Shown here: piece by piece, positions 1 through 44,822 of the stretch
How positions within the stretch are numbered: the stretch's first letter is position 1
How the letters are laid out: every line of letters begins with the position of its first letter
From: a virus
Strand: one strand, 5' to 3'
IMG/VR virus record: IMGVR_UViG_3300017963_000102
DNA length: 44,822 nt
The notes under the pieces: generated by a model
The model's input: only the letters and a program-made list of their open reading frames with translations
Database searches by the model: none
Told to the model about the DNA's origin: nothing
Made by a program: the position numbers and the translations under genes

Positions 1-94
1 GAACCTGACGGGGGTGGGCACCGACGACCATCACGCCAAGTCGCACGCGAGTACTCACGGGCCGGCGGGTCCTGACCAGCTGAAGCTGGACGAC
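1..94. repeat. terminal direct repeat, copy 1 (circular-assembly overlap or terminal redundancy)
   Basis: Compared base by base: 1..94 is identical to 44729..44822. The unique length is therefore 44,728 bp. Confidence 0.95.
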
Positions 95-703
95 CTCGAG
101 ACGCCGGACGACAACACCGACCTTGACGTCAGCACGTCCGCACACGGCCTGTGCCCGAAACTCCCGAACGACTCCAAGAAGGTCCTTGACGGGGCGGGGT
201 CCTGGGTGACGGCTACGCAGCCGCAGATGAAGCTGGTAAGCACCTTCATTCAGAGCCCGAGCTCGCTGTTCCTCAACGTGCATACCTGCGCGGGGGCGAA
301 CTTCAAGCACTTCTGCGGTCTGGGGATCGAGGCGAACCTGTCGGGAACGGTCACGGTCAGCTACATATGGGAGTTTCCGCAGGTCATCCCGCCGGGCAGC
401 TTCAAGATGCGGGTCTGGTTCATCACGGCGGCGGTCAACGGCGGAACCATCAAGGCGCGGCCGAAGTGGGTATCCTTCGGCAGCGGAGACCCCAGCAGCG
501 TCAGCCTCAACAGCGAGGAGCAGCTGACCACGGCGCAGTGGACGACGGGCGACGACGACGAGGTCCGGACGCTGATTTTCACGCTCGACCAGGACACGCC
601 GGTCGCCGGCGAGCTGTGCCTGATGAACCTCGAGATCACCAACGGCACGACGGCGCCCGATGAAGTGGTGACGATGATCGAACCGCGGCTCTATTGGGCG
701 TAA
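2..703 (+). CDS. tail-fibre-like protein, C-terminal part (5' part is 44544..44822; joined through the repeat)
   Basis: This reading frame is continuous with the ORF that starts at ATG 44544. It has a His-rich motif (GTDDHHAKSHASTHG) followed by LKLDDL...HGLCPKL...VLDGAGSWV, a pattern common in phage fibre N-termini. It lies in the fibre module and ends at TAA 701..703. Confidence 0.7.
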   Translation, partial: NLTGVGTDDHHAKSHASTHGPAGPDQLKLDDLETPDDNTDLDVSTSAHGLCPKLPNDSKKVLDGAGSWVTATQPQMKLVSTFIQSPSSLFLNVHTCAGANFKHFCGLGIEANLSGTVTVSYIWEFPQVIPPGSFKMRVWFITAAVNGGTIKARPKWVSFGSGDPSSVSLNSEEQLTTAQWTTGDDDEVRTLIFTLDQDTPVAGELCLMNLEITNGTTAPDEVVTMIEPRLYWA

Positions 704-707
704 GGCA

Positions 708-1409
708 TTGGCTCGAGGTTACACCAGGACGGCGGACTACCTGTCGCACGCGGGGATCCCGGTGCAGCAGGTGCCCATCACGATCTACGTGAACCTGAAG
801 GCGCCGAGTGCCACAGGAACCTGGGACTTCTTCGGCGAGGTCAAGAGCAGCAACGCGTACTTCATGCTACGAGCCAGCAAGCTCGCCGACACCAGCGTGA
901 CGTGGCGGTACATGGGCAAGGCGTCATTTCTTTCGAGCTTCGCGGCGATCTGGAACACGGCCAGCCTACCGCCGACGTGGAACACGATCGCCGGCGTGTC
1001 GGAGAGCACGACAAGCCACAAGTTGTACGCGGGCGGACTGCTGCGAAACACGCAAACGACCAGCTGCAACCCGAACGTCGATAGCGGCACGACGTACATC
1101 GGGCGGAGCTTCAGCGCGACGCTCGGGTACACGGGAACCATTGGCGTGGTGGCGATCTGGAGTGCGGCCCTGAACGCGGACGAGATCGCGGGCCTGTCGG
1201 GTCAGCTGGGAACGACGCCGACTCGCGCGGCGATGGTGCCCTGGCGGGTTCGGCCCGAGAGTCTCGTAGCCTGCTGGCCGTCCGTCTCACGCAACGCGAG
1301 CACGGAGTACAACCTGGCCGGCACCGGTTACGACATGACCGTCAACGGGTCGCCCACCATCGAGGACGGGGAAGGTCTCGGGTGGACGGACCACCCGATC
1401 GCAGCTTAG
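708..1409 (+). CDS. LamG/concanavalin-A-like lectin-fold protein (fibre-associated)
   Basis: 233-aa ORF with good G/C third-position bias. The C-terminal pattern GRSFSATLGYTGTIGVVAIWSAALNADEIAGLSG is typical of LamG-type jelly rolls. The TTG start has only a weak SD, so the start is uncertain. Confidence 0.55.
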   Translation: MARGYTRTADYLSHAGIPVQQVPITIYVNLKAPSATGTWDFFGEVKSSNAYFMLRASKLADTSVTWRYMGKASFLSSFAAIWNTASLPPTWNTIAGVSESTTSHKLYAGGLLRNTQTTSCNPNVDSGTTYIGRSFSATLGYTGTIGVVAIWSAALNADEIAGLSGQLGTTPTRAAMVPWRVRPESLVACWPSVSRNASTEYNLAGTGYDMTVNGSPTIEDGEGLGWTDHPIAA

Positions 1410-1876
1410 CGGCCGGCAGCCGACGCGCCAGCGGCGACGGCCTCGGTCGCGTCCTGCTCGGCCAGTACCTTCTGCATCGCAGCCGGGAGCAATTCGTCGA
1501 CCAGCTCCGGAAGCTTCTCCTGGTGAGCCGTGATCTGCTTCTGCCATTGTGGCGTGAGTTTCTTGACGACGGTGTCAAGGATCACCTGGGCCATGGCGTC
1601 GAGCTGCTTCGTGCCCTTGGTGAGCGCAGCCGCCAGGCTGGCCTCGCGTTTCTGGTGGTGCTCGTTGAGGGCCTGGCAGAACGTGTCGAGGTCATGGCCC
1701 TCGCGCATCTGGAGGTTCTTGGTGAAGGCCGTCTGCCCCCGCATCCAGGTGATGCTGACAATGCGGTGGCCTTTCGGGGTGACGCTCGGGTGCTCGGCGA
1801 CTTCGACAATGTCGTCTATGTCGACGTAGCACCGGTGTCCGTGCTCATTCAGAAGGGGGGTGGGGTAGAGTTTCAT
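1406..1876 (-). CDS. hypothetical protein (lone reverse-strand gene)
   Basis: 156-aa ORF with strong G/C third-position bias on the minus strand. It has an ATG start with GGAG 8 nt upstream. Its stop overlaps the convergent + strand stop (TTAG). Confidence 0.75.
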   Translation of the reverse strand: MKLYPTPLLNEHGHRCYVDIDDIVEVAEHPSVTPKGHRIVSITWMRGQTAFTKNLQMREGHDLDTFCQALNEHHQKREASLAAALTKGTKQLDAMAQVILDTVVKKLTPQWQKQITAHQEKLPELVDELLPAAMQKVLAEQDATEAVAAGASAAGR

Positions 1877-1994
1877 GCTCGAGCTCCAAAAGGGGATCGG
1901 GATTCATGGACGTCGCGATTGTAGTTGACAGCGGGCGCGGATGCTACTACATGGGGCCCTGGGGTCCGTCCAGCCCCACATGGAGACCCGGCTC

Positions 1995-2582
1995 ATGGAC
2001 CAGCTCAGACTCGCAACACTCGAGGCGAACGACCCGACCTTCGCGGACGACCTCAAGAAAAGCTACCCGCACGTCGACGCGATGGCGGGGTGGCTGCGTT
2101 CGCAGGGGTGGACTGTGAAAATCGGCCCCCGGAAGCAGCGGCCCAGCGTGAAGCAGATGGACGGGTTCCAGGATTGGGACCTTGAGATCAGCGGGCGCAT
2201 TGAGATCAAGCGGAAGGGGTGGGACTTCACGTGTGCGGCCGACTACGGGCTGTCGACAGGGAGGGCGATACCGTTCCCCACGGTGATCGTTTGCCCGCTC
2301 CACGAGTGGGAAAAGGCCGATCCCAAGCCGGTGGGGCACATCATTACGAGCCACGACCTCAAGGCGTTTGTGGAGGTGAAGACACGCACGGCGATGGCGT
2401 GGAACAAGGTGCAGAGATGGGACGAGGAGAAGGGGCGAGAGGGGACGTTCCTCGAGTGTCCTACGCTCCTGTGTCGTTTCGGGCCACTGCCGCCCGCGGT
2501 GGCCGAGGAATTCAAGCGGCTCACGGATGAGCAAGAAAAAAACGACCAAGAAGGGGAGCGCCAAGAAGGGGCGCACGAATAA
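1995..2582 (+). CDS. PD-(D/E)XK-like nuclease-fold protein (putative)
   Basis: The ORF is open from 1941. ATG 1995 has GGAG 10 nt upstream; alternative starts are 1941 and 1980. The motif DWDLEISGRIEIKRKG resembles a D...E-x-K nuclease core. The last ~56 nt overlap the next gene out of frame and use A-ending codons. Confidence 0.45.
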   Translation: MDQLRLATLEANDPTFADDLKKSYPHVDAMAGWLRSQGWTVKIGPRKQRPSVKQMDGFQDWDLEISGRIEIKRKGWDFTCAADYGLSTGRAIPFPTVIVCPLHEWEKADPKPVGHIITSHDLKAFVEVKTRTAMAWNKVQRWDEEKGREGTFLECPTLLCRFGPLPPAVAEEFKRLTDEQEKNDQEGERQEGAHE

Positions 2583-3111
2583 GAAGAGGGTCCGCACGCC
2601 CGTCGAGAAGGCGGAGGACCTGGACAAGCGGGTTCAGAACCGCCTGGCCCAGGTCGAAGCCGACGAGAGCGAGGCCCTGACGAACCTCCAGGCACTGTCT
2701 GACAGCTGGGGCGCCGACACCGAGACTCCCCTCCGAAAAGCCGCTAGAGCCGTTCTAACGGATTTCAGGGTATCAGAGCACTTCGATCGCTCATTCGCGG
2801 AGCTACGGGCCACCCTGGCGGCTGCACAGGCCGCTACGCTGCGTCTGCTCACCAGCAACATCCCCAAACACCAATCCCAGGGTCTGCGGGCCCTGAGCAA
2901 TCTCACGAACCAGATGCTTCGCCGGCGGGAGCAGGACGTCGAGATCGTGAAGGCGGCGTTGCAGGCGTCCGCGGTCGCGACCTACGAGCAGTTCCGGGCG
3001 ACGCTGGACCGGGCTCAGGGCCAGACCGGAAGCGTGGAGCAGCTCAACCGGGAGCTCGCTGCGGAGAGCGGCCCGCCGCCGACCAGCGCTCAGACTGGCG
3101 ACAAGGGGTAG
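2527..3111 (+). CDS. putative small terminase subunit
   Basis: 194-aa ORF immediately upstream of TerL. It has a Lys-rich N-terminus (MSKKKTTKKGSAKKGRTNKKR) and a helical remainder. The call rests on position only. Confidence 0.4.
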   Translation: MSKKKTTKKGSAKKGRTNKKRVRTPVEKAEDLDKRVQNRLAQVEADESEALTNLQALSDSWGADTETPLRKAARAVLTDFRVSEHFDRSFAELRATLAAAQAATLRLLTSNIPKHQSQGLRALSNLTNQMLRRREQDVEIVKAALQASAVATYEQFRATLDRAQGQTGSVEQLNRELAAESGPPPTSAQTGDKG

Positions 3112-3117
3112 TGTCGA

Positions 3118-4881
3118 GTGCCCAAGCTGAGCCGAGCCGATCGGGAGTATCTGCACCGACGGGCCCGAGTATTCACAGACGACGAGCGTCAAGAATACAA
3201 GGCGTGCAGCCCGTACATGGGGGTGGCGGGGTTTCGGCGGTTCTGTGAGCGGCACTGCAAGATCCAGGACAAGGACACGCTCGAGATCCTGCCGTTCGTC
3301 TGGTTCGTGGGCCAGGAGATCATCGCCGGCGACCTGGTCGCGTACACGTGGCTCTGGCTGCTGAAGGGCCGGCAGCTGGGGATCACCTGGCTGATCGCGG
3401 CGTACGTGCTCTGGCGGATCACATATCACAACCTGATGACGGTCTCGGTGTTGTTTCAGGAGCGGAAGTACGCGGAGGCGTTCATTTACCGGATCCGGTT
3501 CATGCGCAACCGGTTGCCACGCGTCTTCCGGAAGGAGATCACAACCGACAACAAGCAGCAGCTCGAGTTCAAGGCTGACGAGAACGAGGGGGAGATCCTG
3601 GCCCTGGTCGGGTCGGCCAAGGCGGGCCGGTCGTTGACGGGCGACATCGTCATCATCGACGAGGCGGATTATGTCGAGGGGCTTGACGAGACCATGCAGG
3701 CTTTGATCCCGATGCTGTCGGGGAAGGAGGCCCGCCGCGGGCAGCTGATCGGGCTGTCGACGGCGTCGGGCCCGGGGGGGCGGTTTCACGACACATGGGT
3801 CGAAACCTACGGGGAGTTCGGTGAGAAGCTGGAGAAGATAGACGAAGTAAGGGACAGTGAGAACAACTTGCTCGCCCAGAGCGGGACGGGGCCCAGCGGG
3901 TTCAAGGCTGTGTTTTTGTCGTGGCGTTGTCGGGCGGGACGCGACGACGCCTGGTACGCGGAGCAGGACAAGCTGCTAACGAAAGCGGGCGGGCCCAAGG
4001 CCACGAAGCGAGAGCACCCGAACACGCCGGAGGAGGCGTTCGAGTACGCGGCGGGGAGGATCTACGGGGCGTTCCACCGGTTCCAGCACGTCGGAGACAT
4101 CGACATCCCGACGACGGCCGAGCGATACCGGGCGATCGACTGGGGCCAGACGGAGAGCCCGTTCGTGTGCTTGTGGATCGCGCACGTGCCTGGGGATCCC
4201 GCCCTCCTGGTCTCGCCGAAGTGTCCGAACACGGTCCGCGAGATGCTCGCCTACCGGTACGACCCGGACAAGCCGGACGAGATCCTCAAGACGGACGACC
4301 ACTGCCCGGACGCTCTGCGCTATGCGGTTGTCACTTACGATCTGAAAGGCCTGGTGTACGTCTACCGCGAGGAGTACATCGAGGATCCGGTCGGCAGGGA
4401 CGAGACCGTTGCCAGCCTGGGCGTGAAGATGCACGAGAAATCAGGCTGGGAGCAGGATCCGGACGCTCGGGACGCGTGGGTACCCGGTCGCTTCGCCGAG
4501 CTCTATGATGGAACAGTGGCCGATCGCAGCTGGGGCCTGGTCATTCAGAGCCTCAACAAGATGAACCTGTCGATCCAGGGCCACAAAGCGATCAAGCGAC
4601 CCAGCGGGAAGCCCGATAAGAGTGCCAGGAAGCACCTCGAGGCGTTCGACGCGGCGAAGGGGGAGGTGAAGGACGGAATTGAGCTTGTGCGGCTGTTGGT
4701 AGCTGGTACCATACGGCTCGACGAGCGAATCGAAGTCGATCGCGGCAAGGTCGCTCTGGCGATACTTCGGGAGGACGCAGCGGGTCCGCGTGTGGCAGCA
4801 AGCCTGGAGCGTCGCAGCATGTATCTGCTCGCCCAGCGCGTGCTCAAAGCCTCACGAAAGAAAACACGCAAGAAGGGATAA
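3118..4881 (+). CDS. terL: terminase large subunit
   Basis: 587 aa with a GTG start. It has a TerL-type Walker A variant (LLKGRQLGITW), Walker B (IVIIDEAD) and C-terminal nuclease-type acidic motifs (AIDWGQTESPFVCLW, DDHCPDALRYAV). Confidence 0.9.
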   Translation: MPKLSRADREYLHRRARVFTDDERQEYKACSPYMGVAGFRRFCERHCKIQDKDTLEILPFVWFVGQEIIAGDLVAYTWLWLLKGRQLGITWLIAAYVLWRITYHNLMTVSVLFQERKYAEAFIYRIRFMRNRLPRVFRKEITTDNKQQLEFKADENEGEILALVGSAKAGRSLTGDIVIIDEADYVEGLDETMQALIPMLSGKEARRGQLIGLSTASGPGGRFHDTWVETYGEFGEKLEKIDEVRDSENNLLAQSGTGPSGFKAVFLSWRCRAGRDDAWYAEQDKLLTKAGGPKATKREHPNTPEEAFEYAAGRIYGAFHRFQHVGDIDIPTTAERYRAIDWGQTESPFVCLWIAHVPGDPALLVSPKCPNTVREMLAYRYDPDKPDEILKTDDHCPDALRYAVVTYDLKGLVYVYREEYIEDPVGRDETVASLGVKMHEKSGWEQDPDARDAWVPGRFAELYDGTVADRSWGLVIQSLNKMNLSIQGHKAIKRPSGKPDKSARKHLEAFDAAKGEVKDGIELVRLLVAGTIRLDERIEVDRGKVALAILREDAAGPRVAASLERRSMYLLAQRVLKASRKKTRKKG

Positions 4882-4901
4882 CCTCGGCGGTCCGGGTGCA
4901 G

Positions 4902-4934
4902 ACGGCGCGTCGGTGATGAGCCGCGCCGTTTTTT
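4902..4934 (+). terminator. rho-independent terminator after terL
   Basis: An 8-bp GC stem (ACGGCGCG at 4902..4909 pairs with CGCGCCGT at 4922..4929) has a 12-nt loop and runs into a T-run at 4929..4934. Confidence 0.7.
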
Positions 4935-4956
4935 CGTGCGCGGAAGGAGCTCTGTC

Positions 4957-5346
4957 ATGGACTCATTCGCGTATGCCGTCGCCCAGGATTGGAAGGTCCT
5001 CTGGAACGCCAACGCCTACGGGACGCTCGAGTACTCGAGCGGCATTCGTCTGATCGGCTCCCCCGCCCGCAACCGCAACGCCTACGCGGCGGAATGCAAG
5101 TACTCCATCACCAGCAGCGACACCGACGACACCCAGTTCTATGTCTACAGCTGCCCGGACGGCGACACGGACGACCGGAGCTCGGACGCGCTGGACACGT
5201 TCGTCGTGGCCACCAGCGGGGGTGACAAGAAGAACACGTTCATGGTGTTCGCGGAGCTCGCGGGGAGCGGTTTCTGTCTCGGGATCATGTCGATCGGGTC
5301 GACGACTGACATGGTCATCACGCTGAGCTACCGGCTGCTGCGGTAG
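4957..5346 (+). CDS. hypothetical protein
   Basis: ATG 4957 is preceded by GGAAGGAG 7 nt upstream. The 129-aa product has good third-position G/C bias. Confidence 0.7.
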   Translation: MDSFAYAVAQDWKVLWNANAYGTLEYSSGIRLIGSPARNRNAYAAECKYSITSSDTDDTQFYVYSCPDGDTDDRSSDALDTFVVATSGGDKKNTFMVFAELAGSGFCLGIMSIGSTTDMVITLSYRLLR

Positions 5347-5355
5347 GAGCTGCGT

Positions 5356-6039
5356 ATGCGACCCAGGCTAATCACGCGCCGCACGCCGGCGATGCACATC
5401 CCCAGGATCCTGCGCCCGTGGCTGTCCGCTTACGTCGTGTTCGACTGGCGGAGCGGCGACACGAATCGCGTGTGGCATTGGGCCCCCGACACCGGCGCCA
5501 CCATGAAGACCATCACGCAGGTGGATCCCTGGTCAGCGAACGAGGGCGGGCGATACGTCGAGCTGAGTGACGCTGACTGTAACATCGCAACCGAGGCCGT
5601 CGCGGAGAGCCACAGCTTCGGGACCATCGCGTGTCTGTTCAAGCCGTTGACGTTCGCCGGCAACAACTTCGTGTTCGGCGAGAGCAGCGTGGCGTATACC
5701 GTCCTGGGGTACACGATCAACGATGTGACGGTTCAGTTCGTGCGAAACCTGAAGGTTGTGGGTAACAAGTCGGTCAATGCGAGCGTCACGGCCGGCGAGT
5801 GGCACCTGTACATTGCGGATTGGGGTGACGCCGGCACTCGGCTGTTCCTGGACGGGCGCCACGTGGACACCGACTCGACGGTGGGGGACAACGACGCCAA
5901 TACTCTGACGGTTCGTCTCGGCAACGCGGCGGGCTCGTTCGGCGACAACCAGGTCGCGTTTTTCGCGATGTGGGACCAGCAGATCGGGGAGAGGGTGAAC
6001 CATGTGTTGAGGCAGACGAGGATGAGGGCAGCGGCTTAG
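5356..6039 (+). CDS. LamG/concanavalin-A-like lectin-fold protein
   Basis: ATG start with TAGGAG upstream. The sequence ...GEWHLYIADWGDAGTRLFLDGRHVD...VAFFAMWDQQI is typical of LamG-type domains. Confidence 0.55.
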   Translation: MRPRLITRRTPAMHIPRILRPWLSAYVVFDWRSGDTNRVWHWAPDTGATMKTITQVDPWSANEGGRYVELSDADCNIATEAVAESHSFGTIACLFKPLTFAGNNFVFGESSVAYTVLGYTINDVTVQFVRNLKVVGNKSVNASVTAGEWHLYIADWGDAGTRLFLDGRHVDTDSTVGDNDANTLTVRLGNAAGSFGDNQVAFFAMWDQQIGERVNHVLRQTRMRAAA

Positions 6040-6054
6040 TGAAGGAGAGCAACC

Positions 6055-6411
6055 GTGTCAAAATCGGAGACGAGCGGCCCCCGAGCTTTCAGCGGCTGGG
6101 CCGGCGGTGACTGGGCGAAAATCGTGGTAGTCCTGCTGATGGGGGGCGCGATCGGTTCCGGAGGCACGATCGTAGGCAATAAGAGCAACGGCGGCGGGCT
6201 CACGCGCGACGACGTGAAGGGCCAGGTCAAGGAGTCCTGCTTGTACAAGGAGGACCGCGCGGTGATCCGCGGCGACCTGGCCAGGAACGAGCTCGCCTTG
6301 AAGGAGTTGAGCAACCGGGTAAGCGACCTGACGAGGAGTTGGGACGAGACCCGCGGCCGGCTCGAGTTGGTGATCGAGAATCAGCTGGGGCCAGGTGGAG
6401 GCAACCCATGA
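6055..6411 (+). CDS. membrane protein with N-terminal TM helix and coiled-coil ectodomain (i-spanin-like topology)
   Basis: GTG start with GAAGGAGAG upstream. The hydrophobic segment WAKIVVVLLMGGAIGSGGTIVG is followed by heptad-like DLARNELALKELSNRVSDLTRSW. Confidence 0.6.
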   Translation: MSKSETSGPRAFSGWAGGDWAKIVVVLLMGGAIGSGGTIVGNKSNGGGLTRDDVKGQVKESCLYKEDRAVIRGDLARNELALKELSNRVSDLTRSWDETRGRLELVIENQLGPGGGNP

Positions 6412-6557
6412 GGATCCTGAAGGTTTGTGTTGCCATTGTGGCGGTAGCCCTGTTCACCGGGGCGACCTGCACGTGGCAGATGCCGCCAGACTGGAATTGT
6501 GTACCAGTCGAGGGCGGCGGCTTTGAGTGCATCTGGGAGATTGACGAGCTTCCGTAG
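6408..6557 (+). CDS. small exported or membrane Cys-containing peptide (49 aa)
   Basis: ATGA start/stop overlap with the previous gene and GGTGGAG SD. The N-terminal hydrophobic segment is MRILKVCVAIVAVALFTGATC. The residue before the Cys is Thr, so this is not a canonical lipobox. Confidence 0.55.
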   Translation: MRILKVCVAIVAVALFTGATCTWQMPPDWNCVPVEGGGFECIWEIDELP

Positions 6558-6632
6558 CTAACGCGCGGCGGACGCTGGGCGGCGGATCTCGGACCCCCGC
6601 CGTCAAGGCTGCACCCTTCAAGCGTCTGTGCA

Positions 6633-6670
6633 GAGGCGCTGGGGACTGGTTCCTCAGCGCCTCGTTTTTT
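6633..6670 (+). terminator. rho-independent terminator upstream of portal gene
   Basis: A 9-bp stem (GAGGCGCTG at 6633..6641 pairs with CAGCGCCTC at 6655..6663) is followed by GTTTTTT. Confidence 0.75.
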
Positions 6671-6681
6671 GGGGGTAGGTC

Positions 6682-8958
6682 ATGCTGCACCAAGAGTCCG
6701 GTATCGACGAACGGGTGGTGCGTGGGCGAAGCGAAGCGCCGATTCCCCCGGTTTATGAGCTGGACTGGACCGACCCGGCGAACATGGACGACGCCGAGCT
6801 CCTCGCGTTCGGCAACGGCCAGTACCGCGCCGGCAAGATGCGCCGGTACCACTGGGAAGCGAGAGCGGCGGAGCGCCTGGCCTGGGCTCGAGGTCATCAG
6901 GATCTGGTCTGGGACGACCACACCAAGGACCTGGTCGAGGAGCACGACAATACGCCGATGGACCAGCGTGATCAGATTTGGATCAACCGCATGCGCGGGG
7001 CGATCCTGACCATGATTTCGCTGACGGTCGCGCAGCCGATGACCTGGCACGTGAACGCGGTGACGACCGACGACGCCGACATCTTCGGGGCTGACGTCGG
7101 CGAGGATCTGCTGCGTTACTACTGGACGGTGGGCGACACACTCACCAGACTGATCGACGCGGCGTGGATGCTGTTCGCGGCGAACGTCGTCTTCATCAAA
7201 CCGGTGTGGGATCCGTTCCGGGGGTTCGCCAAGCAGTACGGTCCCAATCAGATCCTCGGTCCTGACAGCGGAGCGACGGACGAGGCTGACAAGCAACGCG
7301 GGGTAGTCAACCGGGTCCGCAAGTGGGTGAGCAGGCGCCGGCCGGCTGCGGAGAAGTCTGTCGACGCCAGTGGCAACCTCACGCTCCCAGGCGGAGACAT
7401 CTACTTCGATTTCGCCTGGCCGTTCGACGTGACCGAGCCCCAGCATTGTGCCAGCGAACGGCAGGCGGCGTGGCTGATGGACTCGAGGTTCCGGCCGGTC
7501 GAGTACGTCCGGAACAAGTGGCCCGACACGGCCTCCGACGTCATGCCGACGAACCGCGACCAGGAGTTTTACAACCGGTTCCGGGAGCAGTTCGGCGATC
7601 TGTCACGGATCGGCGCCGAGACGCATTCGACGCTGACGCCACCCGACGAGGTTCTCGTCCACGAAATCTGGAGGCCTCGGCTGCCCCAGTGTCCGGAGGG
7701 GGCGAAGATCGTCCACACCGAGGATCGAGTACTCGAGAAGGGACCGCACCCGTACCTGCACGGGGAGATCCCGCTGATCGGCGTGAGGGCAAGCCCCGAG
7801 CCGGAGTACTTCAGGCCCTCGGGTGTTGGCGAGGACATGATGCAGGCGCAGCGGGCGATGAATCGCTCGCGGTCGGCCCAGCAGGGGGTATTGCACTTCG
7901 CGGTGGATCCGCGGTTCCTGTACGAGAAAGACTCCGGCTTCCCGGAAGACGGACTGACGCCAGGGCCCAAGGCCATCGGGATGAAGCCGGACAAGCTTCA
8001 CTCTGTGAAGTACCTCGAGACTCCGCCTCTGCCCGCGGGCGTGAACCACTTCGATGCGCTGTTGGCCCGCGACTTCGACGACGTCGCCGGTGTGCATCGC
8101 AGCACGACCGGACGCAGCGAGAGTGCCCAGCAGAGCGGAAAGCACGCGCAGCTGATGTTCCAGGCGGACGTGAGGCAGCAAGCGCCGTCGAGGATCCTCA
8201 TGGAGCAGGCGTTCGCCAAGGCGGGCCTCCAGGCCTTGTGGCTCGCGTGGGAGTTCGTGAGCGAGGAGCGTGCGACGCCGATCGTGGGCCCGGACGGCCG
8301 GCTCAAGATCCTCAAATGGAAGGGGCGGGACCTGAGCTCCCAGGAGCCATTCGGACCGTTCGCCTGGAACGTGCGTTGCGAGCTGCAACCGATCGAGAAC
8401 CTGGGGGAGACGCTCGCGAAGCTGCGCTACATGCAAGAAGGCGGGTGGCTGACGCCGGAGAATCCCCACCATCGGGCGTTCGTCATGCGCATGCTCACGG
8501 GCCAGATGCCCACGGGCACGGAGATCGGCGAGGAGCACCGGACGAACGCCAGGGCGGAGCACGAAACGATTGTCGAGGGGAAACCCGTCCCGGTACCGCT
8601 GGGCGACGACGACCAGGTCCACCTCGAGGAGCACTATCAGTTCACGACCAAGGTTCGGTACCGCGACGCGGTCGAGCGAGATCCCGACGTCGAGGTAGCG
8701 ATGCAGTGGCACATAGCGGAGCACCAGTTCAACGAGGCGGACAAGGCGAACCGCGCCAAGGCGATCGCCTCGCGTGTCCAGGCGGAGCTGGTGAAGGAGT
8801 ACGGCTTGCGGGTGCAGCCCAGAGCGCCGGCAGCCGCGGGACCTGGCGGTGCGCCGGGTGCCCCGCGGGCTCTACCGGTGGGCGGTGCCCCGCGGCCTCC
8901 AGGTGGCAATGGGACGTCGAACCCGGTCGCGCGTCCCGCGTTGCCAAGGATGACGTAA
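6682..8958 (+). CDS. portal protein (putative)
   Basis: 758-aa ORF between the terminase block and the scaffold and capsid genes. Size and synteny are typical of a portal, and it has a Pro/Gly/Ala-rich C-terminal tail. No motif-level proof. Confidence 0.7.
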   Translation: MLHQESGIDERVVRGRSEAPIPPVYELDWTDPANMDDAELLAFGNGQYRAGKMRRYHWEARAAERLAWARGHQDLVWDDHTKDLVEEHDNTPMDQRDQIWINRMRGAILTMISLTVAQPMTWHVNAVTTDDADIFGADVGEDLLRYYWTVGDTLTRLIDAAWMLFAANVVFIKPVWDPFRGFAKQYGPNQILGPDSGATDEADKQRGVVNRVRKWVSRRRPAAEKSVDASGNLTLPGGDIYFDFAWPFDVTEPQHCASERQAAWLMDSRFRPVEYVRNKWPDTASDVMPTNRDQEFYNRFREQFGDLSRIGAETHSTLTPPDEVLVHEIWRPRLPQCPEGAKIVHTEDRVLEKGPHPYLHGEIPLIGVRASPEPEYFRPSGVGEDMMQAQRAMNRSRSAQQGVLHFAVDPRFLYEKDSGFPEDGLTPGPKAIGMKPDKLHSVKYLETPPLPAGVNHFDALLARDFDDVAGVHRSTTGRSESAQQSGKHAQLMFQADVRQQAPSRILMEQAFAKAGLQALWLAWEFVSEERATPIVGPDGRLKILKWKGRDLSSQEPFGPFAWNVRCELQPIENLGETLAKLRYMQEGGWLTPENPHHRAFVMRMLTGQMPTGTEIGEEHRTNARAEHETIVEGKPVPVPLGDDDQVHLEEHYQFTTKVRYRDAVERDPDVEVAMQWHIAEHQFNEADKANRAKAIASRVQAELVKEYGLRVQPRAPAAAGPGGAPGAPRALPVGGAPRPPGGNGTSNPVARPALPRMT

Positions 8959-8979
8959 GCGGCCGAACGGAGCAGAGTC

Positions 8980-9717
8980 ATGGCGGACGAGCCAGGAGCG
9001 CTGACGGAGGAGGAGGTTCAGCTCATTGAAGAGGTGCGGGCGAAGGGGGTGCCGCCCAGCGAGGTGCGTGTGGAGACTCCCACCTCGCCGAAACCATCCC
9101 CCGAGCCTGCGCCGGCGAAGCCCGCCGACCAGGCGGTGACGAAGGACAACCTGACGAGCATTCTGGACGAGCGTGAAGCGCGCAAGGAGCAGCTCGCCAG
9201 GGAGGACAAGGCCCGCGACGAGATGCGCCAGCACATCTTCGGCGAGCTGGGCAAGCACGACTCGACGAAGGCCTTCAGCGGCGATCGCAGGGCCCTGGCC
9301 ACGGGCCTGGTCTGGAAGAAGTTTTCGGAGAAGTTTCCCAACGACCAGGTCGGAAAGATGAGCCACGACGACATACTGAAGGGCCTTAGCGAAGCGACGG
9401 AGGTAGTGGCCAAGGAGGAAGAGGCCCTACGGAAGGGAGAGGGCCCGGACGCGGCGGAGGCCTCCGCGAAGCTGGAGAACCAGAACAGGGCGGCGGAGTC
9501 GGGCCCCTCGAGGAGCGCCGGCGCCGCCGGCAGCCGGGGCCCGGTTTCGGCGGACGGTAACACCGGGGCGCTCGCGCGTCCCGCTCTGGGAGTTAATGCA
9601 AGTACCGAGTGGCCGGCGTTCGACGCGGACGTCGAGCGGGCGGTCGCTTCGGAGGTAGAGGCGGTTCAAGAGGGTATCGCGACCGGCAAAATCCCGGTGG
9701 TCCCGGTACCCGAGTAG
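8980..9717 (+). CDS. scaffolding protein (putative)
   Basis: 245-aa product, highly charged and helical (Glu/Lys/Ala-rich), directly between the portal and capsid genes. SD is ACGGAG. Confidence 0.6.
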   Translation: MADEPGALTEEEVQLIEEVRAKGVPPSEVRVETPTSPKPSPEPAPAKPADQAVTKDNLTSILDEREARKEQLAREDKARDEMRQHIFGELGKHDSTKAFSGDRRALATGLVWKKFSEKFPNDQVGKMSHDDILKGLSEATEVVAKEEEALRKGEGPDAAEASAKLENQNRAAESGPSRSAGAAGSRGPVSADGNTGALARPALGVNASTEWPAFDADVERAVASEVEAVQEGIATGKIPVVPVPE

Positions 9718-9870
9718 AAGCGGTTTCCCAATTGGCCCGCCGGCGCGTGCGCACGCCGGTTGTGCTGCGGGTGGCGTGGAAGTGCCGGGATTCACGGAAA
9801 CCCACCCGTAGCCGGGTCAGACTTATGACCAGGAGCGCCCGGGCTCCGCCAACTATGGAGTTGCGGAGCA

Positions 9871-11112
9871 ATGCCATCGAGTAGAGACACGCAGGCCGCG
9901 CTGCTGCGAACCGTGTACCTCCGGAAGATGAGGGCCGGTTTCAACGTGCGGTCCGTTCTGTTGCAAGTCCTTGGACGGAACGAGGAGGAGTACGCCGAGG
10001 GCGAGCAGCTGTCCTTGGTCATGCACAGTGGTGAAGGCGGTGGATGGGGCTGGTCGGACGCCGGCGATCTGCCCCCAGCCGGGCACCAGGAAGTCAACCG
10101 GCACAACTACAACTATGCCCGCCTGTACGGTCGGATCGAGATCGCGGGCAGCCACGTGGAGGGAGCTCGCCGCAGTTACGCAGCTGAGCGGCGCCCCTAC
10201 GACTTCGAGACGACCAACATCCTCAAGCAGATGCGATCCGGGTTCAACTACGAGCTCTACGGATCCGGGGATGGTCTGCTCGCGACGGTCGCGGGGGCGA
10301 CCAGTGCCACCGCGTTCACGGTGGACCACACGAGGGGCCTCAGCAAGGGCATGGTGGTGGACATCCTGCTCAAGGCGAACGGCGCCACGGGTGGCGGGTG
10401 CGTCACGGCCAAGATCAGCGTAGACCGCAGCAACAACACCGTCCGGATCACCTATCCGACCGGCAAGCAGCTCGCGGACTACGCGGACCTGAACTCGAAC
10501 CCGACGAACTACGGGGTCTACCGGCAGAACAGCTACAACCAGTCGGTCATGGGCCTCGGCGGGATCATCTCGACCAGCAACCCGGCGAGCGGTGCCCTGG
10601 GCGGGATCGACCGGACGGTCGCGGGGAACGAGTTCTGGAAGGGCAACGTCTTCGGCAACAGCGGCGTGAGCCGCCGGCCGGAGCTGACCATGATCGAGGA
10701 GGCCCGCGCCGAGGTCGAGCAGTACAGCGACGGGGCGATCAACCTCATCATCTGCGGGTACAACGTGTTCGCGGTTCTCATGGACGAGCTTGTTCACAGC
10801 AAGCGATTCCAGGGGACGGCCACGACGCTCAACGGCTGGGCCACCGCGATGAAGTTCGAGGATCAGATCCCGATTGTGCGTGACCGGCACTGCCCGCCGG
10901 ACAAGATGTTCCTGCTCGATACCTCGAGCTTCACGCTGTACCAGAACAATGACGGGCAGTGGATGAACCAGGACGGGGCGATCCTCAGCCGCGTGCAGAA
11001 CCGCCACGCCTATGAGGCTGCCTGGTTCCGTTTCGTGCAGCTGGTGTGCCACGCGCCCAACGCGAACGCGGTGATCGAGGACCTGGACTACGCGATCCCC
11101 GTAGCGGCGTAG
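9871..11112 (+). CDS. major capsid protein (putative, HK97-fold type)
   Basis: 413-aa ORF after the scaffold gene. Composition and length are typical of an HK97-like major capsid protein. A structured 153-nt leader lies upstream and a hairpin downstream. Confidence 0.7.
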   Translation: MPSSRDTQAALLRTVYLRKMRAGFNVRSVLLQVLGRNEEEYAEGEQLSLVMHSGEGGGWGWSDAGDLPPAGHQEVNRHNYNYARLYGRIEIAGSHVEGARRSYAAERRPYDFETTNILKQMRSGFNYELYGSGDGLLATVAGATSATAFTVDHTRGLSKGMVVDILLKANGATGGGCVTAKISVDRSNNTVRITYPTGKQLADYADLNSNPTNYGVYRQNSYNQSVMGLGGIISTSNPASGALGGIDRTVAGNEFWKGNVFGNSGVSRRPELTMIEEARAEVEQYSDGAINLIICGYNVFAVLMDELVHSKRFQGTATTLNGWATAMKFEDQIPIVRDRHCPPDKMFLLDTSSFTLYQNNDGQWMNQDGAILSRVQNRHAYEAAWFRFVQLVCHAPNANAVIEDLDYAIPVAA

Positions 11113-11172
11113 CGTAGGGCGGGACCGGCAATCGGCCCGCACAAGCAACCAGAAAGTTAGGAGACTGGACCA

Positions 11173-11754
11173 ATGAGTCACGGACTGAATGCTGACGGAA
11201 TGCCGTACGACATGGCGCGTGCGACGTTCTACCCCATGCGTCAAGGCTTGGAGCTCACCACGGCCGGCCTGGGTGGGGGGCAGCTCGCGGCGGCGCAGGC
11301 CGACTCCGAGCTGAACCGGTTCACGATGGCAACCGCCGACACGTTCTACTGGTGGTTCGATCCGCAGGGAGACCTCTGGTACTTCGACTGGGCCAAGGAT
11401 GTTCATGCGGCCGTCCTGTTCGACTCGAGCGGTGGAGCCGCCGACACCGGGATCATCTGGAAGGTCGGGATCAAGGGCGTAGCCGTCGATGAAGCGGTGA
11501 GCGACGGGGCGGTCAGCGCCGACGGGTCGACGACGTTCGACGCGGCCACCATCAGCGCGACCAGCGACCTGCACAAGGCGGGCCCGCGGCATTTGAACAT
11601 GCCGAACACCATCGCGAGCGACGATCTGGCGATGCTCTGGTGCGAGCTCGACGCGGACGGTGACGCGGACGGCGACGAGGTCGGCCTGATCGCGGTGCGT
11701 CTGTACGGCACGTACAACCCCATGAGCGGGGGCGGCTGGCGGGACAAGACGTAG
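11173..11754 (+). CDS. hypothetical structural protein
   Basis: ATG with AGGAG 10 nt upstream. The 193-aa product lies in the head/tail structural block. Confidence 0.65.
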   Translation: MSHGLNADGMPYDMARATFYPMRQGLELTTAGLGGGQLAAAQADSELNRFTMATADTFYWWFDPQGDLWYFDWAKDVHAAVLFDSSGGAADTGIIWKVGIKGVAVDEAVSDGAVSADGSTTFDAATISATSDLHKAGPRHLNMPNTIASDDLAMLWCELDADGDADGDEVGLIAVRLYGTYNPMSGGGWRDKT

Positions 11755-11840
11755 AAACGGCGCTTGAGCGTCGTACTAACAGACCTGGCTGAGGGCCGGC
11801 GCTGCGCGACCGGTGCCCAGTTCAACAGGAGATTTGAGCT

Positions 11841-12740
11841 ATGAAACTCGTCCGGAACCTGGACGCGGTCGGGCCCGCAGGGCGCCCGCCGCGACGTTTG
11901 CGTACGCTCCTCAACCCGAACCCCTGGGGGCGGACGCTGTTTGTGGATTCGAGTCACTCCCGGGCAAGCAACAGCAGGAGTGGCCAGGATCCCGCGCACC
12001 CGCTCAGCACGCTGGTGAACGCGGTGAGCAAGGCCCGCGCCGACGATCAGATCATCGTCGGGAGCGGGCACACGGAGACGGTGAGCACGTCGGAAGGCCT
12101 GGACGTGAGCGTCAATGATCTTCACATCATTGGGCTCGGCCAGGGCCAGCGGCGCCCCAAGATCCAGATCGGCACGTTGGCAGCCGCCAACATGAAGATC
12201 AGCGGGAGCGGCGTGCGTATGGAGAACTTCTGGCTCGACGGGAACCTCGACGCGATCACGAAGCTGTGCGAGGTGACGGGCCACGACTGCATTCTCGACG
12301 ACTGGTTCATCACGCAGACGACGGGCCAGCCCGTGACGGCGCTCCTGCTGACCACGGCGGACCGGTGCAAGGTCCTCGGCCTCGAGGCCGACATGGACGG
12401 CGCCGGCGCAACGCGGTGCATCGACCTGGTCGGCGGCGAGTGGATCGAGATCGCCTATTGCCAGATCGACGGCGACTTCAGCGGCGCCAACATCACGAAC
12501 TCGGCGACTGCCTTCGCCCACGCGAACATTCACCACAACTGGCTGATGAATGAGAACGCGGTGGATGCGAACATCACGGCCCAGGCGACGAGCGACGGTT
12601 TCATTGCACACAACCTGTGCAGGATCGCGACCGACGCCCAGACGACCTGGATCACCGCGGCGGATTGCCACTGGTTCGAGAACTACGGCGTCAACGTCGA
12701 CGGCGAGACTGGCGGCTTGATCGGTAGCGCGTCGTCCTAG
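11841..12740 (+). CDS. right-handed beta-helix (pectate-lyase-fold-like) protein
   Basis: ATG with AGGAG upstream. The N-terminal PLSTLVNAVSKARADDQIIVGSGHTE is followed by repetitive short beta-strand-like segments (ANITNSATAFAHANIHHNWLMNENAVDANITAQ). Confidence 0.5.
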   Translation: MKLVRNLDAVGPAGRPPRRLRTLLNPNPWGRTLFVDSSHSRASNSRSGQDPAHPLSTLVNAVSKARADDQIIVGSGHTETVSTSEGLDVSVNDLHIIGLGQGQRRPKIQIGTLAAANMKISGSGVRMENFWLDGNLDAITKLCEVTGHDCILDDWFITQTTGQPVTALLLTTADRCKVLGLEADMDGAGATRCIDLVGGEWIEIAYCQIDGDFSGANITNSATAFAHANIHHNWLMNENAVDANITAQATSDGFIAHNLCRIATDAQTTWITAADCHWFENYGVNVDGETGGLIGSASS

Positions 12741-12783
12741 TCCGACGTCAACGACAATCAGTAACACCGGGAGGTGCGGAGCC

Positions 12784-13455
12784 GTGAATCTGACACAGCT
12801 GCGGCCGGCCACCCTCGGCTGGCTAGATGACCCGAGAGGCGACCGTTTCGTCGACCATGATTCGTTCGCGCGGCTCGATGTGCTCATCAACACCGCGTAC
12901 AAGGACCTGGTCAACGCGATGGACAACTGCTCGGAGGCGTGGAACGTCAAGGACACGCCCGAGACGCTGACGGTGGGGAGCTCGGCGCGGGAGTACCTGC
13001 TCACCAGCACGGACGTCCGGCGCCCGCTCCTTGCGCGGCGGGTGGAGTCGAGCGGGACGTACACGAACCTGATCGAAGCCCCATGGGGTCGGCGTGACAA
13101 CTACGTCCGCCACCCCATTCCGCGCCTGGGGGCCCAGCCGCCGGACCGGGTCGCGTGGTACCGGGATTCGCAGACCGGCAAGTTCGGCCTGGTCTTCTAC
13201 GACGATTCGCCGGCCTCGCAGAGCGTCGAGGTTTTCTATCAGCAGCTGGTCGAGGACCTCGAGGAAGCCAGCGACATCCCGTACCAGGTACCGCTCCACT
13301 GGCACCACATCATCCCGATCGGCGCGGGCTACTTCGGCAAGGTCCAATCAGAGCGGTCCGTCGCGAAGCTGGGCCCCATGTGGTTCGACTACAAGGCGAA
13401 CATGGTCGCGGATCTGGACAGCATCAGCCGCGGCAAGAGCTGGAGACCCATTTAG
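12784..13455 (+). CDS. putative head-tail adaptor/connector protein
   Basis: GTG start with GGGAGGTG upstream. The 223-aa product sits between the capsid-proximal genes and the large tail protein. The function is assigned from position only. Confidence 0.35.
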   Translation: MNLTQLRPATLGWLDDPRGDRFVDHDSFARLDVLINTAYKDLVNAMDNCSEAWNVKDTPETLTVGSSAREYLLTSTDVRRPLLARRVESSGTYTNLIEAPWGRRDNYVRHPIPRLGAQPPDRVAWYRDSQTGKFGLVFYDDSPASQSVEVFYQQLVEDLEEASDIPYQVPLHWHHIIPIGAGYFGKVQSERSVAKLGPMWFDYKANMVADLDSISRGKSWRPI

Positions 13456-15464
13456 TGCCGAACCGGCGACCCAAGTTCACTGGCCCGTTCCTGGGGCTCA
13501 ACACGACGTTGACACCCCGGGACCTGGATGCGCGGTGGGCGGTCGACGCCCAGAACGTGCTCCTCAGCGACGGGCGTGTCCGGCCGGCCTGGCCCCTGTC
13601 GTTGTGGGGCGGGACGGATCCGGAGGCAGCCTGGCCGGCCGTGACTTGGCAGGAGGGCTGGGTCAGCCCGATGGGCAACCAGATCCATTGGGATTCGCCG
13701 AAGGTCGGCGAGATCATCGTGTTCCAGTCGTACCTGCAAGATCGGGGGTGGCGCTACTGGGCTGCTTACCCTGACGGGCGCGTGCTGGACCTGGCCCCCT
13801 CGCAGCCGCGCCCCGCGTGTTACGTGCCGGCGTACGGACGGCTCTACATGCTGGACGGTGCGGACCCCCGGAAAACCGACGGGACGATCGAGGGGACGGT
13901 GCTCGCCGGTTTGTTTCCGCCGACGGGAGCAGCCCGCCTGGTGCGCGACGACAACACCGAGGGGTGGGCGATCCTCGAGGAGGGCACCTACGAGTACGCG
14001 ATCACGTACTACGACGAGGAGCATGACGTCGAGAGCAATCCGTACAACCTGGGCCAGATCGACATCACGGCGAGTGAGGAGCATCGGGCCCAGATCCAGG
14101 TGACGGGCGAGCCACTTGCGAATCGCCATGTGACCCACTGGCGGCTGTACCGGAAGGACATCCACCTGGGCACGCCGTATTTTCTGCTGCGCAGTCAGAG
14201 GAAGTACGAGGCCGGGAGCTTGTACGACCCGTACGGGACGCGGACCGACCCGACGCCGGCGGAGGGCAACACGACCACGGGCCCCTTCGCGCCGAGCAAA
14301 AACGGCGTGCCGCCCAAGGCGACGGTCGGTTGTGTCTACCGGGACCGGATGTTCTACAACAACTCGGTGACGACCGACGGCCGGGATGACCTGCTGCACT
14401 ACTCGGCGTTCGGCCGACCCGACCACGTGGATCCGGACGACTACGAGACGCTGACCGGAGATGCCCAGAGCGGAATCACCGGTATGGCGGAGTTGCAGAA
14501 GCAGCTGGTTCTTTTGAAGCCCAAGTCGATCTGGGTCCTCAGCGGCACGATCGTGACTTCGACGAACGAGACGATCGCGACGGGCGCGACGGCGCCGAGC
14601 TCGTCGCACTCCCTCGGGAAGACGAAAGCGACCATCGGGTGCGCGAACACCGAGGGCGGGAACGGTGCGATCGTCGTGGGCGAGCCTGAGCGTCTGCACT
14701 TCAACGGCGAGGCCGGTCTGTACTCTTTCGACGGGGTCGCGGAGCGGAACCTGGCCAAGAACATCAAGGACACCTGGCGGACCTTCGCCAAGCGGAGGAG
14801 CGAAACCGAGGGCGAGAAGAACCAGCAGGTGAGCTACGCGGTGGACACGGTCAACCGGATCCTCTTCATCGCGAACGGTGTGCAGCCCTGGGGAGATCCC
14901 GAGATCCTCGCGTACCACTACGGTCGCGAGGGGCCGGACGGAGTCGGCGGCTGGACGTACCTGCGATCGCCCTGGCGTGCCAGGCCGTACTGCTCGGTTG
15001 CCACGACGCTGGGCGACATCCACGAAGCGGAGGATGACGCGGAGGCGACGTTCTACGCGCCGCTGATGGTTGCATGCGCCGACGGCAAGATCCGGATCGG
15101 CAACGACCGGTCCGAGATCCTCGAGATGCCGCGGTTCCGCTATGAAACCCCTCCGCTGCGTCCGCTGGACGGAGGCCTCGCCCACATCTATCAGGTGACC
15201 TGGCTGCACGGCCGGGTGGTCAGCGACGACGACTACCCCCGCGACTTCGAGTTCGGGCACCGAGCCAAACGAGAGGAACAGTACGAGCTGCGGAGGAGAT
15301 CCCTGCGCTACGCGGCTTCGCAGCATCAGCCGATCAGCAGGGAATCGGACGAGATCAGTCTGCTGGTGCAGAGCCCGAGCGGTCTCGGCGACACGATGCA
15401 CTGGCATCCGGATATGGGCCTGGCGGGATGGATCCTCGAGTTCGAGCCCGCCGGCGGTTACTAG
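13455..15464 (+). CDS. large tail structural protein (nozzle/tail-tube-like)
   Basis: GTG 13455 overlaps the upstream TAG by one base (TAGTG). The 669-aa product has coding bias only from this point within the longer 13155..15464 ORF. The function is assigned from position only. Confidence 0.45.
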   Translation: MPNRRPKFTGPFLGLNTTLTPRDLDARWAVDAQNVLLSDGRVRPAWPLSLWGGTDPEAAWPAVTWQEGWVSPMGNQIHWDSPKVGEIIVFQSYLQDRGWRYWAAYPDGRVLDLAPSQPRPACYVPAYGRLYMLDGADPRKTDGTIEGTVLAGLFPPTGAARLVRDDNTEGWAILEEGTYEYAITYYDEEHDVESNPYNLGQIDITASEEHRAQIQVTGEPLANRHVTHWRLYRKDIHLGTPYFLLRSQRKYEAGSLYDPYGTRTDPTPAEGNTTTGPFAPSKNGVPPKATVGCVYRDRMFYNNSVTTDGRDDLLHYSAFGRPDHVDPDDYETLTGDAQSGITGMAELQKQLVLLKPKSIWVLSGTIVTSTNETIATGATAPSSSHSLGKTKATIGCANTEGGNGAIVVGEPERLHFNGEAGLYSFDGVAERNLAKNIKDTWRTFAKRRSETEGEKNQQVSYAVDTVNRILFIANGVQPWGDPEILAYHYGREGPDGVGGWTYLRSPWRARPYCSVATTLGDIHEAEDDAEATFYAPLMVACADGKIRIGNDRSEILEMPRFRYETPPLRPLDGGLAHIYQVTWLHGRVVSDDDYPRDFEFGHRAKREEQYELRRRSLRYAASQHQPISRESDEISLLVQSPSGLGDTMHWHPDMGLAGWILEFEPAGGY

Positions 15465-15476
15465 GAGAGTCAAGCG

Positions 15477-15917
15477 ATGGCTTACAAGAGGTTCAAGTAC
15501 GAAACCACCCTGACGACCGACCAGGCCAACCGCAGTATCGCCGCGTTCCTGATTGCTACGGACTGCCGCGTGCTGCTGCATGGTATCAAGATCGCTCCGA
15601 AGGGTTCGACCGGTGCCTCGTCGCCCGCGGAGTGGGTATGGGGCACGCACGACGCAGCCGGCACGGCGAGCGACGACAACACGTTCTACAAGCTGCCCCC
15701 GACGTTCGCCCAGGAGGTGCTGACGACGGCCCGGAACACGTACACCGCCGAGCCGACCCTGACCGAGGTGTGCAAGATCCACTGTCACCAACAGCAACAG
15801 GTTTTCTGGACGCCACCCATTCAGCCGTTCTTCCTCGAGGAAACCGAGCGATGGGCGCTGAAGATCGTGACGAACCTGGCGGTGGAAGTGGACTACGAGT
15901 TCTATCTCGAGGAGTAG
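15477..15917 (+). CDS. hypothetical structural protein
   Basis: ATG with TAGGAGAG upstream; 146 aa. Confidence 0.7.
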   Translation: MAYKRFKYETTLTTDQANRSIAAFLIATDCRVLLHGIKIAPKGSTGASSPAEWVWGTHDAAGTASDDNTFYKLPPTFAQEVLTTARNTYTAEPTLTEVCKIHCHQQQQVFWTPPIQPFFLEETERWALKIVTNLAVEVDYEFYLEE

Positions 15918-15920
15918 CGT

Positions 15921-16118
15921 GTGCCGCAGGTCGGCGGACAACCTCGCCCGGATCCCTGGCCGATCGTACCGTCGGACCTGAGCCCGCCGGTCTACCCGCA
16001 TCTGCGGGAACCGGTGACGCTGAAGCCGGTGGATCCGCTCGAGGTGGTCGGCAAGCTCGAGGTGATCGAGACCGTCGCGAAGGAGGGCGAGGCGGAGTCG
16101 ATTGCATGGATGTTGTAG
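15921..16118 (+). CDS. hypothetical protein (65 aa)
   Basis: GTG start with GAGGAG 6 nt upstream. It is tightly packed between neighbouring genes. Confidence 0.55.
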   Translation: MPQVGGQPRPDPWPIVPSDLSPPVYPHLREPVTLKPVDPLEVVGKLEVIETVAKEGEAESIAWML

Positions 16119-16814
16119 ATGCCGAAGTTGTTTCCCCATCACGCGCAGGAGCCCGAGCTCGAGCAGGAGTTCGACGGGGTCTGGAACGAGACGGACCGTC
16201 TGCGCGGGCGGGTCGCGGAGCTCGAGGCAAGTCTCACGGCCCTGACCAGCCGGGTGGACGTGCTGGACGTGGACGACGACGGGGAGGACCCCAGCGCCCA
16301 GGGCGCGTGGCGGGCGACGAACTGGTCGCGAACGATCGAGATGGACCAGCCGGTCAGCATCGGCACCACCTACGAGTGGAATTTCCTGTGTGGGGTGTCG
16401 GCGAGCCAGCACTACACGCACGGGCCCATTTACCTGACGCTCCTGGACATCAGACGTCCGACGTCGGAGCTGGCCGTCGAGTGGCGGTTCGGCGACGGCC
16501 GGCGAGCATACAAGCCCTGGCCGAACGACCAGGGTCGCTACGACACAATGTCGTGGGGCGACTGGTGGATCCTGCGGTTCAACGAGATCAACAAGGGCCA
16601 GTACCGGCCGATGCCCACCTGGCTGGGGCCGGACGACCCGGAAAGCGATTGGATGAACATGCCGATCAACTCGGCGCAGCCGGGAGTCGCGGCACGGTTC
16701 AACTTGCAGCTGCGATTCCAGAACACCAGCTTCAGCCGCTGGTGGGTCGCGGCGCACGTGAGCGGCGTGTTCCACGAGCATTACGAGCGGAATTTCTCGA
16801 GGCCGATCCGTTAG
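16119..16814 (+). CDS. hypothetical structural protein
   Basis: The ATG directly abuts the upstream TAG. The 231-aa product is Trp-rich with good codon bias. Confidence 0.7.
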   Translation: MPKLFPHHAQEPELEQEFDGVWNETDRLRGRVAELEASLTALTSRVDVLDVDDDGEDPSAQGAWRATNWSRTIEMDQPVSIGTTYEWNFLCGVSASQHYTHGPIYLTLLDIRRPTSELAVEWRFGDGRRAYKPWPNDQGRYDTMSWGDWWILRFNEINKGQYRPMPTWLGPDDPESDWMNMPINSAQPGVAARFNLQLRFQNTSFSRWWVAAHVSGVFHEHYERNFSRPIR

Positions 16815-16826
16815 GAGACTAAAGCG

Positions 16827-17780
16827 ATGCCCAACGGAAACGACACCTACAACCCGCCACCCGGTTACACGGGACCGGCGGCGACGAGCGGCGGCGGGGA
16901 GCCCCCGGATCCGGCGCAGTGGAACACCGACCAGTGGTGGACTACGCCCGATCTGATGTGGGACTCGCCGACGTCAGCGTTCCTCCAGGGCGGTCAGATC
17001 GCCAGCCCCGAGCTCCCGGCCTGGGCCGGTCAGCCCGGGCAGTACGCGGATCCGCGTGCGTTCTACTCGGAGTACTGGGGTCAGCCGGACGACATGCGCG
17101 AGACCTGGCTTGGGCAGCTGCAATCGCAAGGCACCGGGATGATTGCGACGGAGGAGGCCCGCCAGGCGGCGCTTGCCTCGATCGCCGATGCGATCAGCGG
17201 CGTCCGCGCGGAGCAGGCCGGCTGGGAGACGGATCCGTATCGTGCGATGGTGATGCGAACCCTCGGAGAGCTGGCGACGTCCGAGCGTCCGGTCTTCAGT
17301 GAGCGTGAGGAGGCGGCGAGAAGCCTGGACATCGCCCAGACCGTCGCGCAGAACCTCGCCCAGGCCCAGGCCCGAGCGGCCGGGCGTGGCGTAGCTTCGG
17401 GCGGAGCAGCCGGCGGGATCGAGGCCGGGATCCGCGGGCAGGGCATGGCAGCCGGTACCAGGCTCGGCGCCCTGGTCGACGCGGCGAACGTCGAGGGCCG
17501 GCAGCGTGCGTTGAGCAGCCTGGGCAGACTGACCGGTGCCTACGAGCAGCTCGATCAGTCGTACCTCGATGCGATCAACCAGCTGACGAGGTTCCAAGCG
17601 GGGCTCGAGGCTGACGTTCACTACGAACCCCAGGACCTGTACGCCTTCAAGGCCCTGGCGTTCGAGCGGGAAAAGTACGAGCAGGCGCTTCAGATGGAAC
17701 AGCAAGCCCTCGAGGCGTGGCGTGAGGCCCAGTCGCTTGATTGGACGGACGCCTTGGACTTCTTGTCGGTCTTTGTGTAG
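16827..17780 (+). CDS. putative internal virion/ejection protein
   Basis: ATG with AGGAG upstream. The 317-aa product is Ala/Gly/Gln-rich and helical, in the position of podovirus internal-core genes. Confidence 0.5.
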   Translation: MPNGNDTYNPPPGYTGPAATSGGGEPPDPAQWNTDQWWTTPDLMWDSPTSAFLQGGQIASPELPAWAGQPGQYADPRAFYSEYWGQPDDMRETWLGQLQSQGTGMIATEEARQAALASIADAISGVRAEQAGWETDPYRAMVMRTLGELATSERPVFSEREEAARSLDIAQTVAQNLAQAQARAAGRGVASGGAAGGIEAGIRGQGMAAGTRLGALVDAANVEGRQRALSSLGRLTGAYEQLDQSYLDAINQLTRFQAGLEADVHYEPQDLYAFKALAFEREKYEQALQMEQQALEAWREAQSLDWTDALDFLSVFV

Positions 17781-17791
17781 GAGGTCCGGCG

Positions 17792-18244
17792 ATGGCGGTT
17801 TTTCGAGCAATGCCCACGGGGGGCGCGAACGCCCTGGCGGCGCGACTGAGCCAGGACGCGGCGATGCACCACAACCGGGCTCGCGAGTACCAGCTGGCGA
17901 CGATGAGTATGCCGCGCCGGAAGTGGAACCGGTTCGTCAGCATGGTGGCCAACGTCAAAGCCCGCGAGGAGGCCGAGAAGGAAGCCGAACGCCAGGAGGA
18001 CCGGGCGATGTGGGGAAACATCGGCGGTGCCGGCGGTGGGGCTGCTCTGAGTATGCTCCTGGCCGGCCCGACGGGTGGTGCGTCCCTCGCGATGATGCCG
18101 AGCATGATGGCCGGCGGATCGCAGATCGGGCGGAGCGTGTCCGGTGCGGGCACGCCTGGGGATTTCACGAGCGGGCTCCAGGCGTTTGCGGACCCGCTCA
18201 CGGAGCTGTTCACGGAGAACGACCCGCTCCTGGCGAAGCCGTAG
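17792..18244 (+). CDS. Gly/Ala/Met-rich putative internal virion protein
   Basis: ATG 17792 with AGGAGG 7 nt upstream. The 150-aa product has a hydrophobic Gly-rich segment (GGAGGGAALSMLLAGPTGGASLAMMPSMMAGG). Confidence 0.55.
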   Translation: MAVFRAMPTGGANALAARLSQDAAMHHNRAREYQLATMSMPRRKWNRFVSMVANVKAREEAEKEAERQEDRAMWGNIGGAGGGAALSMLLAGPTGGASLAMMPSMMAGGSQIGRSVSGAGTPGDFTSGLQAFADPLTELFTENDPLLAKP

Positions 18245-18287
18245 AATCATCACACGTGATCATTCGTGATGATTTGTGACGTTTTTT
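18245..18287 (+). promoter_or_regulatory. AT-rich inverted repeat with phased GTGAT repeats and a T-run (operator or attenuator candidate)
   Basis: AATCATCAC (18245..18253) is the reverse complement of GTGATGATT (18266..18274). GTGATCA, GTGATGA and GTGAC start at 18256, 18266 and 18276, 10 nt apart. A T6 run lies at 18282..18287, just before the SD of the next gene. Confidence 0.4.
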
Positions 18288-18300
18288 GGAGGCCTGAGCG

Positions 18301-19527
18301 ATGGCCGGACCTGTACTGCCAGACTGGCTGACCTACAGCGAACGGGACTCCGAGGCCCGGAGACGAGCCGCGACGGACGTGGCGAGACGCCAGGCCCGCT
18401 TGCAGCTTCCCTGGCGTCGGCAGCCCGCGAACGCGGTGCGTGTGGATCTGAAGGGCGTGAAACTGGGCAAGAAGAAGGAGCCCAAGCAGAGGTCTCGCCG
18501 GCCCTGGATGGAGCAGCCCAAGGATCCGGTGCGCGTGCACTTGGACGACGGGCGATCGGAGCGGACGGAGGACGCAGCCGCCAAGGCGGTCGCGAAGAAG
18601 CCCGAGGACCGGTCACAGCCGGATCGGCTCGCGGATCTACACGCGAAGGTCGATGCCCACACCGGTGGAAAACCTGTTGCATCCAAGCCGACGGGGCCCT
18701 CGCAGCAGGAGCTCCTGGCCGACCTGCACTCCAAGGTGACCGGCGGGGTGACACCAACGCCACCCCGTGAGACGCTGCACCTCCCGCCACGTATGCCGGC
18801 CCTGGGAGCTGGAGGACCAGGCCCCAGTGAAACGAAACCCCCGGTTCGTGAAATAACGGGGGGGCAACTGATGGACTTCCGCCAGTGGGCGGAGGTGAAC
18901 GCCCCCGAGCTGATCGGCCGGCGGTTCGTGCCGCGTCAACGCCTGGACGCTGCCAAAGAGGCCTACGCCAGGTACATCGCCCTCGAGAAGGAGCGGCGTG
19001 GTGCCGCGCTGGATGAGCGCGCCATGGGTATCAAGGAGGGCAAGGCACAGCCCAGCCTGAGCGACCAGGCCGAGGCGGCTGCGATGGCGAAGCACCCGGG
19101 CGACCCGCTCGCAGCGACCAAGGCCCTCGCGGAAGCGAAGCGTGCCGGCACGGGCAAGGGCGAGAAGGGCCTGGTGGCGGACTCGATGATCGGCAAGGCC
19201 CTGATGGGAGATCCGGCCTATCCGGAGGACGCCCCGGGCGTTCTGGCCGAGATCACCGCGGACCCGATCGAGGGGTTTATGAAGGCGCAGGCCTGGTTCG
19301 AGGAGCAGTCGCCGGCCTGGACACCCAAGCAGAGGGAACAGGTGACGGCAGCCCTGGACGGCAGGCGTCCGACTCTCCAGGACATCAACAAGGCCTGGGC
19401 GGAGGGGTATTTCGGGGACAACCCGACCGAAGCCAAGGCCCGCTACGTGGCGGCGATCAACGCGATCCTCCGCCCGATGGAGGTCGATCGACTCCGCCAC
19501 ATGGGGCGGTCCATGCGAAAGGAGTAA
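18301..19527 (+). CDS. hypothetical virion-associated protein
   Basis: ATG with GGAGG 8 nt upstream. The 408-aa product has a charged N-terminal half with the repeat DRLADLHAKVD / QELLADLHSKVT. Confidence 0.65.
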   Translation: MAGPVLPDWLTYSERDSEARRRAATDVARRQARLQLPWRRQPANAVRVDLKGVKLGKKKEPKQRSRRPWMEQPKDPVRVHLDDGRSERTEDAAAKAVAKKPEDRSQPDRLADLHAKVDAHTGGKPVASKPTGPSQQELLADLHSKVTGGVTPTPPRETLHLPPRMPALGAGGPGPSETKPPVREITGGQLMDFRQWAEVNAPELIGRRFVPRQRLDAAKEAYARYIALEKERRGAALDERAMGIKEGKAQPSLSDQAEAAAMAKHPGDPLAATKALAEAKRAGTGKGEKGLVADSMIGKALMGDPAYPEDAPGVLAEITADPIEGFMKAQAWFEEQSPAWTPKQREQVTAALDGRRPTLQDINKAWAEGYFGDNPTEAKARYVAAINAILRPMEVDRLRHMGRSMRKE

Positions 19528-19530
19528 AGC

Positions 19531-19728
19531 GTGTTGTTTAACGTCGTCGCCCGGGACGAGGTTGCCCCTGACAAGATGTACGTTGTCATCCCGGGGGAGT
19601 ATTCGTTGGTTCCGGAGGATGAACAGGCGGCTTGGGTGGAGGGCGACAAGTTCGTAATTCGCCAGGACTTCCGGCTGAGGCTGAGCGAGCCGCAGAACTG
19701 TGCCGTCATTACGAACATCGGGAGATGA
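19531..19728 (+). CDS. hypothetical protein (65 aa)
   Basis: GTG start with AAAGGAG upstream and ordinary amino-acid composition. Confidence 0.6.
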   Translation: MLFNVVARDEVAPDKMYVVIPGEYSLVPEDEQAAWVEGDKFVIRQDFRLRLSEPQNCAVITNIGR

Positions 19729-19734
19729 ACGACA

Positions 19735-22700
19735 ATGCCCGACGAACCGAGCCTCCTGGACGTCGTGGCCCGTCGGTACGCCGAGAGCCGGGACCGCGTT
19801 CCTCCTGAGGCCGATGACGATCTGTTTCGAGCTGCGCAGCGTCACCAGCTGCCCCCGCTCGAGACTGCTGAACAGGACATCTTCAATGCCGCGCAGGCGG
19901 TGTTCCAGGGCGCGGCGGTCCCCGAGATCCGTCCGGCAGCACCCAGCCCAGAGCAACAGGCCCGTGACCGCGCAGCTGAGGAGAACATCCCCCTCCTCGA
20001 GCGACGTCCTGGAATAGAGGAACCCTACGGCGAGCTCGAGCGACGGGTGGCCCAGCGTGTCATCCGGGAGCAGGAGATCGGGGCGGAGGACTACGGAGAG
20101 CGGCGCCGGCTGTTCGATGAACGCATGGAGGCCGCGGCCCGCGAACGGTGGGCGGAGCGGGTCCGCGCCGAGCGTGAGCAATTCTACCGGGAGAACCCCG
20201 AGGCACGTCCCCCCGAGGCGATCGACCTGACCCGTCCGCAGATGGGGCCACCCGCGCCGGAACCGAAGCGTAAGCGGGTGGGGGCCTTGAAGCGTCTATT
20301 CGGCCCGCTGGTCAGAACCACGCAGGCACCGGCCCGCGTCACCGGGCGACTCATGCAGGAAACCCGCGCGAGCACCCTGGTCAACGAGATCGTGGAGCGG
20401 GAGACGCGGCACCGAAGACGAAACAAGTTACACACCCCCGAGCAGCTCGAGACCCAGTACGGTGTCGACGCGGCGGTGCGCCAGGAGCTCCTCGGCGGGT
20501 TTCCGATGTACGACGACCAGGCGTTCGACAAACAAAAGCAGCTCTACATGCTCTGGAAGTCCATCGAGGACAGCCATGGCGAGGCCTTGCCCGAGGCCCA
20601 GGGGTGGCTCGAGAAGCTGGCCACGTTCGGTGGGGATCTGGGCGCTTTCATCGCAGAGATCAGCATACTGCGGCAGACACCGGGTCTGGCCAGGTATTCG
20701 CGGCAGTACGCTCGAGGCGTGGCACCGGTCACGGCGCCGACCGGCCCCGAAGCACTCCGCCAGGCTACCAGGCAGCACCAGGTCGCCGGCGTGGCCCGCG
20801 AAACCCTCGCAGCTGGCGGGGTCGGCGCACTGCACGGAGAGGATCCGTTCCAGGCCATGCTGACGTTCGCTCCGTTCGGGGCGACCAGGTTCCTCAAGCC
20901 TGTGCAACGGACGATGGCGCAGTCTGCCCTGTTCGCTGGTCCGGACGTCATGGCTGGCGAGTGGCAGGACGCCATTGTGCATGGTGTCTTCGGCCCGCTG
21001 ATTTTCTCGATCCCGGATATGATCCGGTACCCGTTCCGAGCTCGCGGCGCTCGCCCGGAACCCATCGGAGACTGGGAACGCTTCGCCGATTCACCCAGCC
21101 AGGTCGAACGCCTGATCTACCGGTACATGAGCATCAACCGTGAAGTGCAGGGGTTCGCAGGACGCGAGGTCAGCGCAAACGAACTGAGAACGGCACAGAG
21201 CGAGGCGGGCCAGGCCGCGCAGGCCCTGGCGCGTCACTACGCTCGTGCCCAGGAAGGTCGGGGGGAGTACTCGCGCCAAGAGCAGGCGCTGCTGCGTGAG
21301 TTCGTCCACCATCACAGACCGGAGGCCGTGCAAGGCCGATGGCAAGAGGAGGCTCGTCATGCCCCTGAAGAAGGGATGCAACCAGGCGAACGTGTCGTCG
21401 AACATCCGAGAGATGAAGGACGCAGGCCACCCCCAGAAGGTCGCGGTCGCGGCGAGCCTCCGCGCGGCGGGGTGACCCCTGAAGAAGGACGCGGGCCAGT
21501 TGGCCCGACGGAAGCCAGGCCCCAAGAAAGGCCGCAAGCACGGCCCGAAGTGACCCCGAAACCTCCGGCCCCGCCCCCCTCTCCGGGACCGGAGGCCCCA
21601 CCAACAGCGGCACCGCCGAGACCGTCGGTCTCGGCTCCCAAGAAACCCGAACCGAGGCCGCCCGGCGGTGCCGCGCCTGGTGTACAAGTCGGTCAGCGGA
21701 CCGGATCCACAGAAGGCTACAAGGAGCGGTACCTCCAGCTTTACGGCGAGGAGATGCCGGCGTGGGCGGAGTCTCTTATCGAGACGCGACGGAAGGGCCC
21801 CGAGGGCGGAGGCAGGGAGGCACTCAAGGATGAACTCCGCTCCCTCGGGGTTCCTGAGAACCAGCTGAACCGGATGGCGATGACGTGGTATTTCCCGGAG
21901 ATGCCGGACCGGCCGTCGACGGTGATGGAGGCGATCAGGAGGACGAAGGAGGCGATGGCGCCGCCACCAGCCGAACCGGAGCGCCCCCCGGTCGCTGAGG
22001 AGGCTGCTGCAATCGAGCCCCCGGCTGACCTGCTGAAGTGGTGGGACGGCTTGAGTAACGCCGACCGCGCCGACGCGGCGGTGACGTTCGGCTGGACCAA
22101 GCAGGACGCGGCTCGCTACGCACAGGCCAGGTGGCAAGACCTTGCGAGGAGTGTCCAGGAGCACCTCGTCGAACGGTGGGAGAAGATGACCGAGACCGAT
22201 CGGGCGCAGCTGGGGCTGCCCAGGAGGCAAGCAGAGCAGCCGGTGCCGACGCCTGAGCCGGTCGACGTCGACGACGAAATCACACCAGAGACGATGCAAG
22301 CGGTTGGCCGTGAGCCCGAGGCGCCGGCGGAGCCGCCGGCGCTGCGAGCGGGTCTCGCTGAAGAATGGTGGGACAAGGAACTCACAACAGCAGGTAGACG
22401 GGACGTCCTTGCAGCCCTGGGACGGGAAGACGCGGCGGCGGAACTCGTGAGCCCGAAAGTTCGATGGCGACACATCCGTCACGACATGCAGGACGTTCTG
22501 CGGAGGGCCCTCGCAGAACGCACGTTGCCCCAGGAGCTATGGCCGGAGGAAATGACGCCGCCGGACGCAGCACAAGCGTGGTGGACAAATGCATCCCTTG
22601 CAGAGCGCCGGCGTGCGGCGGAGCAGATCGGCTACATCGAGGAGCATGGGGCGAAGCTGCTGGCCAAGGTGAGCTGGGAGCAGCTGAGTGCCGACGTGCA

Positions 22701-25700
22701 AGGCGACCTTCGAGCGGCAGTCGCCAGAGGGGAGCTGGGGGCACCAGAGCCCGCTCCGCAGCCTGTCGCAGCGCCCAGTGGGCCAGCGGCGCCGGAACGT
22801 CCCGTAACACCCCCGGAGGCGCCAGAGCTCGCCGAGGGGCCTGAGCCCCCCTTGCCGGGCATGGGTGACGTCGTGCGGGCCCGGCTTGTTTCCACCTACC
22901 GGAAGCTGCTGGCCCAGTACAAATCCCTGGTGCAGGAGGGGTACAAGTCCCCGGTTTACCAGGAGATCGTCGCCCGGAAGTCACGCGACTGGGAGCGCCA
23001 CGTGATTCCGGGTTCGGATATGGAGCGTGTACGCCAGGGCGGACCGTTCGACATCGGGAAGGACATCACGGATCAGTTCGAGAGCCCGCTGGCAATCGCG
23101 GAAACCAAGCGTAAGGACGCCATGGCCGTGTTCGAGTCGTGGCCTGAAGCCCGTGCCGTCGCGATCGCCAGGGACGTGGGGATAGACAAGCCGAGCCGGA
23201 CGCTGCTTGGTATACTAGAACAGGAGGCCGCAAGTGAAACGCTACCGACACGGGAAGAGGGTCCGCAGCCCCCGCCGGAAGAACCGGAAGGGCCAGCCGG
23301 ACTACCCACTCCGATTGGCCCCAGCCCAGGACCAACACCCACTGCTGGAGCCCCAGAGCCCGCCGCCCCAGGTGAGCGAGAAGGAGGCCGAGAGCCTGCT
23401 GTCAGCGAGCGGCCTCGAGGCGAAGAAGCACTGGGCGAAGCACCTACCGAAGCTGTTCGCGAGCCTCGTCCAGCAGAACCGGCTGAACCGGGCGCTTTAC
23501 CTGGCCCAGGAGCTGACGTTGAGGGCCGTCCACCGGTACCGGGAGAACGGCGTGCCGGCGAACCAAGCCCTGAGCCTAGTGAGCCAGGAGTGGCTCCTCC
23601 CGCCAAGCGAAGACGAAAGGCGCCTGGAGAACGAGCTCGCGGGGAACCTCGAGCCCGACCAGGTGCTCGCGAGCTACCACAAGAGGAGGGGGCGGTTCAG
23701 CCCAGGCCTGCCGAGCCCGAGCCGGAACCAGTCACCCATACCGAGCCCACCGTCGGAGGAAGCGACTACATAATCGCCGAGGACGATCCCCTGTTTGCCG
23801 AGGGGATGGGCAAGCGCGCAGCCCGCACCAACATCCAGGCGATCAGGGTGCTGAAGGAGGTGGAGTCCGAGAACCGTCCGGCCACGCCCGAGGAGCAGAC
23901 CCAGCTGGTGAAGTACCTCGGCTGGGGCTCGATGTCGGAAACCTTCAACACCTGGCGAACGGAGTGGGACGCGATCCGGAAGGAGCTCCAGGGCGTGCTG
24001 GACGCCGACGAGTACCAGGCCGCGGCCGACTCGACGAGCAACGCGATGTACACGCCTCCGCGGATCATCAAGGCGATGTACGCGGCGGTGATCGGTTTCG
24101 GGTTCCGGGGCGGGAGCGTCCTCGAGCCCGCGTCGGGTGTCGGGCACTTCTTCGGACTCATGCCTCCGGAGCTCCGCAAGCTGGTGACTCGCGTGGGGAT
24201 CGAGAAGGATTCGATCAGCGCGCGGATCGGGGCCCTACTCTACCCGCGGTCTGACATGCGTCGGACGCCGTTCGAGGAGGCCCAGCTCCCCAAGGACTAC
24301 TTCACGCTCGCGATCAGCAACGTCCCCTTCGGGAACGTGGCGATCTTCGACCCGCGGTACCCGCAGTGGGCGACGGCTGCGATTCACGACTATTTCTTCA
24401 TCAGGTCGCTCGACCTGGTCCGGCCTGGCGGGGTGGTGGCGTTCATCACCAGCAACGAGACCATGGACAAGGCCACGCCCTACGTGCGCCAAGGGATCGC
24501 GGAGAGAGCGGACCTGCTCGGTGCGGTCCGACTGAACAACAAGTCGCTGCCTGGCACACAGGTGGTGGCGGACATTATTTTCCTTCGCAAGCGCCTACCA
24601 GGTGAGGAGCCGGGGGGAGAGGCCTGGCTCAAATCCCCCCGGCTGCCGGAGCTCCGCGACTACACCGTCAACGAGTACTTTCATGCGCACCCGGAGATGG
24701 TCCTCGGCACATTCGCGCCGGGCACGTTCCACGCTCGTGGGGCCCGCATCACGGTCAACCCGCGGTCGAAGGAGGATCCTCTTGAAGGCCTGGCCGAAGC
24801 CGTCGCGGCGCTGCCTCACAACGTGATGACCGAGGCGGGCGACGTCACCGCGCCGAAGGATCCCGCCGACCTGGTCATGGCCCCGACCAGGGTACCTGTC
24901 GGCTCGTTCTTCCGGGTGGGTGACAAAGTGCACTACAAGGGGGAGAGCGAGACGGCGCCGCCGGCGGCAGTGATCGTGCGCGGCGAGATCCAGGCGAAGG
25001 AGCGGGCCAAAGCGGCGCGGAAGATCAAGCCAGGGCAGAAGCGGCCGGCCCTGCTCACGGCGAGCCAGATCGACAAGCTGGTCGCGGAGCGTGTCGAGCT
25101 CATCGGCGCCCAGGTGGAGCTCCGCGACGTTGTCCTCGAGCTGCTTCACCGGCAGGCCGTCAACGACGCCGAGGGATGGAAGGGGGCCCAGCGGGACCTG
25201 ACCAGAATCTACGACGCTTTCGTGAAGAAGTACGGCTACCTGCACAAACCGAAGAACGTCCGCGCCCTGGGCGACGACTACCACACCGCCGGCGTCCTGG
25301 ACGCTGTCGAGGTCTGGGATCCGAAGACGAAGCGGGCCACCAAGGCGCCGATCTTCGAGCGGCGCATGATCGCAGCTCACGAACGCAAGCTCCGCGCCGA
25401 GAGTCCGCAGGACGCGATCAACACGTCCATGAACGAGTACGGCAAGCTCGACCTGGCGTATATGGCCCAGCTGCTCGAGACGACGCCGGCGGGAGTGAAG
25501 CAGCAGCTGCTCGAGGGCGCCCTGGCGTTCGAGAGTCCCGCCGGCGAGCTCGTCGTCCGAGACGAATACCTTTCGGGGAACGTCCGCCAGAAACTCGCCG
25601 ACGCCGAGGCGGCTGCCCAGATGGATCCGGACCGGTACCGGGGAAACGTGGAGGCGCTGCGTGAGGTCATTCCCAAGGATCTGACGGTCAGCGAGATCAC

Positions 25701-28700
25701 CCCGCAGCTGGGCGCCCCCTGGATCCCGCAGGAGATCGTCCAGGCGTTCGGGCTGCACCTGTTCGGGGCGACGGAACGGGGCGGGCTGTTCATCCGGTAC
25801 ATCCCGGAGCTCGGCAAGTGGATCGTGCGCGGCGGGTACGAGGTGAGTTCGACGGTCGCAGCCAGGAGCAAGTGGGGAATGCCCGATCGACCAGGCCCGC
25901 AGCTGCTTGGTGACGCTCTCAGCAACCGGGCGCCGATCATCAAGGTCCAGGTAGGCGAGCGCGAGGACGGGACTCCGATCATGGAGGAGGACCCGATCGC
26001 GAGCGACGCCGCGGCCGAGAAGATCAAGGTGATCCGGGCCGAGTTCGAGCGGTGGATCTGGTCGGAGCCGAAGCGCACGAACCAACTGGTGAAGGCCTAC
26101 AACTTCGCGTTCAACAACCAGGCCCCTCGTGACTACGACGGCAGTTACTTAACTTTTCCGGGGATGAGTCCGACCTGGAACCTCTACGACTACCAGCGTA
26201 ACGCGGTGGCGTTCAACCTTCAGCGTGGATCCGGCCTGGTCAACCTCGAGCCCGGGGCGGGCAAGACGATGATCGCGATCGCCACGGCTCGCGAGCTCGT
26301 CCGTCTGGGCATGGCCCGCAAGCCGATGATCGTGGTGCAGGCCTCCACGCTGGAGCAGTTCCGACGTGACGCCAAGAGCATGTACCCGGGACACAGCTGG
26401 ACGGTGCTGACGGAGCAGGACACCGCGCCGGCGAACCTGCGCAAGACCCTGGCGAAGATCGCGACGACGGAGAGCACGGTCGTCATCATGTCGCACGAGC
26501 GTCTGCTGAAGCTGCCCATGTCGGCGGAGTACACGACCGACTACTTCGAGGAGAGGATCAACGACCTGAGCCGGGCGAAGGAGGCCGCGGCGCAGCTCGA
26601 GGGCGAGCACGGACGCACGGCAAAGGAGCTCGGCAAAGCCAGGGCCCGGATGCGCGTGCAGCTCCAGAAGCGTCTGCACGCGCTGAAGCAGATGGAGGGC
26701 ATGGGGTTCGAGCAGCTCGGGATCGACTACGTCATCTACGACGAGTCGCAGCGACTGAAAAACCTGGCGTACCAGACGCAGATGCAGCGAGTGAAGGGTC
26801 TGGGGCCCACCGAGGGCAACAACACCACGTTCGACGCCGAGATGAAGACAAAATACCTCCTCCGCCTCCAGAACGGGCGCGGGGTTCTGTTCCAGACTGC
26901 CACGCCGGTCTCGAACTCGATGGTCGAGCTCTACAACCTGACGCGGTTTCTGGCGCCGACGATGCTCGAGGGTCGCGGGATCACGACGTTCGACCAGTGG
27001 GTGGGCTCGTTCGGGTCCGTCGAGTCCGACGTGGAGAGCCTGGGCGAGGGCGGGTACCGGGACGTCCGCCGGCTGCGCGACTACGTGAACGTCGACGACT
27101 TCATGGCGATGTACGCAGACCACACCTACGTGGTGTCGAAAGACGACGTCCACGCCAGGTGGAAGGCCGAGGGCCGGCCGGCGCCCCTGATCGCGAAGAA
27201 CGCCGATGGTGAGCGGACCTGGCGTCTGATCGTCTCCCCGCCGAACGCGGCACACGAGGCCTACGTGAAGACGATCAAGGCGCGGGCGGAGGCCCTGAAG
27301 AAGCGGAAACGCCGGCCACGCAAGGGCGAGGACAACATTCTCAACGTCATCACCGACAACCGGATCGCCGGCCTTGACCTGAAACTGCGCCGGCCCGATG
27401 CCCCGCGCCACCCAGAGGACAAGATCAGCCGCCTGGCCCAGGAGATCATCACACGCCACGAGCGTGACGCCGGCGAGCGGCTGACGCAGCTCGTCGCCAT
27501 GAGCTTCGGGATTCCAAAGCCCGGCGAGTACTCCACGTACCACGAGCTCCGCGACCTGCTCGTCGAGGGCGGGATCCCCAAGGAGGAGATCGCGATCCTC
27601 CAGGAGGTCTCCGCGCAAAAGCGTCAAGAGCTGTTCGACAAGATGAACCGCGGCGACGTCCGCGTGCTCATGGGGACGATTCAGCTGCTGGGCATTGGGG
27701 TGAACGTGCAGGCCCGGCTCAAGACGTTGCACCTGGCGGATCCGGCGTACACACCAGACCGGATCGAGCAGATCCAGGGGCGAGCGGTCCGCCCAGGAAA
27801 CATGAACACCGAGGTCGAGCTGCTCGCCTACGTGCAGAAGGGCAGCGCCGACGAATTCATGTATTCGCTCGCGTTCCACAAGTGGCGGTTCCAGGGTGCT
27901 CTCCTCAGCGGGACGTTGAAGGGGGCCCGGACCTTCCAGGACGTCGACGTCATCGCCGGCGGGTTCGAGGCTGCGATGGCCCACGCCTCGAGGGCCCCGG
28001 TGGTCCTCGAGTGGACGAAAGCACGTAAGGCCCTTCAGCACTTGCAACGGCTGAAGACGGCCCACGAGGGCAGCCAGCGGGAGCTCCGCGCGCAGCTGGG
28101 GCGGTTGCAGGAGCTGGCCGACCGGATCCGGACCAGGACGCTGCCCGCGGCCCAGCGCGGGGCGAAGCTCGTCGGTGACGCCGCGGAGCAGGCCCTCCAG
28201 GTCACGGTGGGCGGAGTCACGTACACGAAGCCCGGAGAGGCGGGCGTGGCTCTGAACGACGCGGTGATGGCTATGCCGTTGAGCAGCGAGTTCCGACCGC
28301 TGGGCACAGTCAACGGCGTGGAGATCGAAGCGGCTCACGAGCAGCGGACCAGTGTGCATGAGACGTATGACGTCGCCATGTTTCGGCTTGCCGGCACGTC
28401 CATCACGTTCGGGTCGGAGCAGGGGGGGCACTGGTACCCCCAGGCTATCGACATCCACCCGAAACTGAAAAAGACCGGCGCGTCGTACATCACGAGGGAC
28501 GCCAAGCGGCTGCTCGAGATCCCGGCACAGCGGGCGGAACGCCTCCAAGAGCGTCTGGAGAAGACCGAAGCTGAGCTGGCCAGCGGCGAGAAGGAGCTGG
28601 GCCCGTTCGCGCGTGAGGCCGACCTGGCGGAGTACACCGCCAAGGAGGCGAAGCTGTCCGCGCAGGTCGAGGCCCTCGGCGCCGAGCCGGTCAAGCCGGG

Positions 28701-31470
28701 CGACACGTTCACGATGGAGGGCACGGAGTACAAGTACGTCCGGTCGATCGGCGATGAGATCGAGCTCGACATCATGGCTGCCCAGGGCCCTGACGTCGGA
28801 GAGGTCGGGGACGTCGCGGTTGCTCCCGAGGCCGCGGAGTCAAGGCGGTTTCCGCGGGCGGACCTGGTCGCCAAGCTGAAACGGGAGTTCGAGCTGACGG
28901 AGGACAAGCCCGGTACCAGCCCGGACGCCGGCGAGTGGCGGGAGCTCGAGCAGGAAGGGTACAGGCCGGCCAACTGGCTCGCGGGGGTGCCGGCGAACCA
29001 GCGGGCGAGTCTGCTGAAGTGGATCCGGGAGCACGGACCCGATCATCCGGCTTACGGCATGGGGGCGATGTTCAACTTTCCCGACGTCCGCGGGACCTGG
29101 ACGCGCATCTGGGACGGGTTCGCCGATTCGCTCCGGAGTCTGCCCCCTGGTCTCCGCAAGAAAGTTGTTGACGCGATCGGGCGGGCGGTCTGGGGTACCG
29201 ATCGGTGGAACGTGGATCCGGACGCCTGGCGTGCGATCCAGCGTTATCACGGCGGGATGCGCGAGGCGAAGTATGACGCGGACAAGATCACGGGGGCTGT
29301 AGAGGCTCGCATGGGCGAGCTCGAGAAAATGTACGGGCCCGGTGCCCGGGAGACGTTCAACAACTTACTCACCGACGTGGCGGAGGGACGCGAGGATCCG
29401 GCGCGCCTGGATCCGGTGAGCCGCCAGGTCTACGAACGGTATCGCGCCAAGGTGAACCAGCTCACGGACGAGTTCCTGAACGAGACCCACCTGCACAGCT
29501 ACGCGGAGGGGTTCGGCCTGACGAACCTGCTCGAGATCATCCAACGCAAGCGGGAGAGCCCGGGCGCCTACCTCCGCATGATCTTCCGGGAGCAGTACGA
29601 AACCGAATGGGCGGAGGGAACCCACCGGGAGAAGGTCCACAAACCGCGCAAGAAGCTCGAGGAGCGGAAGCGGATCCGGGCGATTCAGGGCGGGATGTTC
29701 AAACATCGGGCGTCGGCGGACCTCTGGACCGTCCGCAACTTCGACGGGACGTTCACGCAGTTCACTGACGCCGACCGCGCGTACGAGCACGCGAGGGAGC
29801 AGATCGACAACCCGGAGCTGAAGGAGCGGTATGGCACCAGCCTCGAGCAGCGTGTGCGCGTGACGGATCCCTTCGGCGAGGAGGCACTCGGCCACCTGGT
29901 ACCCGAGAAAAACATCCTGGTTCGGATGGGGCGGACCATCACCGACTGGCGGCACAACCTCGAGGTGCTTCGCCTGTTCTGGTACATCGACCAGACCGTC
30001 GCGAACGCCGAGAGGGTGGCGGACGACTGGGTACGCACGCCGCGCCACCCGCGGTGGGGGCCATTGGCGGAGAAGTACATCCCGCGCGAGCTCGCCGATG
30101 GCCTCATGGAGACGATTGTCGTGCGGACCGGGCTGTTGTCGCAGCTGTACGACTCCTACCTCTACGCATGGAAGGCGAGCAAGGTGGTCTACAATCCGTC
30201 GACCTGGGGCCGGAACATGCTGGGGCTCAACTTCTTCTGGCTCATGGACGGGATCCACCCGGTCAAAGATGCGCGCTGGTTCGTCGAGGCCGTGCGGCAC
30301 TTCCGGGAAGGGACGCCGACCTTCCGCCGGCTGCTGCGGGAGAACGAGATCAGCGCGGGGTACGCCGAGACGGAGATCGACCGGATCGACAAACTGATCC
30401 GGGATCCGCAGAATACCGTGACCACGGCGCTGGCCAAGTTCCTGAGCAGGCTGGACAGGATCACCAGGAAGACGGGGAATCTGTACGATCTTCCCGACCA
30501 GATCAGCAAGATGGCGTCCTACCTTCGCCATACGTCCGGCCAGGGGTGGAGTCACGAGGAAGCGGTCGCCGCGCTGCAAGGCTACCCGAACTACGCCAGG
30601 CGCGGGAACCTGACGGCCTGGGCCCGCCGCAGTCCGTTCGGGGCTTCGTTCATCGCTTTTGCCGGGGCCTCGGTGCAGGTGAACCTGCACTACGCCAGGA
30701 CGCGACCAGGCCGGTTGCTGATGATGTGGTTGTTGCCGGGGCTGACCACGCTGCTGACGAGTGTGATCCTCGGCCTGGAGGACGAGGAGATTGCGCTCGT
30801 GAACCATGGCGTCCGGCGCAAGACGAAGTCCCCCCTCGGCCGCTACGACCCGTTCGCGTGGATGGACCGGTATTTCATGCCCCTGCTGCCTTGGCGCGAC
30901 GATCAGGGCCGGGTGCGGCAGCTGGATCTGCGGTGGATCTTCCCGCTGGCCAATGATTTCCGGGTAAACACGGGGCCTGGCGGGTTCGGGATTCCCCTCC
31001 TGCTGTCGCAGCCCCTGACCAAGACGGGGATCGAGATCGCGATGAACCGGTCGAGCTGGACGGGCCGCGACATCGCCCGGGAGCACGACGAGCCGGTCGA
31101 GAAGGTGAGGGCGATCGCGAAACACGTGTTCGAGGGTGTTATCCCGCTGCCGACCATCACCACGCGCGGAGCGCGCCGGATCTACCTGGCGGCGACCGGC
31201 GATGAACGCTACCCGCTCATCAAGACCATCCTGAAAGAGCTGTTCGGGATCAACGTGTCGGCGCCATGGATCCGCCGAGAGGATGCGTTCCGAATGCTGA
31301 AGGAGATGAAGGGGGAGAAGGCCGCCAAGGCGTTCGAGGTCGCCTTGACGGCCTACAACGAAATCTACCGGTCCGACCGTGACAAACGCATCAAGAGCCG
31401 GGCGGTCTCCCAATCCCTACGACAGGGGCGGCGCCGGGAGTTACGATCTGCGAGGACCGGTCGGGGGTAA
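19735..31470 (+). CDS. giant 3,911-codon ORF: N6-adenine DNA methyltransferase + SNF2-like helicase (P1 DarB-like) with long N- and C-terminal extensions
   Basis: ATG with GGGAG upstream. Methyltransferase motif I is VLEPASGVGHFFG (~24118..24157) and motif IV is ISNVPFG (~24313..24333). Helicase motifs are motif I LEPGAGKTM (~26248), motif II IYDESQ (~26734), motif III FQTATPVSNSMVELYNL (~26890) and motif VI QIQGRAVRPGN (~27769). A hydrophobic helix (LLMMWLLPGLTTLLTSVILGL) lies at ~30710..30780. Continuity as one protein is uncertain because of two frame-switch islands (see findings). Confidence 0.75.
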   Translation: MPDEPSLLDVVARRYAESRDRVPPEADDDLFRAAQRHQLPPLETAEQDIFNAAQAVFQGAAVPEIRPAAPSPEQQARDRAAEENIPLLERRPGIEEPYGELERRVAQRVIREQEIGAEDYGERRRLFDERMEAAARERWAERVRAEREQFYRENPEARPPEAIDLTRPQMGPPAPEPKRKRVGALKRLFGPLVRTTQAPARVTGRLMQETRASTLVNEIVERETRHRRRNKLHTPEQLETQYGVDAAVRQELLGGFPMYDDQAFDKQKQLYMLWKSIEDSHGEALPEAQGWLEKLATFGGDLGAFIAEISILRQTPGLARYSRQYARGVAPVTAPTGPEALRQATRQHQVAGVARETLAAGGVGALHGEDPFQAMLTFAPFGATRFLKPVQRTMAQSALFAGPDVMAGEWQDAIVHGVFGPLIFSIPDMIRYPFRARGARPEPIGDWERFADSPSQVERLIYRYMSINREVQGFAGREVSANELRTAQSEAGQAAQALARHYARAQEGRGEYSRQEQALLREFVHHHRPEAVQGRWQEEARHAPEEGMQPGERVVEHPRDEGRRPPPEGRGRGEPPRGGVTPEEGRGPVGPTEARPQERPQARPEVTPKPPAPPPSPGPEAPPTAAPPRPSVSAPKKPEPRPPGGAAPGVQVGQRTGSTEGYKERYLQLYGEEMPAWAESLIETRRKGPEGGGREALKDELRSLGVPENQLNRMAMTWYFPEMPDRPSTVMEAIRRTKEAMAPPPAEPERPPVAEEAAAIEPPADLLKWWDGLSNADRADAAVTFGWTKQDAARYAQARWQDLARSVQEHLVERWEKMTETDRAQLGLPRRQAEQPVPTPEPVDVDDEITPETMQAVGREPEAPAEPPALRAGLAEEWWDKELTTAGRRDVLAALGREDAAAELVSPKVRWRHIRHDMQDVLRRALAERTLPQELWPEEMTPPDAAQAWWTNASLAERRRAAEQIGYIEEHGAKLLAKVSWEQLSADVQGDLRAAVARGELGAPEPAPQPVAAPSGPAAPERPVTPPEAPELAEGPEPPLPGMGDVVRARLVSTYRKLLAQYKSLVQEGYKSPVYQEIVARKSRDWERHVIPGSDMERVRQGGPFDIGKDITDQFESPLAIAETKRKDAMAVFESWPEARAVAIARDVGIDKPSRTLLGILEQEAASETLPTREEGPQPPPEEPEGPAGLPTPIGPSPGPTPTAGAPEPAAPGEREGGREPAVSERPRGEEALGEAPTEAVREPRPAEPAEPGALPGPGADVEGRPPVPGERRAGEPSPEPSEPGVAPPAKRRRKAPGERARGEPRARPGARELPQEEGAVQPRPAEPEPEPVTHTEPTVGGSDYIIAEDDPLFAEGMGKRAARTNIQAIRVLKEVESENRPATPEEQTQLVKYLGWGSMSETFNTWRTEWDAIRKELQGVLDADEYQAAADSTSNAMYTPPRIIKAMYAAVIGFGFRGGSVLEPASGVGHFFGLMPPELRKLVTRVGIEKDSISARIGALLYPRSDMRRTPFEEAQLPKDYFTLAISNVPFGNVAIFDPRYPQWATAAIHDYFFIRSLDLVRPGGVVAFITSNETMDKATPYVRQGIAERADLLGAVRLNNKSLPGTQVVADIIFLRKRLPGEEPGGEAWLKSPRLPELRDYTVNEYFHAHPEMVLGTFAPGTFHARGARITVNPRSKEDPLEGLAEAVAALPHNVMTEAGDVTAPKDPADLVMAPTRVPVGSFFRVGDKVHYKGESETAPPAAVIVRGEIQAKERAKAARKIKPGQKRPALLTASQIDKLVAERVELIGAQVELRDVVLELLHRQAVNDAEGWKGAQRDLTRIYDAFVKKYGYLHKPKNVRALGDDYHTAGVLDAVEVWDPKTKRATKAPIFERRMIAAHERKLRAESPQDAINTSMNEYGKLDLAYMAQLLETTPAGVKQQLLEGALAFESPAGELVVRDEYLSGNVRQKLADAEAAAQMDPDRYRGNVEALREVIPKDLTVSEITPQLGAPWIPQEIVQAFGLHLFGATERGGLFIRYIPELGKWIVRGGYEVSSTVAARSKWGMPDRPGPQLLGDALSNRAPIIKVQVGEREDGTPIMEEDPIASDAAAEKIKVIRAEFERWIWSEPKRTNQLVKAYNFAFNNQAPRDYDGSYLTFPGMSPTWNLYDYQRNAVAFNLQRGSGLVNLEPGAGKTMIAIATARELVRLGMARKPMIVVQASTLEQFRRDAKSMYPGHSWTVLTEQDTAPANLRKTLAKIATTESTVVIMSHERLLKLPMSAEYTTDYFEERINDLSRAKEAAAQLEGEHGRTAKELGKARARMRVQLQKRLHALKQMEGMGFEQLGIDYVIYDESQRLKNLAYQTQMQRVKGLGPTEGNNTTFDAEMKTKYLLRLQNGRGVLFQTATPVSNSMVELYNLTRFLAPTMLEGRGITTFDQWVGSFGSVESDVESLGEGGYRDVRRLRDYVNVDDFMAMYADHTYVVSKDDVHARWKAEGRPAPLIAKNADGERTWRLIVSPPNAAHEAYVKTIKARAEALKKRKRRPRKGEDNILNVITDNRIAGLDLKLRRPDAPRHPEDKISRLAQEIITRHERDAGERLTQLVAMSFGIPKPGEYSTYHELRDLLVEGGIPKEEIAILQEVSAQKRQELFDKMNRGDVRVLMGTIQLLGIGVNVQARLKTLHLADPAYTPDRIEQIQGRAVRPGNMNTEVELLAYVQKGSADEFMYSLAFHKWRFQGALLSGTLKGARTFQDVDVIAGGFEAAMAHASRAPVVLEWTKARKALQHLQRLKTAHEGSQRELRAQLGRLQELADRIRTRTLPAAQRGAKLVGDAAEQALQVTVGGVTYTKPGEAGVALNDAVMAMPLSSEFRPLGTVNGVEIEAAHEQRTSVHETYDVAMFRLAGTSITFGSEQGGHWYPQAIDIHPKLKKTGASYITRDAKRLLEIPAQRAERLQERLEKTEAELASGEKELGPFAREADLAEYTAKEAKLSAQVEALGAEPVKPGDTFTMEGTEYKYVRSIGDEIELDIMAAQGPDVGEVGDVAVAPEAAESRRFPRADLVAKLKREFELTEDKPGTSPDAGEWRELEQEGYRPANWLAGVPANQRASLLKWIREHGPDHPAYGMGAMFNFPDVRGTWTRIWDGFADSLRSLPPGLRKKVVDAIGRAVWGTDRWNVDPDAWRAIQRYHGGMREAKYDADKITGAVEARMGELEKMYGPGARETFNNLLTDVAEGREDPARLDPVSRQVYERYRAKVNQLTDEFLNETHLHSYAEGFGLTNLLEIIQRKRESPGAYLRMIFREQYETEWAEGTHREKVHKPRKKLEERKRIRAIQGGMFKHRASADLWTVRNFDGTFTQFTDADRAYEHAREQIDNPELKERYGTSLEQRVRVTDPFGEEALGHLVPEKNILVRMGRTITDWRHNLEVLRLFWYIDQTVANAERVADDWVRTPRHPRWGPLAEKYIPRELADGLMETIVVRTGLLSQLYDSYLYAWKASKVVYNPSTWGRNMLGLNFFWLMDGIHPVKDARWFVEAVRHFREGTPTFRRLLRENEISAGYAETEIDRIDKLIRDPQNTVTTALAKFLSRLDRITRKTGNLYDLPDQISKMASYLRHTSGQGWSHEEAVAALQGYPNYARRGNLTAWARRSPFGASFIAFAGASVQVNLHYARTRPGRLLMMWLLPGLTTLLTSVILGLEDEEIALVNHGVRRKTKSPLGRYDPFAWMDRYFMPLLPWRDDQGRVRQLDLRWIFPLANDFRVNTGPGGFGIPLLLSQPLTKTGIEIAMNRSSWTGRDIAREHDEPVEKVRAIAKHVFEGVIPLPTITTRGARRIYLAATGDERYPLIKTILKELFGINVSAPWIRREDAFRMLKEMKGEKAAKAFEVALTAYNEIYRSDRDKRIKSRAVSQSLRQGRRRELRSARTGRG
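21359..21475 (+). CDS. nested +1-frame small ORF (38 aa) inside the giant ORF
   Basis: GGAGG (21348..21352), a 6-nt spacer, then ATG 21359. The product is MPLKKGCNQANVSSNIREMKDAGHPQKVAVAASLRAAG. The +1 frame carries the G/C third-position signal here. After TGA 21473..21475 the same frame continues with a Lys-rich tail to TGA 21551..21553. Confidence 0.5.
   Translation: MPLKKGCNQANVSSNIREMKDAGHPQKVAVAASLRAAG
23234..23773 (+). CDS. nested +1-frame ORF (179 aa) inside the giant ORF; TnpV-like helical core (tentative)
   Basis: AGGAGG (23222..23227), a 6-nt spacer, then GTG 23234. This is the first start after TAG 23216..23218 in this frame. Hand count over 23372..23701: 102/110 codons end in G/C in this frame against 44/110 in the giant-ORF frame. 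The product reads as a normal helical protein (HWAKHLPKLFASLVQQNRLNRALYLAQELTLRAV...EWLLPPSEDE). Confidence 0.55.
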   Translation: MKRYRHGKRVRSPRRKNRKGQPDYPLRLAPAQDQHPLLEPQSPPPQVSEKEAESLLSASGLEAKKHWAKHLPKLFASLVQQNRLNRALYLAQELTLRAVHRYRENGVPANQALSLVSQEWLLPPSEDERRLENELAGNLEPDQVLASYHKRRGRFSPGLPSPSRNQSPIPSPPSEEATT

Positions 31471-31699
31471 GCATCGGCTGGAACCGCAGCCGCAGGTCGA
31501 ACTGGAGCACCTGTTCCTCTGCGTTCGGATCCTCCTGGTACAGCAGTAGATCATCAAGATGTTCCGCGTCGAGCATCGCCCCCAGGGGCGGGATCTTCGG
31601 GAACGCCTGGCCGTTGACGACGTCGACCACCACCCAGGTCGGGTTCTGCGGGTCGCCCAGTAACAGTAAGACAACACTCGTTCGTGCCTGCTCCGCCAT
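31391..31699 (-). CDS. hypothetical acidic protein
   Basis: Minus-strand ATG with AGGAG 4-5 nt upstream; 102 aa. The 3' ~80 nt overlap the end of the convergent giant ORF. Confidence 0.6.
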   Translation of the reverse strand: MAEQARTSVVLLLLGDPQNPTWVVVDVVNGQAFPKIPPLGAMLDAEHLDDLLLYQEDPNAEEQVLQFDLRLRFQPMLTPDRSSQIVTPGAAPVVGIGRPPGS

Positions 31700-31705
31700 A
31701 GTCTC

Positions 31706-31939
31706 CTACCTCGTGATTGTGACCGTGATCCCGCGGGCCATGAGCTGTTTGAGCTGACGCTTCGTCACGGTCTGGCCCGTATGAAACTCCACGATGTTCC
31801 GCTGGCGGGTCACCGTGTACGACGTCCGCTTTCCCCCCTGGCTTGCCTCCCGGACCCACACGTTCGGACGCAGCAGCAGCGTCTTGGGGTCCTTGTCGCC
31901 CTTCTGCCTCCTCTTTGCCTTCTTCTTCGACTTGCGCAT
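31706..31939 (-). CDS. hypothetical basic protein (77 aa)
   Basis: Minus-strand ATG with AAGGAG 7 nt upstream. It has a Lys/Arg-rich N-terminus (MRKSKKKAKRRQKGDK) and is the first gene of a two-gene leftward operon. Confidence 0.7.
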   Translation of the reverse strand: MRKSKKKAKRRQKGDKDPKTLLLRPNVWVREASQGGKRTSYTVTRQRNIVEFHTGQTVTKRQLKQLMARGITVTITR

Positions 31940-32048
31940 GACAATTCTCCTTGCGTGAGTGGACTCGCGGGGGGACCGCAGCCCCTACATCTGGTACCCT
32001 ATCGGTCGTCGGGCCGTTTGCAAGTGACAAAATGGTCCGTTTTTTGTG

Positions 32049-32076
32049 TTGACACTCGCGGGGGCTGGTCGACAAT
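32049..32076 (+). promoter_or_regulatory. sigma70-like promoter candidate (rightward)
   Basis: TTGACA (32049..32054), 16 nt, then GACAAT (32071..32076), in the 428-bp non-coding region upstream of the wHTH gene. An 11-mer repeat overlaps its spacer. Confidence 0.35.
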
Positions 32077-32367
32077 AGCCAAGGCATTCTCCAGTCTGGT
32101 CGAAGCGCGCCGGTGGCAGGGATGCCCCGGTGACCAGGCGTGGGGCAAGGACCGCGGGAACGACGTGGAGCGGAGCACTTAGCCATGTGCAGGACCAAAG
32201 ACCTCGGACCTCCCTGGCGAAGGCAATCCTCTCTCTCCGCTCCACGTCGCCGCTGGTCATCGGCTTCTTTACGGGGGTGCGAGCGGGGACCTGCTGACCG
32301 CGGTTCTCATGGTGGCCATGGTCGGTCGCGCCCCGCCGCCCCTGTTTGTTCACCTGTGAGGTAAGTT

Positions 32368-32664
32368 GTGACTATTCCGCAGTTTCCACGGAGCAAGAAC
32401 CAGGCACGCATCGCCATGGCCCTTCTCGCGGGGTGGGTCTCGACGGAAGCCGTAGTTGCTCACAGCAAATGCAACAAGCGCACTGCGCAACGTGCCCTCC
32501 GCCTCATGGAGACCTTGGGTCTTGTGGAAAACCGGGTGCAGCACTCGCACTTTGGCAGCCAATCCATGTGGTTTCCGAGGCACCGGACAATGTGGAACGG
32601 CTGTGTAGCACGGCGTTGTCGGCAGCGTCTCGGCCTCAAGAAGAAGCGAAAGTCACGGAAGTGA
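32368..32664 (+). CDS. winged-helix/HTH DNA-binding protein (putative transcription regulator)
   Basis: GTG start with GAGGT upstream; 98 aa. The HTH-like segment is WVSTEAVVAHSKCNKRTAQRALRLMETLGLVE and the C-terminal tail is basic. Confidence 0.65.
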   Translation: MTIPQFPRSKNQARIAMALLAGWVSTEAVVAHSKCNKRTAQRALRLMETLGLVENRVQHSHFGSQSMWFPRHRTMWNGCVARRCRQRLGLKKKRKSRK

Positions 32665-33431
32665 CAGGCCCTACGATGACTACGACTCGTAGAAAACCAG
32701 TCACAAAGACCTGTGCAATCGCCACCCTGTTGGTAACCGCAGCACACGCGGCGGAGCCGTACCTCGAGATCGCGATCGTCCCCAGCCCAGCCCGCCCTGA
32801 CCAGGGCGACTTTGTCGTCTCTCCGTGCGATGGTTCGTGGAACATGATCCTGATCTGGGCCCGGGCGGTCGACGGCCCGGTCGAGGTTGGATCGTGGACG
32901 TTCGATTTCGCCGGGAGCGGCGCCGCGGTGGTGGTGGATTGCGCGTTTTCCCCCCCGATGGTGAACCGCAGCTTCAGCGGGATCCCGGGGAGCAGCACAG
33001 ACAACGACTGCGCCGACGGCCTGGTCGCCTGGGACCGCGGAACGGGCTGGACGCTGACTTTCCAGCCCGAGGCGTGGTACTGGTGGCTCTACCTGTTCGT
33101 GTCCCTCGATGATGCCTGCGAGCGTGATGGAGACACCAAGCTCCAGGCCGGCGGTGTAGCGTTCGAGATCCGGGACCGAGCGGGGGAGCTTATTGAAGTA
33201 CGCGGGGCGACCTACCGTGACCTGGCCCCGGCCTGCTACGAGCCGGACACGGTCTGCCCAGCCCGGCGACCGTACTGCACGGCAGACTATACCTGCGCGG
33301 CCTCGCACCCCGCTCGTCTCGGGACCTGCGGGGAGTGCGAGGCCGTTGAAGATTGTGCGCGTGGCGAGACGTGCGTGTGTGGATCCTGCGAGTTCGAGGG
33401 CACCCGGCTACGCCGGCGGGAGGTGAAGTAA
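32661..33431 (+). CDS. secreted Cys-rich protein with Sec-type signal peptide
   Basis: GTG 32661 overlaps the upstream TGA (GTGA); ATG 32676 is an alternative start. The signal peptide is TTTRRKPVTKTCAIATLLVTAAHA/AEP. The C-terminus has many Cys (CPARRPYCTADYTCA...CGECEAVEDCARGETCVCGSCEF). Confidence 0.65.
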   Translation: MTGPTMTTTRRKPVTKTCAIATLLVTAAHAAEPYLEIAIVPSPARPDQGDFVVSPCDGSWNMILIWARAVDGPVEVGSWTFDFAGSGAAVVVDCAFSPPMVNRSFSGIPGSSTDNDCADGLVAWDRGTGWTLTFQPEAWYWWLYLFVSLDDACERDGDTKLQAGGVAFEIRDRAGELIEVRGATYRDLAPACYEPDTVCPARRPYCTADYTCAASHPARLGTCGECEAVEDCARGETCVCGSCEFEGTRLRRREVK

Positions 33432-33691
33432 TGAGCGGAGAGCGTGACGAGCTGAGGGCCGACGCTGAGCGGCTGGACCTGGGCGTTCGTGAGGACGCGG
33501 CGGGCGACAACGGTGAAGGGCAGGACGGGAACGTCGAGCTCGCGGTCGGCGTGCGTGAGGACGGAGCGATCATCGTGAACTTCGGCGTGTCGATCGAGGC
33601 CCTCGTCCTGACACGGGCCCAGGCCAAGGAGCTGCGCAAGTCGCTCCAGGAGGCCCTGGTCCACGGCCCGCCCAAACGGAGGAAGCGATGA
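33431..33691 (+). CDS. hypothetical acidic protein (86 aa)
   Basis: TAATG overlap with the upstream gene and GGAGGTG SD 6 nt upstream. Confidence 0.65.
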   Translation: MSGERDELRADAERLDLGVREDAAGDNGEGQDGNVELAVGVREDGAIIVNFGVSIEALVLTRAQAKELRKSLQEALVHGPPKRRKR

Positions 33692-34110
33692 GCGAGGATC
33701 TGAACAAGCTGGCGAGACTTCACGTACTGCGTCAGCGAATCACCGACGCGACTACCATGCTGCTGGCGCGGGGGGAGGGGACCGAGACCCTGCTTCGGGA
33801 GATCCTTGCGACACTGAAGGTCAACCGGTGCCGCAATCTGCTGGTCGGCGTGGACTCCGAAGCCACGCGGGTGTTCGACACGCTGCTCGCTGGGTGGGAG
33901 AAGCGACTGAAGGAGCTCGAACGTGAAAGCCAGGCGGAAGACCGCGGTTACTGTGCTGCTGTTGCTACTTTGGCAGACGGCGGGGTGTGCGACGCTCCTG
34001 CACGTGGGGAAGATCGCGCTACACGAGGCGGCGCACCAGGGCGCCCGGCTGGTCGGGGGAGCGTTGAGCAGGACGGTGGGGGCCCTGATCGAACGAGACG
34101 AGGAGAGTGA
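33688..34110 (+). CDS. hypothetical protein; only the first ~80 codons look coding
   Basis: ATGA overlap and GGAGGA SD. After ~33925 the third-position G/C bias is lost in this frame and appears in the overlapping lipoprotein frame. Confidence 0.55.
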   Translation: MSEDLNKLARLHVLRQRITDATTMLLARGEGTETLLREILATLKVNRCRNLLVGVDSEATRVFDTLLAGWEKRLKELERESQAEDRGYCAAVATLADGGVCDAPARGEDRATRGGAPGRPAGRGSVEQDGGGPDRTRRGE

Positions 34111-34135
34111 CCCGTGCGAGCAGCCCGGTTCCTGA
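33923..34135 (+). CDS. small lipoprotein (70 aa precursor)
   Basis: GTG start with AAGGAG 7 nt upstream. The signal is MKARRKTAVTVLLLLLWQTAG/C. It fits the broad lipobox rule as I recall it (uncharged residues, then [AGS]-C). Third-position G/C bias is strong. Confidence 0.65.
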   Translation: MKARRKTAVTVLLLLLWQTAGCATLLHVGKIALHEAAHQGARLVGGALSRTVGALIERDEESDPCEQPGS

Positions 34136-34232
34136 CCTTTGGCCGCATTGCATACTGCTGGACGACGACCAGGACGGGGACATCGACATGATCGACGTCC
34201 ACGACTGGCTACACGAAACCTGGGACTACTGA
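34107..34232 (+). CDS. possible small acidic ORF (41 aa)
   Basis: GTG 34107 overlaps TGA 34108..34110 (GTGA). The frame has high third-position G/C. The product is VTRASSPVPDLWPHCILLDDDQDGDIDMIDVHDWLHETWDY. The SD spacing is poor. Confidence 0.3.
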   Translation: MTRASSPVPDLWPHCILLDDDQDGDIDMIDVHDWLHETWDY

Positions 34233-34248
34233 CGCAAGGAGCACGACA

Positions 34249-34860
34249 ATGGAGCAGATGAAATACGAGCAGTACCGCCCGCTCGCTCGTACAGGTGACA
34301 TCGCCCTCTTCGACGGGAAGGGGGCGGTTTCCTGTTTGATTAAGTGGTTTTCGCGGGGGGACTGGTCGCACGTGGGCCTGATCCTCCGCCTCGATGAGTG
34401 GGACTGCGTGCTGCTCTGGGAGTCGACCACGCTGAGCGACGTGGCGGACGTGGAGAGCGGCAAGCCTCGCAAGGGCGTGCAGCTGGTACCCCTCCGCAAC
34501 CGGATAGCCGGCTACGACGGACGGCTCGCGATCCGCCGGATCCAGAAGGAGCTGCCCAGCGACAAGAAGGCGGAGCTGGCCCGGTTCCGCACGATGGTGC
34601 GCGGCCGGCCCTACGAGGAGAGCCTGATCGAGCTGGCCAAGGCAGCCTGGGACGGCCCGTTCGGCAAGAACACGCCGGACCTGTCGAGCCTGTTTTGCAG
34701 CGAGGGTGTGGCGGCGGCGTTGCAGTTCATCGGGCTGATCGGGGAGTCGATCCCCAGCAACGAGTACACGCCGGACGACTTCGGCACGGACACGGACGTC
34801 CTCACGCGCCAAGCGGCACCGGGCTGGGCCTGGGGCCCTGAAACGCTAATCGCGGACTGA
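34249..34860 (+). CDS. permuted papain-fold (NlpC/P60 superfamily, YiiX/YaeF-like) amidase; endolysin candidate
   Basis: ATG with AAGGAG 7 nt upstream. The N-terminal GDIALF...WFSRGDWSHVGLI (His), then ESTTLSDV...GVQLVPL, then the late catalytic-type Cys in LFCSEGVAAAL match the permuted order of that family. Confidence 0.55.
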   Translation: MEQMKYEQYRPLARTGDIALFDGKGAVSCLIKWFSRGDWSHVGLILRLDEWDCVLLWESTTLSDVADVESGKPRKGVQLVPLRNRIAGYDGRLAIRRIQKELPSDKKAELARFRTMVRGRPYEESLIELAKAAWDGPFGKNTPDLSSLFCSEGVAAALQFIGLIGESIPSNEYTPDDFGTDTDVLTRQAAPGWAWGPETLIAD

Positions 34861-34861
34861 T

Positions 34862-34889
34862 GGCCGTATGCGTGAACGGCCTTGATTTC
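34862..34889 (+). terminator. weak terminator-like hairpin
   Basis: GGCCGT (34862..34867) pairs with ACGGCC (34876..34881) around an 8-nt loop, followed by TTGATTTC. Confidence 0.3.
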
Positions 34890-34967
34890 ATGCCGGACGA
34901 GGAGCTCGGGCAGCAGCTGGGCTGCCTGGCGATTTTCAGCAAGGTTCTGACCCCAAGGAGCAAACGA

Positions 34968-35387
34968 ATGCCAACAACGAAGGCGACGCAGCTGAACTTC
35001 ACGATGGGGAAACCCACGGTTGACGTGACGGTGCAGGCGCCCCCGCCGCTGATCGGGTGCATGGTGCGGCTCGAGATCCAAGAGCCGGATCAGTATCGGA
35101 AGACGCGGGCCGTACACCCGGACCTCGAGTACTGCGAGATCAATAACGCCCGCGACGCCGAGGCCTTCGCCCGTATGTTGCGGACCGCGGCTGATGAAGT
35201 GAAGAAGCTTTTCGCGGTGCAGGCGCCGGCGAAGCCCAAGGCCAGGCCGAAGAAGAAACCGACACGCAGACCGCCGCCGAAGAAGAAGCCGGCGCCGCCT
35301 GGGACGACGCCGAAACCCCTTCCGCACGTCGCGGTTGACGCGAAGCTCGACAAGTACCGCAAGAGCGCGAAGAAGAAGGCGGGCTGA
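34968..35387 (+). CDS. hypothetical protein with Lys/Pro-rich basic tail
   Basis: ATG 34968 has AAGGAG 7 nt upstream, whereas the longer 34860 start has none. The C-terminus is AKPKARPKKKPTRRPPPKKKPAPPGTTPKP...KSAKKKAG. Confidence 0.6.
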   Translation: MPTTKATQLNFTMGKPTVDVTVQAPPPLIGCMVRLEIQEPDQYRKTRAVHPDLEYCEINNARDAEAFARMLRTAADEVKKLFAVQAPAKPKARPKKKPTRRPPPKKKPAPPGTTPKPLPHVAVDAKLDKYRKSAKKKAG

Positions 35388-36016
35388 TGGGCCGGCCCCC
35401 GTCAGACGAGGTTCGGATCCGGCAGGCGCTCCCGCTCAAGATGACGTTGCGGGATCTATACCAGCCCGCGATGCCGCGGCGGGCTGATGTGGGGTTCCTC
35501 GAGGTCGTTATCAAGCCCGAGGAGGCGCTGGCCCAGGTAGTCGAGCAGCTCGAGCACCTGGGCGAGATCGGGGAGACGCCGGGACACATCCTCCTCGGGA
35601 TGGAGGTGTACCGGAGTCTGCTGAACGACGAGGAGGATCTGAAGAAGTGCGGCTACACGGCCTTCAACGCACCGGACCGGTGGCGGGACTACATCCACCC
35701 GCGTGAGTTCATGTGCTACGGCGTGCGGGTGCATCTTATCCCCTGGATGCGGGGCTGCTTGGTCGTCCCGAGGCTGTGCCCGTGTGGTCGGGCGGGCCCG
35801 CCAGGCCCGCGCGAGAAACTTCCCGGCGAGCAGGGCCTGGTGATGGGGCTGCCCGTCGAGCAGACGGAGCTCCCCATGTGGCCCCCTGAGTTCGACCGGA
35901 AGGCGATCGAGCGTATGCAGGCGTTTCTGTTCAAGGCAGTGGAGCGTTTCGTGAGGCGTCCGCCGCCGCTGCGTCAGTTCGTGCGCGGCCGGCGGATCCT
36001 CTGGTGGTGGTTCTGA
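35387..36016 (+). CDS. hypothetical protein
   Basis: TGATG overlap with the upstream gene. The 209-aa product has good codon bias. Confidence 0.65.
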   Translation: MGRPPSDEVRIRQALPLKMTLRDLYQPAMPRRADVGFLEVVIKPEEALAQVVEQLEHLGEIGETPGHILLGMEVYRSLLNDEEDLKKCGYTAFNAPDRWRDYIHPREFMCYGVRVHLIPWMRGCLVVPRLCPCGRAGPPGPREKLPGEQGLVMGLPVEQTELPMWPPEFDRKAIERMQAFLFKAVERFVRRPPPLRQFVRGRRILWWWF

Positions 36017-36047
36017 AGGGAGTGACAACTGCTACGGAGAGCAAGAC

Positions 36048-36863
36048 ATGCAGCGATACGTGCATCTGTACATCACCGGGTACGCCAACCAGATCGCGAA
36101 CGAATACCGGCGGGTCGCCGCGCTCGCGCAGACGCCTTATTGGGAGTACTTGACCGGACTGATCGTGTACCTACCGCACCCGAAGGAGTCGCGCGAGATG
36201 ATGAATAACCCGCTGGTGCTCGACCTGGTCCAGATAGTGAAGGAGCGGAACAAGCGTCTGTTCATAGGCTGCAACGCTTACGTGTCCTGGGCTGGGTCGG
36301 TGAATGCTCGATCGTCCCCGGCGCGTACGTGCTGCCCGTTCGACGCGACCCACTGGACCAGTGTACTCGCGTGGGCCAAGACCCTGGCTCTCCACTTCGG
36401 GGGCCAGCCCTGCATCAACGTCGAAATCTACGGCAAGTTCATGGAGGTTTTTGAGCAGACCCCGCTAGAGGGCAACGACCGGGAGCGCGTTGAAGGGGCG
36501 ATGGCCGAGGGTGTTGACGAGGAGAACCAGGTCATGCTGGCGCGTCCTGGCCGGTGGTGGTCGGACCCAACGAAGCACCACACAACCAGCGACAAGCTTG
36601 CGGTGACGACGTGTGAGGCGTGTACCTACGGGATCCGTGAGCCCTGGGAGCTGCCGAGCTACGCCTCGCCGGCCGTCAACCGGCCATGGATGTGGGGCAC
36701 GGACGTGGCAAGGATCCCTTTGGACGAGGCGATCACGTTCACGACCGAGGGATTACCCGGGTGCGTGGGCCAGGACATCTGGATCCCACACGAGCTGGGC
36801 AAGGCAGGCGAACCGGACTACGAGCCGGACTTTTTCTACCGGACGCTCGTTCCGACCGGATAG
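36048..36863 (+). CDS. hypothetical protein
   Basis: ATG with ACGGAGAG upstream; 271 aa. Confidence 0.65.
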   Translation: MQRYVHLYITGYANQIANEYRRVAALAQTPYWEYLTGLIVYLPHPKESREMMNNPLVLDLVQIVKERNKRLFIGCNAYVSWAGSVNARSSPARTCCPFDATHWTSVLAWAKTLALHFGGQPCINVEIYGKFMEVFEQTPLEGNDRERVEGAMAEGVDEENQVMLARPGRWWSDPTKHHTTSDKLAVTTCEACTYGIREPWELPSYASPAVNRPWMWGTDVARIPLDEAITFTTEGLPGCVGQDIWIPHELGKAGEPDYEPDFFYRTLVPTG

Positions 36864-36903
36864 CGAGGAGCGACACATAGTGCAAGAAAGGAGACTGAAC
36901 AGA

Positions 36904-37197
36904 ATGGGTGACAGACAACAGGAAATCGACGCGGCGATCATCGAGGACAAGCAGCTGCGGCAGTGGCTCGACACGACGCTTCAGAAGTTGAAGGCGATGG
37001 ACCACAAGAGCCGTGAGCGGTCGCTGGCGAAGATCCAGGAAGCAATGCGGTCGCTGGCGGCGACGAAGATCCAGGAAGCAATCATGTGGCTCGGGATGGA
37101 TCTGAAGGAGCTCGCCGGCGGCGTGTCGTGCTACAAGCACGGGTACGACCCGCAGTCGACGAAGGTGGATCCGCCCCCTGACGGGGTGAAGCTGTAG
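36904..37197 (+). CDS. small helical protein with internal tandem duplication
   Basis: ATG 36904 with AAGGAG 10 nt upstream; 97 aa. The repeat is RSLAKIQEAM / RSLAATKIQEAIMW. Confidence 0.65.
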   Translation: MGDRQQEIDAAIIEDKQLRQWLDTTLQKLKAMDHKSRERSLAKIQEAMRSLAATKIQEAIMWLGMDLKELAGGVSCYKHGYDPQSTKVDPPPDGVKL

Positions 37198-37342
37198 CGT
37201 CCCGGACCCGGGACAACGTCCGAGAATGATAAGTTACGTTGCATTCGATTATCCAGACCTAGCGGCGGTCGGAGATGAGACAGAGTGATAACGTGTGGTG
37301 TCGGCCGGCTATTACCCGACGGCTCTTAATGGGAAGCAGGTG

Positions 37343-37582
37343 ATGCCCCGACGCCCCGCTGACAACAACGGCTTCACGCAGTGCTGGAACGACGTCCGGC
37401 GGTACCTGCTGGAGGCGGGGCCCAGCACGTACAAGGACATTCGGGCCAACATCCCGGCGAAGCACAACGAGCACCGGCTCAAGTCGGTGCTGCGAGCTGG
37501 GCGGTTCCGGGGCTACATCACACGTGTGTACAGCGGCACCGGTTCGAGCCGGCTGACCACGTACCAATGGAGTGCGGTCTGA
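37343..37582 (+). CDS. small winged-helix-like protein (start uncertain; ORF open from GTG 37295)
   Basis: The product MPRRPADNNGFTQCWNDVRRYLLEAGPSTYKDIRANI...RFRGYITRV has good codon bias. It follows an AT-rich intergenic region. Confidence 0.55.
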   Translation: MPRRPADNNGFTQCWNDVRRYLLEAGPSTYKDIRANIPAKHNEHRLKSVLRAGRFRGYITRVYSGTGSSRLTTYQWSAV

Positions 37583-37767
37583 TGCGGATCAGCGTGGACG
37601 TAGAGGGCCTGCTGATGGTGATCGACCAGCGTGTCGATCGGGTCCTCCTCTACCGTCCGCCTGGGAAAATAGTCGAATGCACGATCGGCGAGCTCGTGCA
37701 GGCGTGTGACCGAGTACTCGAGCAACGAAAGGACGGAGCCAATGCGACAGACACTAAAGAGCCTTGA
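37582..37767 (+). CDS. hypothetical protein (61 aa)
   Basis: TGATG overlap with the upstream gene and GGAG 10 nt upstream. Confidence 0.55.
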   Translation: MRISVDVEGLLMVIDQRVDRVLLYRPPGKIVECTIGELVQACDRVLEQRKDGANATDTKEP

Positions 37768-38119
37768 CGATCTGAAGAACGTGCAGAGCGGGGCGCTCAA
37801 CGCGAAGTTCGAGCAGTCGCTCCAGGAGGTCCTCGCGGACATGCAGGACCGCCCGGCTCTGCTGAAGCTTCGGAAGGTGGTCGTGACGCTGACGTTCGTA
37901 CCGGTGCCCGACACCGACGGGGGCCTGCTGGCGTCGGTGAACTTCCAGGGCACGGTGGAGAAGTCCATCCCGAAGCACCGGACGCGAGTACTCGCCGGCC
38001 GGGCGCACGGGACGGCGGAGGTCCGTTGGGACGACCTCTCCACGGATGACGCGCACCAGAGCACGATCGACGATGAGCTGGCCCGGAAGGCGGACCCTAC
38101 GGAGTCGGACGGGCAATAG
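37742..38119 (+). CDS. hypothetical protein (125 aa)
   Basis: ATG 37742 with GGAG 5 nt upstream. It overlaps the previous gene by 26 nt out of frame. Confidence 0.6.
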   Translation: MRQTLKSLDDLKNVQSGALNAKFEQSLQEVLADMQDRPALLKLRKVVVTLTFVPVPDTDGGLLASVNFQGTVEKSIPKHRTRVLAGRAHGTAEVRWDDLSTDDAHQSTIDDELARKADPTESDGQ

Positions 38120-38234
38120 CACACTGGGTAGGAGTGACGGAACGGTACCGGCGCCGCTGGTGGCGGATCGGACTGGTGGACGTGTGAGCGAGTTCTGGAA
38201 GAGCCAGGACAGACTGATGAAAGGACGGTGGCAG

Positions 38235-39014
38235 ATGGAACTGAGCGGCGAAGCGATCGACAAGATCGCCAAACTGGTGGAGAAGGCCCAGGAACCCCGC
38301 GTCGAGGTGCGCGGCTGGTGTTCGCACTATCTCCTGCGCAACGCCGACGGCACGTATGCCGTGTTGGATGAGCCCACGGCTCCGCGGTCGGCGCGGTTCT
38401 CGAACCTCGAGAGTTTCGCGGAGGCAATCAAGCGATGGGGATCCAAGGAGCACACGAGTATCTACCTCGAGGAGGACGGGCTGACGGCGGTGCTGGACGA
38501 CGAACTCGACTACCGACGGCGTGAGTGTCTGGGTTTCCGGCTGCGGACCACGTGTCACTGGCAGTCGCTGTTCACCTGGAGCGGCAAGGCCTACGGGCAC
38601 AAGGCGTTCACCCGACAGCTGCGCGTCGAGCTGCGGGACGCCCTCGAGCCCGAGGTCCTCACGACCATCATGTCGCTGAACGTGTCGACCGCGAAGACCG
38701 CGGAGGCCGTTCTGGCCCAGGGGGCGGACGAGATGGGCGCCCGCGTGGCCCAGAAAGCAGCTTTCGGCGACACGGCGGTGCCGGAGTTCCTGACATTCCG
38801 CGTGGACGTGTACCGCGACTTTCGCGGGCACCCGAAGGAGGTGCAGGGGGTTCTGACGCTGGAGTTCGACGACGGCGGCAACGTCCGGTTTGCCCTGGAT
38901 CCCGTCCAGGAAATGATCGAGCTCGCCCAAGAGCAGACGCTCGCGGAGGTGAGCGAGGCGCTTCAGAAGCTGCTCGGCGGCGGCTGGCACATCTACCGCG
39001 GAGTTCCGACCTGA
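38235..39014 (+). CDS. hypothetical protein (DUF2303/YfdQ-like by overall pattern, tentative)
   Basis: ATG 38235, with 38217 as an alternative, inside the 38046..39014 ORF. About 259 aa. The resemblance to prophage YfdQ-type proteins is recalled from memory only. Confidence 0.5.
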   Translation: MELSGEAIDKIAKLVEKAQEPRVEVRGWCSHYLLRNADGTYAVLDEPTAPRSARFSNLESFAEAIKRWGSKEHTSIYLEEDGLTAVLDDELDYRRRECLGFRLRTTCHWQSLFTWSGKAYGHKAFTRQLRVELRDALEPEVLTTIMSLNVSTAKTAEAVLAQGADEMGARVAQKAAFGDTAVPEFLTFRVDVYRDFRGHPKEVQGVLTLEFDDGGNVRFALDPVQEMIELAQEQTLAEVSEALQKLLGGGWHIYRGVPT

Positions 39015-39475
39015 TGCCGAACCACAACGCCCCGATCGGGCACCCGCCGCACGAGCGGGTGCTATTCCTGATGCTCGGCCTTCCCTCGAGCGGGAAGACG
39101 ACCTGGTGCAGGAACTGGACGAGCGTCCCGACGATCCACATGGATCACCTGCGGCACTGCTTTCACGGCCAGGAGTACATCGAGCAGCTCGAGCCCTGGA
39201 TCATCGAGCTGGCCCATATGTTCGCGAAGACGCTGCTGCATCGGTACAGGCGGATAGTGGTCGATGACGCAAACTGGACGCGGCACCGGCGGCGGTTCTT
39301 CTTTTTCCACGGGGTGACGACCCACATGCTCTGGCGCAAGGCCACGGTCGAGCAGTGTCTAGAGCGGGCCCCAGCCGAGCGCCAGGAGCGGCTGCAGGCG
39401 GTGGCCCGGGCGTTCGAGCCGCCTGATGAGAGCGAATGGGAAGGGTACGGAGATCCCTTCATTACGATCGTGTGA
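39014..39475 (+). CDS. P-loop NTPase/kinase-like protein
   Basis: TGATG overlap with the upstream gene. It has Walker A (MLGLPSSGKTT) and a Walker-B-like RIVVDDAN. At 153 aa it resembles small polynucleotide or nucleotide kinase-type proteins. Confidence 0.55.
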   Translation: MPNHNAPIGHPPHERVLFLMLGLPSSGKTTWCRNWTSVPTIHMDHLRHCFHGQEYIEQLEPWIIELAHMFAKTLLHRYRRIVVDDANWTRHRRRFFFFHGVTTHMLWRKATVEQCLERAPAERQERLQAVARAFEPPDESEWEGYGDPFITIV

Positions 39476-39495
39476 CACGTAGACAGGAGAGACTC

Positions 39496-40227
39496 ATGAG
39501 AGAACAGACACCGCCACCATTGTTGTGGCTCGACAAACCAAGAGGCGCGGGCATCCCGGGCGACTTGCGTCTCTACTTCAACGCGGCGGACGTCCCGCCG
39601 AAGCCCGGCAACGTGGAGCGGTACCTGTTTCTGGTACCGCCGGGGATGGGTGGCGACCAGCCGGAGGAATTCTGGGACGAGCAGGACCTGTTCGAGGGCG
39701 TACTGCGAGCAGTGCGCGGCGAAACACGCCTGGGCGTTCTCCCTGGCGTAACGGTCTACAGCACCACGATCGTGGTCGCCACGGTTGTATACGACAGGCG
39801 AAACGACACCGCCGGCGAGCTGCGGCGCAGTGACCTGTCCTTCATTGTGGGCCGGGTCGCGCAGCCCGAGGGCGGACTGCGCGAGGGGCTCGCGACCAAG
39901 ACGATCGCGATCCGCTTGCCACTGGGATCTGCGGACGTCGACCAGGTCCGTCATGCGCAGCCGGCGAGCCAGCACGACCTGATGGCCCCGAACCAGCCCG
40001 AGCTTTTGGTACCGAAGACGGAGACGCCAAGCGATCTGGCGGCGCCACTTCCACCGACGCCCCCGCCGGGGATTCCGCCGACGGCACCGGAAGCAGGGCC
40101 AGAGCAGCCCAACGAGCCGACGGTGTCCGAGGGCATAGCGGCGGAGATCGCGGCGACGAACCCGGATCCGCCACCAGCGGCGGCACCGACGGCGCCGGGC
40201 GCGGCGCCACCGGTGGTACCGACGTAG
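39496..40227 (+). CDS. hypothetical protein with Pro-rich C-terminal tail
   Basis: ATG with AGGAGAG upstream; 243 aa. Confidence 0.6.
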   Translation: MREQTPPPLLWLDKPRGAGIPGDLRLYFNAADVPPKPGNVERYLFLVPPGMGGDQPEEFWDEQDLFEGVLRAVRGETRLGVLPGVTVYSTTIVVATVVYDRRNDTAGELRRSDLSFIVGRVAQPEGGLREGLATKTIAIRLPLGSADVDQVRHAQPASQHDLMAPNQPELLVPKTETPSDLAAPLPPTPPPGIPPTAPEAGPEQPNEPTVSEGIAAEIAATNPDPPPAAAPTAPGAAPPVVPT

Positions 40228-40261
40228 ACTCCTATCGCCCCCCGGGTCCTGGGCCTTCACG

Positions 40262-40552
40262 ATGAAAGGACGCACACCCAGGACCCGGGGACGCTTCGAG
40301 AGGAACCAGGTGTACTATCAGCGCGGACGCTACTTCGTGGAAGGCCTGGACGCAGACGAGCAGCTGGGCAAGATCGACGTCCTCGATCTGGATCCGGTCT
40401 CGTTCCGGGCGTGGGTCCTGCAGCAGCTCTTTGAGCACCACGGAGTCAACAGCCGCGTCGAGCCGAAAGGGACGGGCCCGCGGCTGCCCTTCCGCCAGGC
40501 GAAGCCGGAGGTTCGCCGGCCGGATCCACTGGGGCCCACGTCCCCACCGTAA
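40262..40552 (+). CDS. hypothetical basic protein (96 aa)
   Basis: Good third-position G/C bias but a weak SD. Confidence 0.5.
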   Translation: MKGRTPRTRGRFERNQVYYQRGRYFVEGLDADEQLGKIDVLDLDPVSFRAWVLQQLFEHHGVNSRVEPKGTGPRLPFRQAKPEVRRPDPLGPTSPP

Positions 40553-40565
40553 AGGAGATTCACGA

Positions 40566-41369
40566 ATGCCGAAACTCTACGACATGCTTCCCGAGAGCCG
40601 GCGGAAGATGGGGATGTGGTGGTCGGAGGCCTGGTCGCTGATTCACGGCTGCTCGGCGGTTTCGCCAGGGTGCGATCACTGCTGGGCTGAACGCCTGACG
40701 CACGTGCGGGCCCGTAACCCGAACCGGGCTGTCTCGGACCGACACGTGGGTCTGACGACCCGCAGGGGCAAGTGGCGCGGCGGGATCCGGATAGACAGCG
40801 AGCAGCTCGGCAAGCCCTACCGGAAGCAGAAACCCCAGGTCTTCGCGGTCTGGAACGATCTGTTTCACAAGGACGTCCCTGACGGGTTTCGCGATCGGGT
40901 CTTCGACACGATGCGGCGCACGCCCCATCACGCTTTCGTGGTGCTGACGAAGCGGCCGGAGATTATGAGCCGGTACATCGCGGATAAACCGGTCGTTCCC
41001 AATGTGATTCTGGGGACGTCGATCGAGGACGCGGAACGGGCCAAGGAGAGGATGCCGCACATGCGAAAGATCATGGGGTATCGTGCGGGTCCGCGGTGGC
41101 TGACGGTCCTGTGCTTCGAGCCGTTGGTGGGGCAGATCAAGAACCTGCCGGGGCCAGCGGCGGATCCGCTGCCGTCCTGGGTGATCGTCGGTGCGGAGCG
41201 GTGCGGAGCGGCGCCCGGGCGCCCCATGGAGGGGGACTGGGCCAGGCTGATCCGCAACAACAGCGAGCGGAACCGCGTCCCGTTCTGGTTCAAGGCCTGG
41301 GGCAACGGCGTGTTGCACCTGGACGAACGGCGATGGCTCGAGACGCCCGAGATCCCGGAGGCGGAGTAG
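40566..41369 (+). CDS. phage Gp37/Gp68 family (DUF5131-like) protein
   Basis: ATG with AAAGGAG 9 nt upstream. The N-terminal signature WSLIHGCSAVSPGCDHCWAERL matches the conserved GC...SPGC..C[YW]AE motif of that family (recalled from memory). Confidence 0.6.
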   Translation: MPKLYDMLPESRRKMGMWWSEAWSLIHGCSAVSPGCDHCWAERLTHVRARNPNRAVSDRHVGLTTRRGKWRGGIRIDSEQLGKPYRKQKPQVFAVWNDLFHKDVPDGFRDRVFDTMRRTPHHAFVVLTKRPEIMSRYIADKPVVPNVILGTSIEDAERAKERMPHMRKIMGYRAGPRWLTVLCFEPLVGQIKNLPGPAADPLPSWVIVGAERCGAAPGRPMEGDWARLIRNNSERNRVPFWFKAWGNGVLHLDERRWLETPEIPEAE

Positions 41370-41429
41370 TGACCGAGGTCTGGCAACTTCAGATCGGCTG
41401 GCCCAGTACGACTTGTCGAGGATTTGCTG

Positions 41430-41768
41430 ATGGCATTGGACGACAACCCCTTACAGCGTGACGACGGCCCGAAACCCCGTTACGGGATCAACAAGCAGGA
41501 CTGGATCGCCCACGACGCCGACCTCGAGGACGAGGTCCGCGAGCTCGCGGAGGCACTCCACCCCCAGCTGCGGGCCCAGTTCGAGACGTCGAAGCCGTAC
41601 ACGGTAAAGCGGGAGGAGGCCCCAGCGCCGACGCCAGCGGAGCAGGAGTGTCGGCTACGCACGTTCGCGAAGCCGGCACGGCCCTGGGTCAAGCTGCTGG
41701 TGTGGATCGTGATCGTCCTGGCGAGTATCGGCTTGTGGGGAATCATCATCTGGAGGTGTGCGACATGA
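41430..41768 (+). CDS. tail-anchored membrane protein
   Basis: ATG with GAGGA 8 nt upstream. There is a single C-terminal TM helix (WVKLLVWIVIVLASIGLWGIIIW). Confidence 0.6.
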   Translation: MALDDNPLQRDDGPKPRYGINKQDWIAHDADLEDEVRELAEALHPQLRAQFETSKPYTVKREEAPAPTPAEQECRLRTFAKPARPWVKLLVWIVIVLASIGLWGIIIWRCAT

Positions 41769-41920
41769 GCGACTCTTTCGATCCGGAGGACGCCCACGGC
41801 TGTAACAGCGTCCGCGAGCGCGACGCGGGCATGGTGGTCTGCTGGGTGCTTTTCGTGGGGTTTCTGGCTGCCCTGGTGATTGTGCCCTACCTGGTGGGGC
41901 AGGGCTGCGAGGGTGGGTAG
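41765..41920 (+). CDS. small single-pass membrane protein (51 aa)
   Basis: ATGA overlap with the upstream gene and GGAGG 8 nt upstream. The TM helix is MVVCWVLFVGFLAALVIVPYLVG. Confidence 0.55.
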   Translation: MSDSFDPEDAHGCNSVRERDAGMVVCWVLFVGFLAALVIVPYLVGQGCEGG

Positions 41921-41999
41921 ACTTTCCGACGCCGATAGACGATGATGGTACCGGACTCGCAGAACCTTGGGGCCCGGCCCGAGGATGGAGGATCCTCAC

Positions 42000-42896
42000 A
42001 TGGCCGGTCCGCACACGTTCGTAGGGTCGATCGACGGGGACTTCGGGACCGCGGGCAACTTCGACACAGGCGTTGTCCCGCTCAACGGCGAGGCCTGGTG
42101 CGTCAACCACCTGACGCAACGCAGCATTGACAGCGGCCTCGATCAGAGTGCCAAGACCTTCAGCCAGGTCGACATCGGACCCGGCTTCAACGGCAAGAAG
42201 ATCGGGACCGGCACCAGCACCCCCTTTCAGTGCGACATCACTAAACTCACCGTCACTGGCGCCCCGCTGGAGAGTTATTTCAAGGGGACCATCACCGAGG
42301 CGGTGGCCAACATGGAGAATCAGGCCGATGACGCCCTGGTTCTGCACCAGTGCCCGATCACCAGGCTGAACGTCCTGGCCGGCCGGGTGCGGGTCACCGG
42401 GACCGTCGAGCAGCCGGCGGGCTCCGTCTTCTTCCTGGGCTCGGAGGACGATTCGGACGACGACCTGCACAAGGCCGTTCTGAGCGTCGAGGAGAACGTC
42501 GACCTCACGACCAACAACACGAAGATCGTGCAGATGGGCGGCACGCTCTACGACGCGGTTTCCGTCGACGACCTGGTTCTCGGCGGCGGGCTGTTCTACC
42601 TGGGGCTCAACGCTGACGAGGACACGACCTACACCGCGGCCCTGGCGCTGTTCCAGCAGACGGGTGGCCAGCTCGAGTGGGCCGGCGACGGGACGATCGC
42701 CATGGGCCACGTGGCGGGCGGTTACTTCGTGAGTTCGAAGTTCGACATGGCGAAGACGCTCACGAACCTGAGCATGTACGGCAACGGCCAGGTGGATCTG
42801 CGCCGGGGCCACAACATCACGTTCACGAACCCGATCAGGAGCCTGGGGCGCTACGAGCCGCAGTATCCAATCGGCGGAACGAGGACCTTCGCGTAG
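42000..42896 (+). CDS. tail-associated structural protein (putative)
   Basis: ATG 42000 with GGAGG 8 nt upstream; 298 aa. The composition is beta-rich, and the gene opens the fibre module. Confidence 0.55.
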   Translation: MAGPHTFVGSIDGDFGTAGNFDTGVVPLNGEAWCVNHLTQRSIDSGLDQSAKTFSQVDIGPGFNGKKIGTGTSTPFQCDITKLTVTGAPLESYFKGTITEAVANMENQADDALVLHQCPITRLNVLAGRVRVTGTVEQPAGSVFFLGSEDDSDDDLHKAVLSVEENVDLTTNNTKIVQMGGTLYDAVSVDDLVLGGGLFYLGLNADEDTTYTAALALFQQTGGQLEWAGDGTIAMGHVAGGYFVSSKFDMAKTLTNLSMYGNGQVDLRRGHNITFTNPIRSLGRYEPQYPIGGTRTFA

Positions 42897-42909
42897 GAGG
42901 GCCGGCGCC

Positions 42910-43290
42910 ATGGAGGTTGTCCGCGATCAGGGTCTCGGCAACATCGACTTCAAAGCAAACCTGGCCAAGCACAAGGTCGCCAAGTTTCCGCAGCTCCAGT
43001 TCGTTCCCTGCTTCCTGCGTGTGCACTTCACGCGGATCCAGGGGAGCGGGACCGACACCGCGGAGTTCCTTCTGATCGTCGACAACGACGAGCCGGCGTA
43101 CAACGTCGAGCTTTGGTCTCAAGCCTCCACGGGCGTGGGGACCGACGTACACCTGCGCTGGCACCCGGAGTGGCGGAAGGCCTGGGCCCTGAATCCCGGG
43201 CAGAGCTTCCGATCGACCTGGACCAACCCGGACGCTGATGACATCCACTGGGGCCTCGAGATGGGCCTGGAGTACTACGACGAGGCATGA
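42910..43290 (+). CDS. hypothetical structural protein
   Basis: ATG with AGGAGG upstream; 126 aa. Confidence 0.6.
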   Translation: MEVVRDQGLGNIDFKANLAKHKVAKFPQLQFVPCFLRVHFTRIQGSGTDTAEFLLIVDNDEPAYNVELWSQASTGVGTDVHLRWHPEWRKAWALNPGQSFRSTWTNPDADDIHWGLEMGLEYYDEA

Positions 43291-44540
43291 GCAGCTCGCA
43301 GCCTGACATATCGGATCGGCGGGACAACACCGCCGGCAGCGCGGTGGACCTGGCCAGCGGGGCGGCGGCGCCGGCAGCCCACGCTCACGCCATGGACGAC
43401 CTGACCGACGCGGACATGACCACGGATCCGCCCGAGCTCAACGAGGTGCCCAAGTGGAACGGCAGCGAGTTCGTGCCTGGCAACGTGACCGACGGCGACG
43501 AGTTCACGTTCTCGATCGACTCATTCAGTGACGGGATTTCCGACACCAGTCAGCTGATCGGCAGCGGCGAGTGGAAGGCGATCGGTGCGATCAGCTTCAC
43601 GGCGACCTACAGCAACGCCCCCGCGGGGATGACGGCCGAGGTGGCCATGAGTGGATCCGCGACCGCCTGGGCGGCGAACCTTCAGATGACGCCGGTCGAG
43701 GGCCCGGAAACCAACACGGAGGCGGTGGACTATCCGTCGGCCACGGGCAGCACGATCACGTTCACGCTGTCGCAGTCGGCCGACGCCAGCACAGACACCG
43801 AGACGGTCACGTTCAACAACACGATGCGGTACGGCAACAGCACGCTGACCCAGGGGAATCAGACGGAGGCCTCGCTCGAGGCGCTCACGGAGGTGGGCGG
43901 ACCGAACGAGTCGCGCAGCCAGACGATCAGCAACATCCCGACGACGGCGAACTACCTGGTCTTCGCCCACGCCGATCGGCTGTCCTCGATCAGCCAGGTC
44001 CGCCGGGACAGCGGCAATGGCTACGTGACGGCCTCGTTCAACGCCACGCGCACGACGGTGGCGCCGAGCGTGCAGACGGGCGTGACGGGGGTCACGAACT
44101 CCGCCGGCTACAGCGAGAGCTTCGAGTGCATCACCAGCACGGACACCGGCCTGGCGAACGGGACGAATGATTTCCAGCTGCTGACCAGCGGCACCGCGCA
44201 GAACTACCTCCGGGGCGGGGGCAACACGAAGTCGGATCCGGCGACCTACACGGAGTCTGACATCGAGACGGGCCTCACGGATCCATGGATTGACGCGACG
44301 AACGACCACACGCAGACCTGGCCCACGGTGACGCTCCTGGCGTCCGAGCACTACGTGATTGCGATCCCCACCAGGCTCGGCACTCCGACGTTCTACGACG
44401 ACGACACGGGGTTCGAGGCCTCGTTCCAGAGTCCGTCGGTCCTGGCGATCACGAACGACGCGGGCTTCACCGAAGATTACAACATCTTCGTGAGCACGAA
44501 TCCGCTGGGCCCGGGGGACTTCAATCTTCGGACGGAGTAG
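43287..44540 (+). CDS. tail fibre/receptor-binding-like protein
   Basis: ATGA overlap with the upstream gene; 417 aa. The composition is Thr/Ser/Gly/Asn-rich and beta-type. The N-terminus has AHAHAMDDLTD...VPKWNGSEFVP, similar to the motif of the next gene. Confidence 0.6.
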   Translation: MSSSQPDISDRRDNTAGSAVDLASGAAAPAAHAHAMDDLTDADMTTDPPELNEVPKWNGSEFVPGNVTDGDEFTFSIDSFSDGISDTSQLIGSGEWKAIGAISFTATYSNAPAGMTAEVAMSGSATAWAANLQMTPVEGPETNTEAVDYPSATGSTITFTLSQSADASTDTETVTFNNTMRYGNSTLTQGNQTEASLEALTEVGGPNESRSQTISNIPTTANYLVFAHADRLSSISQVRRDSGNGYVTASFNATRTTVAPSVQTGVTGVTNSAGYSESFECITSTDTGLANGTNDFQLLTSGTAQNYLRGGGNTKSDPATYTESDIETGLTDPWIDATNDHTQTWPTVTLLASEHYVIAIPTRLGTPTFYDDDTGFEASFQSPSVLAITNDAGFTEDYNIFVSTNPLGPGDFNLRTE

Positions 44541-44543
44541 GCC

Positions 44544-44822
44544 ATGCCGATCGGTCTCACGGACTACATCAAGCCGAAGAACGACGCTTTCACGGGGATC
44601 GTGCAGGCCTCGCAGGTTCTGGGCGGCGGGGGACACGGCACACTACCCGATGCTTGCGTGGCAGCCTCGAACGTGACGCAGCACGAGGGCAGCATGTCCC
44701 TCGCGAACCTGGGGACCAGGGCGCACTCGAACCTGACGGGGGTGGGCACCGACGACCATCACGCCAAGTCGCACGCGAGTACTCACGGGCCGGCGGGTCC
44801 TGACCAGCTGAAGCTGGACGAC
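44544..44822 (+). CDS. tail-fibre-like protein, N-terminal part (continues at 95..703 via the terminal repeat)
   Basis: ATG 44544 lies 3 nt after the upstream TAG. The frame runs into the 94-bp repeat and is continuous with 2..703. Confidence 0.7.
   Translation, partial: MPIGLTDYIKPKNDAFTGIVQASQVLGGGGHGTLPDACVAASNVTQHEGSMSLANLGTRAHSNLTGVGTDDHHAKSHASTHGPAGPDQLKLDD
44729..44822. repeat. terminal direct repeat, copy 2
   Basis: Identical to 1..94. Confidence 0.95.

Follow-up and report, generated by a model that had tools for sequence, protein, structure and literature searches.

An out-of-frame PHROG 2423 gene embedded in a phage polyvalent-protein gene, with a candidate read-through site at a conserved in-frame UGA

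Inside a phage gene that encodes a DarB-like polyvalent virion protein, a small gene of the PHROG 2423 family is embedded in the +1 frame of the same strand, and this overlap is conserved within a clade of phages. The stretch of DNA that was analysed (the window; IMG/VR virus record IMGVR_UViG_3300017963_000102; 44,822 nucleotides) is a nearly complete phage genome with a GC content of 65%. From the sequence comparisons reported here, we regard as probable, without being certain of it, an explanation in which an embedded PHROG 2423 gene and its host gene are both under selection and in which a UGA codon inside the small gene is subject to leaky or programmed read-through. The nested gene would be translated from its own Shine-Dalgarno sequence (21348) and ATG (21359; Table 1), and the ribosomes translating the giant gene would read the identical 195 nt in the giant frame, frame 0, as an inter-module linker. 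Selection would act on the +1 frame to keep the sequence of the small protein, and on frame 0 to maintain an uninterrupted reading frame free of codons that begin with T. At 21473, the UGA would have been inherited and maintained, with termination at this codon being leaky or programmed: the majority of the ribosomes would release a tail-less protein of 38 aa, and some would read through to yield a form of 64 aa that carries the basic tail typical of the family.

Table 1. Coordinates of features at the giant-gene locus of the window.
Feature	Position	Strand	Remarks
Giant ORF, frame 0	19735..31470	+	3911 aa; DarB-like polyvalent virion protein
Shine-Dalgarno sequence GGAGG	21348..21352	+	Spacer CTCGTC (6 nt), then nested ATG 21359
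Nested gene, +1 frame	21359..21475	+	38 codons + TGA; PHROG 2423 member, peptide MPLKKGCNQANVSSNIREMKDAGHPQKVAVAASLRAAG
Frame-0 linker between modules A and B	21361..21552	+	64 aa, 75% Pro/Glu/Gly/Arg
Frame-0 ATG from the unusual Cys7 codon (GGA TGC)	21376..21378	+	Candidate internal start; isoform without module A
G GGG TGA, in-frame UGA after a four-G run	21469..21475	+	Conserved in relative L098
Lys/Arg-rich tail, +1 frame	21476..21553	+	25 codons + second TGA; probable read-through extension, 64-aa product
GC hairpin CGGGCC-AGTT-GGCCCG	21492..21507	+	16 nt after the TGA; weak evidence
Second nested +1 ORF	23234..23773	+	179 aa; Shine-Dalgarno geometry as in the 21359 ORF

The giant gene and its nested reading frame

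In the giant ORF, modules A and B, each followed by a linker, precede a module that combines a methylase with an SNF2 helicase. Its product is matched by phrog_10089 over aa 1308-2984 (E = 0) and by the Pfam domains SNF2-rel_dom and Helicase_C above their cut-offs, and weakly by Eco57I. It hence combines an N6-adenine methylase with an SF2 helicase in a multi-module protein that is encoded together with head genes, the combination by which DarB-like proteins are recognized. The frame-0 linker between modules A and B, rich in Pro, Glu, Gly and Arg, is presumably disordered. In relatives, the homologues of module A form the N-terminus of proteins of 1690 to 3782 aa. These relatives of the giant ORF came from a full HMMER scan; megablast and tblastn searches of the phage collection with the giant ORF region gave no match, nor did a word-indexed search for proteins with frame-0 aa 1-1388 as the query. 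The same held for a search of IMG/VR for related loci with modules A and B. An alignment of six module-A sequences contained no stretch conserved enough to serve as a query, and an alignment of three such sequences found no match in the JGI metagenomes. A scan for promoters and terminators yielded nothing above chance.

The entire nested ORF, whether counted to 21475 or to 21553, lies within 19735-31470 on the same strand and in the +1 frame. Beyond the TGA at 21473-21475 the nested frame runs on as PLKKDAGQLARRKPGPKKGRKHGPK up to the TGA at 21551-21553. The original prediction had described a GGAGG, a spacer of 6 nt, an ATG, an ORF of 38 codons and a second TGA, and all of these coordinates were borne out. 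It had also claimed, from a count by hand, that the G/C signal at third codon positions moves to the +1 frame at 21359-21553; this count proved exact (57 of 63 sense codons), and the third positions of the +1 frame in this island comprise 32 G, 25 C, 8 A and no T. Runs of G and of C border the island.

The frame-resolved coding analysis that had been proposed as a check was carried out with a codon model trained on the genome's own genes, scored as log-likelihood per codon. The +1 frame of the island reached -3.83, a value equal to that of real genes (module A, -3.84), and frame 0 scored at the level of off-frame sequence (-4.38). Preference for the +1 frame was seen separately in the 38-codon part and in the tail (-3.90 vs. 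-4.42 for frame 0), and the coding signal on which the claim had been staked is thus present. The spacing of GGAGG and start codon adds little by itself, because about 20 instances of GGAGG at a suitable distance before a start codon arise by chance on this strand. The codon statistics of the island support the view that its +1 frame is a genuine protein-coding gene; we rejected a chance ORF as an interpretation. Internal initiation within an ORF that is itself translated may be inefficient.

Family membership and conservation of the overlap

A likeness of the nested peptide to small phage proteins had originally been proposed, and it turned out to be real. Profile searches with both putative products of the locus, as had been suggested, matched phrog_2423 (38-aa peptide, E = 1.6e-8; 64-aa form, E = 1e-8), a large and uncharacterized family whose proteins, ~45 aa in length, come from phage head modules. 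A tblastn search with the nested peptide gave matches in 110 phage records, and a profile search for its homologues yielded 7,959 clusters, most of them 43-50 aa in length and starting with MPLKKG. Members are found in Ralstonia phage RSB1, in the Burkholderia phages BcepF1 and BcepNY3 (gp01), and at the N-terminus of gp28 of Acinetobacter phage AP22. In an alignment of 56 sequences, the nested peptide keeps all 12 invariant columns (M1, P2, L3, G6, S13, N15, I16, G23, P25, Q26, A29, A31) and six of the eight near-invariant ones, deviating by S8N and Q28V. The motif is located at the very N-terminus; members of the family always start at Met1, which corresponds to ATG 21359. An AlphaFold model of the peptide adopts a two-helix hairpin (pLDDT 91.9), whose structural matches in BFVD are other family members (TM about 0.9). 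The nested gene is the sole PHROG 2423 copy in the window. It resembles the family in its HMM match, MPLKKG N-terminus, invariant residues, predicted hairpin and position in the virion block, but it differs from the usual members in being overlapped by another frame, in having its basic tail cut off by an in-frame UGA, and in carrying Cys7, Asn8 and Val28.

In the window, the nested gene is positioned downstream of the genes for the portal, the major capsid and the internal-virion proteins, and relatives adjoin coat, adaptor and protease genes. This genomic neighborhood points to a probable role of the small protein in head assembly or in the capsid interior, possibly alongside the giant protein packaged there. 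Searches of Pfam, NCBIfam, PDB sequences, PDB folds and the literature provided no functional clue for the motif. The PHROG 2423 module often serves as the N-terminal domain of larger phage proteins, among them a DUF2213 prohead protease (L073, AP22), proteins of 190 to 470 aa and one of 1321 aa. A DNA pattern for MPLKKGC had 42 matches in genomes, none of them in a family gene and most of them out-of-frame chance matches in genomes of the Aquabacterium/Rubrivivax type; among the viral contigs, only its matches in L106 and L107 were family genes.

In three diverged relatives (L098, L100, and L102), the family gene is overlapped by the giant frame. In L098 and L100 it occupies the +1 frame of the giant ORF. 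In L102 and in L107 it is likewise overlapped by the giant frame, and module A is a separate gene of 584 aa; a single frame shift, where module A meets the small gene, separates the unfused layout of L102 from the fused one. All four overlapped copies have retained a Shine-Dalgarno sequence (in L098, L100, and L102 a GGAGG or AAGGAG located 6-7 nt upstream of the start codon), and the giant-frame amino acids encoded over it differ among these three relatives. The overlap, the Shine-Dalgarno sequence, the start codon and the 12 invariant residues persist in lineages that are 27-56% identical in module A, and the +1 codon bias is intact in every overlapped copy.

When the island of the window was compared with that of L098, the +1 frame showed 64% identity (BLOSUM sum 183), frame 0 46% (BLOSUM sum 109) and the non-coding +2 frame 48% (BLOSUM sum 95); frame 0 is conserved no better than the non-coding frame. 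A peptide devoid of homologues next to a conserved giant frame had been named as the outcome that would speak against the nested gene, but the peptide has homologues and +1 is the more conserved frame.

The giant frame nevertheless bears its own constraint. None of the 65 +1 codons in the island ends in T (4.55 expected; P = 0.008), a property of 0.6% of the 65-codon windows in this genome, and no T-initial frame-0 codon is therefore present in the island. T-ending codons are likewise missing from the four overlapped copies taken together (0/238), in comparison with 145 of 1200 (12%) in 21 free-standing GC-rich copies (Fisher 1.4e-12). Frame 0 is open in all relatives. Hence, both frames are under selection, with the small protein as the conserved reading and the giant frame constrained as well. 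Cys7 is found in three of the four overlapped copies, where its codon makes a giant-frame ATG or GTG, and in none of the 116 other members, most of which are free-standing. As the start of a giant-protein isoform devoid of module A, the frame-0 ATG at 21376 is a candidate that we offer as a lead only.

The in-frame UGA, the basic tail and alternative readings

In L098, whose flanking module is about 45-56% identical to that of the window, a TGA is present at the equivalent codon, within the identical 12-mer GCGGCGGGGTGA, and an in-frame K/R-rich tail again lies behind it. A recent nonsense mutation at 21473, one of the options raised in the original prediction, is ruled out by this shared stop. 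Whether relatives carry a sense codon at this position, as had been asked, depends on the relative: Lys is encoded in L100 (GCC GGG AAG), L019, L022 and P0066 and Ser in L102 (CGC GGG TCG), but L098 has kept the TGA. The conservation of the UGA refers to this one comparison of two UGA-bearing genomes, the window and L098; a degenerate DNA pattern (GHPQ...RAAG-TGA) searched in metagenome, viral and genome contigs found no match and no further UGA-bearing relatives.

Nearly all free-standing PHROG 2423 members carry a basic tail after the second helix. The Lys-rich tail behind the TGA is, as judged from the tails of relatives, homologous to it, and the tails of L020 and L029 resemble that of the window. 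Over 21 aligned codons of low complexity, the tails of the window and of L098 share 13 of 21 residues in the +1 frame, and their differences fall on +1 positions 1, 2 and 3 in numbers of 4, 5 and 10, hence mainly on the third. Third-position GC of the giant frame in the tails amounts to 52-61% (52% in the window), as compared with 87% genome-wide (P = 2e-5 and 1.5e-3). To some extent, the likeness of the tails could result from the other frame, because a K-rich +1 frame and an E-rich frame 0 are mirror images of each other. Read-through is the best-supported option because the tails keep +1 coding constraint. A stop codon retained in a relative and followed by a coding-type extension, the pattern by which programmed read-through is recognized, was found in these two genomes; since both the overlap and the stop have been kept in a relative, the phage may read through the stop on purpose.

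The nucleotide 3' of the UGA is C in the window and T in L098. In E. coli, UGAC is a weak and UGAU a strong terminator, so that no conserved leaky context is evident. At the place of the hairpin listed in Table 1, L098 can form one with a different stem (GCCCCGC-AGTTC-GCGGGGC), and L102 has a hairpin at the equivalent site without a TGA; the folding z-scores (about -1.1 to -1.2) are not significant. An RNA hairpin behind the UGA is thus a weak lead. The 13-mer CCCCTGAAGAAGG, stated to occur twice, indeed has exactly two copies in the window, at 21362 and 21476. We have downgraded it as a mechanistic repeat: L102 has PRKK at the tail position, and the N-terminal and post-stop sequences of L098 share no more than a gapped similarity of 10 nt. 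Its duplication is probably incidental and would largely reflect an ancestral P-x-K-K tail motif together with codon bias. Selenocysteine at the UGA was dismissed on context alone.

A first alternative to read-through holds that the UGA simply terminates translation and that ribosomes restart in a coupled manner at GUG 21472. The 38-aa protein would then be the sole nested product, and the restart would yield a giant-protein isoform that lacks module A, comparable to that of L102. Both TGAs do lie, as had been described, inside GTGACCCC, a sequence whose frequency equals chance expectation, and the frame-0 Val codon GTG at 21472-21474 is a possible restart codon. The proposed GTGA junctions fared unequally as coupling sites: the overlap at 21472 is common to the window and L098, but the second one, at 21550, is not conserved (the tail of L098 ends with TCGTAG). 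A giant protein without module A occurs naturally in L102 and L107, and stop/start overlaps are used elsewhere in the genome, for instance at 34860. However, no Shine-Dalgarno sequence precedes GUG 21472, a tail-less PHROG 2423 member would be atypical, and coupling leaves unexplained why the tail has +1 codon bias and +1-type substitutions in two diverged lineages. We therefore consider coupled restart unlikely.

Slightly less likely still is a -1 slip at a shifty stop, in which the P-site tRNA-Gly would move from GGG 21470-21472 to GGG 21469-21471 and decoding would resume at GUG 21472 in frame 0 (junction ...LRAAG-VTPEEG..., ...LRAAGVTPEEGR). Such a slip would fuse the 38-aa module, as an N-terminal head-associated module, to about 3,330 downstream residues of the giant protein, an arrangement reminiscent of the larger proteins of other phages in which this module is often N-terminal. 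The window and L098 share the GGGG that directly precedes the UGA, and the UGA-less L100 and L102 have only C GGG; a G in place of C before GGG in two genomes would be expected about once in four cases by chance. Shifty stops and programmed -1 frameshifting are known from systems such as the G/GT genes of phage lambda. The site at 21469 is similar to these in its homopolymeric run directly 5' of the stop and in its open -1 frame into a large protein, but it differs from them in that a canonical X XXY YYZ heptamer is missing (G GGG plus TGA would permit a slip of a single tRNA) and in the atypical distance of the GC hairpin, which is present 3' of the site in both genomes at 16 nt after the stop, compared with the 5-9 nt usual for -1 stimulators. 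The slip also leaves the +1 constraint on the tail unexplained.

The locus might instead be a decaying relic, in which module A lost its stop codon, the resulting fusion swallowed the small gene, and the giant frame alone is functional, with the UGA marking pseudogenization. The unfused layout of L102, one frame shift away, would fit such a history, as would the internal stop and the two near-invariant substitutions of the window copy and a frame 0 that has a 26-47% chance of being open. Decay is hard to reconcile with an overlap, Shine-Dalgarno sequence, start codon and 12 invariant residues kept at 27-56% identity of module A, with a +1 frame clearly more conserved than frame 0, with the intact +1 codon bias in all copies, and with the fact that the window has no other copy of this widespread family; we judge it distinctly improbable. 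That the island reflects sequencing indels in a giant-protein domain, or a TGA decoded as sense, would be suggested by the G/C homopolymer runs at its edges and by the rarity of TGA as a stop in the structural module (2 of 23 genes), but it has next to no likelihood: sequencing error is ruled out by an independent assembly that is identical (100%) across the island and by the equivalent frames of three diverged relatives, family members always begin at Met1, and sense decoding is ruled out by the use of TGA as a normal stop in 10 of 37 genes of the window, one with an overlapping stop/start included, with no tRNA genes, suppressor tRNAs among them, found in the window.

Known systems and implications

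Collectively, the data favor an embedded PHROG 2423 gene with putative UGA read-through, an arrangement with partial precedents. In the Rz/Rz1 pair of phage lambda, a larger gene wholly contains a small one that is read in the +1 frame of the same strand from a ribosome-binding site of its own, and related phages conserve this arrangement. The nested gene at 21359 is likewise located on the same strand, in the +1 frame, behind its own Shine-Dalgarno sequence and in a conserved overlap. Unlike in Rz/Rz1, the host is a polyvalent virion gene of 3911 codons, of which only an inter-module linker is overlapped, and the nested gene belongs to an old, widespread family that is free-standing elsewhere. 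Therefore, the host ORF spread over the small gene, rather than the small gene being born inside it. A functional link between the nested and the giant protein is a guess on our part.

The A1 read-through protein of phage Qbeta arises because the UGA that ends the coat gene is leaky. Here, too, ribosomes meeting an in-frame UGA would make a short major product and a C-terminally extended minor one in a phage structural context; the differences are the dsDNA phage, the basic extension of 25 aa, the nucleotide after the UGA, which is not conserved, and the status of read-through, which is putative at this locus. With the DarB-like polyvalent proteins (Iyer et al., 2017; PMC5512222), the host ORF shares the methylase and SF2/SNF2 helicase pair that follows extra modules, and its location next to head and internal-virion genes. 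The words frameshift, overlapping and linker do not occur in that paper, nor does it describe out-of-frame genes within inter-module linkers.

At this locus, gene callers return the 3911-aa ORF alone, so that annotations do not show the nested phrog_2423 gene. On contigs whose first nucleotide falls within the giant gene, the callers give the second nested ORF together with a shortened gene of 2554 aa. This second ORF, at 23234, has +1-frame homologues in L098, L099, L101 and L102.

As a more speculative idea, which we hold to be rather unlikely, the G GGG UGA sequence could act as a three-way switch: termination would yield the 38-aa protein, read-through the 64-aa form, and a -1 slip or restart at GUG would join or couple the N-terminal module to an antirestriction polyprotein of ~3,300 residues. 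If true, such a switch would set the amount of giant protein that is made or loaded into capsids and, together with the gene at 23234, it would mean that out-of-frame genes and recoding signals are regularly concealed in the linkers of polyvalent proteins.

The locus is a clear example of dual coding in a dsDNA phage, backed by comparative evidence, in which an old, widespread gene became embedded, the reverse of the usual picture of a new gene arising inside an older one. For PHROG 2423, a family with thousands of members, it provides a tie to head assembly and possibly to the packaging of an injected antirestriction protein, and its conserved in-frame UGA is a testable candidate for recoding. 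The presence of two nested genes within a single polyvalent gene, the second of them kept in five relatives, suggests that the linkers of such genes should be scanned systematically for hidden ORFs.

A nested gene of PHROG 2423 in the linker of a giant ORF

The window (65% GC) has tailed-phage gene order (see the table) and makes up almost all of a 44,869-nt metagenomic contig (ENA ERZ27256783); the phage genome it contains is nearly complete. Its stop codons (TAG 20, TGA 10, TAA 7) are unusually distributed for 65% GC, and of the 23 genes up to 31470, which make up the structural half, only two end in TGA. The product of the giant ORF, whose residues 1308-2984 match phrog_10089 (a DarB-like antirestriction profile; E = 0) and in which Pfam recognizes SNF2 and Helicase_C domains, belongs to the polyvalent virion proteins as Iyer et al. 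2017 (PMC5512222) use the term.

An island of +1-frame coding, which lies behind the N-terminal module of this protein (module A), had been described in the original prediction, and this description proved accurate: a GGAGG sequence, a 6-nt spacer and an ATG are followed by a 38-codon ORF ending in TGA, a Lys/Arg-rich tail continues in the same frame up to a second TGA, a 13-mer is present in two exact copies, GTGACCCC surrounds both TGAs, and the hand count of G/C-ending codons in the +1 frame (57 of 63 sense codons) was exact. The frame-resolved coding analysis proposed as a check agreed as well. With a codon model (log-likelihood per codon) for which 19 confident gene segments of the phage served as training set, the +1 frame of the island scored -3.83, as real genes do (module A in frame 0: -3.84), while frame 0 (-4.38) matched the off-frames of real genes and the +2 frame (-4.56) was likewise off-frame; the 38-codon part and the tail, each scored alone, gave the same pattern. 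An assembly error is ruled out, since ERZ27256798, assembled independently, carries exactly the same sequence throughout the island (100% identity).

Coordinates of features in the window and in the loci of its relatives
Feature	Genome	Position	Remark
Terminase gene	window	3118-4881	
Portal gene	window	6682-8958	
Major head protein gene	window	9871-11112	
Internal virion protein gene	window	13155-15464	
Giant ORF (frame 0)	window	19735-31470	3911 codons; downstream of internal virion protein gene
Shine-Dalgarno sequence GGAGG	window	21348-21352	
Island (+1 frame)	window	21359-21553	ATG at 21359
13-mer copies	window	21362; 21476	
GGA TGC at Cys7	window	21374-21379	frame-0 ATG at 21376
First TGA	window	21473	overlapping GUG at 21472
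GC hairpin	window; L098	21492-21507; 4802-4820	AGTT(C) loop, 15-16 nt after stop
Second TGA	window	21551	GTGA from 21550; TCGTAG in L098
Palindrome	window	21615-21635	perfect, 21 nt
Weakened frame-0 signal	window	22255-22524; 22705-22884	
Second island (+1 frame)	window	23234-23773	
Second-island homologues (+1 frame)	L098; L102; L101; L099	6197-6550; 11129-11437; 5185-5427; 5275-5517	
C-terminal region of giant ORF	window; L098	about 29278-31419; 12020-14161	aa 3182-3895 of the giant protein
48-codon +1-frame ORF	L100	3703-3849	
Module A/small gene/giant gene region	L102 (also L107)	8001-10057	giant frame open from about 9700; gene caller starts giant gene at 10057

A profile search with the 38-aa peptide (MPLKKGCNQANVSSNIREMKDAGHPQKVAVAASLRAAG), as the original prediction had suggested, matched PHROG 2423, an uncharacterised family (E = 1.6e-8). 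Profile searching of 5.8 billion proteins yielded at least 7,959 homologous clusters, mostly of 43-50 aa; their consensus is MPLKKGxSxKTISxNIREMxKxGHPQKQAVAAALSTARK, with a Lys-rich tail behind it. The nested copy, the sole family member in this nearly complete genome, keeps all 12 invariant family columns and six of the eight near-invariant ones (departures: S8N and Q28V). AlphaFold confidently models it as a two-helix hairpin (pLDDT 91.9) whose structural neighbours in BFVD are only uncharacterised family members, including those of Ralstonia phage RSB1 and Burkholderia phages BcepF1 and BcepNY3; Pfam, NCBIfam, the PDB and the literature gave no functional clue. The family motif always begins at Met1, and it occurs either as a free-standing gene in the head/virion block (e.g., after a P22-type coat gene and before an SU10-type adaptor) or as the N-terminal module of larger proteins (the DUF2213 prohead protease of locus L073 and AP22 gp28, proteins of 190 to 470 aa and of 1321 aa).

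Overlap in relatives and constraint on the two frames

When frame-0 residues 1-1166 served as the query of a full HMMER scan, five relatives came up, and their DNA was compared. In L098 (3034-aa ORF, 45-56% identical to the window in module A), the +1 frame encodes MSPPLEQGKGCDPKVVGRNVREMKRAGHPQDQSVAAARRAAG, a stop, SLSKDAPQFAGPKKRRRKKRGRS and a second stop, preceded by GGAGG, 6 nt and ATG; in L100 (1690-aa ORF, 27% identical), it encodes VPLKKGSSKKVVAENVRRLRSEGYPRKQAVAIALERAGKSYRRPVKKGR up to a stop, preceded by AAGGAG, 7 nt and GTG, and the internal stop is absent. Module A is a separate 584-aa gene in L102 and L107, where the small gene (55 aa; MPLKKGCSRKTVGRNIEEMKAAGHPERVAKAAALDSARGSCPRKKSLRRRRRKPM, then a stop) is uninterrupted, the module A stop (TGA) is formed within codons 3-4 of the small gene, and the downstream giant frame is open throughout it. 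Hence, the giant frame overlaps the small gene in four lineages and, as judged from these reading frames, does so whether module A is fused or unfused. L099 and L101, with module A fused to the rest, have no copy of the small gene, and nesting in a long ORF was seen at none of 80 further family loci taken from IMG/VR.

Several further observations concern these loci. The true start of the L102 giant gene may be an ATG inside the small gene. In L100, the nested gene is directly followed by a second +1-frame ORF (MPCLYDQVRKRVAELKARLGLSHLDAVHRAWEELDPPKRKVRRKRPR), also within the giant ORF. Cys7 of the small protein is present in three of the four overlapped copies and in none of 116 other, mostly free-standing, family members; its codon TGC makes an ATG or GTG in the giant frame, a candidate internal start that could give an isoform without module A.

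Between the window and L098, identity over the island is 64% in the +1 frame, 46% in frame 0 and 48% in the +2 frame, which served as the non-coding control (BLOSUM62 sums of 183, 109 and 95, respectively). The sequence-constrained reading is that of the small protein, the frame-0 product being free of residue-by-residue constraint. Frame 0 is nonetheless non-neutral, T being avoided at the nested third positions, which are frame-0 first positions. No T-ending codon occurs among the 65 nested codons of the window (4.55 expected; P = 0.008), zero being reached in just 0.63% of windows of that length within the genes of this genome, nor among the 67, 50 and 56 codons of L098, L100 and L102 (the last counted by reading its codons), whereas 21 free-standing copies from GC-rich phages have 145 in 1200 (Fisher's test against the overlapped copies, P = 1.4e-12). 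T is avoided in all contexts, beyond those creating a stop. The frame-0 island product is 75% Pro/Glu/Gly/Arg and contains a single F, W, Y, C, L, I or M among 64 residues (22% in the whole giant protein); this composition and the T avoidance fit selection for an open, linker-like reading. The openness of frame 0 across this first island is unremarkable as such: it was retained in 26% of synonymous resamples, and 47% of comparable 65-codon windows taken from genes of the same genome are open too.

The second island behaves like the first. It has the start geometry GGAGG, 6 nt, GTG, encodes 179 aa and has only two T-ending codons in 180 (13 expected; no comparable genome window is so low), with frame 0 open in 4.6% of resamples. 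Its homologues in four relatives (35-50% identity) lie just upstream of the methylase module; its only profile match is to the C-terminal end of the 2185-position profile phrog_938 (E = 1.3e-6), and it is 99.9-100% identical in further contigs (ERZ27256798, ERZ27256773, two JGI samples and one Logan run). Elsewhere in the giant ORF, the palindrome GCCGAGACCG-T-CGGTCTCGGC lies within a Pro-rich linker, and frame-0 third-position GC is weakened in two stretches, with the +1 frame giving the best score for one 135-nt window; these stretches may represent additional short overlaps or simply low-complexity linkers of the usual kind.

The in-frame TGA and the tail behind it

At the TGA codon, a comparison with relatives proposed earlier gave a mixed answer: the codon is sense in L100 (AAG) and L102 (TCG), but L098 shares the TGA at precisely this codon, within an identical GCGGCGGGGTGA, and behind it come 23 codons of K/R-rich tail and another stop. 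Since the window and L098 have only about half of their residues in common in the flanking module, the stop is an inherited feature that has been retained. Lys follows Gly in relatives of the '...R.AGK...' type, and the window tail resembles those of family loci L020 (GGRKHGRKSR) and L029 (QMARRGK), which identifies the sequence behind the TGA as the family tail. The 13-mer repeat, real at the DNA level, stems largely from an ancestral P-x-K-K tail motif (PRKK in L102) and codon bias.

Judged on four grounds, the +1 frame of the tails still looks like translated sequence. The codon model favors it (-3.90 versus -4.42 for frame 0); window and L098 differ 4, 5 and 10 times at +1 codon positions 1, 2 and 3; identity between their tails is highest in the +1 frame (62%; frame 0, 53%; +2 frame, 47%); and giant-frame third-position GC is 52% in the window tail and 61% in that of L098, compared with 87% genome-wide (P = 2e-5 and 1.5e-3), although these positions would drift to G/C if frame 0 alone were read.

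The simplest account would be leaky or programmed UGA read-through, giving 38-aa and 64-aa forms; we propose this role tentatively, at slightly less than an even chance. Only the window and L098 carry the UGA, the tails of both are short, low-complexity sequences, the nucleotide following the stop differs (C and T, respectively), and we found no convincing RNA signal near the UGA. Both have a GC hairpin behind it, with stems that differ at most positions and a register one base apart, and the background frequency of such hairpins in the two genomes is one per 330-400 nt. However, the folding z-scores (about -1.1 to -1.2) are not significant, and the L102 tail has a hairpin without any TGA. An attractive alternative is a -1 slip of the P-site tRNA-Gly on G GGG before the UGA into frame 0, fusing the module to the downstream polyprotein; elsewhere the module is indeed the N-terminal domain of larger head proteins, and G GGG accompanies the TGA while two TGA-less genomes have C GGG, but a canonical heptamer is absent and the constraint on the tail would be unexplained. 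Also compatible is termination followed by a restart at the overlapping GUG. Of the two GTGA junctions originally read as stop/start coupling, the first is conserved and the second is not, and L102 makes the rest of the giant protein without module A; the restart, too, leaves the tail unexplained. Code reassignment is not the answer, because TGA ends 10 of the 37 window genes (including one overlapping stop/start) and the window has no tRNA gene, and the recent nonsense mutation initially considered is ruled out by the same-codon TGA in L098.

Origin and significance of the nested gene

That the small gene is ancient and widespread, while its PEGR-rich frame-0 reading has no homologues, argues that the giant ORF spread over a pre-existing gene; judged by this distribution, it probably overgrew the older small gene. 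L102 and the window differ by a single frame shift at the module A/small gene junction: the module A frame of L102 meets TGA in CTGAAG, while the window, one base over, reads CCT GAA GAA and stays open. High GC and avoidance of T-ending codons hold the giant frame open across the small gene. Module fusion and fission are common in this phage group; for instance, the C-terminal ~714 residues, which belong to the giant protein in the window, are encoded apart from it in L098, by a 691-aa ORF that uses a different frame.

Embedded same-strand phage genes (Rz/Rz1) and leaky UGA codons (Qbeta A1) are known, and polyvalent proteins are well described. The present gene is embedded as in Rz/Rz1, but within a polyvalent-protein linker, and its internal UGA, for which read-through as in Qbeta A1 is tentatively proposed, is conserved. 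We found no description of out-of-frame genes nested in such linkers; the words overlapping, frameshift and linker are all absent from the text of Iyer et al. (PMC5512222). That the nested gene is real and the region dual-coding is in our estimation very probable; the combined explanation is moderately probable. Embedded genes as such being known, the novelty here lies in the setting, a polyvalent-protein linker that holds a conserved embedded gene, and in the conserved UGA inside that gene.

Follow-up and report, generated by a model that had tools for sequence, protein, structure and literature searches.

The 3,911-codon ORF that dominates the virus genome analysed here, taken from a window of 44,822 nucleotides (IMG/VR record IMGVR_UViG_3300017963_000102), probably encodes a polyvalent protein that is packaged in the capsid and ejected into the host, and that combines a delivery chassis with a DarB-type anti-restriction cargo. 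The chassis would consist of the N-terminal N1 module with a disordered linker and of the C-terminal modules C1 and C2; it would bring a few copies of the giant into the capsid and then thread it through the short tail, before or together with the DNA, while the hydrophobic helix of C2 and the Gly/Ala-rich segments of N1 may contact the cell envelope. The cargo, formed by an LPD36-like domain, a gamma-class N6-adenine methyltransferase and a SNF2-type translocase, is homologous to DarB of phage P1. Once in the cytoplasm, the ATPase would track along the entering genome and the methylase would modify the DNA, or the DNA would otherwise be shielded in cis, so that host restriction enzymes (type I in the case of P1) would not cut before phage gene expression. 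To our knowledge there is no biochemical demonstration of methyltransferase activity for P1 DarB itself, which makes this mechanism of cis protection a deduction even for that protein. The idea of an ejected protein with an anti-restriction role is already the published reading for homologs.

The giant ORF and its genomic position

The ORF lies on the + strand at 19735..31470, starts with ATG and encodes a protein of 3,911 aa (437 kDa, pI 6.6). Since the first 94 bp of the window are identical to its last 94 bp, the genome is a circle of 44,728 bp, of which the ORF takes up 26.2%; the coordinates and length given in the original prediction were exact, as was its estimate of about a quarter of the genome. 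Per 200-codon block, GC3 is 0.58-0.92 and GC2 0.40-0.61 over the whole ORF, the remaining five frames across it contain 17-113 stop codons, and the identical 3,911-aa product is annotated in a public ENA assembly (44,869-bp contig, P0151; ERZ27256783 k141_2597562), which together argue for a genuine coding frame. A ribosome-binding site, GGGAG, can be read from the sequence at 19720-19724, 10 nt 5' of the ATG. Megablast of the giant gene against 50,697 phage records returned zero matches.

The giant is the last gene of the late (structural) operon of the + strand. It is preceded on that strand by the genes for TerL (3118..4881), the portal (6682..8958) and the major head protein (9871..11112), and the strand switches right after the giant, an arrangement that supports a late-operon role. 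For the tail-tube-like and small internal-protein genes of the original prediction, the one related signal is a weak PHROG match of 13155..15464 to 'internal virion protein' (E=5e-6). Directly 5' of the giant, a 65-aa gene on the + strand (19531..19728) ends with a stop codon that adjoins the giant's ribosome-binding site. The end of the late operon is marked by two convergent minus-strand genes (31391..31939), both called in the ENA record: a 102-aa gene (31391..31699) that overlaps the 3' end of the giant by 80 nt and has a GC1/2/3 of 0.74/0.41/0.77 and a strong ribosome-binding site, and a gene for a basic 77-aa protein (31706..31939). Giant DarB-like genes occupy the same operon position in phages VvAW1 (3,640 aa), Pavtok (5,007 aa), SopranoGao (4,369 aa, with the lysis cassette after it) and JC1, and the earlier placement of the ORF in the slot where short-tailed phages encode ejected internal virion proteins is upheld by this comparison.

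It had also been claimed that the giant is the only recognisable DNA-transaction enzyme of the genome; this overlooked the terminase, and stands otherwise, no other enzyme having been recognised among the 34 ORFs scanned. Four unannotated downstream ORFs had no match in PDB sequence searches. Homologs of the P1 packaging helpers DarA, Hdf, DdrA, DdrB and Ulx were not recognised by PHROG and Pfam among the neighbouring and other ORFs, which is weak evidence given that such proteins diverge fast.

The late position also bears on an alternative in which the giant is not packaged and acts within the cell, late in infection, as a methylase-helicase on progeny DNA that is yet to be packaged, its flanks being scaffolding or regulatory. 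Co-transcription with the late genes would coincide with the time at which progeny DNA arises, and soluble Dam-like methylases are encoded by many phages. We regard this alternative as quite improbable: homologous giants have been found in virions (PMC9144972), the end-modules are common to proteins annotated as virion structural, and 437 kDa at the end of a structural operon would make a costly methylase.

The methylase and SNF2 ATPase core

The DarB-like core spans aa 1308-2984 (23656..28686, + strand), a region covered at E=0 by phrog_10089, 'DarB-like antirestriction' (profile positions 1535-3214 of 4647). From N- to C-terminus it comprises a helical domain ahead of the methylase, the N6-adenine methyltransferase itself, a long linker and a SNF2-type ATPase. 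Tblastn with the core found 133 phage records, at ~30-33% identity, as well as 2,053 records from plasmids. The precomputed Pfam annotations of the giant in the ENA record are WH_1, DUF8437 and Helicase_dom. By BLASTP, P1 DarB aligns with the giant in three segments that follow one another in collinear order and correspond to the methylase, the N-lobe of the SNF2 domain and motif VI.

The gamma-class N6-adenine methyltransferase (24049..24591, + strand, aa 1439-1619) has a TP motif, motif I (xPxxGxGxF) in the form EPASGVGHF at aa 1464 and, downstream of it, motif IV (N-x-P-[FY]) in the form NVPF at aa 1529; the segment aligns with P1 DarB aa 92-274 at 31% identity (E=5e-19). The SF2 ATPase/translocase of SNF2 type (25966..27870, + strand, aa 2078-2712) is C-terminal to the methylase on one polypeptide, the order found in DarB, with GAGKT as motif I, DESQ as motif II, TATP as motif III and QGRAVRPGN as motif VI. 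Two Pfam domains fall in this region, SNF2-rel_dom (aa 2153-2347, E=2.7e-9) and Helicase_C (aa 2624-2688, E=3.7e-5); P1 DarB aa 762-1190 aligns with the ATPase region (E=6e-22) and aa 1483-1537 with the motif VI region (E=2e-4), and the nearest solved sequences are those of INO80, Snf2 and Rad26.

Every motif from which the methylase and the SNF2-like helicase had originally been proposed was located in the ORF by a motif search, all on the + strand: EPASGVGHFFG (aa 1464, 24124-24156), SNVPFG (aa 1528, 24316-24333), GAGKT (aa 2174, 26254-26268), DESQ (aa 2336, 26740-26751), TATPVSN (aa 2388, 26896-26916), ELYNL (aa 2398, 26926-26940) and QGRAVRPGN (aa 2681, 27775-27801). Profile searches, the check suggested at the time, place these motifs in the DarB-like family, and with the Pfam matches and the three collinear segments they confirm the proposed domain pair of P1 DarB. 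The catalytic motifs of both domains are intact, and both domains are predicted to be enzymatically active.

The sequence GWGS (23920..23931, + strand, aa 1396-1399) fits the G-x-G-[GAS] pattern of LPD36, a domain of four helices with a GxG[GAS] motif that Iyer et al. (2017, PMC5512222) describe directly ahead of the methylase in polyvalent proteins. It sits at the place expected for LPD36, N-terminal of the methylase, and within the PHROG match; an LPD36 profile match was not obtained, and the domain is best described as LPD36-like. The giant contains no HExxH (zincin) motif or peptidase Pfam match, and no lytic transglycosylase domain by Pfam or PHROG; each of these is carried by many such giants.

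The N-terminal flank

N-terminal to the DarB-like profile match lie 1,307 residues, in accordance with the ~1,300 codons proposed for this flank. The N1 module (20020..21336, + strand, aa 96-534) is all-helical and has Gly/Ala-rich hydrophobic stretches (FGGDLGAFIAE, TLAAGGVGAL and GVFGPLIFSIPDM). Its AF2 model is poor (pLDDT 58.6), a fold search with this model gave no meaningful match, and a word-indexed homolog search with N1 gave 0 matches. The N2 region that follows (21337..23655, + strand, aa 535-1307) is a low-complexity linker rich in Pro, Glu, Ala, Arg and Gly, in which GC3 is lower and the frame still open. By eye, three repeats of ~50-60 aa of the form 'WW...R...G...W..L...Q..L' can be discerned in it at aa 765-1010 (22027-22764), and these were non-significant in a self-BLAST. 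In a segment search among 150 representatives, N2 was common to one relative only (P0024).

It could be argued that N1 (~580 aa) and a DarB-like giant are two proteins, and that the 3,911-codon ORF joins them only artificially or since very recently, through a mistake in assembly, a frameshift error or a lost stop codon. The search for relatives' loci, made with a single-protein query, yielded one locus, L004 from IMG/VR, in which N1 is a separate upstream ORF (355..2109, 32% identity, E=9e-35) in another frame than the 3,104-aa giant of that locus (2117..11431). However, the giants of no fewer than six independent relatives begin with N1 (P0003, P0004, P0005, P0007, P0014, and P0024 with its cluster-mate P0155), the ENA assembly calls the identical product, and the frame of the window is open, with coding GC3, across the N1 junction; L004 is an outlier that may itself carry a frameshift. 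A fusion of this kind is thus highly unlikely, and N1 would be a regular part of the proposed chassis.

The C-terminal modules

The ~1,200 residues proposed for the C-terminal flank are reached when counting from the last residue aligned with P1 DarB (aa 2708), and 927 lie beyond the profile match. Two modules are found here. C1 (28687..30024, + strand, aa 2985-3430) is kept in the closer giant relatives only, and phmmer with giant segments against the 150 representatives places it always immediately N-terminal of C2, whether the DarB core is present or absent. C2 (30025..31467, + strand, aa 3431-3911) is the C-terminal end-module of large phage virion or polyvalent proteins, a helical module of ~470 aa with the family motifs NPxTHxRN, YPNY and PxRD...DLR and 11 invariant columns in its alignment (A1).

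An exhaustive HMMER search found C2 homologs in at least 763 cluster representatives; among the 150 best-scoring of the 763, the match is at or near the C-terminal end of large proteins, and the DarB core occurs in only 19, iterative search included, leaving 131 without the ATPase. In P0007 and P0014, N1, C1 and C2 surround another middle, which in P0007 is an insert of ~1,600 aa. Pfam searches of four C2 proteins without the core (P0007, P0013, P0028 and P0035) gave a single match, to a small methyltransferase in P0013. The AF2 model of C2 (pLDDT 80.9, pTM 0.74) matches the C-terminal parts of polyvalent proteins in BFVD, with 30 matches at E<1e-3 (best E=2.6e-14, TM 0.59-0.62), among them entries named 'large polyvalent protein associated domain-containing'; the matched proteins carry Zeta-toxin, ART-PolyVal, RelA/SpoT or helicase annotations. 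Distant C2 members match proteins that are labelled 'structural proteins' in Cellulophaga and Pelagibacter phages, and one labelled 'ADP-ribosyltransferase' in a Pseudoalteromonas phage. Chassis and cargo are separable, given that C2 mostly occurs without the DarB core, that the middles of P0007 and P0014 differ, and that the proteins matched by fold bear other enzymes.

The C2 of the window had itself no match in Pfam, PHROG, NCBIfam or PDB sequences, nor did the end-modules of the giant in a Pfam copy expected to include the LPD families; the C2 model had none among PDB folds (best E=0.85, TM<=0.17), and the C-terminal 927 aa had none in phages by tblastn. Word-indexed homolog searches gave 0 matches for the C-terminal 927 aa and 1 for the C2 alignment; these results, and that for N1, are technical negatives, because the exhaustive HMMER search gave 763.

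The portal and capsid proteins of the window resemble those of Arthrobacter phage Jasmine, which we take to be a podovirus. With the capsid protein of any isolate, that of the window shares only ~24% identity. In the corresponding slot Jasmine has a 1,803-aa protein, ahead of the endolysin and holin, and its record annotates a tail-spike and no tape-measure protein. The C2 profile has no sequence match to Jasmine gp29; the tie to the Jasmine group is drawn from the portal and capsid homology and from the BFVD fold matches of C2, which include proteins of GurgleFerb and Shocker.

It was considered whether C2 is the PLxRFG/tail-700 domain (NCBIfam NF032893, ~680 aa), and this was rejected: the window had no match at E<=1 and 0/19 C2 family members match NF032893, whereas the SopranoGao C-terminus matches it at E=3e-201. 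Compared with the SopranoGao and Pavtok C-termini, the C2 profile gave HMM E>0.1 and an hhalign probability of 0.3%. As a separate observation, a short motif, A-x-Y...G-x-s-x-x-e-A...[DN]-Y, occurs in the window, VvAW1 and SopranoGao, each time ~70-100 aa N-terminal of a hydrophobic helix; the resemblance is suggestive and non-significant.

The hydrophobic helix proposed near ~30710..30780 was found inside C2 at 30715..30777 (+ strand, aa 3661-3681, LLMMWLLPGLTTLLTSVILGL), and is the sole strongly hydrophobic 19-mer of the giant (Kyte-Doolittle 1.95). AF2 predicts a high-confidence helix buried in a helical bundle (model residues 233-254), and the segment is hydrophobic in 12/19 C2 family members and amphipathic in distant ones. 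A true transmembrane role has been down-weighted on these two grounds, which also weaken the chassis-and-cargo reading.

Membrane contact is central to another explanation, namely that the giant serves chiefly as a structural protein of ejection, or as a conduit, anchored in the membrane through C2 and N1, whose SNF2 motor reels the genome in much as the N4 and T7 polymerases pull DNA into the cell, methylation being secondary. The C2 chassis is far more common than the DarB cargo, C2 relatives are annotated as structural in isolates, enzymes of the SNF2 type translocate on dsDNA (Iyer et al. 2017), and a second motor for genome internalisation was not recognised in the genome. Yet the 131 C2-bearing proteins without an ATPase, out of 150, indicate that the chassis does not need one, the methylase-SNF2 pair is equally common on plasmids (the 2,053 records above), where there is no tail ejection, and P1 genetics gives DarB an anti-restriction role (PMC5512222). 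Such a conduit is in our view unlikely.

It may be tentatively suggested, as a possibility of somewhat less than even standing, that N1-C1-C2 is a cargo-agnostic delivery chassis in which inserts are swapped as injected-effector cassettes, with C2 marking the last structural gene. If so, C2 would mark a broad and mostly uncultured set of short-tailed phages, relatives of Arthrobacter Jasmine, Cellulophaga phi38:1 and Pelagibacter HTVC027P included, and the swapped inserts would comprise the DarB core, ART, Zeta toxin, RelA/SpoT, other methylases and the ~1,600-aa insert of unknown nature in P0007. In that case C2 could serve as a sequence handle in the search of metagenomes for new injected anti-defence enzymes, and in practice its alignment could be used to locate further injected effectors.

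Comparison with known systems

The closest counterparts are the DarB-like giants of podoviruses in PHROG 10089: Bcep22 gp75 and JC1 gp69 (Burkholderia), PEp14 and Pavtok gp27 (Erwinia), Klebsiella SopranoGao gp6, Sinorhizobium PBC5 and Vibrio VvAW1. Like them, the window protein is a single ORF in the range of 3,600-5,000 aa and 20-28% of the genome, at the end of the structural operon, and its core, with LPD36-like, methylase and SNF2 parts, aligns with theirs over ~1,650 aa at 30-33% identity. Unlike them, it has no N-terminal lytic transglycosylase and its N1, C1 and C2 belong to another, unannotated family; the PLxRFG/tail-700 C-terminus of the SopranoGao type is also missing, and the rest of the genome is unrelated to these phages (capsid ~24% identity; no megablast match). 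The lack in the window of Dar helpers, of a transglycosylase, of a zincin and of this C-terminus weakens the preferred reading.

Support for a virion-carried protein comes from three homologs that are present in virions. JC1 gp69 (4,515 aa, 22% of the genome) gave 51 unique peptides by mass spectrometry of CsCl-purified virions (PMC9144972), phi24B gp47, which virions contain in abundance, is a proposed ejection protein packaged in the capsid (bioRxiv 10.64898/2026.04.10.717836), and P1 DarB, part of the phage head, shields the DNA with which it enters against type I restriction, acting in cis (PMC5512222). With P1 DarB (2,255 aa), the giant has in common the collinear methylase and SNF2 domains and the matching motifs; P1, a myovirus, has a DarB without the ~1,300-aa N-terminal and ~900-aa C-terminal modules of the giant. 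According to a passage in PMC9144972 that cites Piya et al. 2017, incorporation of P1 DarB needs DarA, Hdf, DdrA and Ulx, whereas separate helper proteins were not recognised in the window genome.

The giant also fits the polyvalent-protein framework set out by Iyer, Burroughs, Anand, de Souza and Aravind in 2017 (PMC5512222), in which a multi-domain effector is encoded with portal and terminase genes: it has two unrelated enzymatic domains (methylase and SNF2 ATPase), to which the conserved modules N1, C1 and C2 add at least three more parts, and the fold of C2 matches, as noted, that of polyvalent-protein ends in BFVD. Its core, with the LPD36-like part, corresponds to the 'SWI2/SNF2 ATPase-adenine methylase-LPD36' module, which ranks third in frequency among the themes of such proteins (Iyer et al. 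2017, PMC5512222). A self-processing metallopeptidase, frequent though not obligatory in polyvalent proteins, is absent from the giant.

As in the T7 gp14/gp15/gp16 and P22 gp7/gp16/gp20 ejection proteins, the gene follows the capsid and tail genes and its product presumably has a role in crossing the envelope; the differences are that one giant polypeptide replaces three and that it has no transglycosylase domain. Sequence and profile comparisons of the giant and its flanks with T7 gp14-16 and the P22 ejection proteins showed no similarity, and no fold link to T7 gp14-16 was found. The virion RNA polymerase gp50 of coliphage N4 (3,500 aa) is packed in the capsid and ejected, and its termini are needed for encapsidation and injection. 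It is functionally alike in being a very large enzyme of a podovirus capsid whose catalytic centre is flanked by terminal regions, but the enzyme itself is unrelated, and no significant similarity in sequence or fold was seen (match to PDB 9pnr at E=4, probability 0.10).

Giant DarB-like virion proteins represent an under-studied way of delivering anti-defence enzymes before gene expression. Because such giant genes are already known in short-tailed phages, this giant is a divergent new example and no new type of system, and it does not overturn current understanding. It adds a very divergent lineage, with a 44.7-kb genome and no close isolate, in which the same methylase-SNF2 cargo is joined to a chassis different from that of the Bcep22/SopranoGao type; this contrast and the many C2 proteins with a different cargo speak for a division of labour in which the end-modules would serve packaging and ejection and the middle would be exchangeable.

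Reading Frame and Genomic Setting

Because its terminal 94 bp are identical (bp 1-94 = 44729-44822, an exact direct repeat), the window amounts to a whole genome of 44,728 bp that is either circularly closed or terminally redundant; its G+C content is uniform at about 65% and its GC skew is positive throughout. As originally predicted, the giant ORF runs uninterrupted from an ATG start over 3,911 codons (19735..31470, plus strand); it occupies 26.2% of the genome, in line with the quarter that had been estimated, is preceded by a GGGAG ribosome-binding site 10 nt 5' of the start, and has a predicted product of 437 kDa. The reading frame is real, with a GC3 of 0.58-0.92 and a GC2 of 0.40-0.61 in each 200-codon block and with 17-113 stops in each of the other five frames across the same stretch.

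The giant is preceded on its own strand by genes for the large terminase (3118..4881), portal (6682..8958) and major head protein (9871..11112). Eight further plus-strand ORFs upstream of the giant have no family match, with the exception of 13155..15464, which shows a weak PHROG match to 'internal virion protein'. A 65-aa gene with a GTG start (19531..19728, plus strand) is placed between a 408-aa gene and the giant, and its stop codon (19726-19728) stands directly 3' of the giant's ribosome-binding site, suggesting translational coupling of the two. Two minus-strand genes converge on the giant, one for a 102-aa protein (31391..31699), which overlaps its last 80 nt, and one for a basic 77-aa protein (31706..31939); in Bcep22-like phages two minus-strand hypothetical genes likewise directly follow the DarB-like gene (PMC9144972). 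Since the coding strand flips directly after it, the giant is the final gene of the late operon, and, with terminase, portal and capsid upstream on the same strand, the slot first proposed for it, at the end of the structural operon, is borne out.

Beyond the minus-strand pair, the stretch 31940-33650 has a weak coding signal and a shifting GC3, and is probably a regulatory or early region; a 361-aa ORF within it (32346..33431) looks spurious, and a 98-aa ORF (32368..32664), with a counterpart in the IMG/VR relative locus L004 (28% identity, E=1e-6), looks from its sequence like a winged-helix DNA-binding protein. None of the window's ORFs, many of which are without annotation, was recognised as a polymerase, primase, recombinase or integrase; the view that the giant is the only recognisable DNA-transaction enzyme holds to that extent, but overlooks the terminase, which is also a DNA enzyme. 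The sole confident domain match in the genome's right-hand third is the strong match of a 312-aa protein (40431-41369) to Pfam DUF5131 (E=1.4e-49). A 203-aa protein with a very high GC3 of 0.89 (34249-34860) has weak matches to the permuted papain-like amidase family C92 (E=1.7e-3) and to an 'enoyl-CoA hydratase-like' PHROG (E=1.5e-9). This protein might be a candidate cell-wall amidase or lysin; apart from it, no lysis cassette was recognised in the window.

For both portal and capsid, distant homologs occur in Arthrobacter phage Jasmine (E=3e-23 and 5e-19; ~24% identity), which we take to be a podovirus. The Jasmine record carries no tape-measure or tail-tube annotation, and its late operon has a 1,803-aa protein at the end, followed by endolysin and holin. 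The lineage of the window's phage is highly divergent.

The DarB-Like Core and Its Class

The core of the giant (aa 1308-2984) matches PHROG 10089, 'DarB-like antirestriction', at E=0 with 1,200 bits, as well as Pfam SNF2-rel_dom and Helicase_C; the public record lists WH_1, DUF8437 and Helicase_dom as precomputed Pfam matches. Direct BLASTP of the giant against P1 DarB (from NC_005856) returned three collinear segments, corresponding to the methylase (giant aa 1439-1619, DarB 92-274; 31% identity, E=5e-19), the SNF2 N-lobe (aa 2078-2472, DarB 762-1190; E=6e-22) and the motif VI region (aa 2654-2708, DarB 1483-1537; E=2e-4). All motifs that had been quoted for the giant were found (aa 1464, 1528, 2174, 2336, 2388, 2398 and 2681), and several pair with those of DarB (LEPASGVGHF/LEPSAGTGVF, SNVPFG/GNVPFG, GAGKT/GLGKT, TATPVSN/TATPVVN). 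The domain pair is therefore that of P1 DarB, as had been claimed, and by sequence comparison the core is homologous to the DarB methylase-SNF2 with its motifs intact. Among solved sequences the nearest, all weak matches, are the eukaryotic SNF2 remodellers INO80, Snf2 and Rad26. Iyer et al. placed an LPD36 domain, with the signature G-x-G-[GAS], before the methylase (PMC5512222), and GWGS at aa 1396 fits this signature as a motif match. By sequence, the giant belongs with the DarB-type dyad and with the polyvalent proteins: the methylase stands ahead of the SNF2 ATPase in one polypeptide, several unrelated domains are combined, and the gene lies among late genes with portal and terminase. An LPD36 domain before the methylase is putative.

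Searching with the core by tblastn retrieved 133 phage records, which are ~30-33% identical to it across >90% of its length, together with 2,053 plasmid records. The phages include Sinorhizobium PBC5, Erwinia PEp14, Pavtok and Stean, Klebsiella SopranoGao and LASTA, Agrobacterium Atu_ph08, Ochrobactrum POI1126, Pseudomonas Itty13, Ralstonia Heva and Vibrio VvAW1, with 10 records from Burkholderia phages and 21 from Ralstonia phages. In the phages inspected (VvAW1, SopranoGao, Pavtok) a DarB-like ORF of 3,640-5,007 aa ends the structural module; the VvAW1 gene makes up 28% of a 38.7-kb genome, and in SopranoGao endolysin and holin come next.

Iyer et al. (2017) defined the 'polyvalent proteins', named the SNF2-methylase-LPD36 module and took as the archetype P1 DarB, which is part of the phage head and guards DNA in cis against EcoKI-type enzymes (PMC5512222). 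The DarB-like protein of phage JC1 has 4,515 aa, spans 22% of the genome and was represented by 51 unique peptides in CsCl-purified virions (PMC9144972), and phi24B gp47, a polyvalent protein of 2,811 aa, has been proposed to be a capsid-packed ejection protein (2026 preprint, bioRxiv 10.64898/2026.04.10.717836). As the literature already covers this arrangement, the original prediction coincides with the published view of DarB-like giants: the feature is real and was correctly read, but is a member of an established class. An unlikely rival reading makes the giant a non-packaged late methylase, with which its place in the late operon would agree; the JC1 peptides and the head location of P1 DarB speak for a packaged protein.

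Modular Architecture

When five segments of the giant were compared by local phmmer with the top 150 representatives from an exhaustive HMMER search, a clearly modular architecture emerged. A helical N1 (aa ~96-534), with Gly/Ala-rich hydrophobic stretches, is followed by N2 (aa 535-1307), in which Pro, Glu, Ala, Gly and Arg reach 84%, the core, C1 (aa 2985-3430), kept only in closer relatives, and the widespread C-terminal end-module C2 (aa 3431-3911). By eye, N2 holds three loosely similar units of ~50-60 aa (aa 765-1010, nt 22027-22764), each opening with WW, with conserved R, G, W and Q positions and Pro/Glu-rich linker around; their similarity is not significant in self-BLAST.

Another rival reading, an unlikely one, is that the ORF is an artefactual fusion of two genes. 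In L004 (IMGVR_UViG_3300033407_000965), N1 is a separate 584-aa ORF (355..2109) in another frame, 7 nt before a 3,104-aa giant (2117..11431) that is 42% identical to aa 1202-3901; a genuinely split gene, an erroneous frameshift or a programmed one could each account for this. Six giant relatives carry N1 at their N-terminal end, and an identical product was called in ENA metagenome assembly ERZ27256783 (contig k141_2597562, 44,869 bp). Contigs with relatives fall in the window's size class (44.3 kb with a protein of 3,744 aa; 46.2 kb with one of 3,691 aa).

Searches of Pfam, PHROGs, NCBIfam, the sequences in the PDB and the isolate phages gave no match to the last 927 aa. Exhaustive HMMER with this region returned 763 representatives at E<=1e-3 (72 at E<=1e-30); among the 150 best-scoring ones listed, the matching part is C-terminal or nearly so, in proteins mostly of 1,000-7,000 aa. 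A word-indexed search found nothing at aa 2985-3911 and aa 190-560, where the exhaustive search found hundreds, including a 100% identical entry; its negatives are unreliable for this composition. Most matches have C2 alone in common with the giant. After four jackhmmer rounds a DarB-like core was detected in 19 of the 150 best C2 matches, the other 131 having a median of 1,416 aa and reaching 6,021 aa, and two homologs (P0007 and P0014) combine N1, C1 and C2 with a different, unannotated middle.

An AlphaFold model of C2, built from an alignment of 19 sequences, is helical and confident (pLDDT 80.9, pTM 0.74). A fold search found no counterpart among solved structures, and 30 matches in BFVD at E<1e-3 (best E=2.6e-14, TM 0.59-0.62), all of them later pieces of long phage proteins with names such as 'large polyvalent protein associated domain', Zeta toxin, ART-PolyVal, RelA/SpoT, UvrB-type helicase and type I methylase. 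Among them are proteins of Cellulophaga phi19:3 and phi46:3, Microbacterium phage Shocker and Arthrobacter phage GurgleFerb, the latter two phages coming from the groups with capsid proteins closest to the window's. By sequence, distant C2 members match Cellulophaga phi38:1 gp101 (1,691 aa, 'structural protein', last in the structural block), 'virion structural protein' of phi18:3 and phi19:3, a 'putative structural protein' of Pelagibacter HTVC027P and a 1,027-aa 'ADP-ribosyltransferase' of Pseudoalteromonas phage vB_Pun_Y3. A single sequence among the 19 aligned matches PHROG 22602, 'virion structural protein' (E=6e-5). The end-modules are shared with proteins that carry other cargoes and with proteins that bear virion-component annotations. 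Membership in PLxRFG/tail-700 was rejected: NF032893 matches SopranoGao at E=3e-201 and not the window, VvAW1 or any of the 19 C2 sequences, and profile comparisons were non-significant.

The predicted hydrophobic helix (aa 3661-3681, nt 30715-30777) is indeed the sole strongly hydrophobic segment of the giant. In 12 of the 19 C2 sequences no other segment is as hydrophobic; in distant members the helix is amphipathic, with charged residues, and the model sets it within the helical bundle (model residues 233-254, pLDDT ~90). The giant of VvAW1 likewise contains a single comparable helix, ~300 aa before the C-terminus. The model would fit a helix buried in a soluble capsid-stage protein and possibly exposed later, and equally an ordinary core helix; membrane insertion is possible.

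Proposed Mode of Action and Comparison with Known Systems

The reading that we favour, and regard as likely, is a capsid-packaged, ejected polyvalent protein with a DarB-type anti-restriction cargo. We infer packaging, ejection and cis shielding as follows. A few copies would be packed in the capsid via the end-modules and, when the phage infects, would leave by way of the tail, perhaps with a part in bridging the envelope. Once inside the cytoplasm, the SNF2 motor would move along the incoming DNA and the methylase would modify this DNA or shield it in cis, so that restriction would be blunted ahead of all phage gene expression. A less probable rival is that the primary role of the giant is to pull DNA into the cell, a task to which an SNF2 motor could lend itself; against it stand the 131 of 150 C2 proteins in which no DarB-like core was detected, and P1 genetics, which assigns DarB to anti-restriction (PMC5512222).

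What is specific to this case is the highly divergent lineage and, as the comparisons indicate, the same cargo, the DarB core, in a different, widespread and unannotated chassis. By PHROG and Pfam comparison the giant is not related to T7 gp14-16, and, whereas giants of this sort commonly have transglycosylase and metallopeptidase domains, it is without both. Comparison of the C2 model with solved structures found no homology to the N4 virion RNA polymerase; in function, that tripartite protein is the closest analogy to the giant.

Follow-up and report, generated by a model that had tools for sequence, protein, structure and literature searches.

Several phage genes are known to lie out of frame inside longer ones. 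In lambda-like and Bcep22-like phages, the o-spanin gene Rz1 lies wholly inside the i-spanin gene Rz, in its +1 frame, and overprinted genes are known from phiX174 (B in A, E in D) and MS2 (L). Overprinting in the classical sense creates a new frame within an old gene. Gene finders drop an ORF when a longer one contains it entirely. An embedded Rz1 has been described in the related phage JC1, and gp69, a homologue of the giant ORF considered here, was found in JC1 virions (PMC9144972). The DarB-like giants of Bcep22-type podophages and DarB of phage P1 are polyvalent proteins (Iyer et al. 2017, PMC5512222). The papers on DarB-type proteins covered here describe the giant protein and mention no out-of-frame gene within it, and we found no nested gene described in the literature on PLxRFG, DarB-like and polyvalent proteins that we covered. 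That coverage leaves out Gill et al. 2011 on Bcep22 gp75, reportedly the first description of this protein.

The window analysed here is the whole stretch of 44,822 nucleotides of viral DNA (IMG/VR record IMGVR_UViG_3300017963_000102). An earlier note had proposed a gene hidden in the +1 frame of a giant ORF in this window and offered two readings: a real gene nested in a linker of a virion protein, or a giant ORF that is not a single translation unit. We consider it very probable that 23234..23773 is dual-coding, specifying both a small +1 protein and a disordered linker in the giant frame. As with Rz/Rz1, a longer late gene contains, in another frame, an entire small gene equipped with its own ribosome-binding site and start, and both products are presumed to come from a single mRNA. 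Unlike Rz/Rz1, the host is a polyvalent virion gene of roughly 12 kb, and the overlap falls in a low-complexity linker. The nested gene has free-standing relatives and appears to be the older of the two; its protein is predicted to be soluble and helical where Rz1 is a lipoprotein, and a functional partnership between the nested and giant products would be hypothetical. The likeness to overprinted genes lies in a single DNA stretch being read in two frames under asymmetric constraint. In contrast to them, the short nested gene appears to be the older, conserved frame, and the long ORF frame appears young and weakly constrained. An old short frame within a young long one fits a gene fusion across a retained gene. 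The features discussed below are as follows.

19735..31470, + strand: giant host ORF of 3,911 codons (from the ORF list), DarB-like polyvalent virion protein
23216..23218, + strand: TAG closing the +1 frame just 5' of the nested gene
23218..23775, + strand: linker, the nested DNA read in the giant-ORF frame; Pro/Glu/Gly/Ala/Arg-rich, between the N-terminal part and the DarB-like core
23222..23227, + strand: AGGAGG Shine-Dalgarno (SD) sequence, 6 nt ahead of GTG 23234
23234..23773, + strand: nested gene in the +1 frame of the giant ORF, 179 codons from GTG to TAA, putatively encoding a TnpV-like small helical protein
23372..23374, + strand: alternative in-frame GTG start, 19 codons ahead of the HW of the motif below, without an SD sequence
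23417..23629, + strand: conserved core of the nested protein, profile-aligned (residues 67-137 of segment 23219..23770)
23429..23449, + strand: HWAKHLP motif (HWKEHLP in the family), within the conserved core
23771..23773, + strand: TAA ending the nested gene
23800..28689, + strand: start of the conserved DarB-like methylase-helicase module (positions 1580-3215 of the 4647 of the PHROG 10089 profile)

The giant ORF and its frame switch

The giant ORF opens with an N-terminal part of 1,161 aa, followed by the linker and then by a core that combines a methylase with an SNF2 helicase. Pfam recovers SNF2-rel_dom (2.7e-9), Helicase_C and ResIII and, weakly, the Eco57I methylase. PHROG 10089, annotated 'DarB-like antirestriction', matches the part past 23776 with E=0, and the methyltransferase PHROG 11801 matches the ORF at 2e-166. 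The giant ORF thus carries the dyad of adenine methylase and SNF2 helicase, and it shares with the DarB and Bcep22-type giants both this dyad and a place in the virion morphogenesis module. The genes upstream encode a terminase, a portal, a major head protein and an internal virion protein, and from this location the giant ORF putatively encodes a virion-packaged protein. The DarB-like module begins directly 3' of the nested gene, and a YLGWG motif follows 162 aa past the HW, at the spacing seen in relatives.

The nested ORF lies wholly inside 19735..31470, on the same strand, and its frame is uninterrupted for 184 codons. The TAG, the AGGAGG and the GTG are all where the earlier note had placed them. 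That note had also counted 102 of 110 G/C-ending codons in the +1 frame over 23372..23701, against 44 of 110 in the ORF frame; the first count stands, and the second comes to 45/110 on recounting. The sliding frame-resolved G+C profile, which we ran across the whole giant ORF, switches cleanly: between about 23260 and 23710, ORF position 1 has a G+C of 0.88-0.96 and position 3 one of 0.38-0.50, the latter vs 0.82 ORF-wide. The nested ORF has a GC3 of 0.88 and a GC2 of 0.47, with a host GC3 of 0.47 across the same DNA, and is the strongest outlier among all alternative-frame ORFs within the giant gene. Two other such ORFs, 22688..22807 and 22304..22450, also have a high GC3 but read as nonsense, and we set them aside.

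In the giant frame, the same DNA encodes what had been called a Pro/Glu/Gly/Ala/Arg smear, and its composition bears this out: 24% Pro, 18% Glu, 13% Gly, 13% Ala and 10% Arg, with hydrophobic residues at 9% vs 28% in the entire giant protein. The codons singled out as otherwise uncommon are indeed enriched 4- to 10-fold in the linker (GAA 0.097 vs 0.016, CCA 0.070 vs 0.007, CCT 0.059 vs 0.007, GGA 0.054 vs 0.008, CGA 0.043 vs 0.008, GCT 0.048 vs 0.012). A sequencing or assembly artefact, in which two compensating indels would have displaced a normal domain of the giant protein from its frame, can be dismissed as extremely improbable. Phage PBC5 does show that a frame error or mutation of a single base can arise close to the nested site. 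But three other assemblies from different samples or pipelines (ENA ERZ27256798, ENA ERZ27256773 and Logan SRR6963591) match the window here with no indel and no more than one mismatch, located outside the island. The out-of-frame layout recurs in 31 independently sequenced loci, and the +1 ORF is marked by stops, a start and an SD of its own.

Relatives of the nested protein

Each of the 31 distinct phage or prophage loci examined, 11 of them from isolates (PEp14, Pavtok, Stean, LASTA, SJM3, SopranoGao, Itty13, VvAW1, Mwe-JY07, Atu_ph08 and POI1126), has a giant DarB-like ORF with a homologue in its +1 frame. A pattern scan of genome contigs gave 6 loci with a narrow search pattern. Hosts within the phage group include Klebsiella, Pseudomonas, Erwinia, Vibrio, Agrobacterium, Ochrobactrum and Microcystis. 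At all 31 loci the giant ORF is open past the nested gene on both sides, and at most of them across the whole stretch examined. The nested gene sits at a domain junction just N-terminal to the methylase-helicase dyad, and none of the phage records checked has a separate CDS under the nested match.

A family profile built without the window copy, searched with hmmsearch against 761 six-frame segments of the window, has its sole match at 23219..23770 (E 4.9e-14, 47.8 bits). The window copy keeps all 16 columns that are invariant in an alignment of five sequences, four of them phage homologues. It is nonetheless the most divergent member, at 22-43% identity, and its extensions, a basic disordered one at the N-terminus and a Pro/Ser-rich tail, have no counterpart elsewhere. 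We found 146 homologues of 83-199 aa, and an exhaustive profile search reached 1,209 cluster representatives (50% identity) at E<=1e-3. Among the best 150 of these 1,209, nearly all have 58-190 aa, with the domain starting at residue 1; in most relatives the typical product is about 105 aa. Some homologues are free-standing: one in a Klebsiella island that also has a primase and an LPD37 gene, another in a Corticibacter element alongside genes for an integrase and a Mob_Pre relaxase. The gene 3' of the Klebsiella homologue matches (E 5e-4) a domain that giants of the PBC5 type have after the nested gene, and comparison of the neighbours of free-standing homologues with giant proteins gave no link beyond this weak match. 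Judged by sequence, the nested protein is a member of a large helical family that also occurs free-standing in integrative mobilizable elements. The existence of relatives, both free-standing and nested, favors the reading as a gene.

The earlier note had pointed to a likeness to TnpV, and this held up through the relatives and not through the window copy. PF14198 (TnpV) is the top sub-threshold match for 8/8 and for 49/74 family members, with relatives scoring 14-23 bits (E 4e-5 to 0.05) vs a gathering cut-off of 27 bits. Pfam on the +1 peptide of the window gives no TnpV at E<=1 and solely a chance-level match to Ctf4_C. The family thus appears to be remotely related to TnpV, at the level of sub-threshold homology. 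TnpV of Tn4451/Tn4453 and of Clostridial elements is alike in size (about 110 aa) and shares a motif order (…H.x.P.x.Y/F…L…G.L…L…), and both TnpV elements and the free-standing relatives come with a Mob relaxase and a recombinase; the window copy lies instead inside a phage virion gene. Hosts differ as well, being Firmicutes for TnpV, and Proteobacteria, Cyanobacteria and their phages for the nested family. The function of TnpV itself is conjecture, an Xis-like role in excision having been suggested (PMC3158075).

The AlphaFold model of the nested protein has a helical core at residues 49-136 with a pLDDT of 84-92, in agreement with the earlier description of the +1 frame as an ordinary helical protein. 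A fold search with this model against the PDB returned nothing at E<=0.001; the best match, 2apl (PG0816 of P. gingivalis), has an E of 0.21 and a TM of about 0.4 and was rejected. Searching PDB sequences by profile yielded a single match, at chance level; PADLOC gave none for the nested protein, and in a viral fold library the only significant match was the fused homologue of PBC5 itself. The family has no conserved catalytic motif. Most likely the nested protein works by binding or as an adaptor and not as an enzyme.

Selection on both frames and competing readings

Pairwise divergence among relatives at nested codon positions 1/2/3 is 0.32/0.31/0.45, and 0.155/0.142/0.291 in close pairs. 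Over 11 independent pairs with 270 substitutions, changes that are silent in the nested frame and alter the host frame occur at 2.36x opportunity, and those silent in the host frame that alter the nested one at 0.54x, so that variation favors silence in the nested frame. Read in the nested frame, relatives share an amino-acid identity of 0.55, vs 0.39 in the host frame. From these comparisons, the nested frame is under purifying selection. On the giant frame, selection is limited to keeping stop codons out.

We obtained the probability of an open giant frame by resampling synonymous codons in each lineage. It ranges from 0.0007 to 0.26, with 0.02 for the linker of the window. For 12 lineages of < 60% identity, which are not fully independent, the joint probability comes to about 1e-19. 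The equivalent frame is also open in 2/3 free-standing homologues, so part of the openness comes from family composition and high GC3. Relatives at 48-58% G+C, however, keep the giant frame open despite probabilities of 0.0007-0.02, and openness against such odds indicates selection for it. The earlier explanation, that G/C-locked third positions of the nested gene prevent T-initial stop codons, therefore serves for this G+C-rich genome, where T occupies 1% of third positions and 69% of nested-codon permutations stay open, but not for these relatives. Selection on the nested frame, together with a giant frame that is open beyond chance, points to both frames being maintained, that is, to true dual coding.

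The nested start is conserved among relatives. In 30/31 loci an ATG or GTG stands 11-13 codons ahead of the HW, a GGAG or GAGG lies 5-16 nt 5' of the start in 22/30 loci vs a 7.7% background, and a nested-frame stop often lies only 2-8 codons 5' of the ATG. The window copy departs from this. The canonical family start, 12 codons before the HW, was sought in it and is absent; the candidates lie 19 and 65 codons before the HW, giving 133 or 179 aa, so that neither the start position nor the usual length of about 100-115 aa is kept. The closest relative, L032, begins 17 codons before the HW. The exact start in the window is uncertain because a canonical start is missing, the copy is the most divergent member and its extensions have no counterpart. 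The best candidate for the true start is GTG 23234 with its AGGAGG-N6 spacing, the only first start with a 5-nt SD core among the alternative-frame ORFs of the giant gene. The window copy thus has its own ribosome-binding site and start, a feature kept in relatives. A scan of 22700..24100 for promoters and terminators found nothing above shuffled expectation.

This departure leaves room for the alternative that survives best, namely a relic in this phage, passed on together with the linker, deprived of its canonical start and unexpressed, so that only the giant frame matters. The missing family start, the divergence with odd extensions and the failure of Pfam TnpV to detect the copy are consistent with such a relic. 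Yet the +1 frame is intact for 184 codons with every invariant column kept, GC3 in the nested frame is 0.88-0.93 with a normal GC2 while that of the giant frame is down at 0.47, the extension 23234..23371 has a coding-like GC3 (39/46 vs 23/46), the AGGAGG-N6-GTG is perfect and the AlphaFold model is confident. We regard loss of expression as unlikely.

It is also conceivable that there are three separate genes, an N-terminal one, the small one and a DarB-like one, and that G/C-locked third positions leave the ORF frame open by chance. The share of permutations that stay open in this genome and the open frame of most free-standing homologues are compatible with this, and for a contig starting at 22653 the gene caller gave the small gene followed by a 2,554-aa gene from ATG 23806. 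Against it, the giant frame is open in all 31 nested loci at the joint probability given above, and ribosomes that translate the upstream part meet no stop in its frame and must run through the island. Three genes are therefore very improbable, and the reading in which the giant ORF is not one translation unit gives way to that of a real gene nested in a virion-protein linker, for which relatives, purifying selection and a conserved start with its ribosome-binding site all speak.

Recoding, in which a +1 shift before the island would lead ribosomes to the TAA ending at 23773 and fuse the N-terminal part to the TnpV-like domain, is just as hard to credit. In PBC5 the domain is in frame with 2,080 aa upstream and the annotated CDS ends right behind it, this fused protein is what the viral fold library matches, and PHROG 938 has the domain at its C-terminus. 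An internal AGGAGG could stimulate +1 shifting, as the SD-like sequence within prfB does. Compared with four relatives, however, PBC5 has a single-base deletion about 50 nt 5' of the nested ATG, which makes its fusion a mutation or an old sequencing error. The start is conserved in 30/31 loci with the SD at initiation spacing, and database homologues are almost all about 100 aa and begin at the nested start. In several loci the nested-frame stop 2-8 codons before the ATG leaves hardly any space for a shift site, and 23219..23233 contains no slippery or stop-codon shift motif.

Under dual coding, the nested product of the window would probably be the 179-aa protein starting at GTG 23234. Its synthesis may start internally on the late mRNA of the giant gene, in the way that Rz1 is produced within Rz, while the giant frame would be read straight through the nested DNA as a disordered linker. 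The most likely origin is that neighboring genes of a module array fused across a retained out-of-frame small gene. The nested protein would serve the DNA-entry/antirestriction module or the handling of the giant protein.

Nested genes and the evolution of polyvalent proteins

The giant gene carries a second candidate of this kind.

21346..21475, + strand: second nested +1 mini-gene; GAGGAGG at 21346..21352, 6 nt, ATG 21359, 38 codons, TGA at 21473..21475

Its GC3 over 21359..21475 is 35/38 vs 18/38 for the host frame. The 38-aa mini-protein, which begins 'MPLKKG', has stand-alone homologues of 44-69 aa that are 66-76% identical, and tblastn with the mini-gene gave matches in 136 phage records. 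A 13-nt direct repeat flanks 21346..21475 on both sides. Direct repeats were also considered as a sign of insertion for the TnpV-like gene; only a 10-nt pair was found there, its spacing is not a multiple of three, and it is probably due to chance. At the same junction, Bcep22-type phages have a different +1 ORF of 107 aa.

Whether giant polyvalent virion genes routinely carry +1 small genes in their linkers, as obligatory partners, is a possibility that we raise tentatively and think doubtful as it stands. If true, polyvalent proteins would grow by bridging retained genes with frame-neutral linkers, and nesting would secure the joint inheritance and expression of the partners. Nested partners might then act as chaperones, as packaging adaptors or as inhibitors of toxic domains until packaging.

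Overall, a conserved gene has apparently been overlooked in every checked record of a widespread podophage group. Its product belongs to a large, uncharacterised family of probable TnpV relatives linked to the DNA entry of mobile elements. Since deletion, truncation or tagging of the linker also alters the small gene, DarB-like phenotypes may be confounded. The locus would be a clean natural case of dual coding with the weak constraint on the long frame, and it suggests that polyvalent proteins may be assembled by fusion across a gene that is kept.

A change of coding frame inside the giant gene

The window is phage DNA with genes for a large terminase, portal, major head protein and internal virion protein, and PHROG 10089 ('DarB-like antirestriction') matches the C-terminal two thirds of its giant ORF (E=0), a part in which SNF2-helicase and methylase signatures are also present. 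For the N-terminal 1,161 aa (19735..23217) there is no PHROG match at E<=1e-5, in contrast to related phages' giant proteins, which bear transglycosylase or peptidase domains N-terminally. Codon-position G+C of the giant ORF is normally 0.69/0.47/0.82 (positions 1/2/3). From about 23260 to 23710 it shifts to 0.88-0.96/0.70-0.76/0.38-0.50, as expected if the +1 frame is coding there.

Features of the nested gene in the window (HW, start of the HWKEHLP motif)
19735..31470, + strand: giant ORF, 3,911 codons, after the terminase, portal, head and internal virion protein genes
23216..23218, + strand: TAG upstream of the nested gene
23222..23227, + strand: perfect AGGAGG, Shine-Dalgarno sequence, 6 nt before GTG 23234
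23234, + strand: GTG, start candidate 65 codons before HW
23372, + strand: GTG 19 codons before HW, no Shine-Dalgarno sequence
23771..23773, + strand: TAA, stop of the nested frame

An earlier note, made from the sequence alone, had described this switch and proposed a gene hidden in the +1 frame. Its landmarks (TAG, AGGAGG, GTG and TAA) all lie where it placed them, and its GC3 counts reproduce: recounting gives 102/110 for the +1 frame and 45/110 for the ORF frame (44/110 in the note). The codons it called unusual are enriched 4- to 10-fold in the ORF-frame reading of the nested stretch, in which Pro makes up 24%, Glu 18% and hydrophobic residues only 9%. No other alternative-frame ORF within the giant gene stands out as clearly as the nested one, and no other has a strong Shine-Dalgarno core at its first start. 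Compensating indels, which could also produce a frame switch, are excluded because three other assemblies (ENA, Logan) are identical to the window over the nested region, without gaps.

A family of small proteins nested in DarB-like genes

The +1 peptide has relatives, and these are found in the same setting. By tblastn it matches inside the DarB-like giant genes of phages PBC5 (Sinorhizobium), SopranoGao, LASTA and SJM3 (Klebsiella), PEp14, Pavtok and Stean (Erwinia) and Itty13 (Pseudomonas), where translation gives a 105-110-aa +1-frame ORF starting MNLN.W..QAR.HWKEH.P and the giant frame is a low-complexity smear that is read through. A second tblastn adds VvAW1, Mwe-JY07, Atu_ph08 and POI1126. 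A profile built from the tblastn-found sequences retrieves 146 homologues, all of 83-199 aa, along with 23 loci from IMG/VR and 6 from genomes. A family profile of 119 members, with the window's own sequence left out, matches window segment 23219..23770 (E 4.9e-14), its only match when the window is translated in six frames. When 1.84 billion cluster representatives are searched exhaustively with a profile, 1,209 match at E<=1e-3; nearly all of the best 150 are small proteins whose domain starts at residue 1. Free-standing homologues include a 112-aa gene from a Klebsiella pneumoniae island that also encodes a Toprim/DUF927 primase and has an LPD37 gene, and a 99-aa gene from a Corticibacter integrative mobilizable element, alongside genes for an integrase and a Mob_Pre relaxase.

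Each of the 31 distinct loci from phages or prophages has the homologue in the +1 frame of an ORF that is open past both sides of the nested gene, and in most of them that ORF is open across the entire fetched 6-8 kb stretch. The one exception is Sinorhizobium phage PBC5 (NC_003324.1), whose domain is in frame with the upstream part. Judged against four relatives (Atu_ph08 and three metagenomic sequences), PBC5 lacks a single base about 50 nt ahead of the nested ATG (locus L012, ~3936). The missing base, an old sequencing error or else a true mutation, splits the giant gene and places the upstream 2,080 aa in one chain with the nested protein. This deletion accounts for the split annotation, in which the downstream part of the giant gene is without annotation in RefSeq, for the PHROG 938 profile (2,185 positions) with the domain at its C-terminus, and for the only significant match in a viral fold library.

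The position of the nested gene is constant, where two domains of the giant protein meet: in one phage group it immediately precedes the N-terminus of the methylase-helicase dyad, in PBC5-type phages a 'DLVWG' domain. In the K. pneumoniae island, a 156-aa gene after the free-standing homologue (L005 9148..9618) weakly matches the 'DLVWG' domain (E 5e-4), which hints that giant genes and island share a module order, and that the giant gene arose by fusion across a retained gene.

In the Itty13 record (L004, NC_070969.1 5006..11419) the giant DarB-like ORF is open on the minus strand, and the long 'hypothetical protein' CDSs annotated on the opposite strand are antisense to a G+C-rich gene and probably spurious. 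The relative closest to the window's nested protein (43% identity) is the product of a 117-aa gene within L032 3682..4365, on a contig binned as Thermodesulfobacteriota (JBEKDJ010000078.1). The gene, preceded by AAAGGAGG-N6-ATG, has 58% G+C against 45% for the contig. Around it the giant-like frame stays open over 227 codons, with no giant ORF, and the locus may be what is left of a decayed giant gene.

Comparison of related genomes by frame identifies the nested frame as the constrained one. Divergence at nested codon positions 1/2/3 is 0.32/0.31/0.45 over 351 pairs and 0.155/0.142/0.291 in close pairs, compared with 0.30/0.24/0.55 for the giant frame in a control region, the methylase N-terminus of the same loci. 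Amino-acid identity is 0.55 in the nested frame versus 0.39 in the giant frame. Of the 270 substitutions in 11 close, phylogenetically independent pairs, those that replace a giant-frame residue but are silent in the nested frame occur at 2.36 times mutational opportunity, and the reverse class at 0.54 times; this excess and depletion mark the nested protein as the constrained reading.

The giant frame is nonetheless kept open. When the nested protein is kept constant and its synonymous codons are sampled according to codon usage in the giant gene itself, the probability of a stop-free giant frame is 0.0007-0.26 per locus (0.02 for the window), and the joint probability across 12 lineages with <60% identity in the nested core is ~1e-19, an approximate value that assumes independence. 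The earlier explanation, that G/C-locked third positions block T-initial stops, fits the window genome, where T makes up 1% of third positions, but fails for relatives with 48-58% G+C (for example L030, L002 and VvAW1), in which the frame is still open. The equivalent giant-like frame is also open in 2/3 free-standing homologues, so either family composition contributes to openness or these copies derive from nested ones.

Expression and other +1 ORFs

A start codon lies 11-13 codons before HW in 30/31 distinct nested loci, with GGAG or GAGG 5-16 nt upstream in 22/30 (7.7% at random positions of the same loci); in 3/8 loci lacking this motif, a good Shine-Dalgarno sequence precedes an ATG that is two or three codons farther upstream. 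Entry by frameshift from the giant frame is unlikely, since several phages have a stop in the nested frame just 2-8 codons ahead of the ATG, which leaves almost no room for it. We infer that ribosomes initiate internally on the mRNA of the giant gene in the ordinary way, as for embedded Rz1. A scan around the nested gene found no promoter-like or terminator-like signal that stands out. The window's copy has no start 12 codons before HW. A 179-aa product from GTG 23234 is favored there because the extension (23234..23371) has coding-like GC3 in the +1 frame (39/46, versus 23/46 in the giant frame); the first 48 residues of this product are basic and, by prediction, disordered.

Other +1 ORFs within giant genes
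21346..21475 of the window (ORF 21359..21475), + strand: second mini-gene, GAGGAGG-N6-ATG, 38 codons, TGA
L048 2030..2371 (Burkholderia phage BcepMigl, NC_019917.1 ~51609..51950): 107-aa +1 ORF of Bcep22-type phages, no annotation

The second mini-gene encodes MPLKKGCNQANVSSNIREMKDAGHPQKVAVAASLRAAG in another linker of the giant ORF, with GC3 of 35/38 versus 18/38 in the giant frame. Its stand-alone homologues (P0121-P0130) are 44-69 aa long and 66-76% identical, and tblastn finds matches in 136 phage records; for example, a 193-aa CDS that lies among internal-virion-protein genes matches at its N-terminus (L047). The mini-gene is bracketed by a perfect direct repeat of 13 nt, CCCCTGAAGAAGG (21362..21374 and 21476..21488), at a spacing of 114 nt, exactly 38 codons, and beyond the TGA the same frame reads PLKKDAGQLARRKPGPKKGRKHGPK*, like the basic tail of the homologues. 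This arrangement points to a partial duplication or to a cassette inserted with a length divisible by three.

The HWKEHLP family is absent from Bcep22-type phages, in which the 107-aa ORF occupies the same junction, immediately ahead of the methylase module of the DarB-like gene. It has AGGAGG-N9-ATG and GC3 of 0.85 (host frame 0.44), and the BcepMigl version is 74-100% conserved in Bcep22, BcepIL02, CSP3, DC1 and JC1; its motif similarity to the HWKEHLP family is weak and non-significant (hhalign E 0.007, probability 5%). The BcepMigl giant gene contains another +1 ORF (L048 182..346; 54 aa, GC3 0.81 versus 0.39 for the host frame), preceded by CAGGAGGCCGCCA-ATG, almost identical to the window's CAGGAGGCCGCAA-GTG at 23221..23236. 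As the 54-aa peptide looks unremarkable, this likeness may be a coincidence of a common Q-E-A-A giant-frame reading.

Relationship to known proteins and to overprinting

The resemblance to TnpV suggested previously holds as a remote one. Pfam TnpV (PF14198) is the top match for 8/8 members tested and 49/74 in the alignment, always at the same profile positions and always under the gathering cut-off, and the window's copy itself has no PF14198 match. The pattern points to a genuine but remote relationship. TnpV has a conjectural Xis-like role only (PMC3158075), and its genomic setting is matched by the Corticibacter homologue in its Mob_Pre/integrase element. An AlphaFold model of the nested protein is a helical bundle (core pLDDT 84-92); model and profile have no significant neighbor among solved structures, and the protein matches no defence-system model. 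Because the family's conserved positions are mostly hydrophobic or helix-capping, and the motif's second His also varies, a binding or adaptor protein seems likelier than an enzyme.

Dual coding was one of two possibilities raised at the outset, the other being that the giant ORF is not a single translation unit, and our results support it: the nested protein is selected and the giant frame is kept open. The nested gene is conserved and seems to be unannotated. No phage record checked has a separate CDS for it, with only the giant gene under every match, and the literature covered on DarB-like or polyvalent proteins makes no mention of it. It is a new example of the out-of-frame embedded phage gene typified by Rz1 in Rz, and it differs from classical overprinting in that the short nested frame is the old, constrained one, while the young, weakly constrained frame is that of the long ORF.
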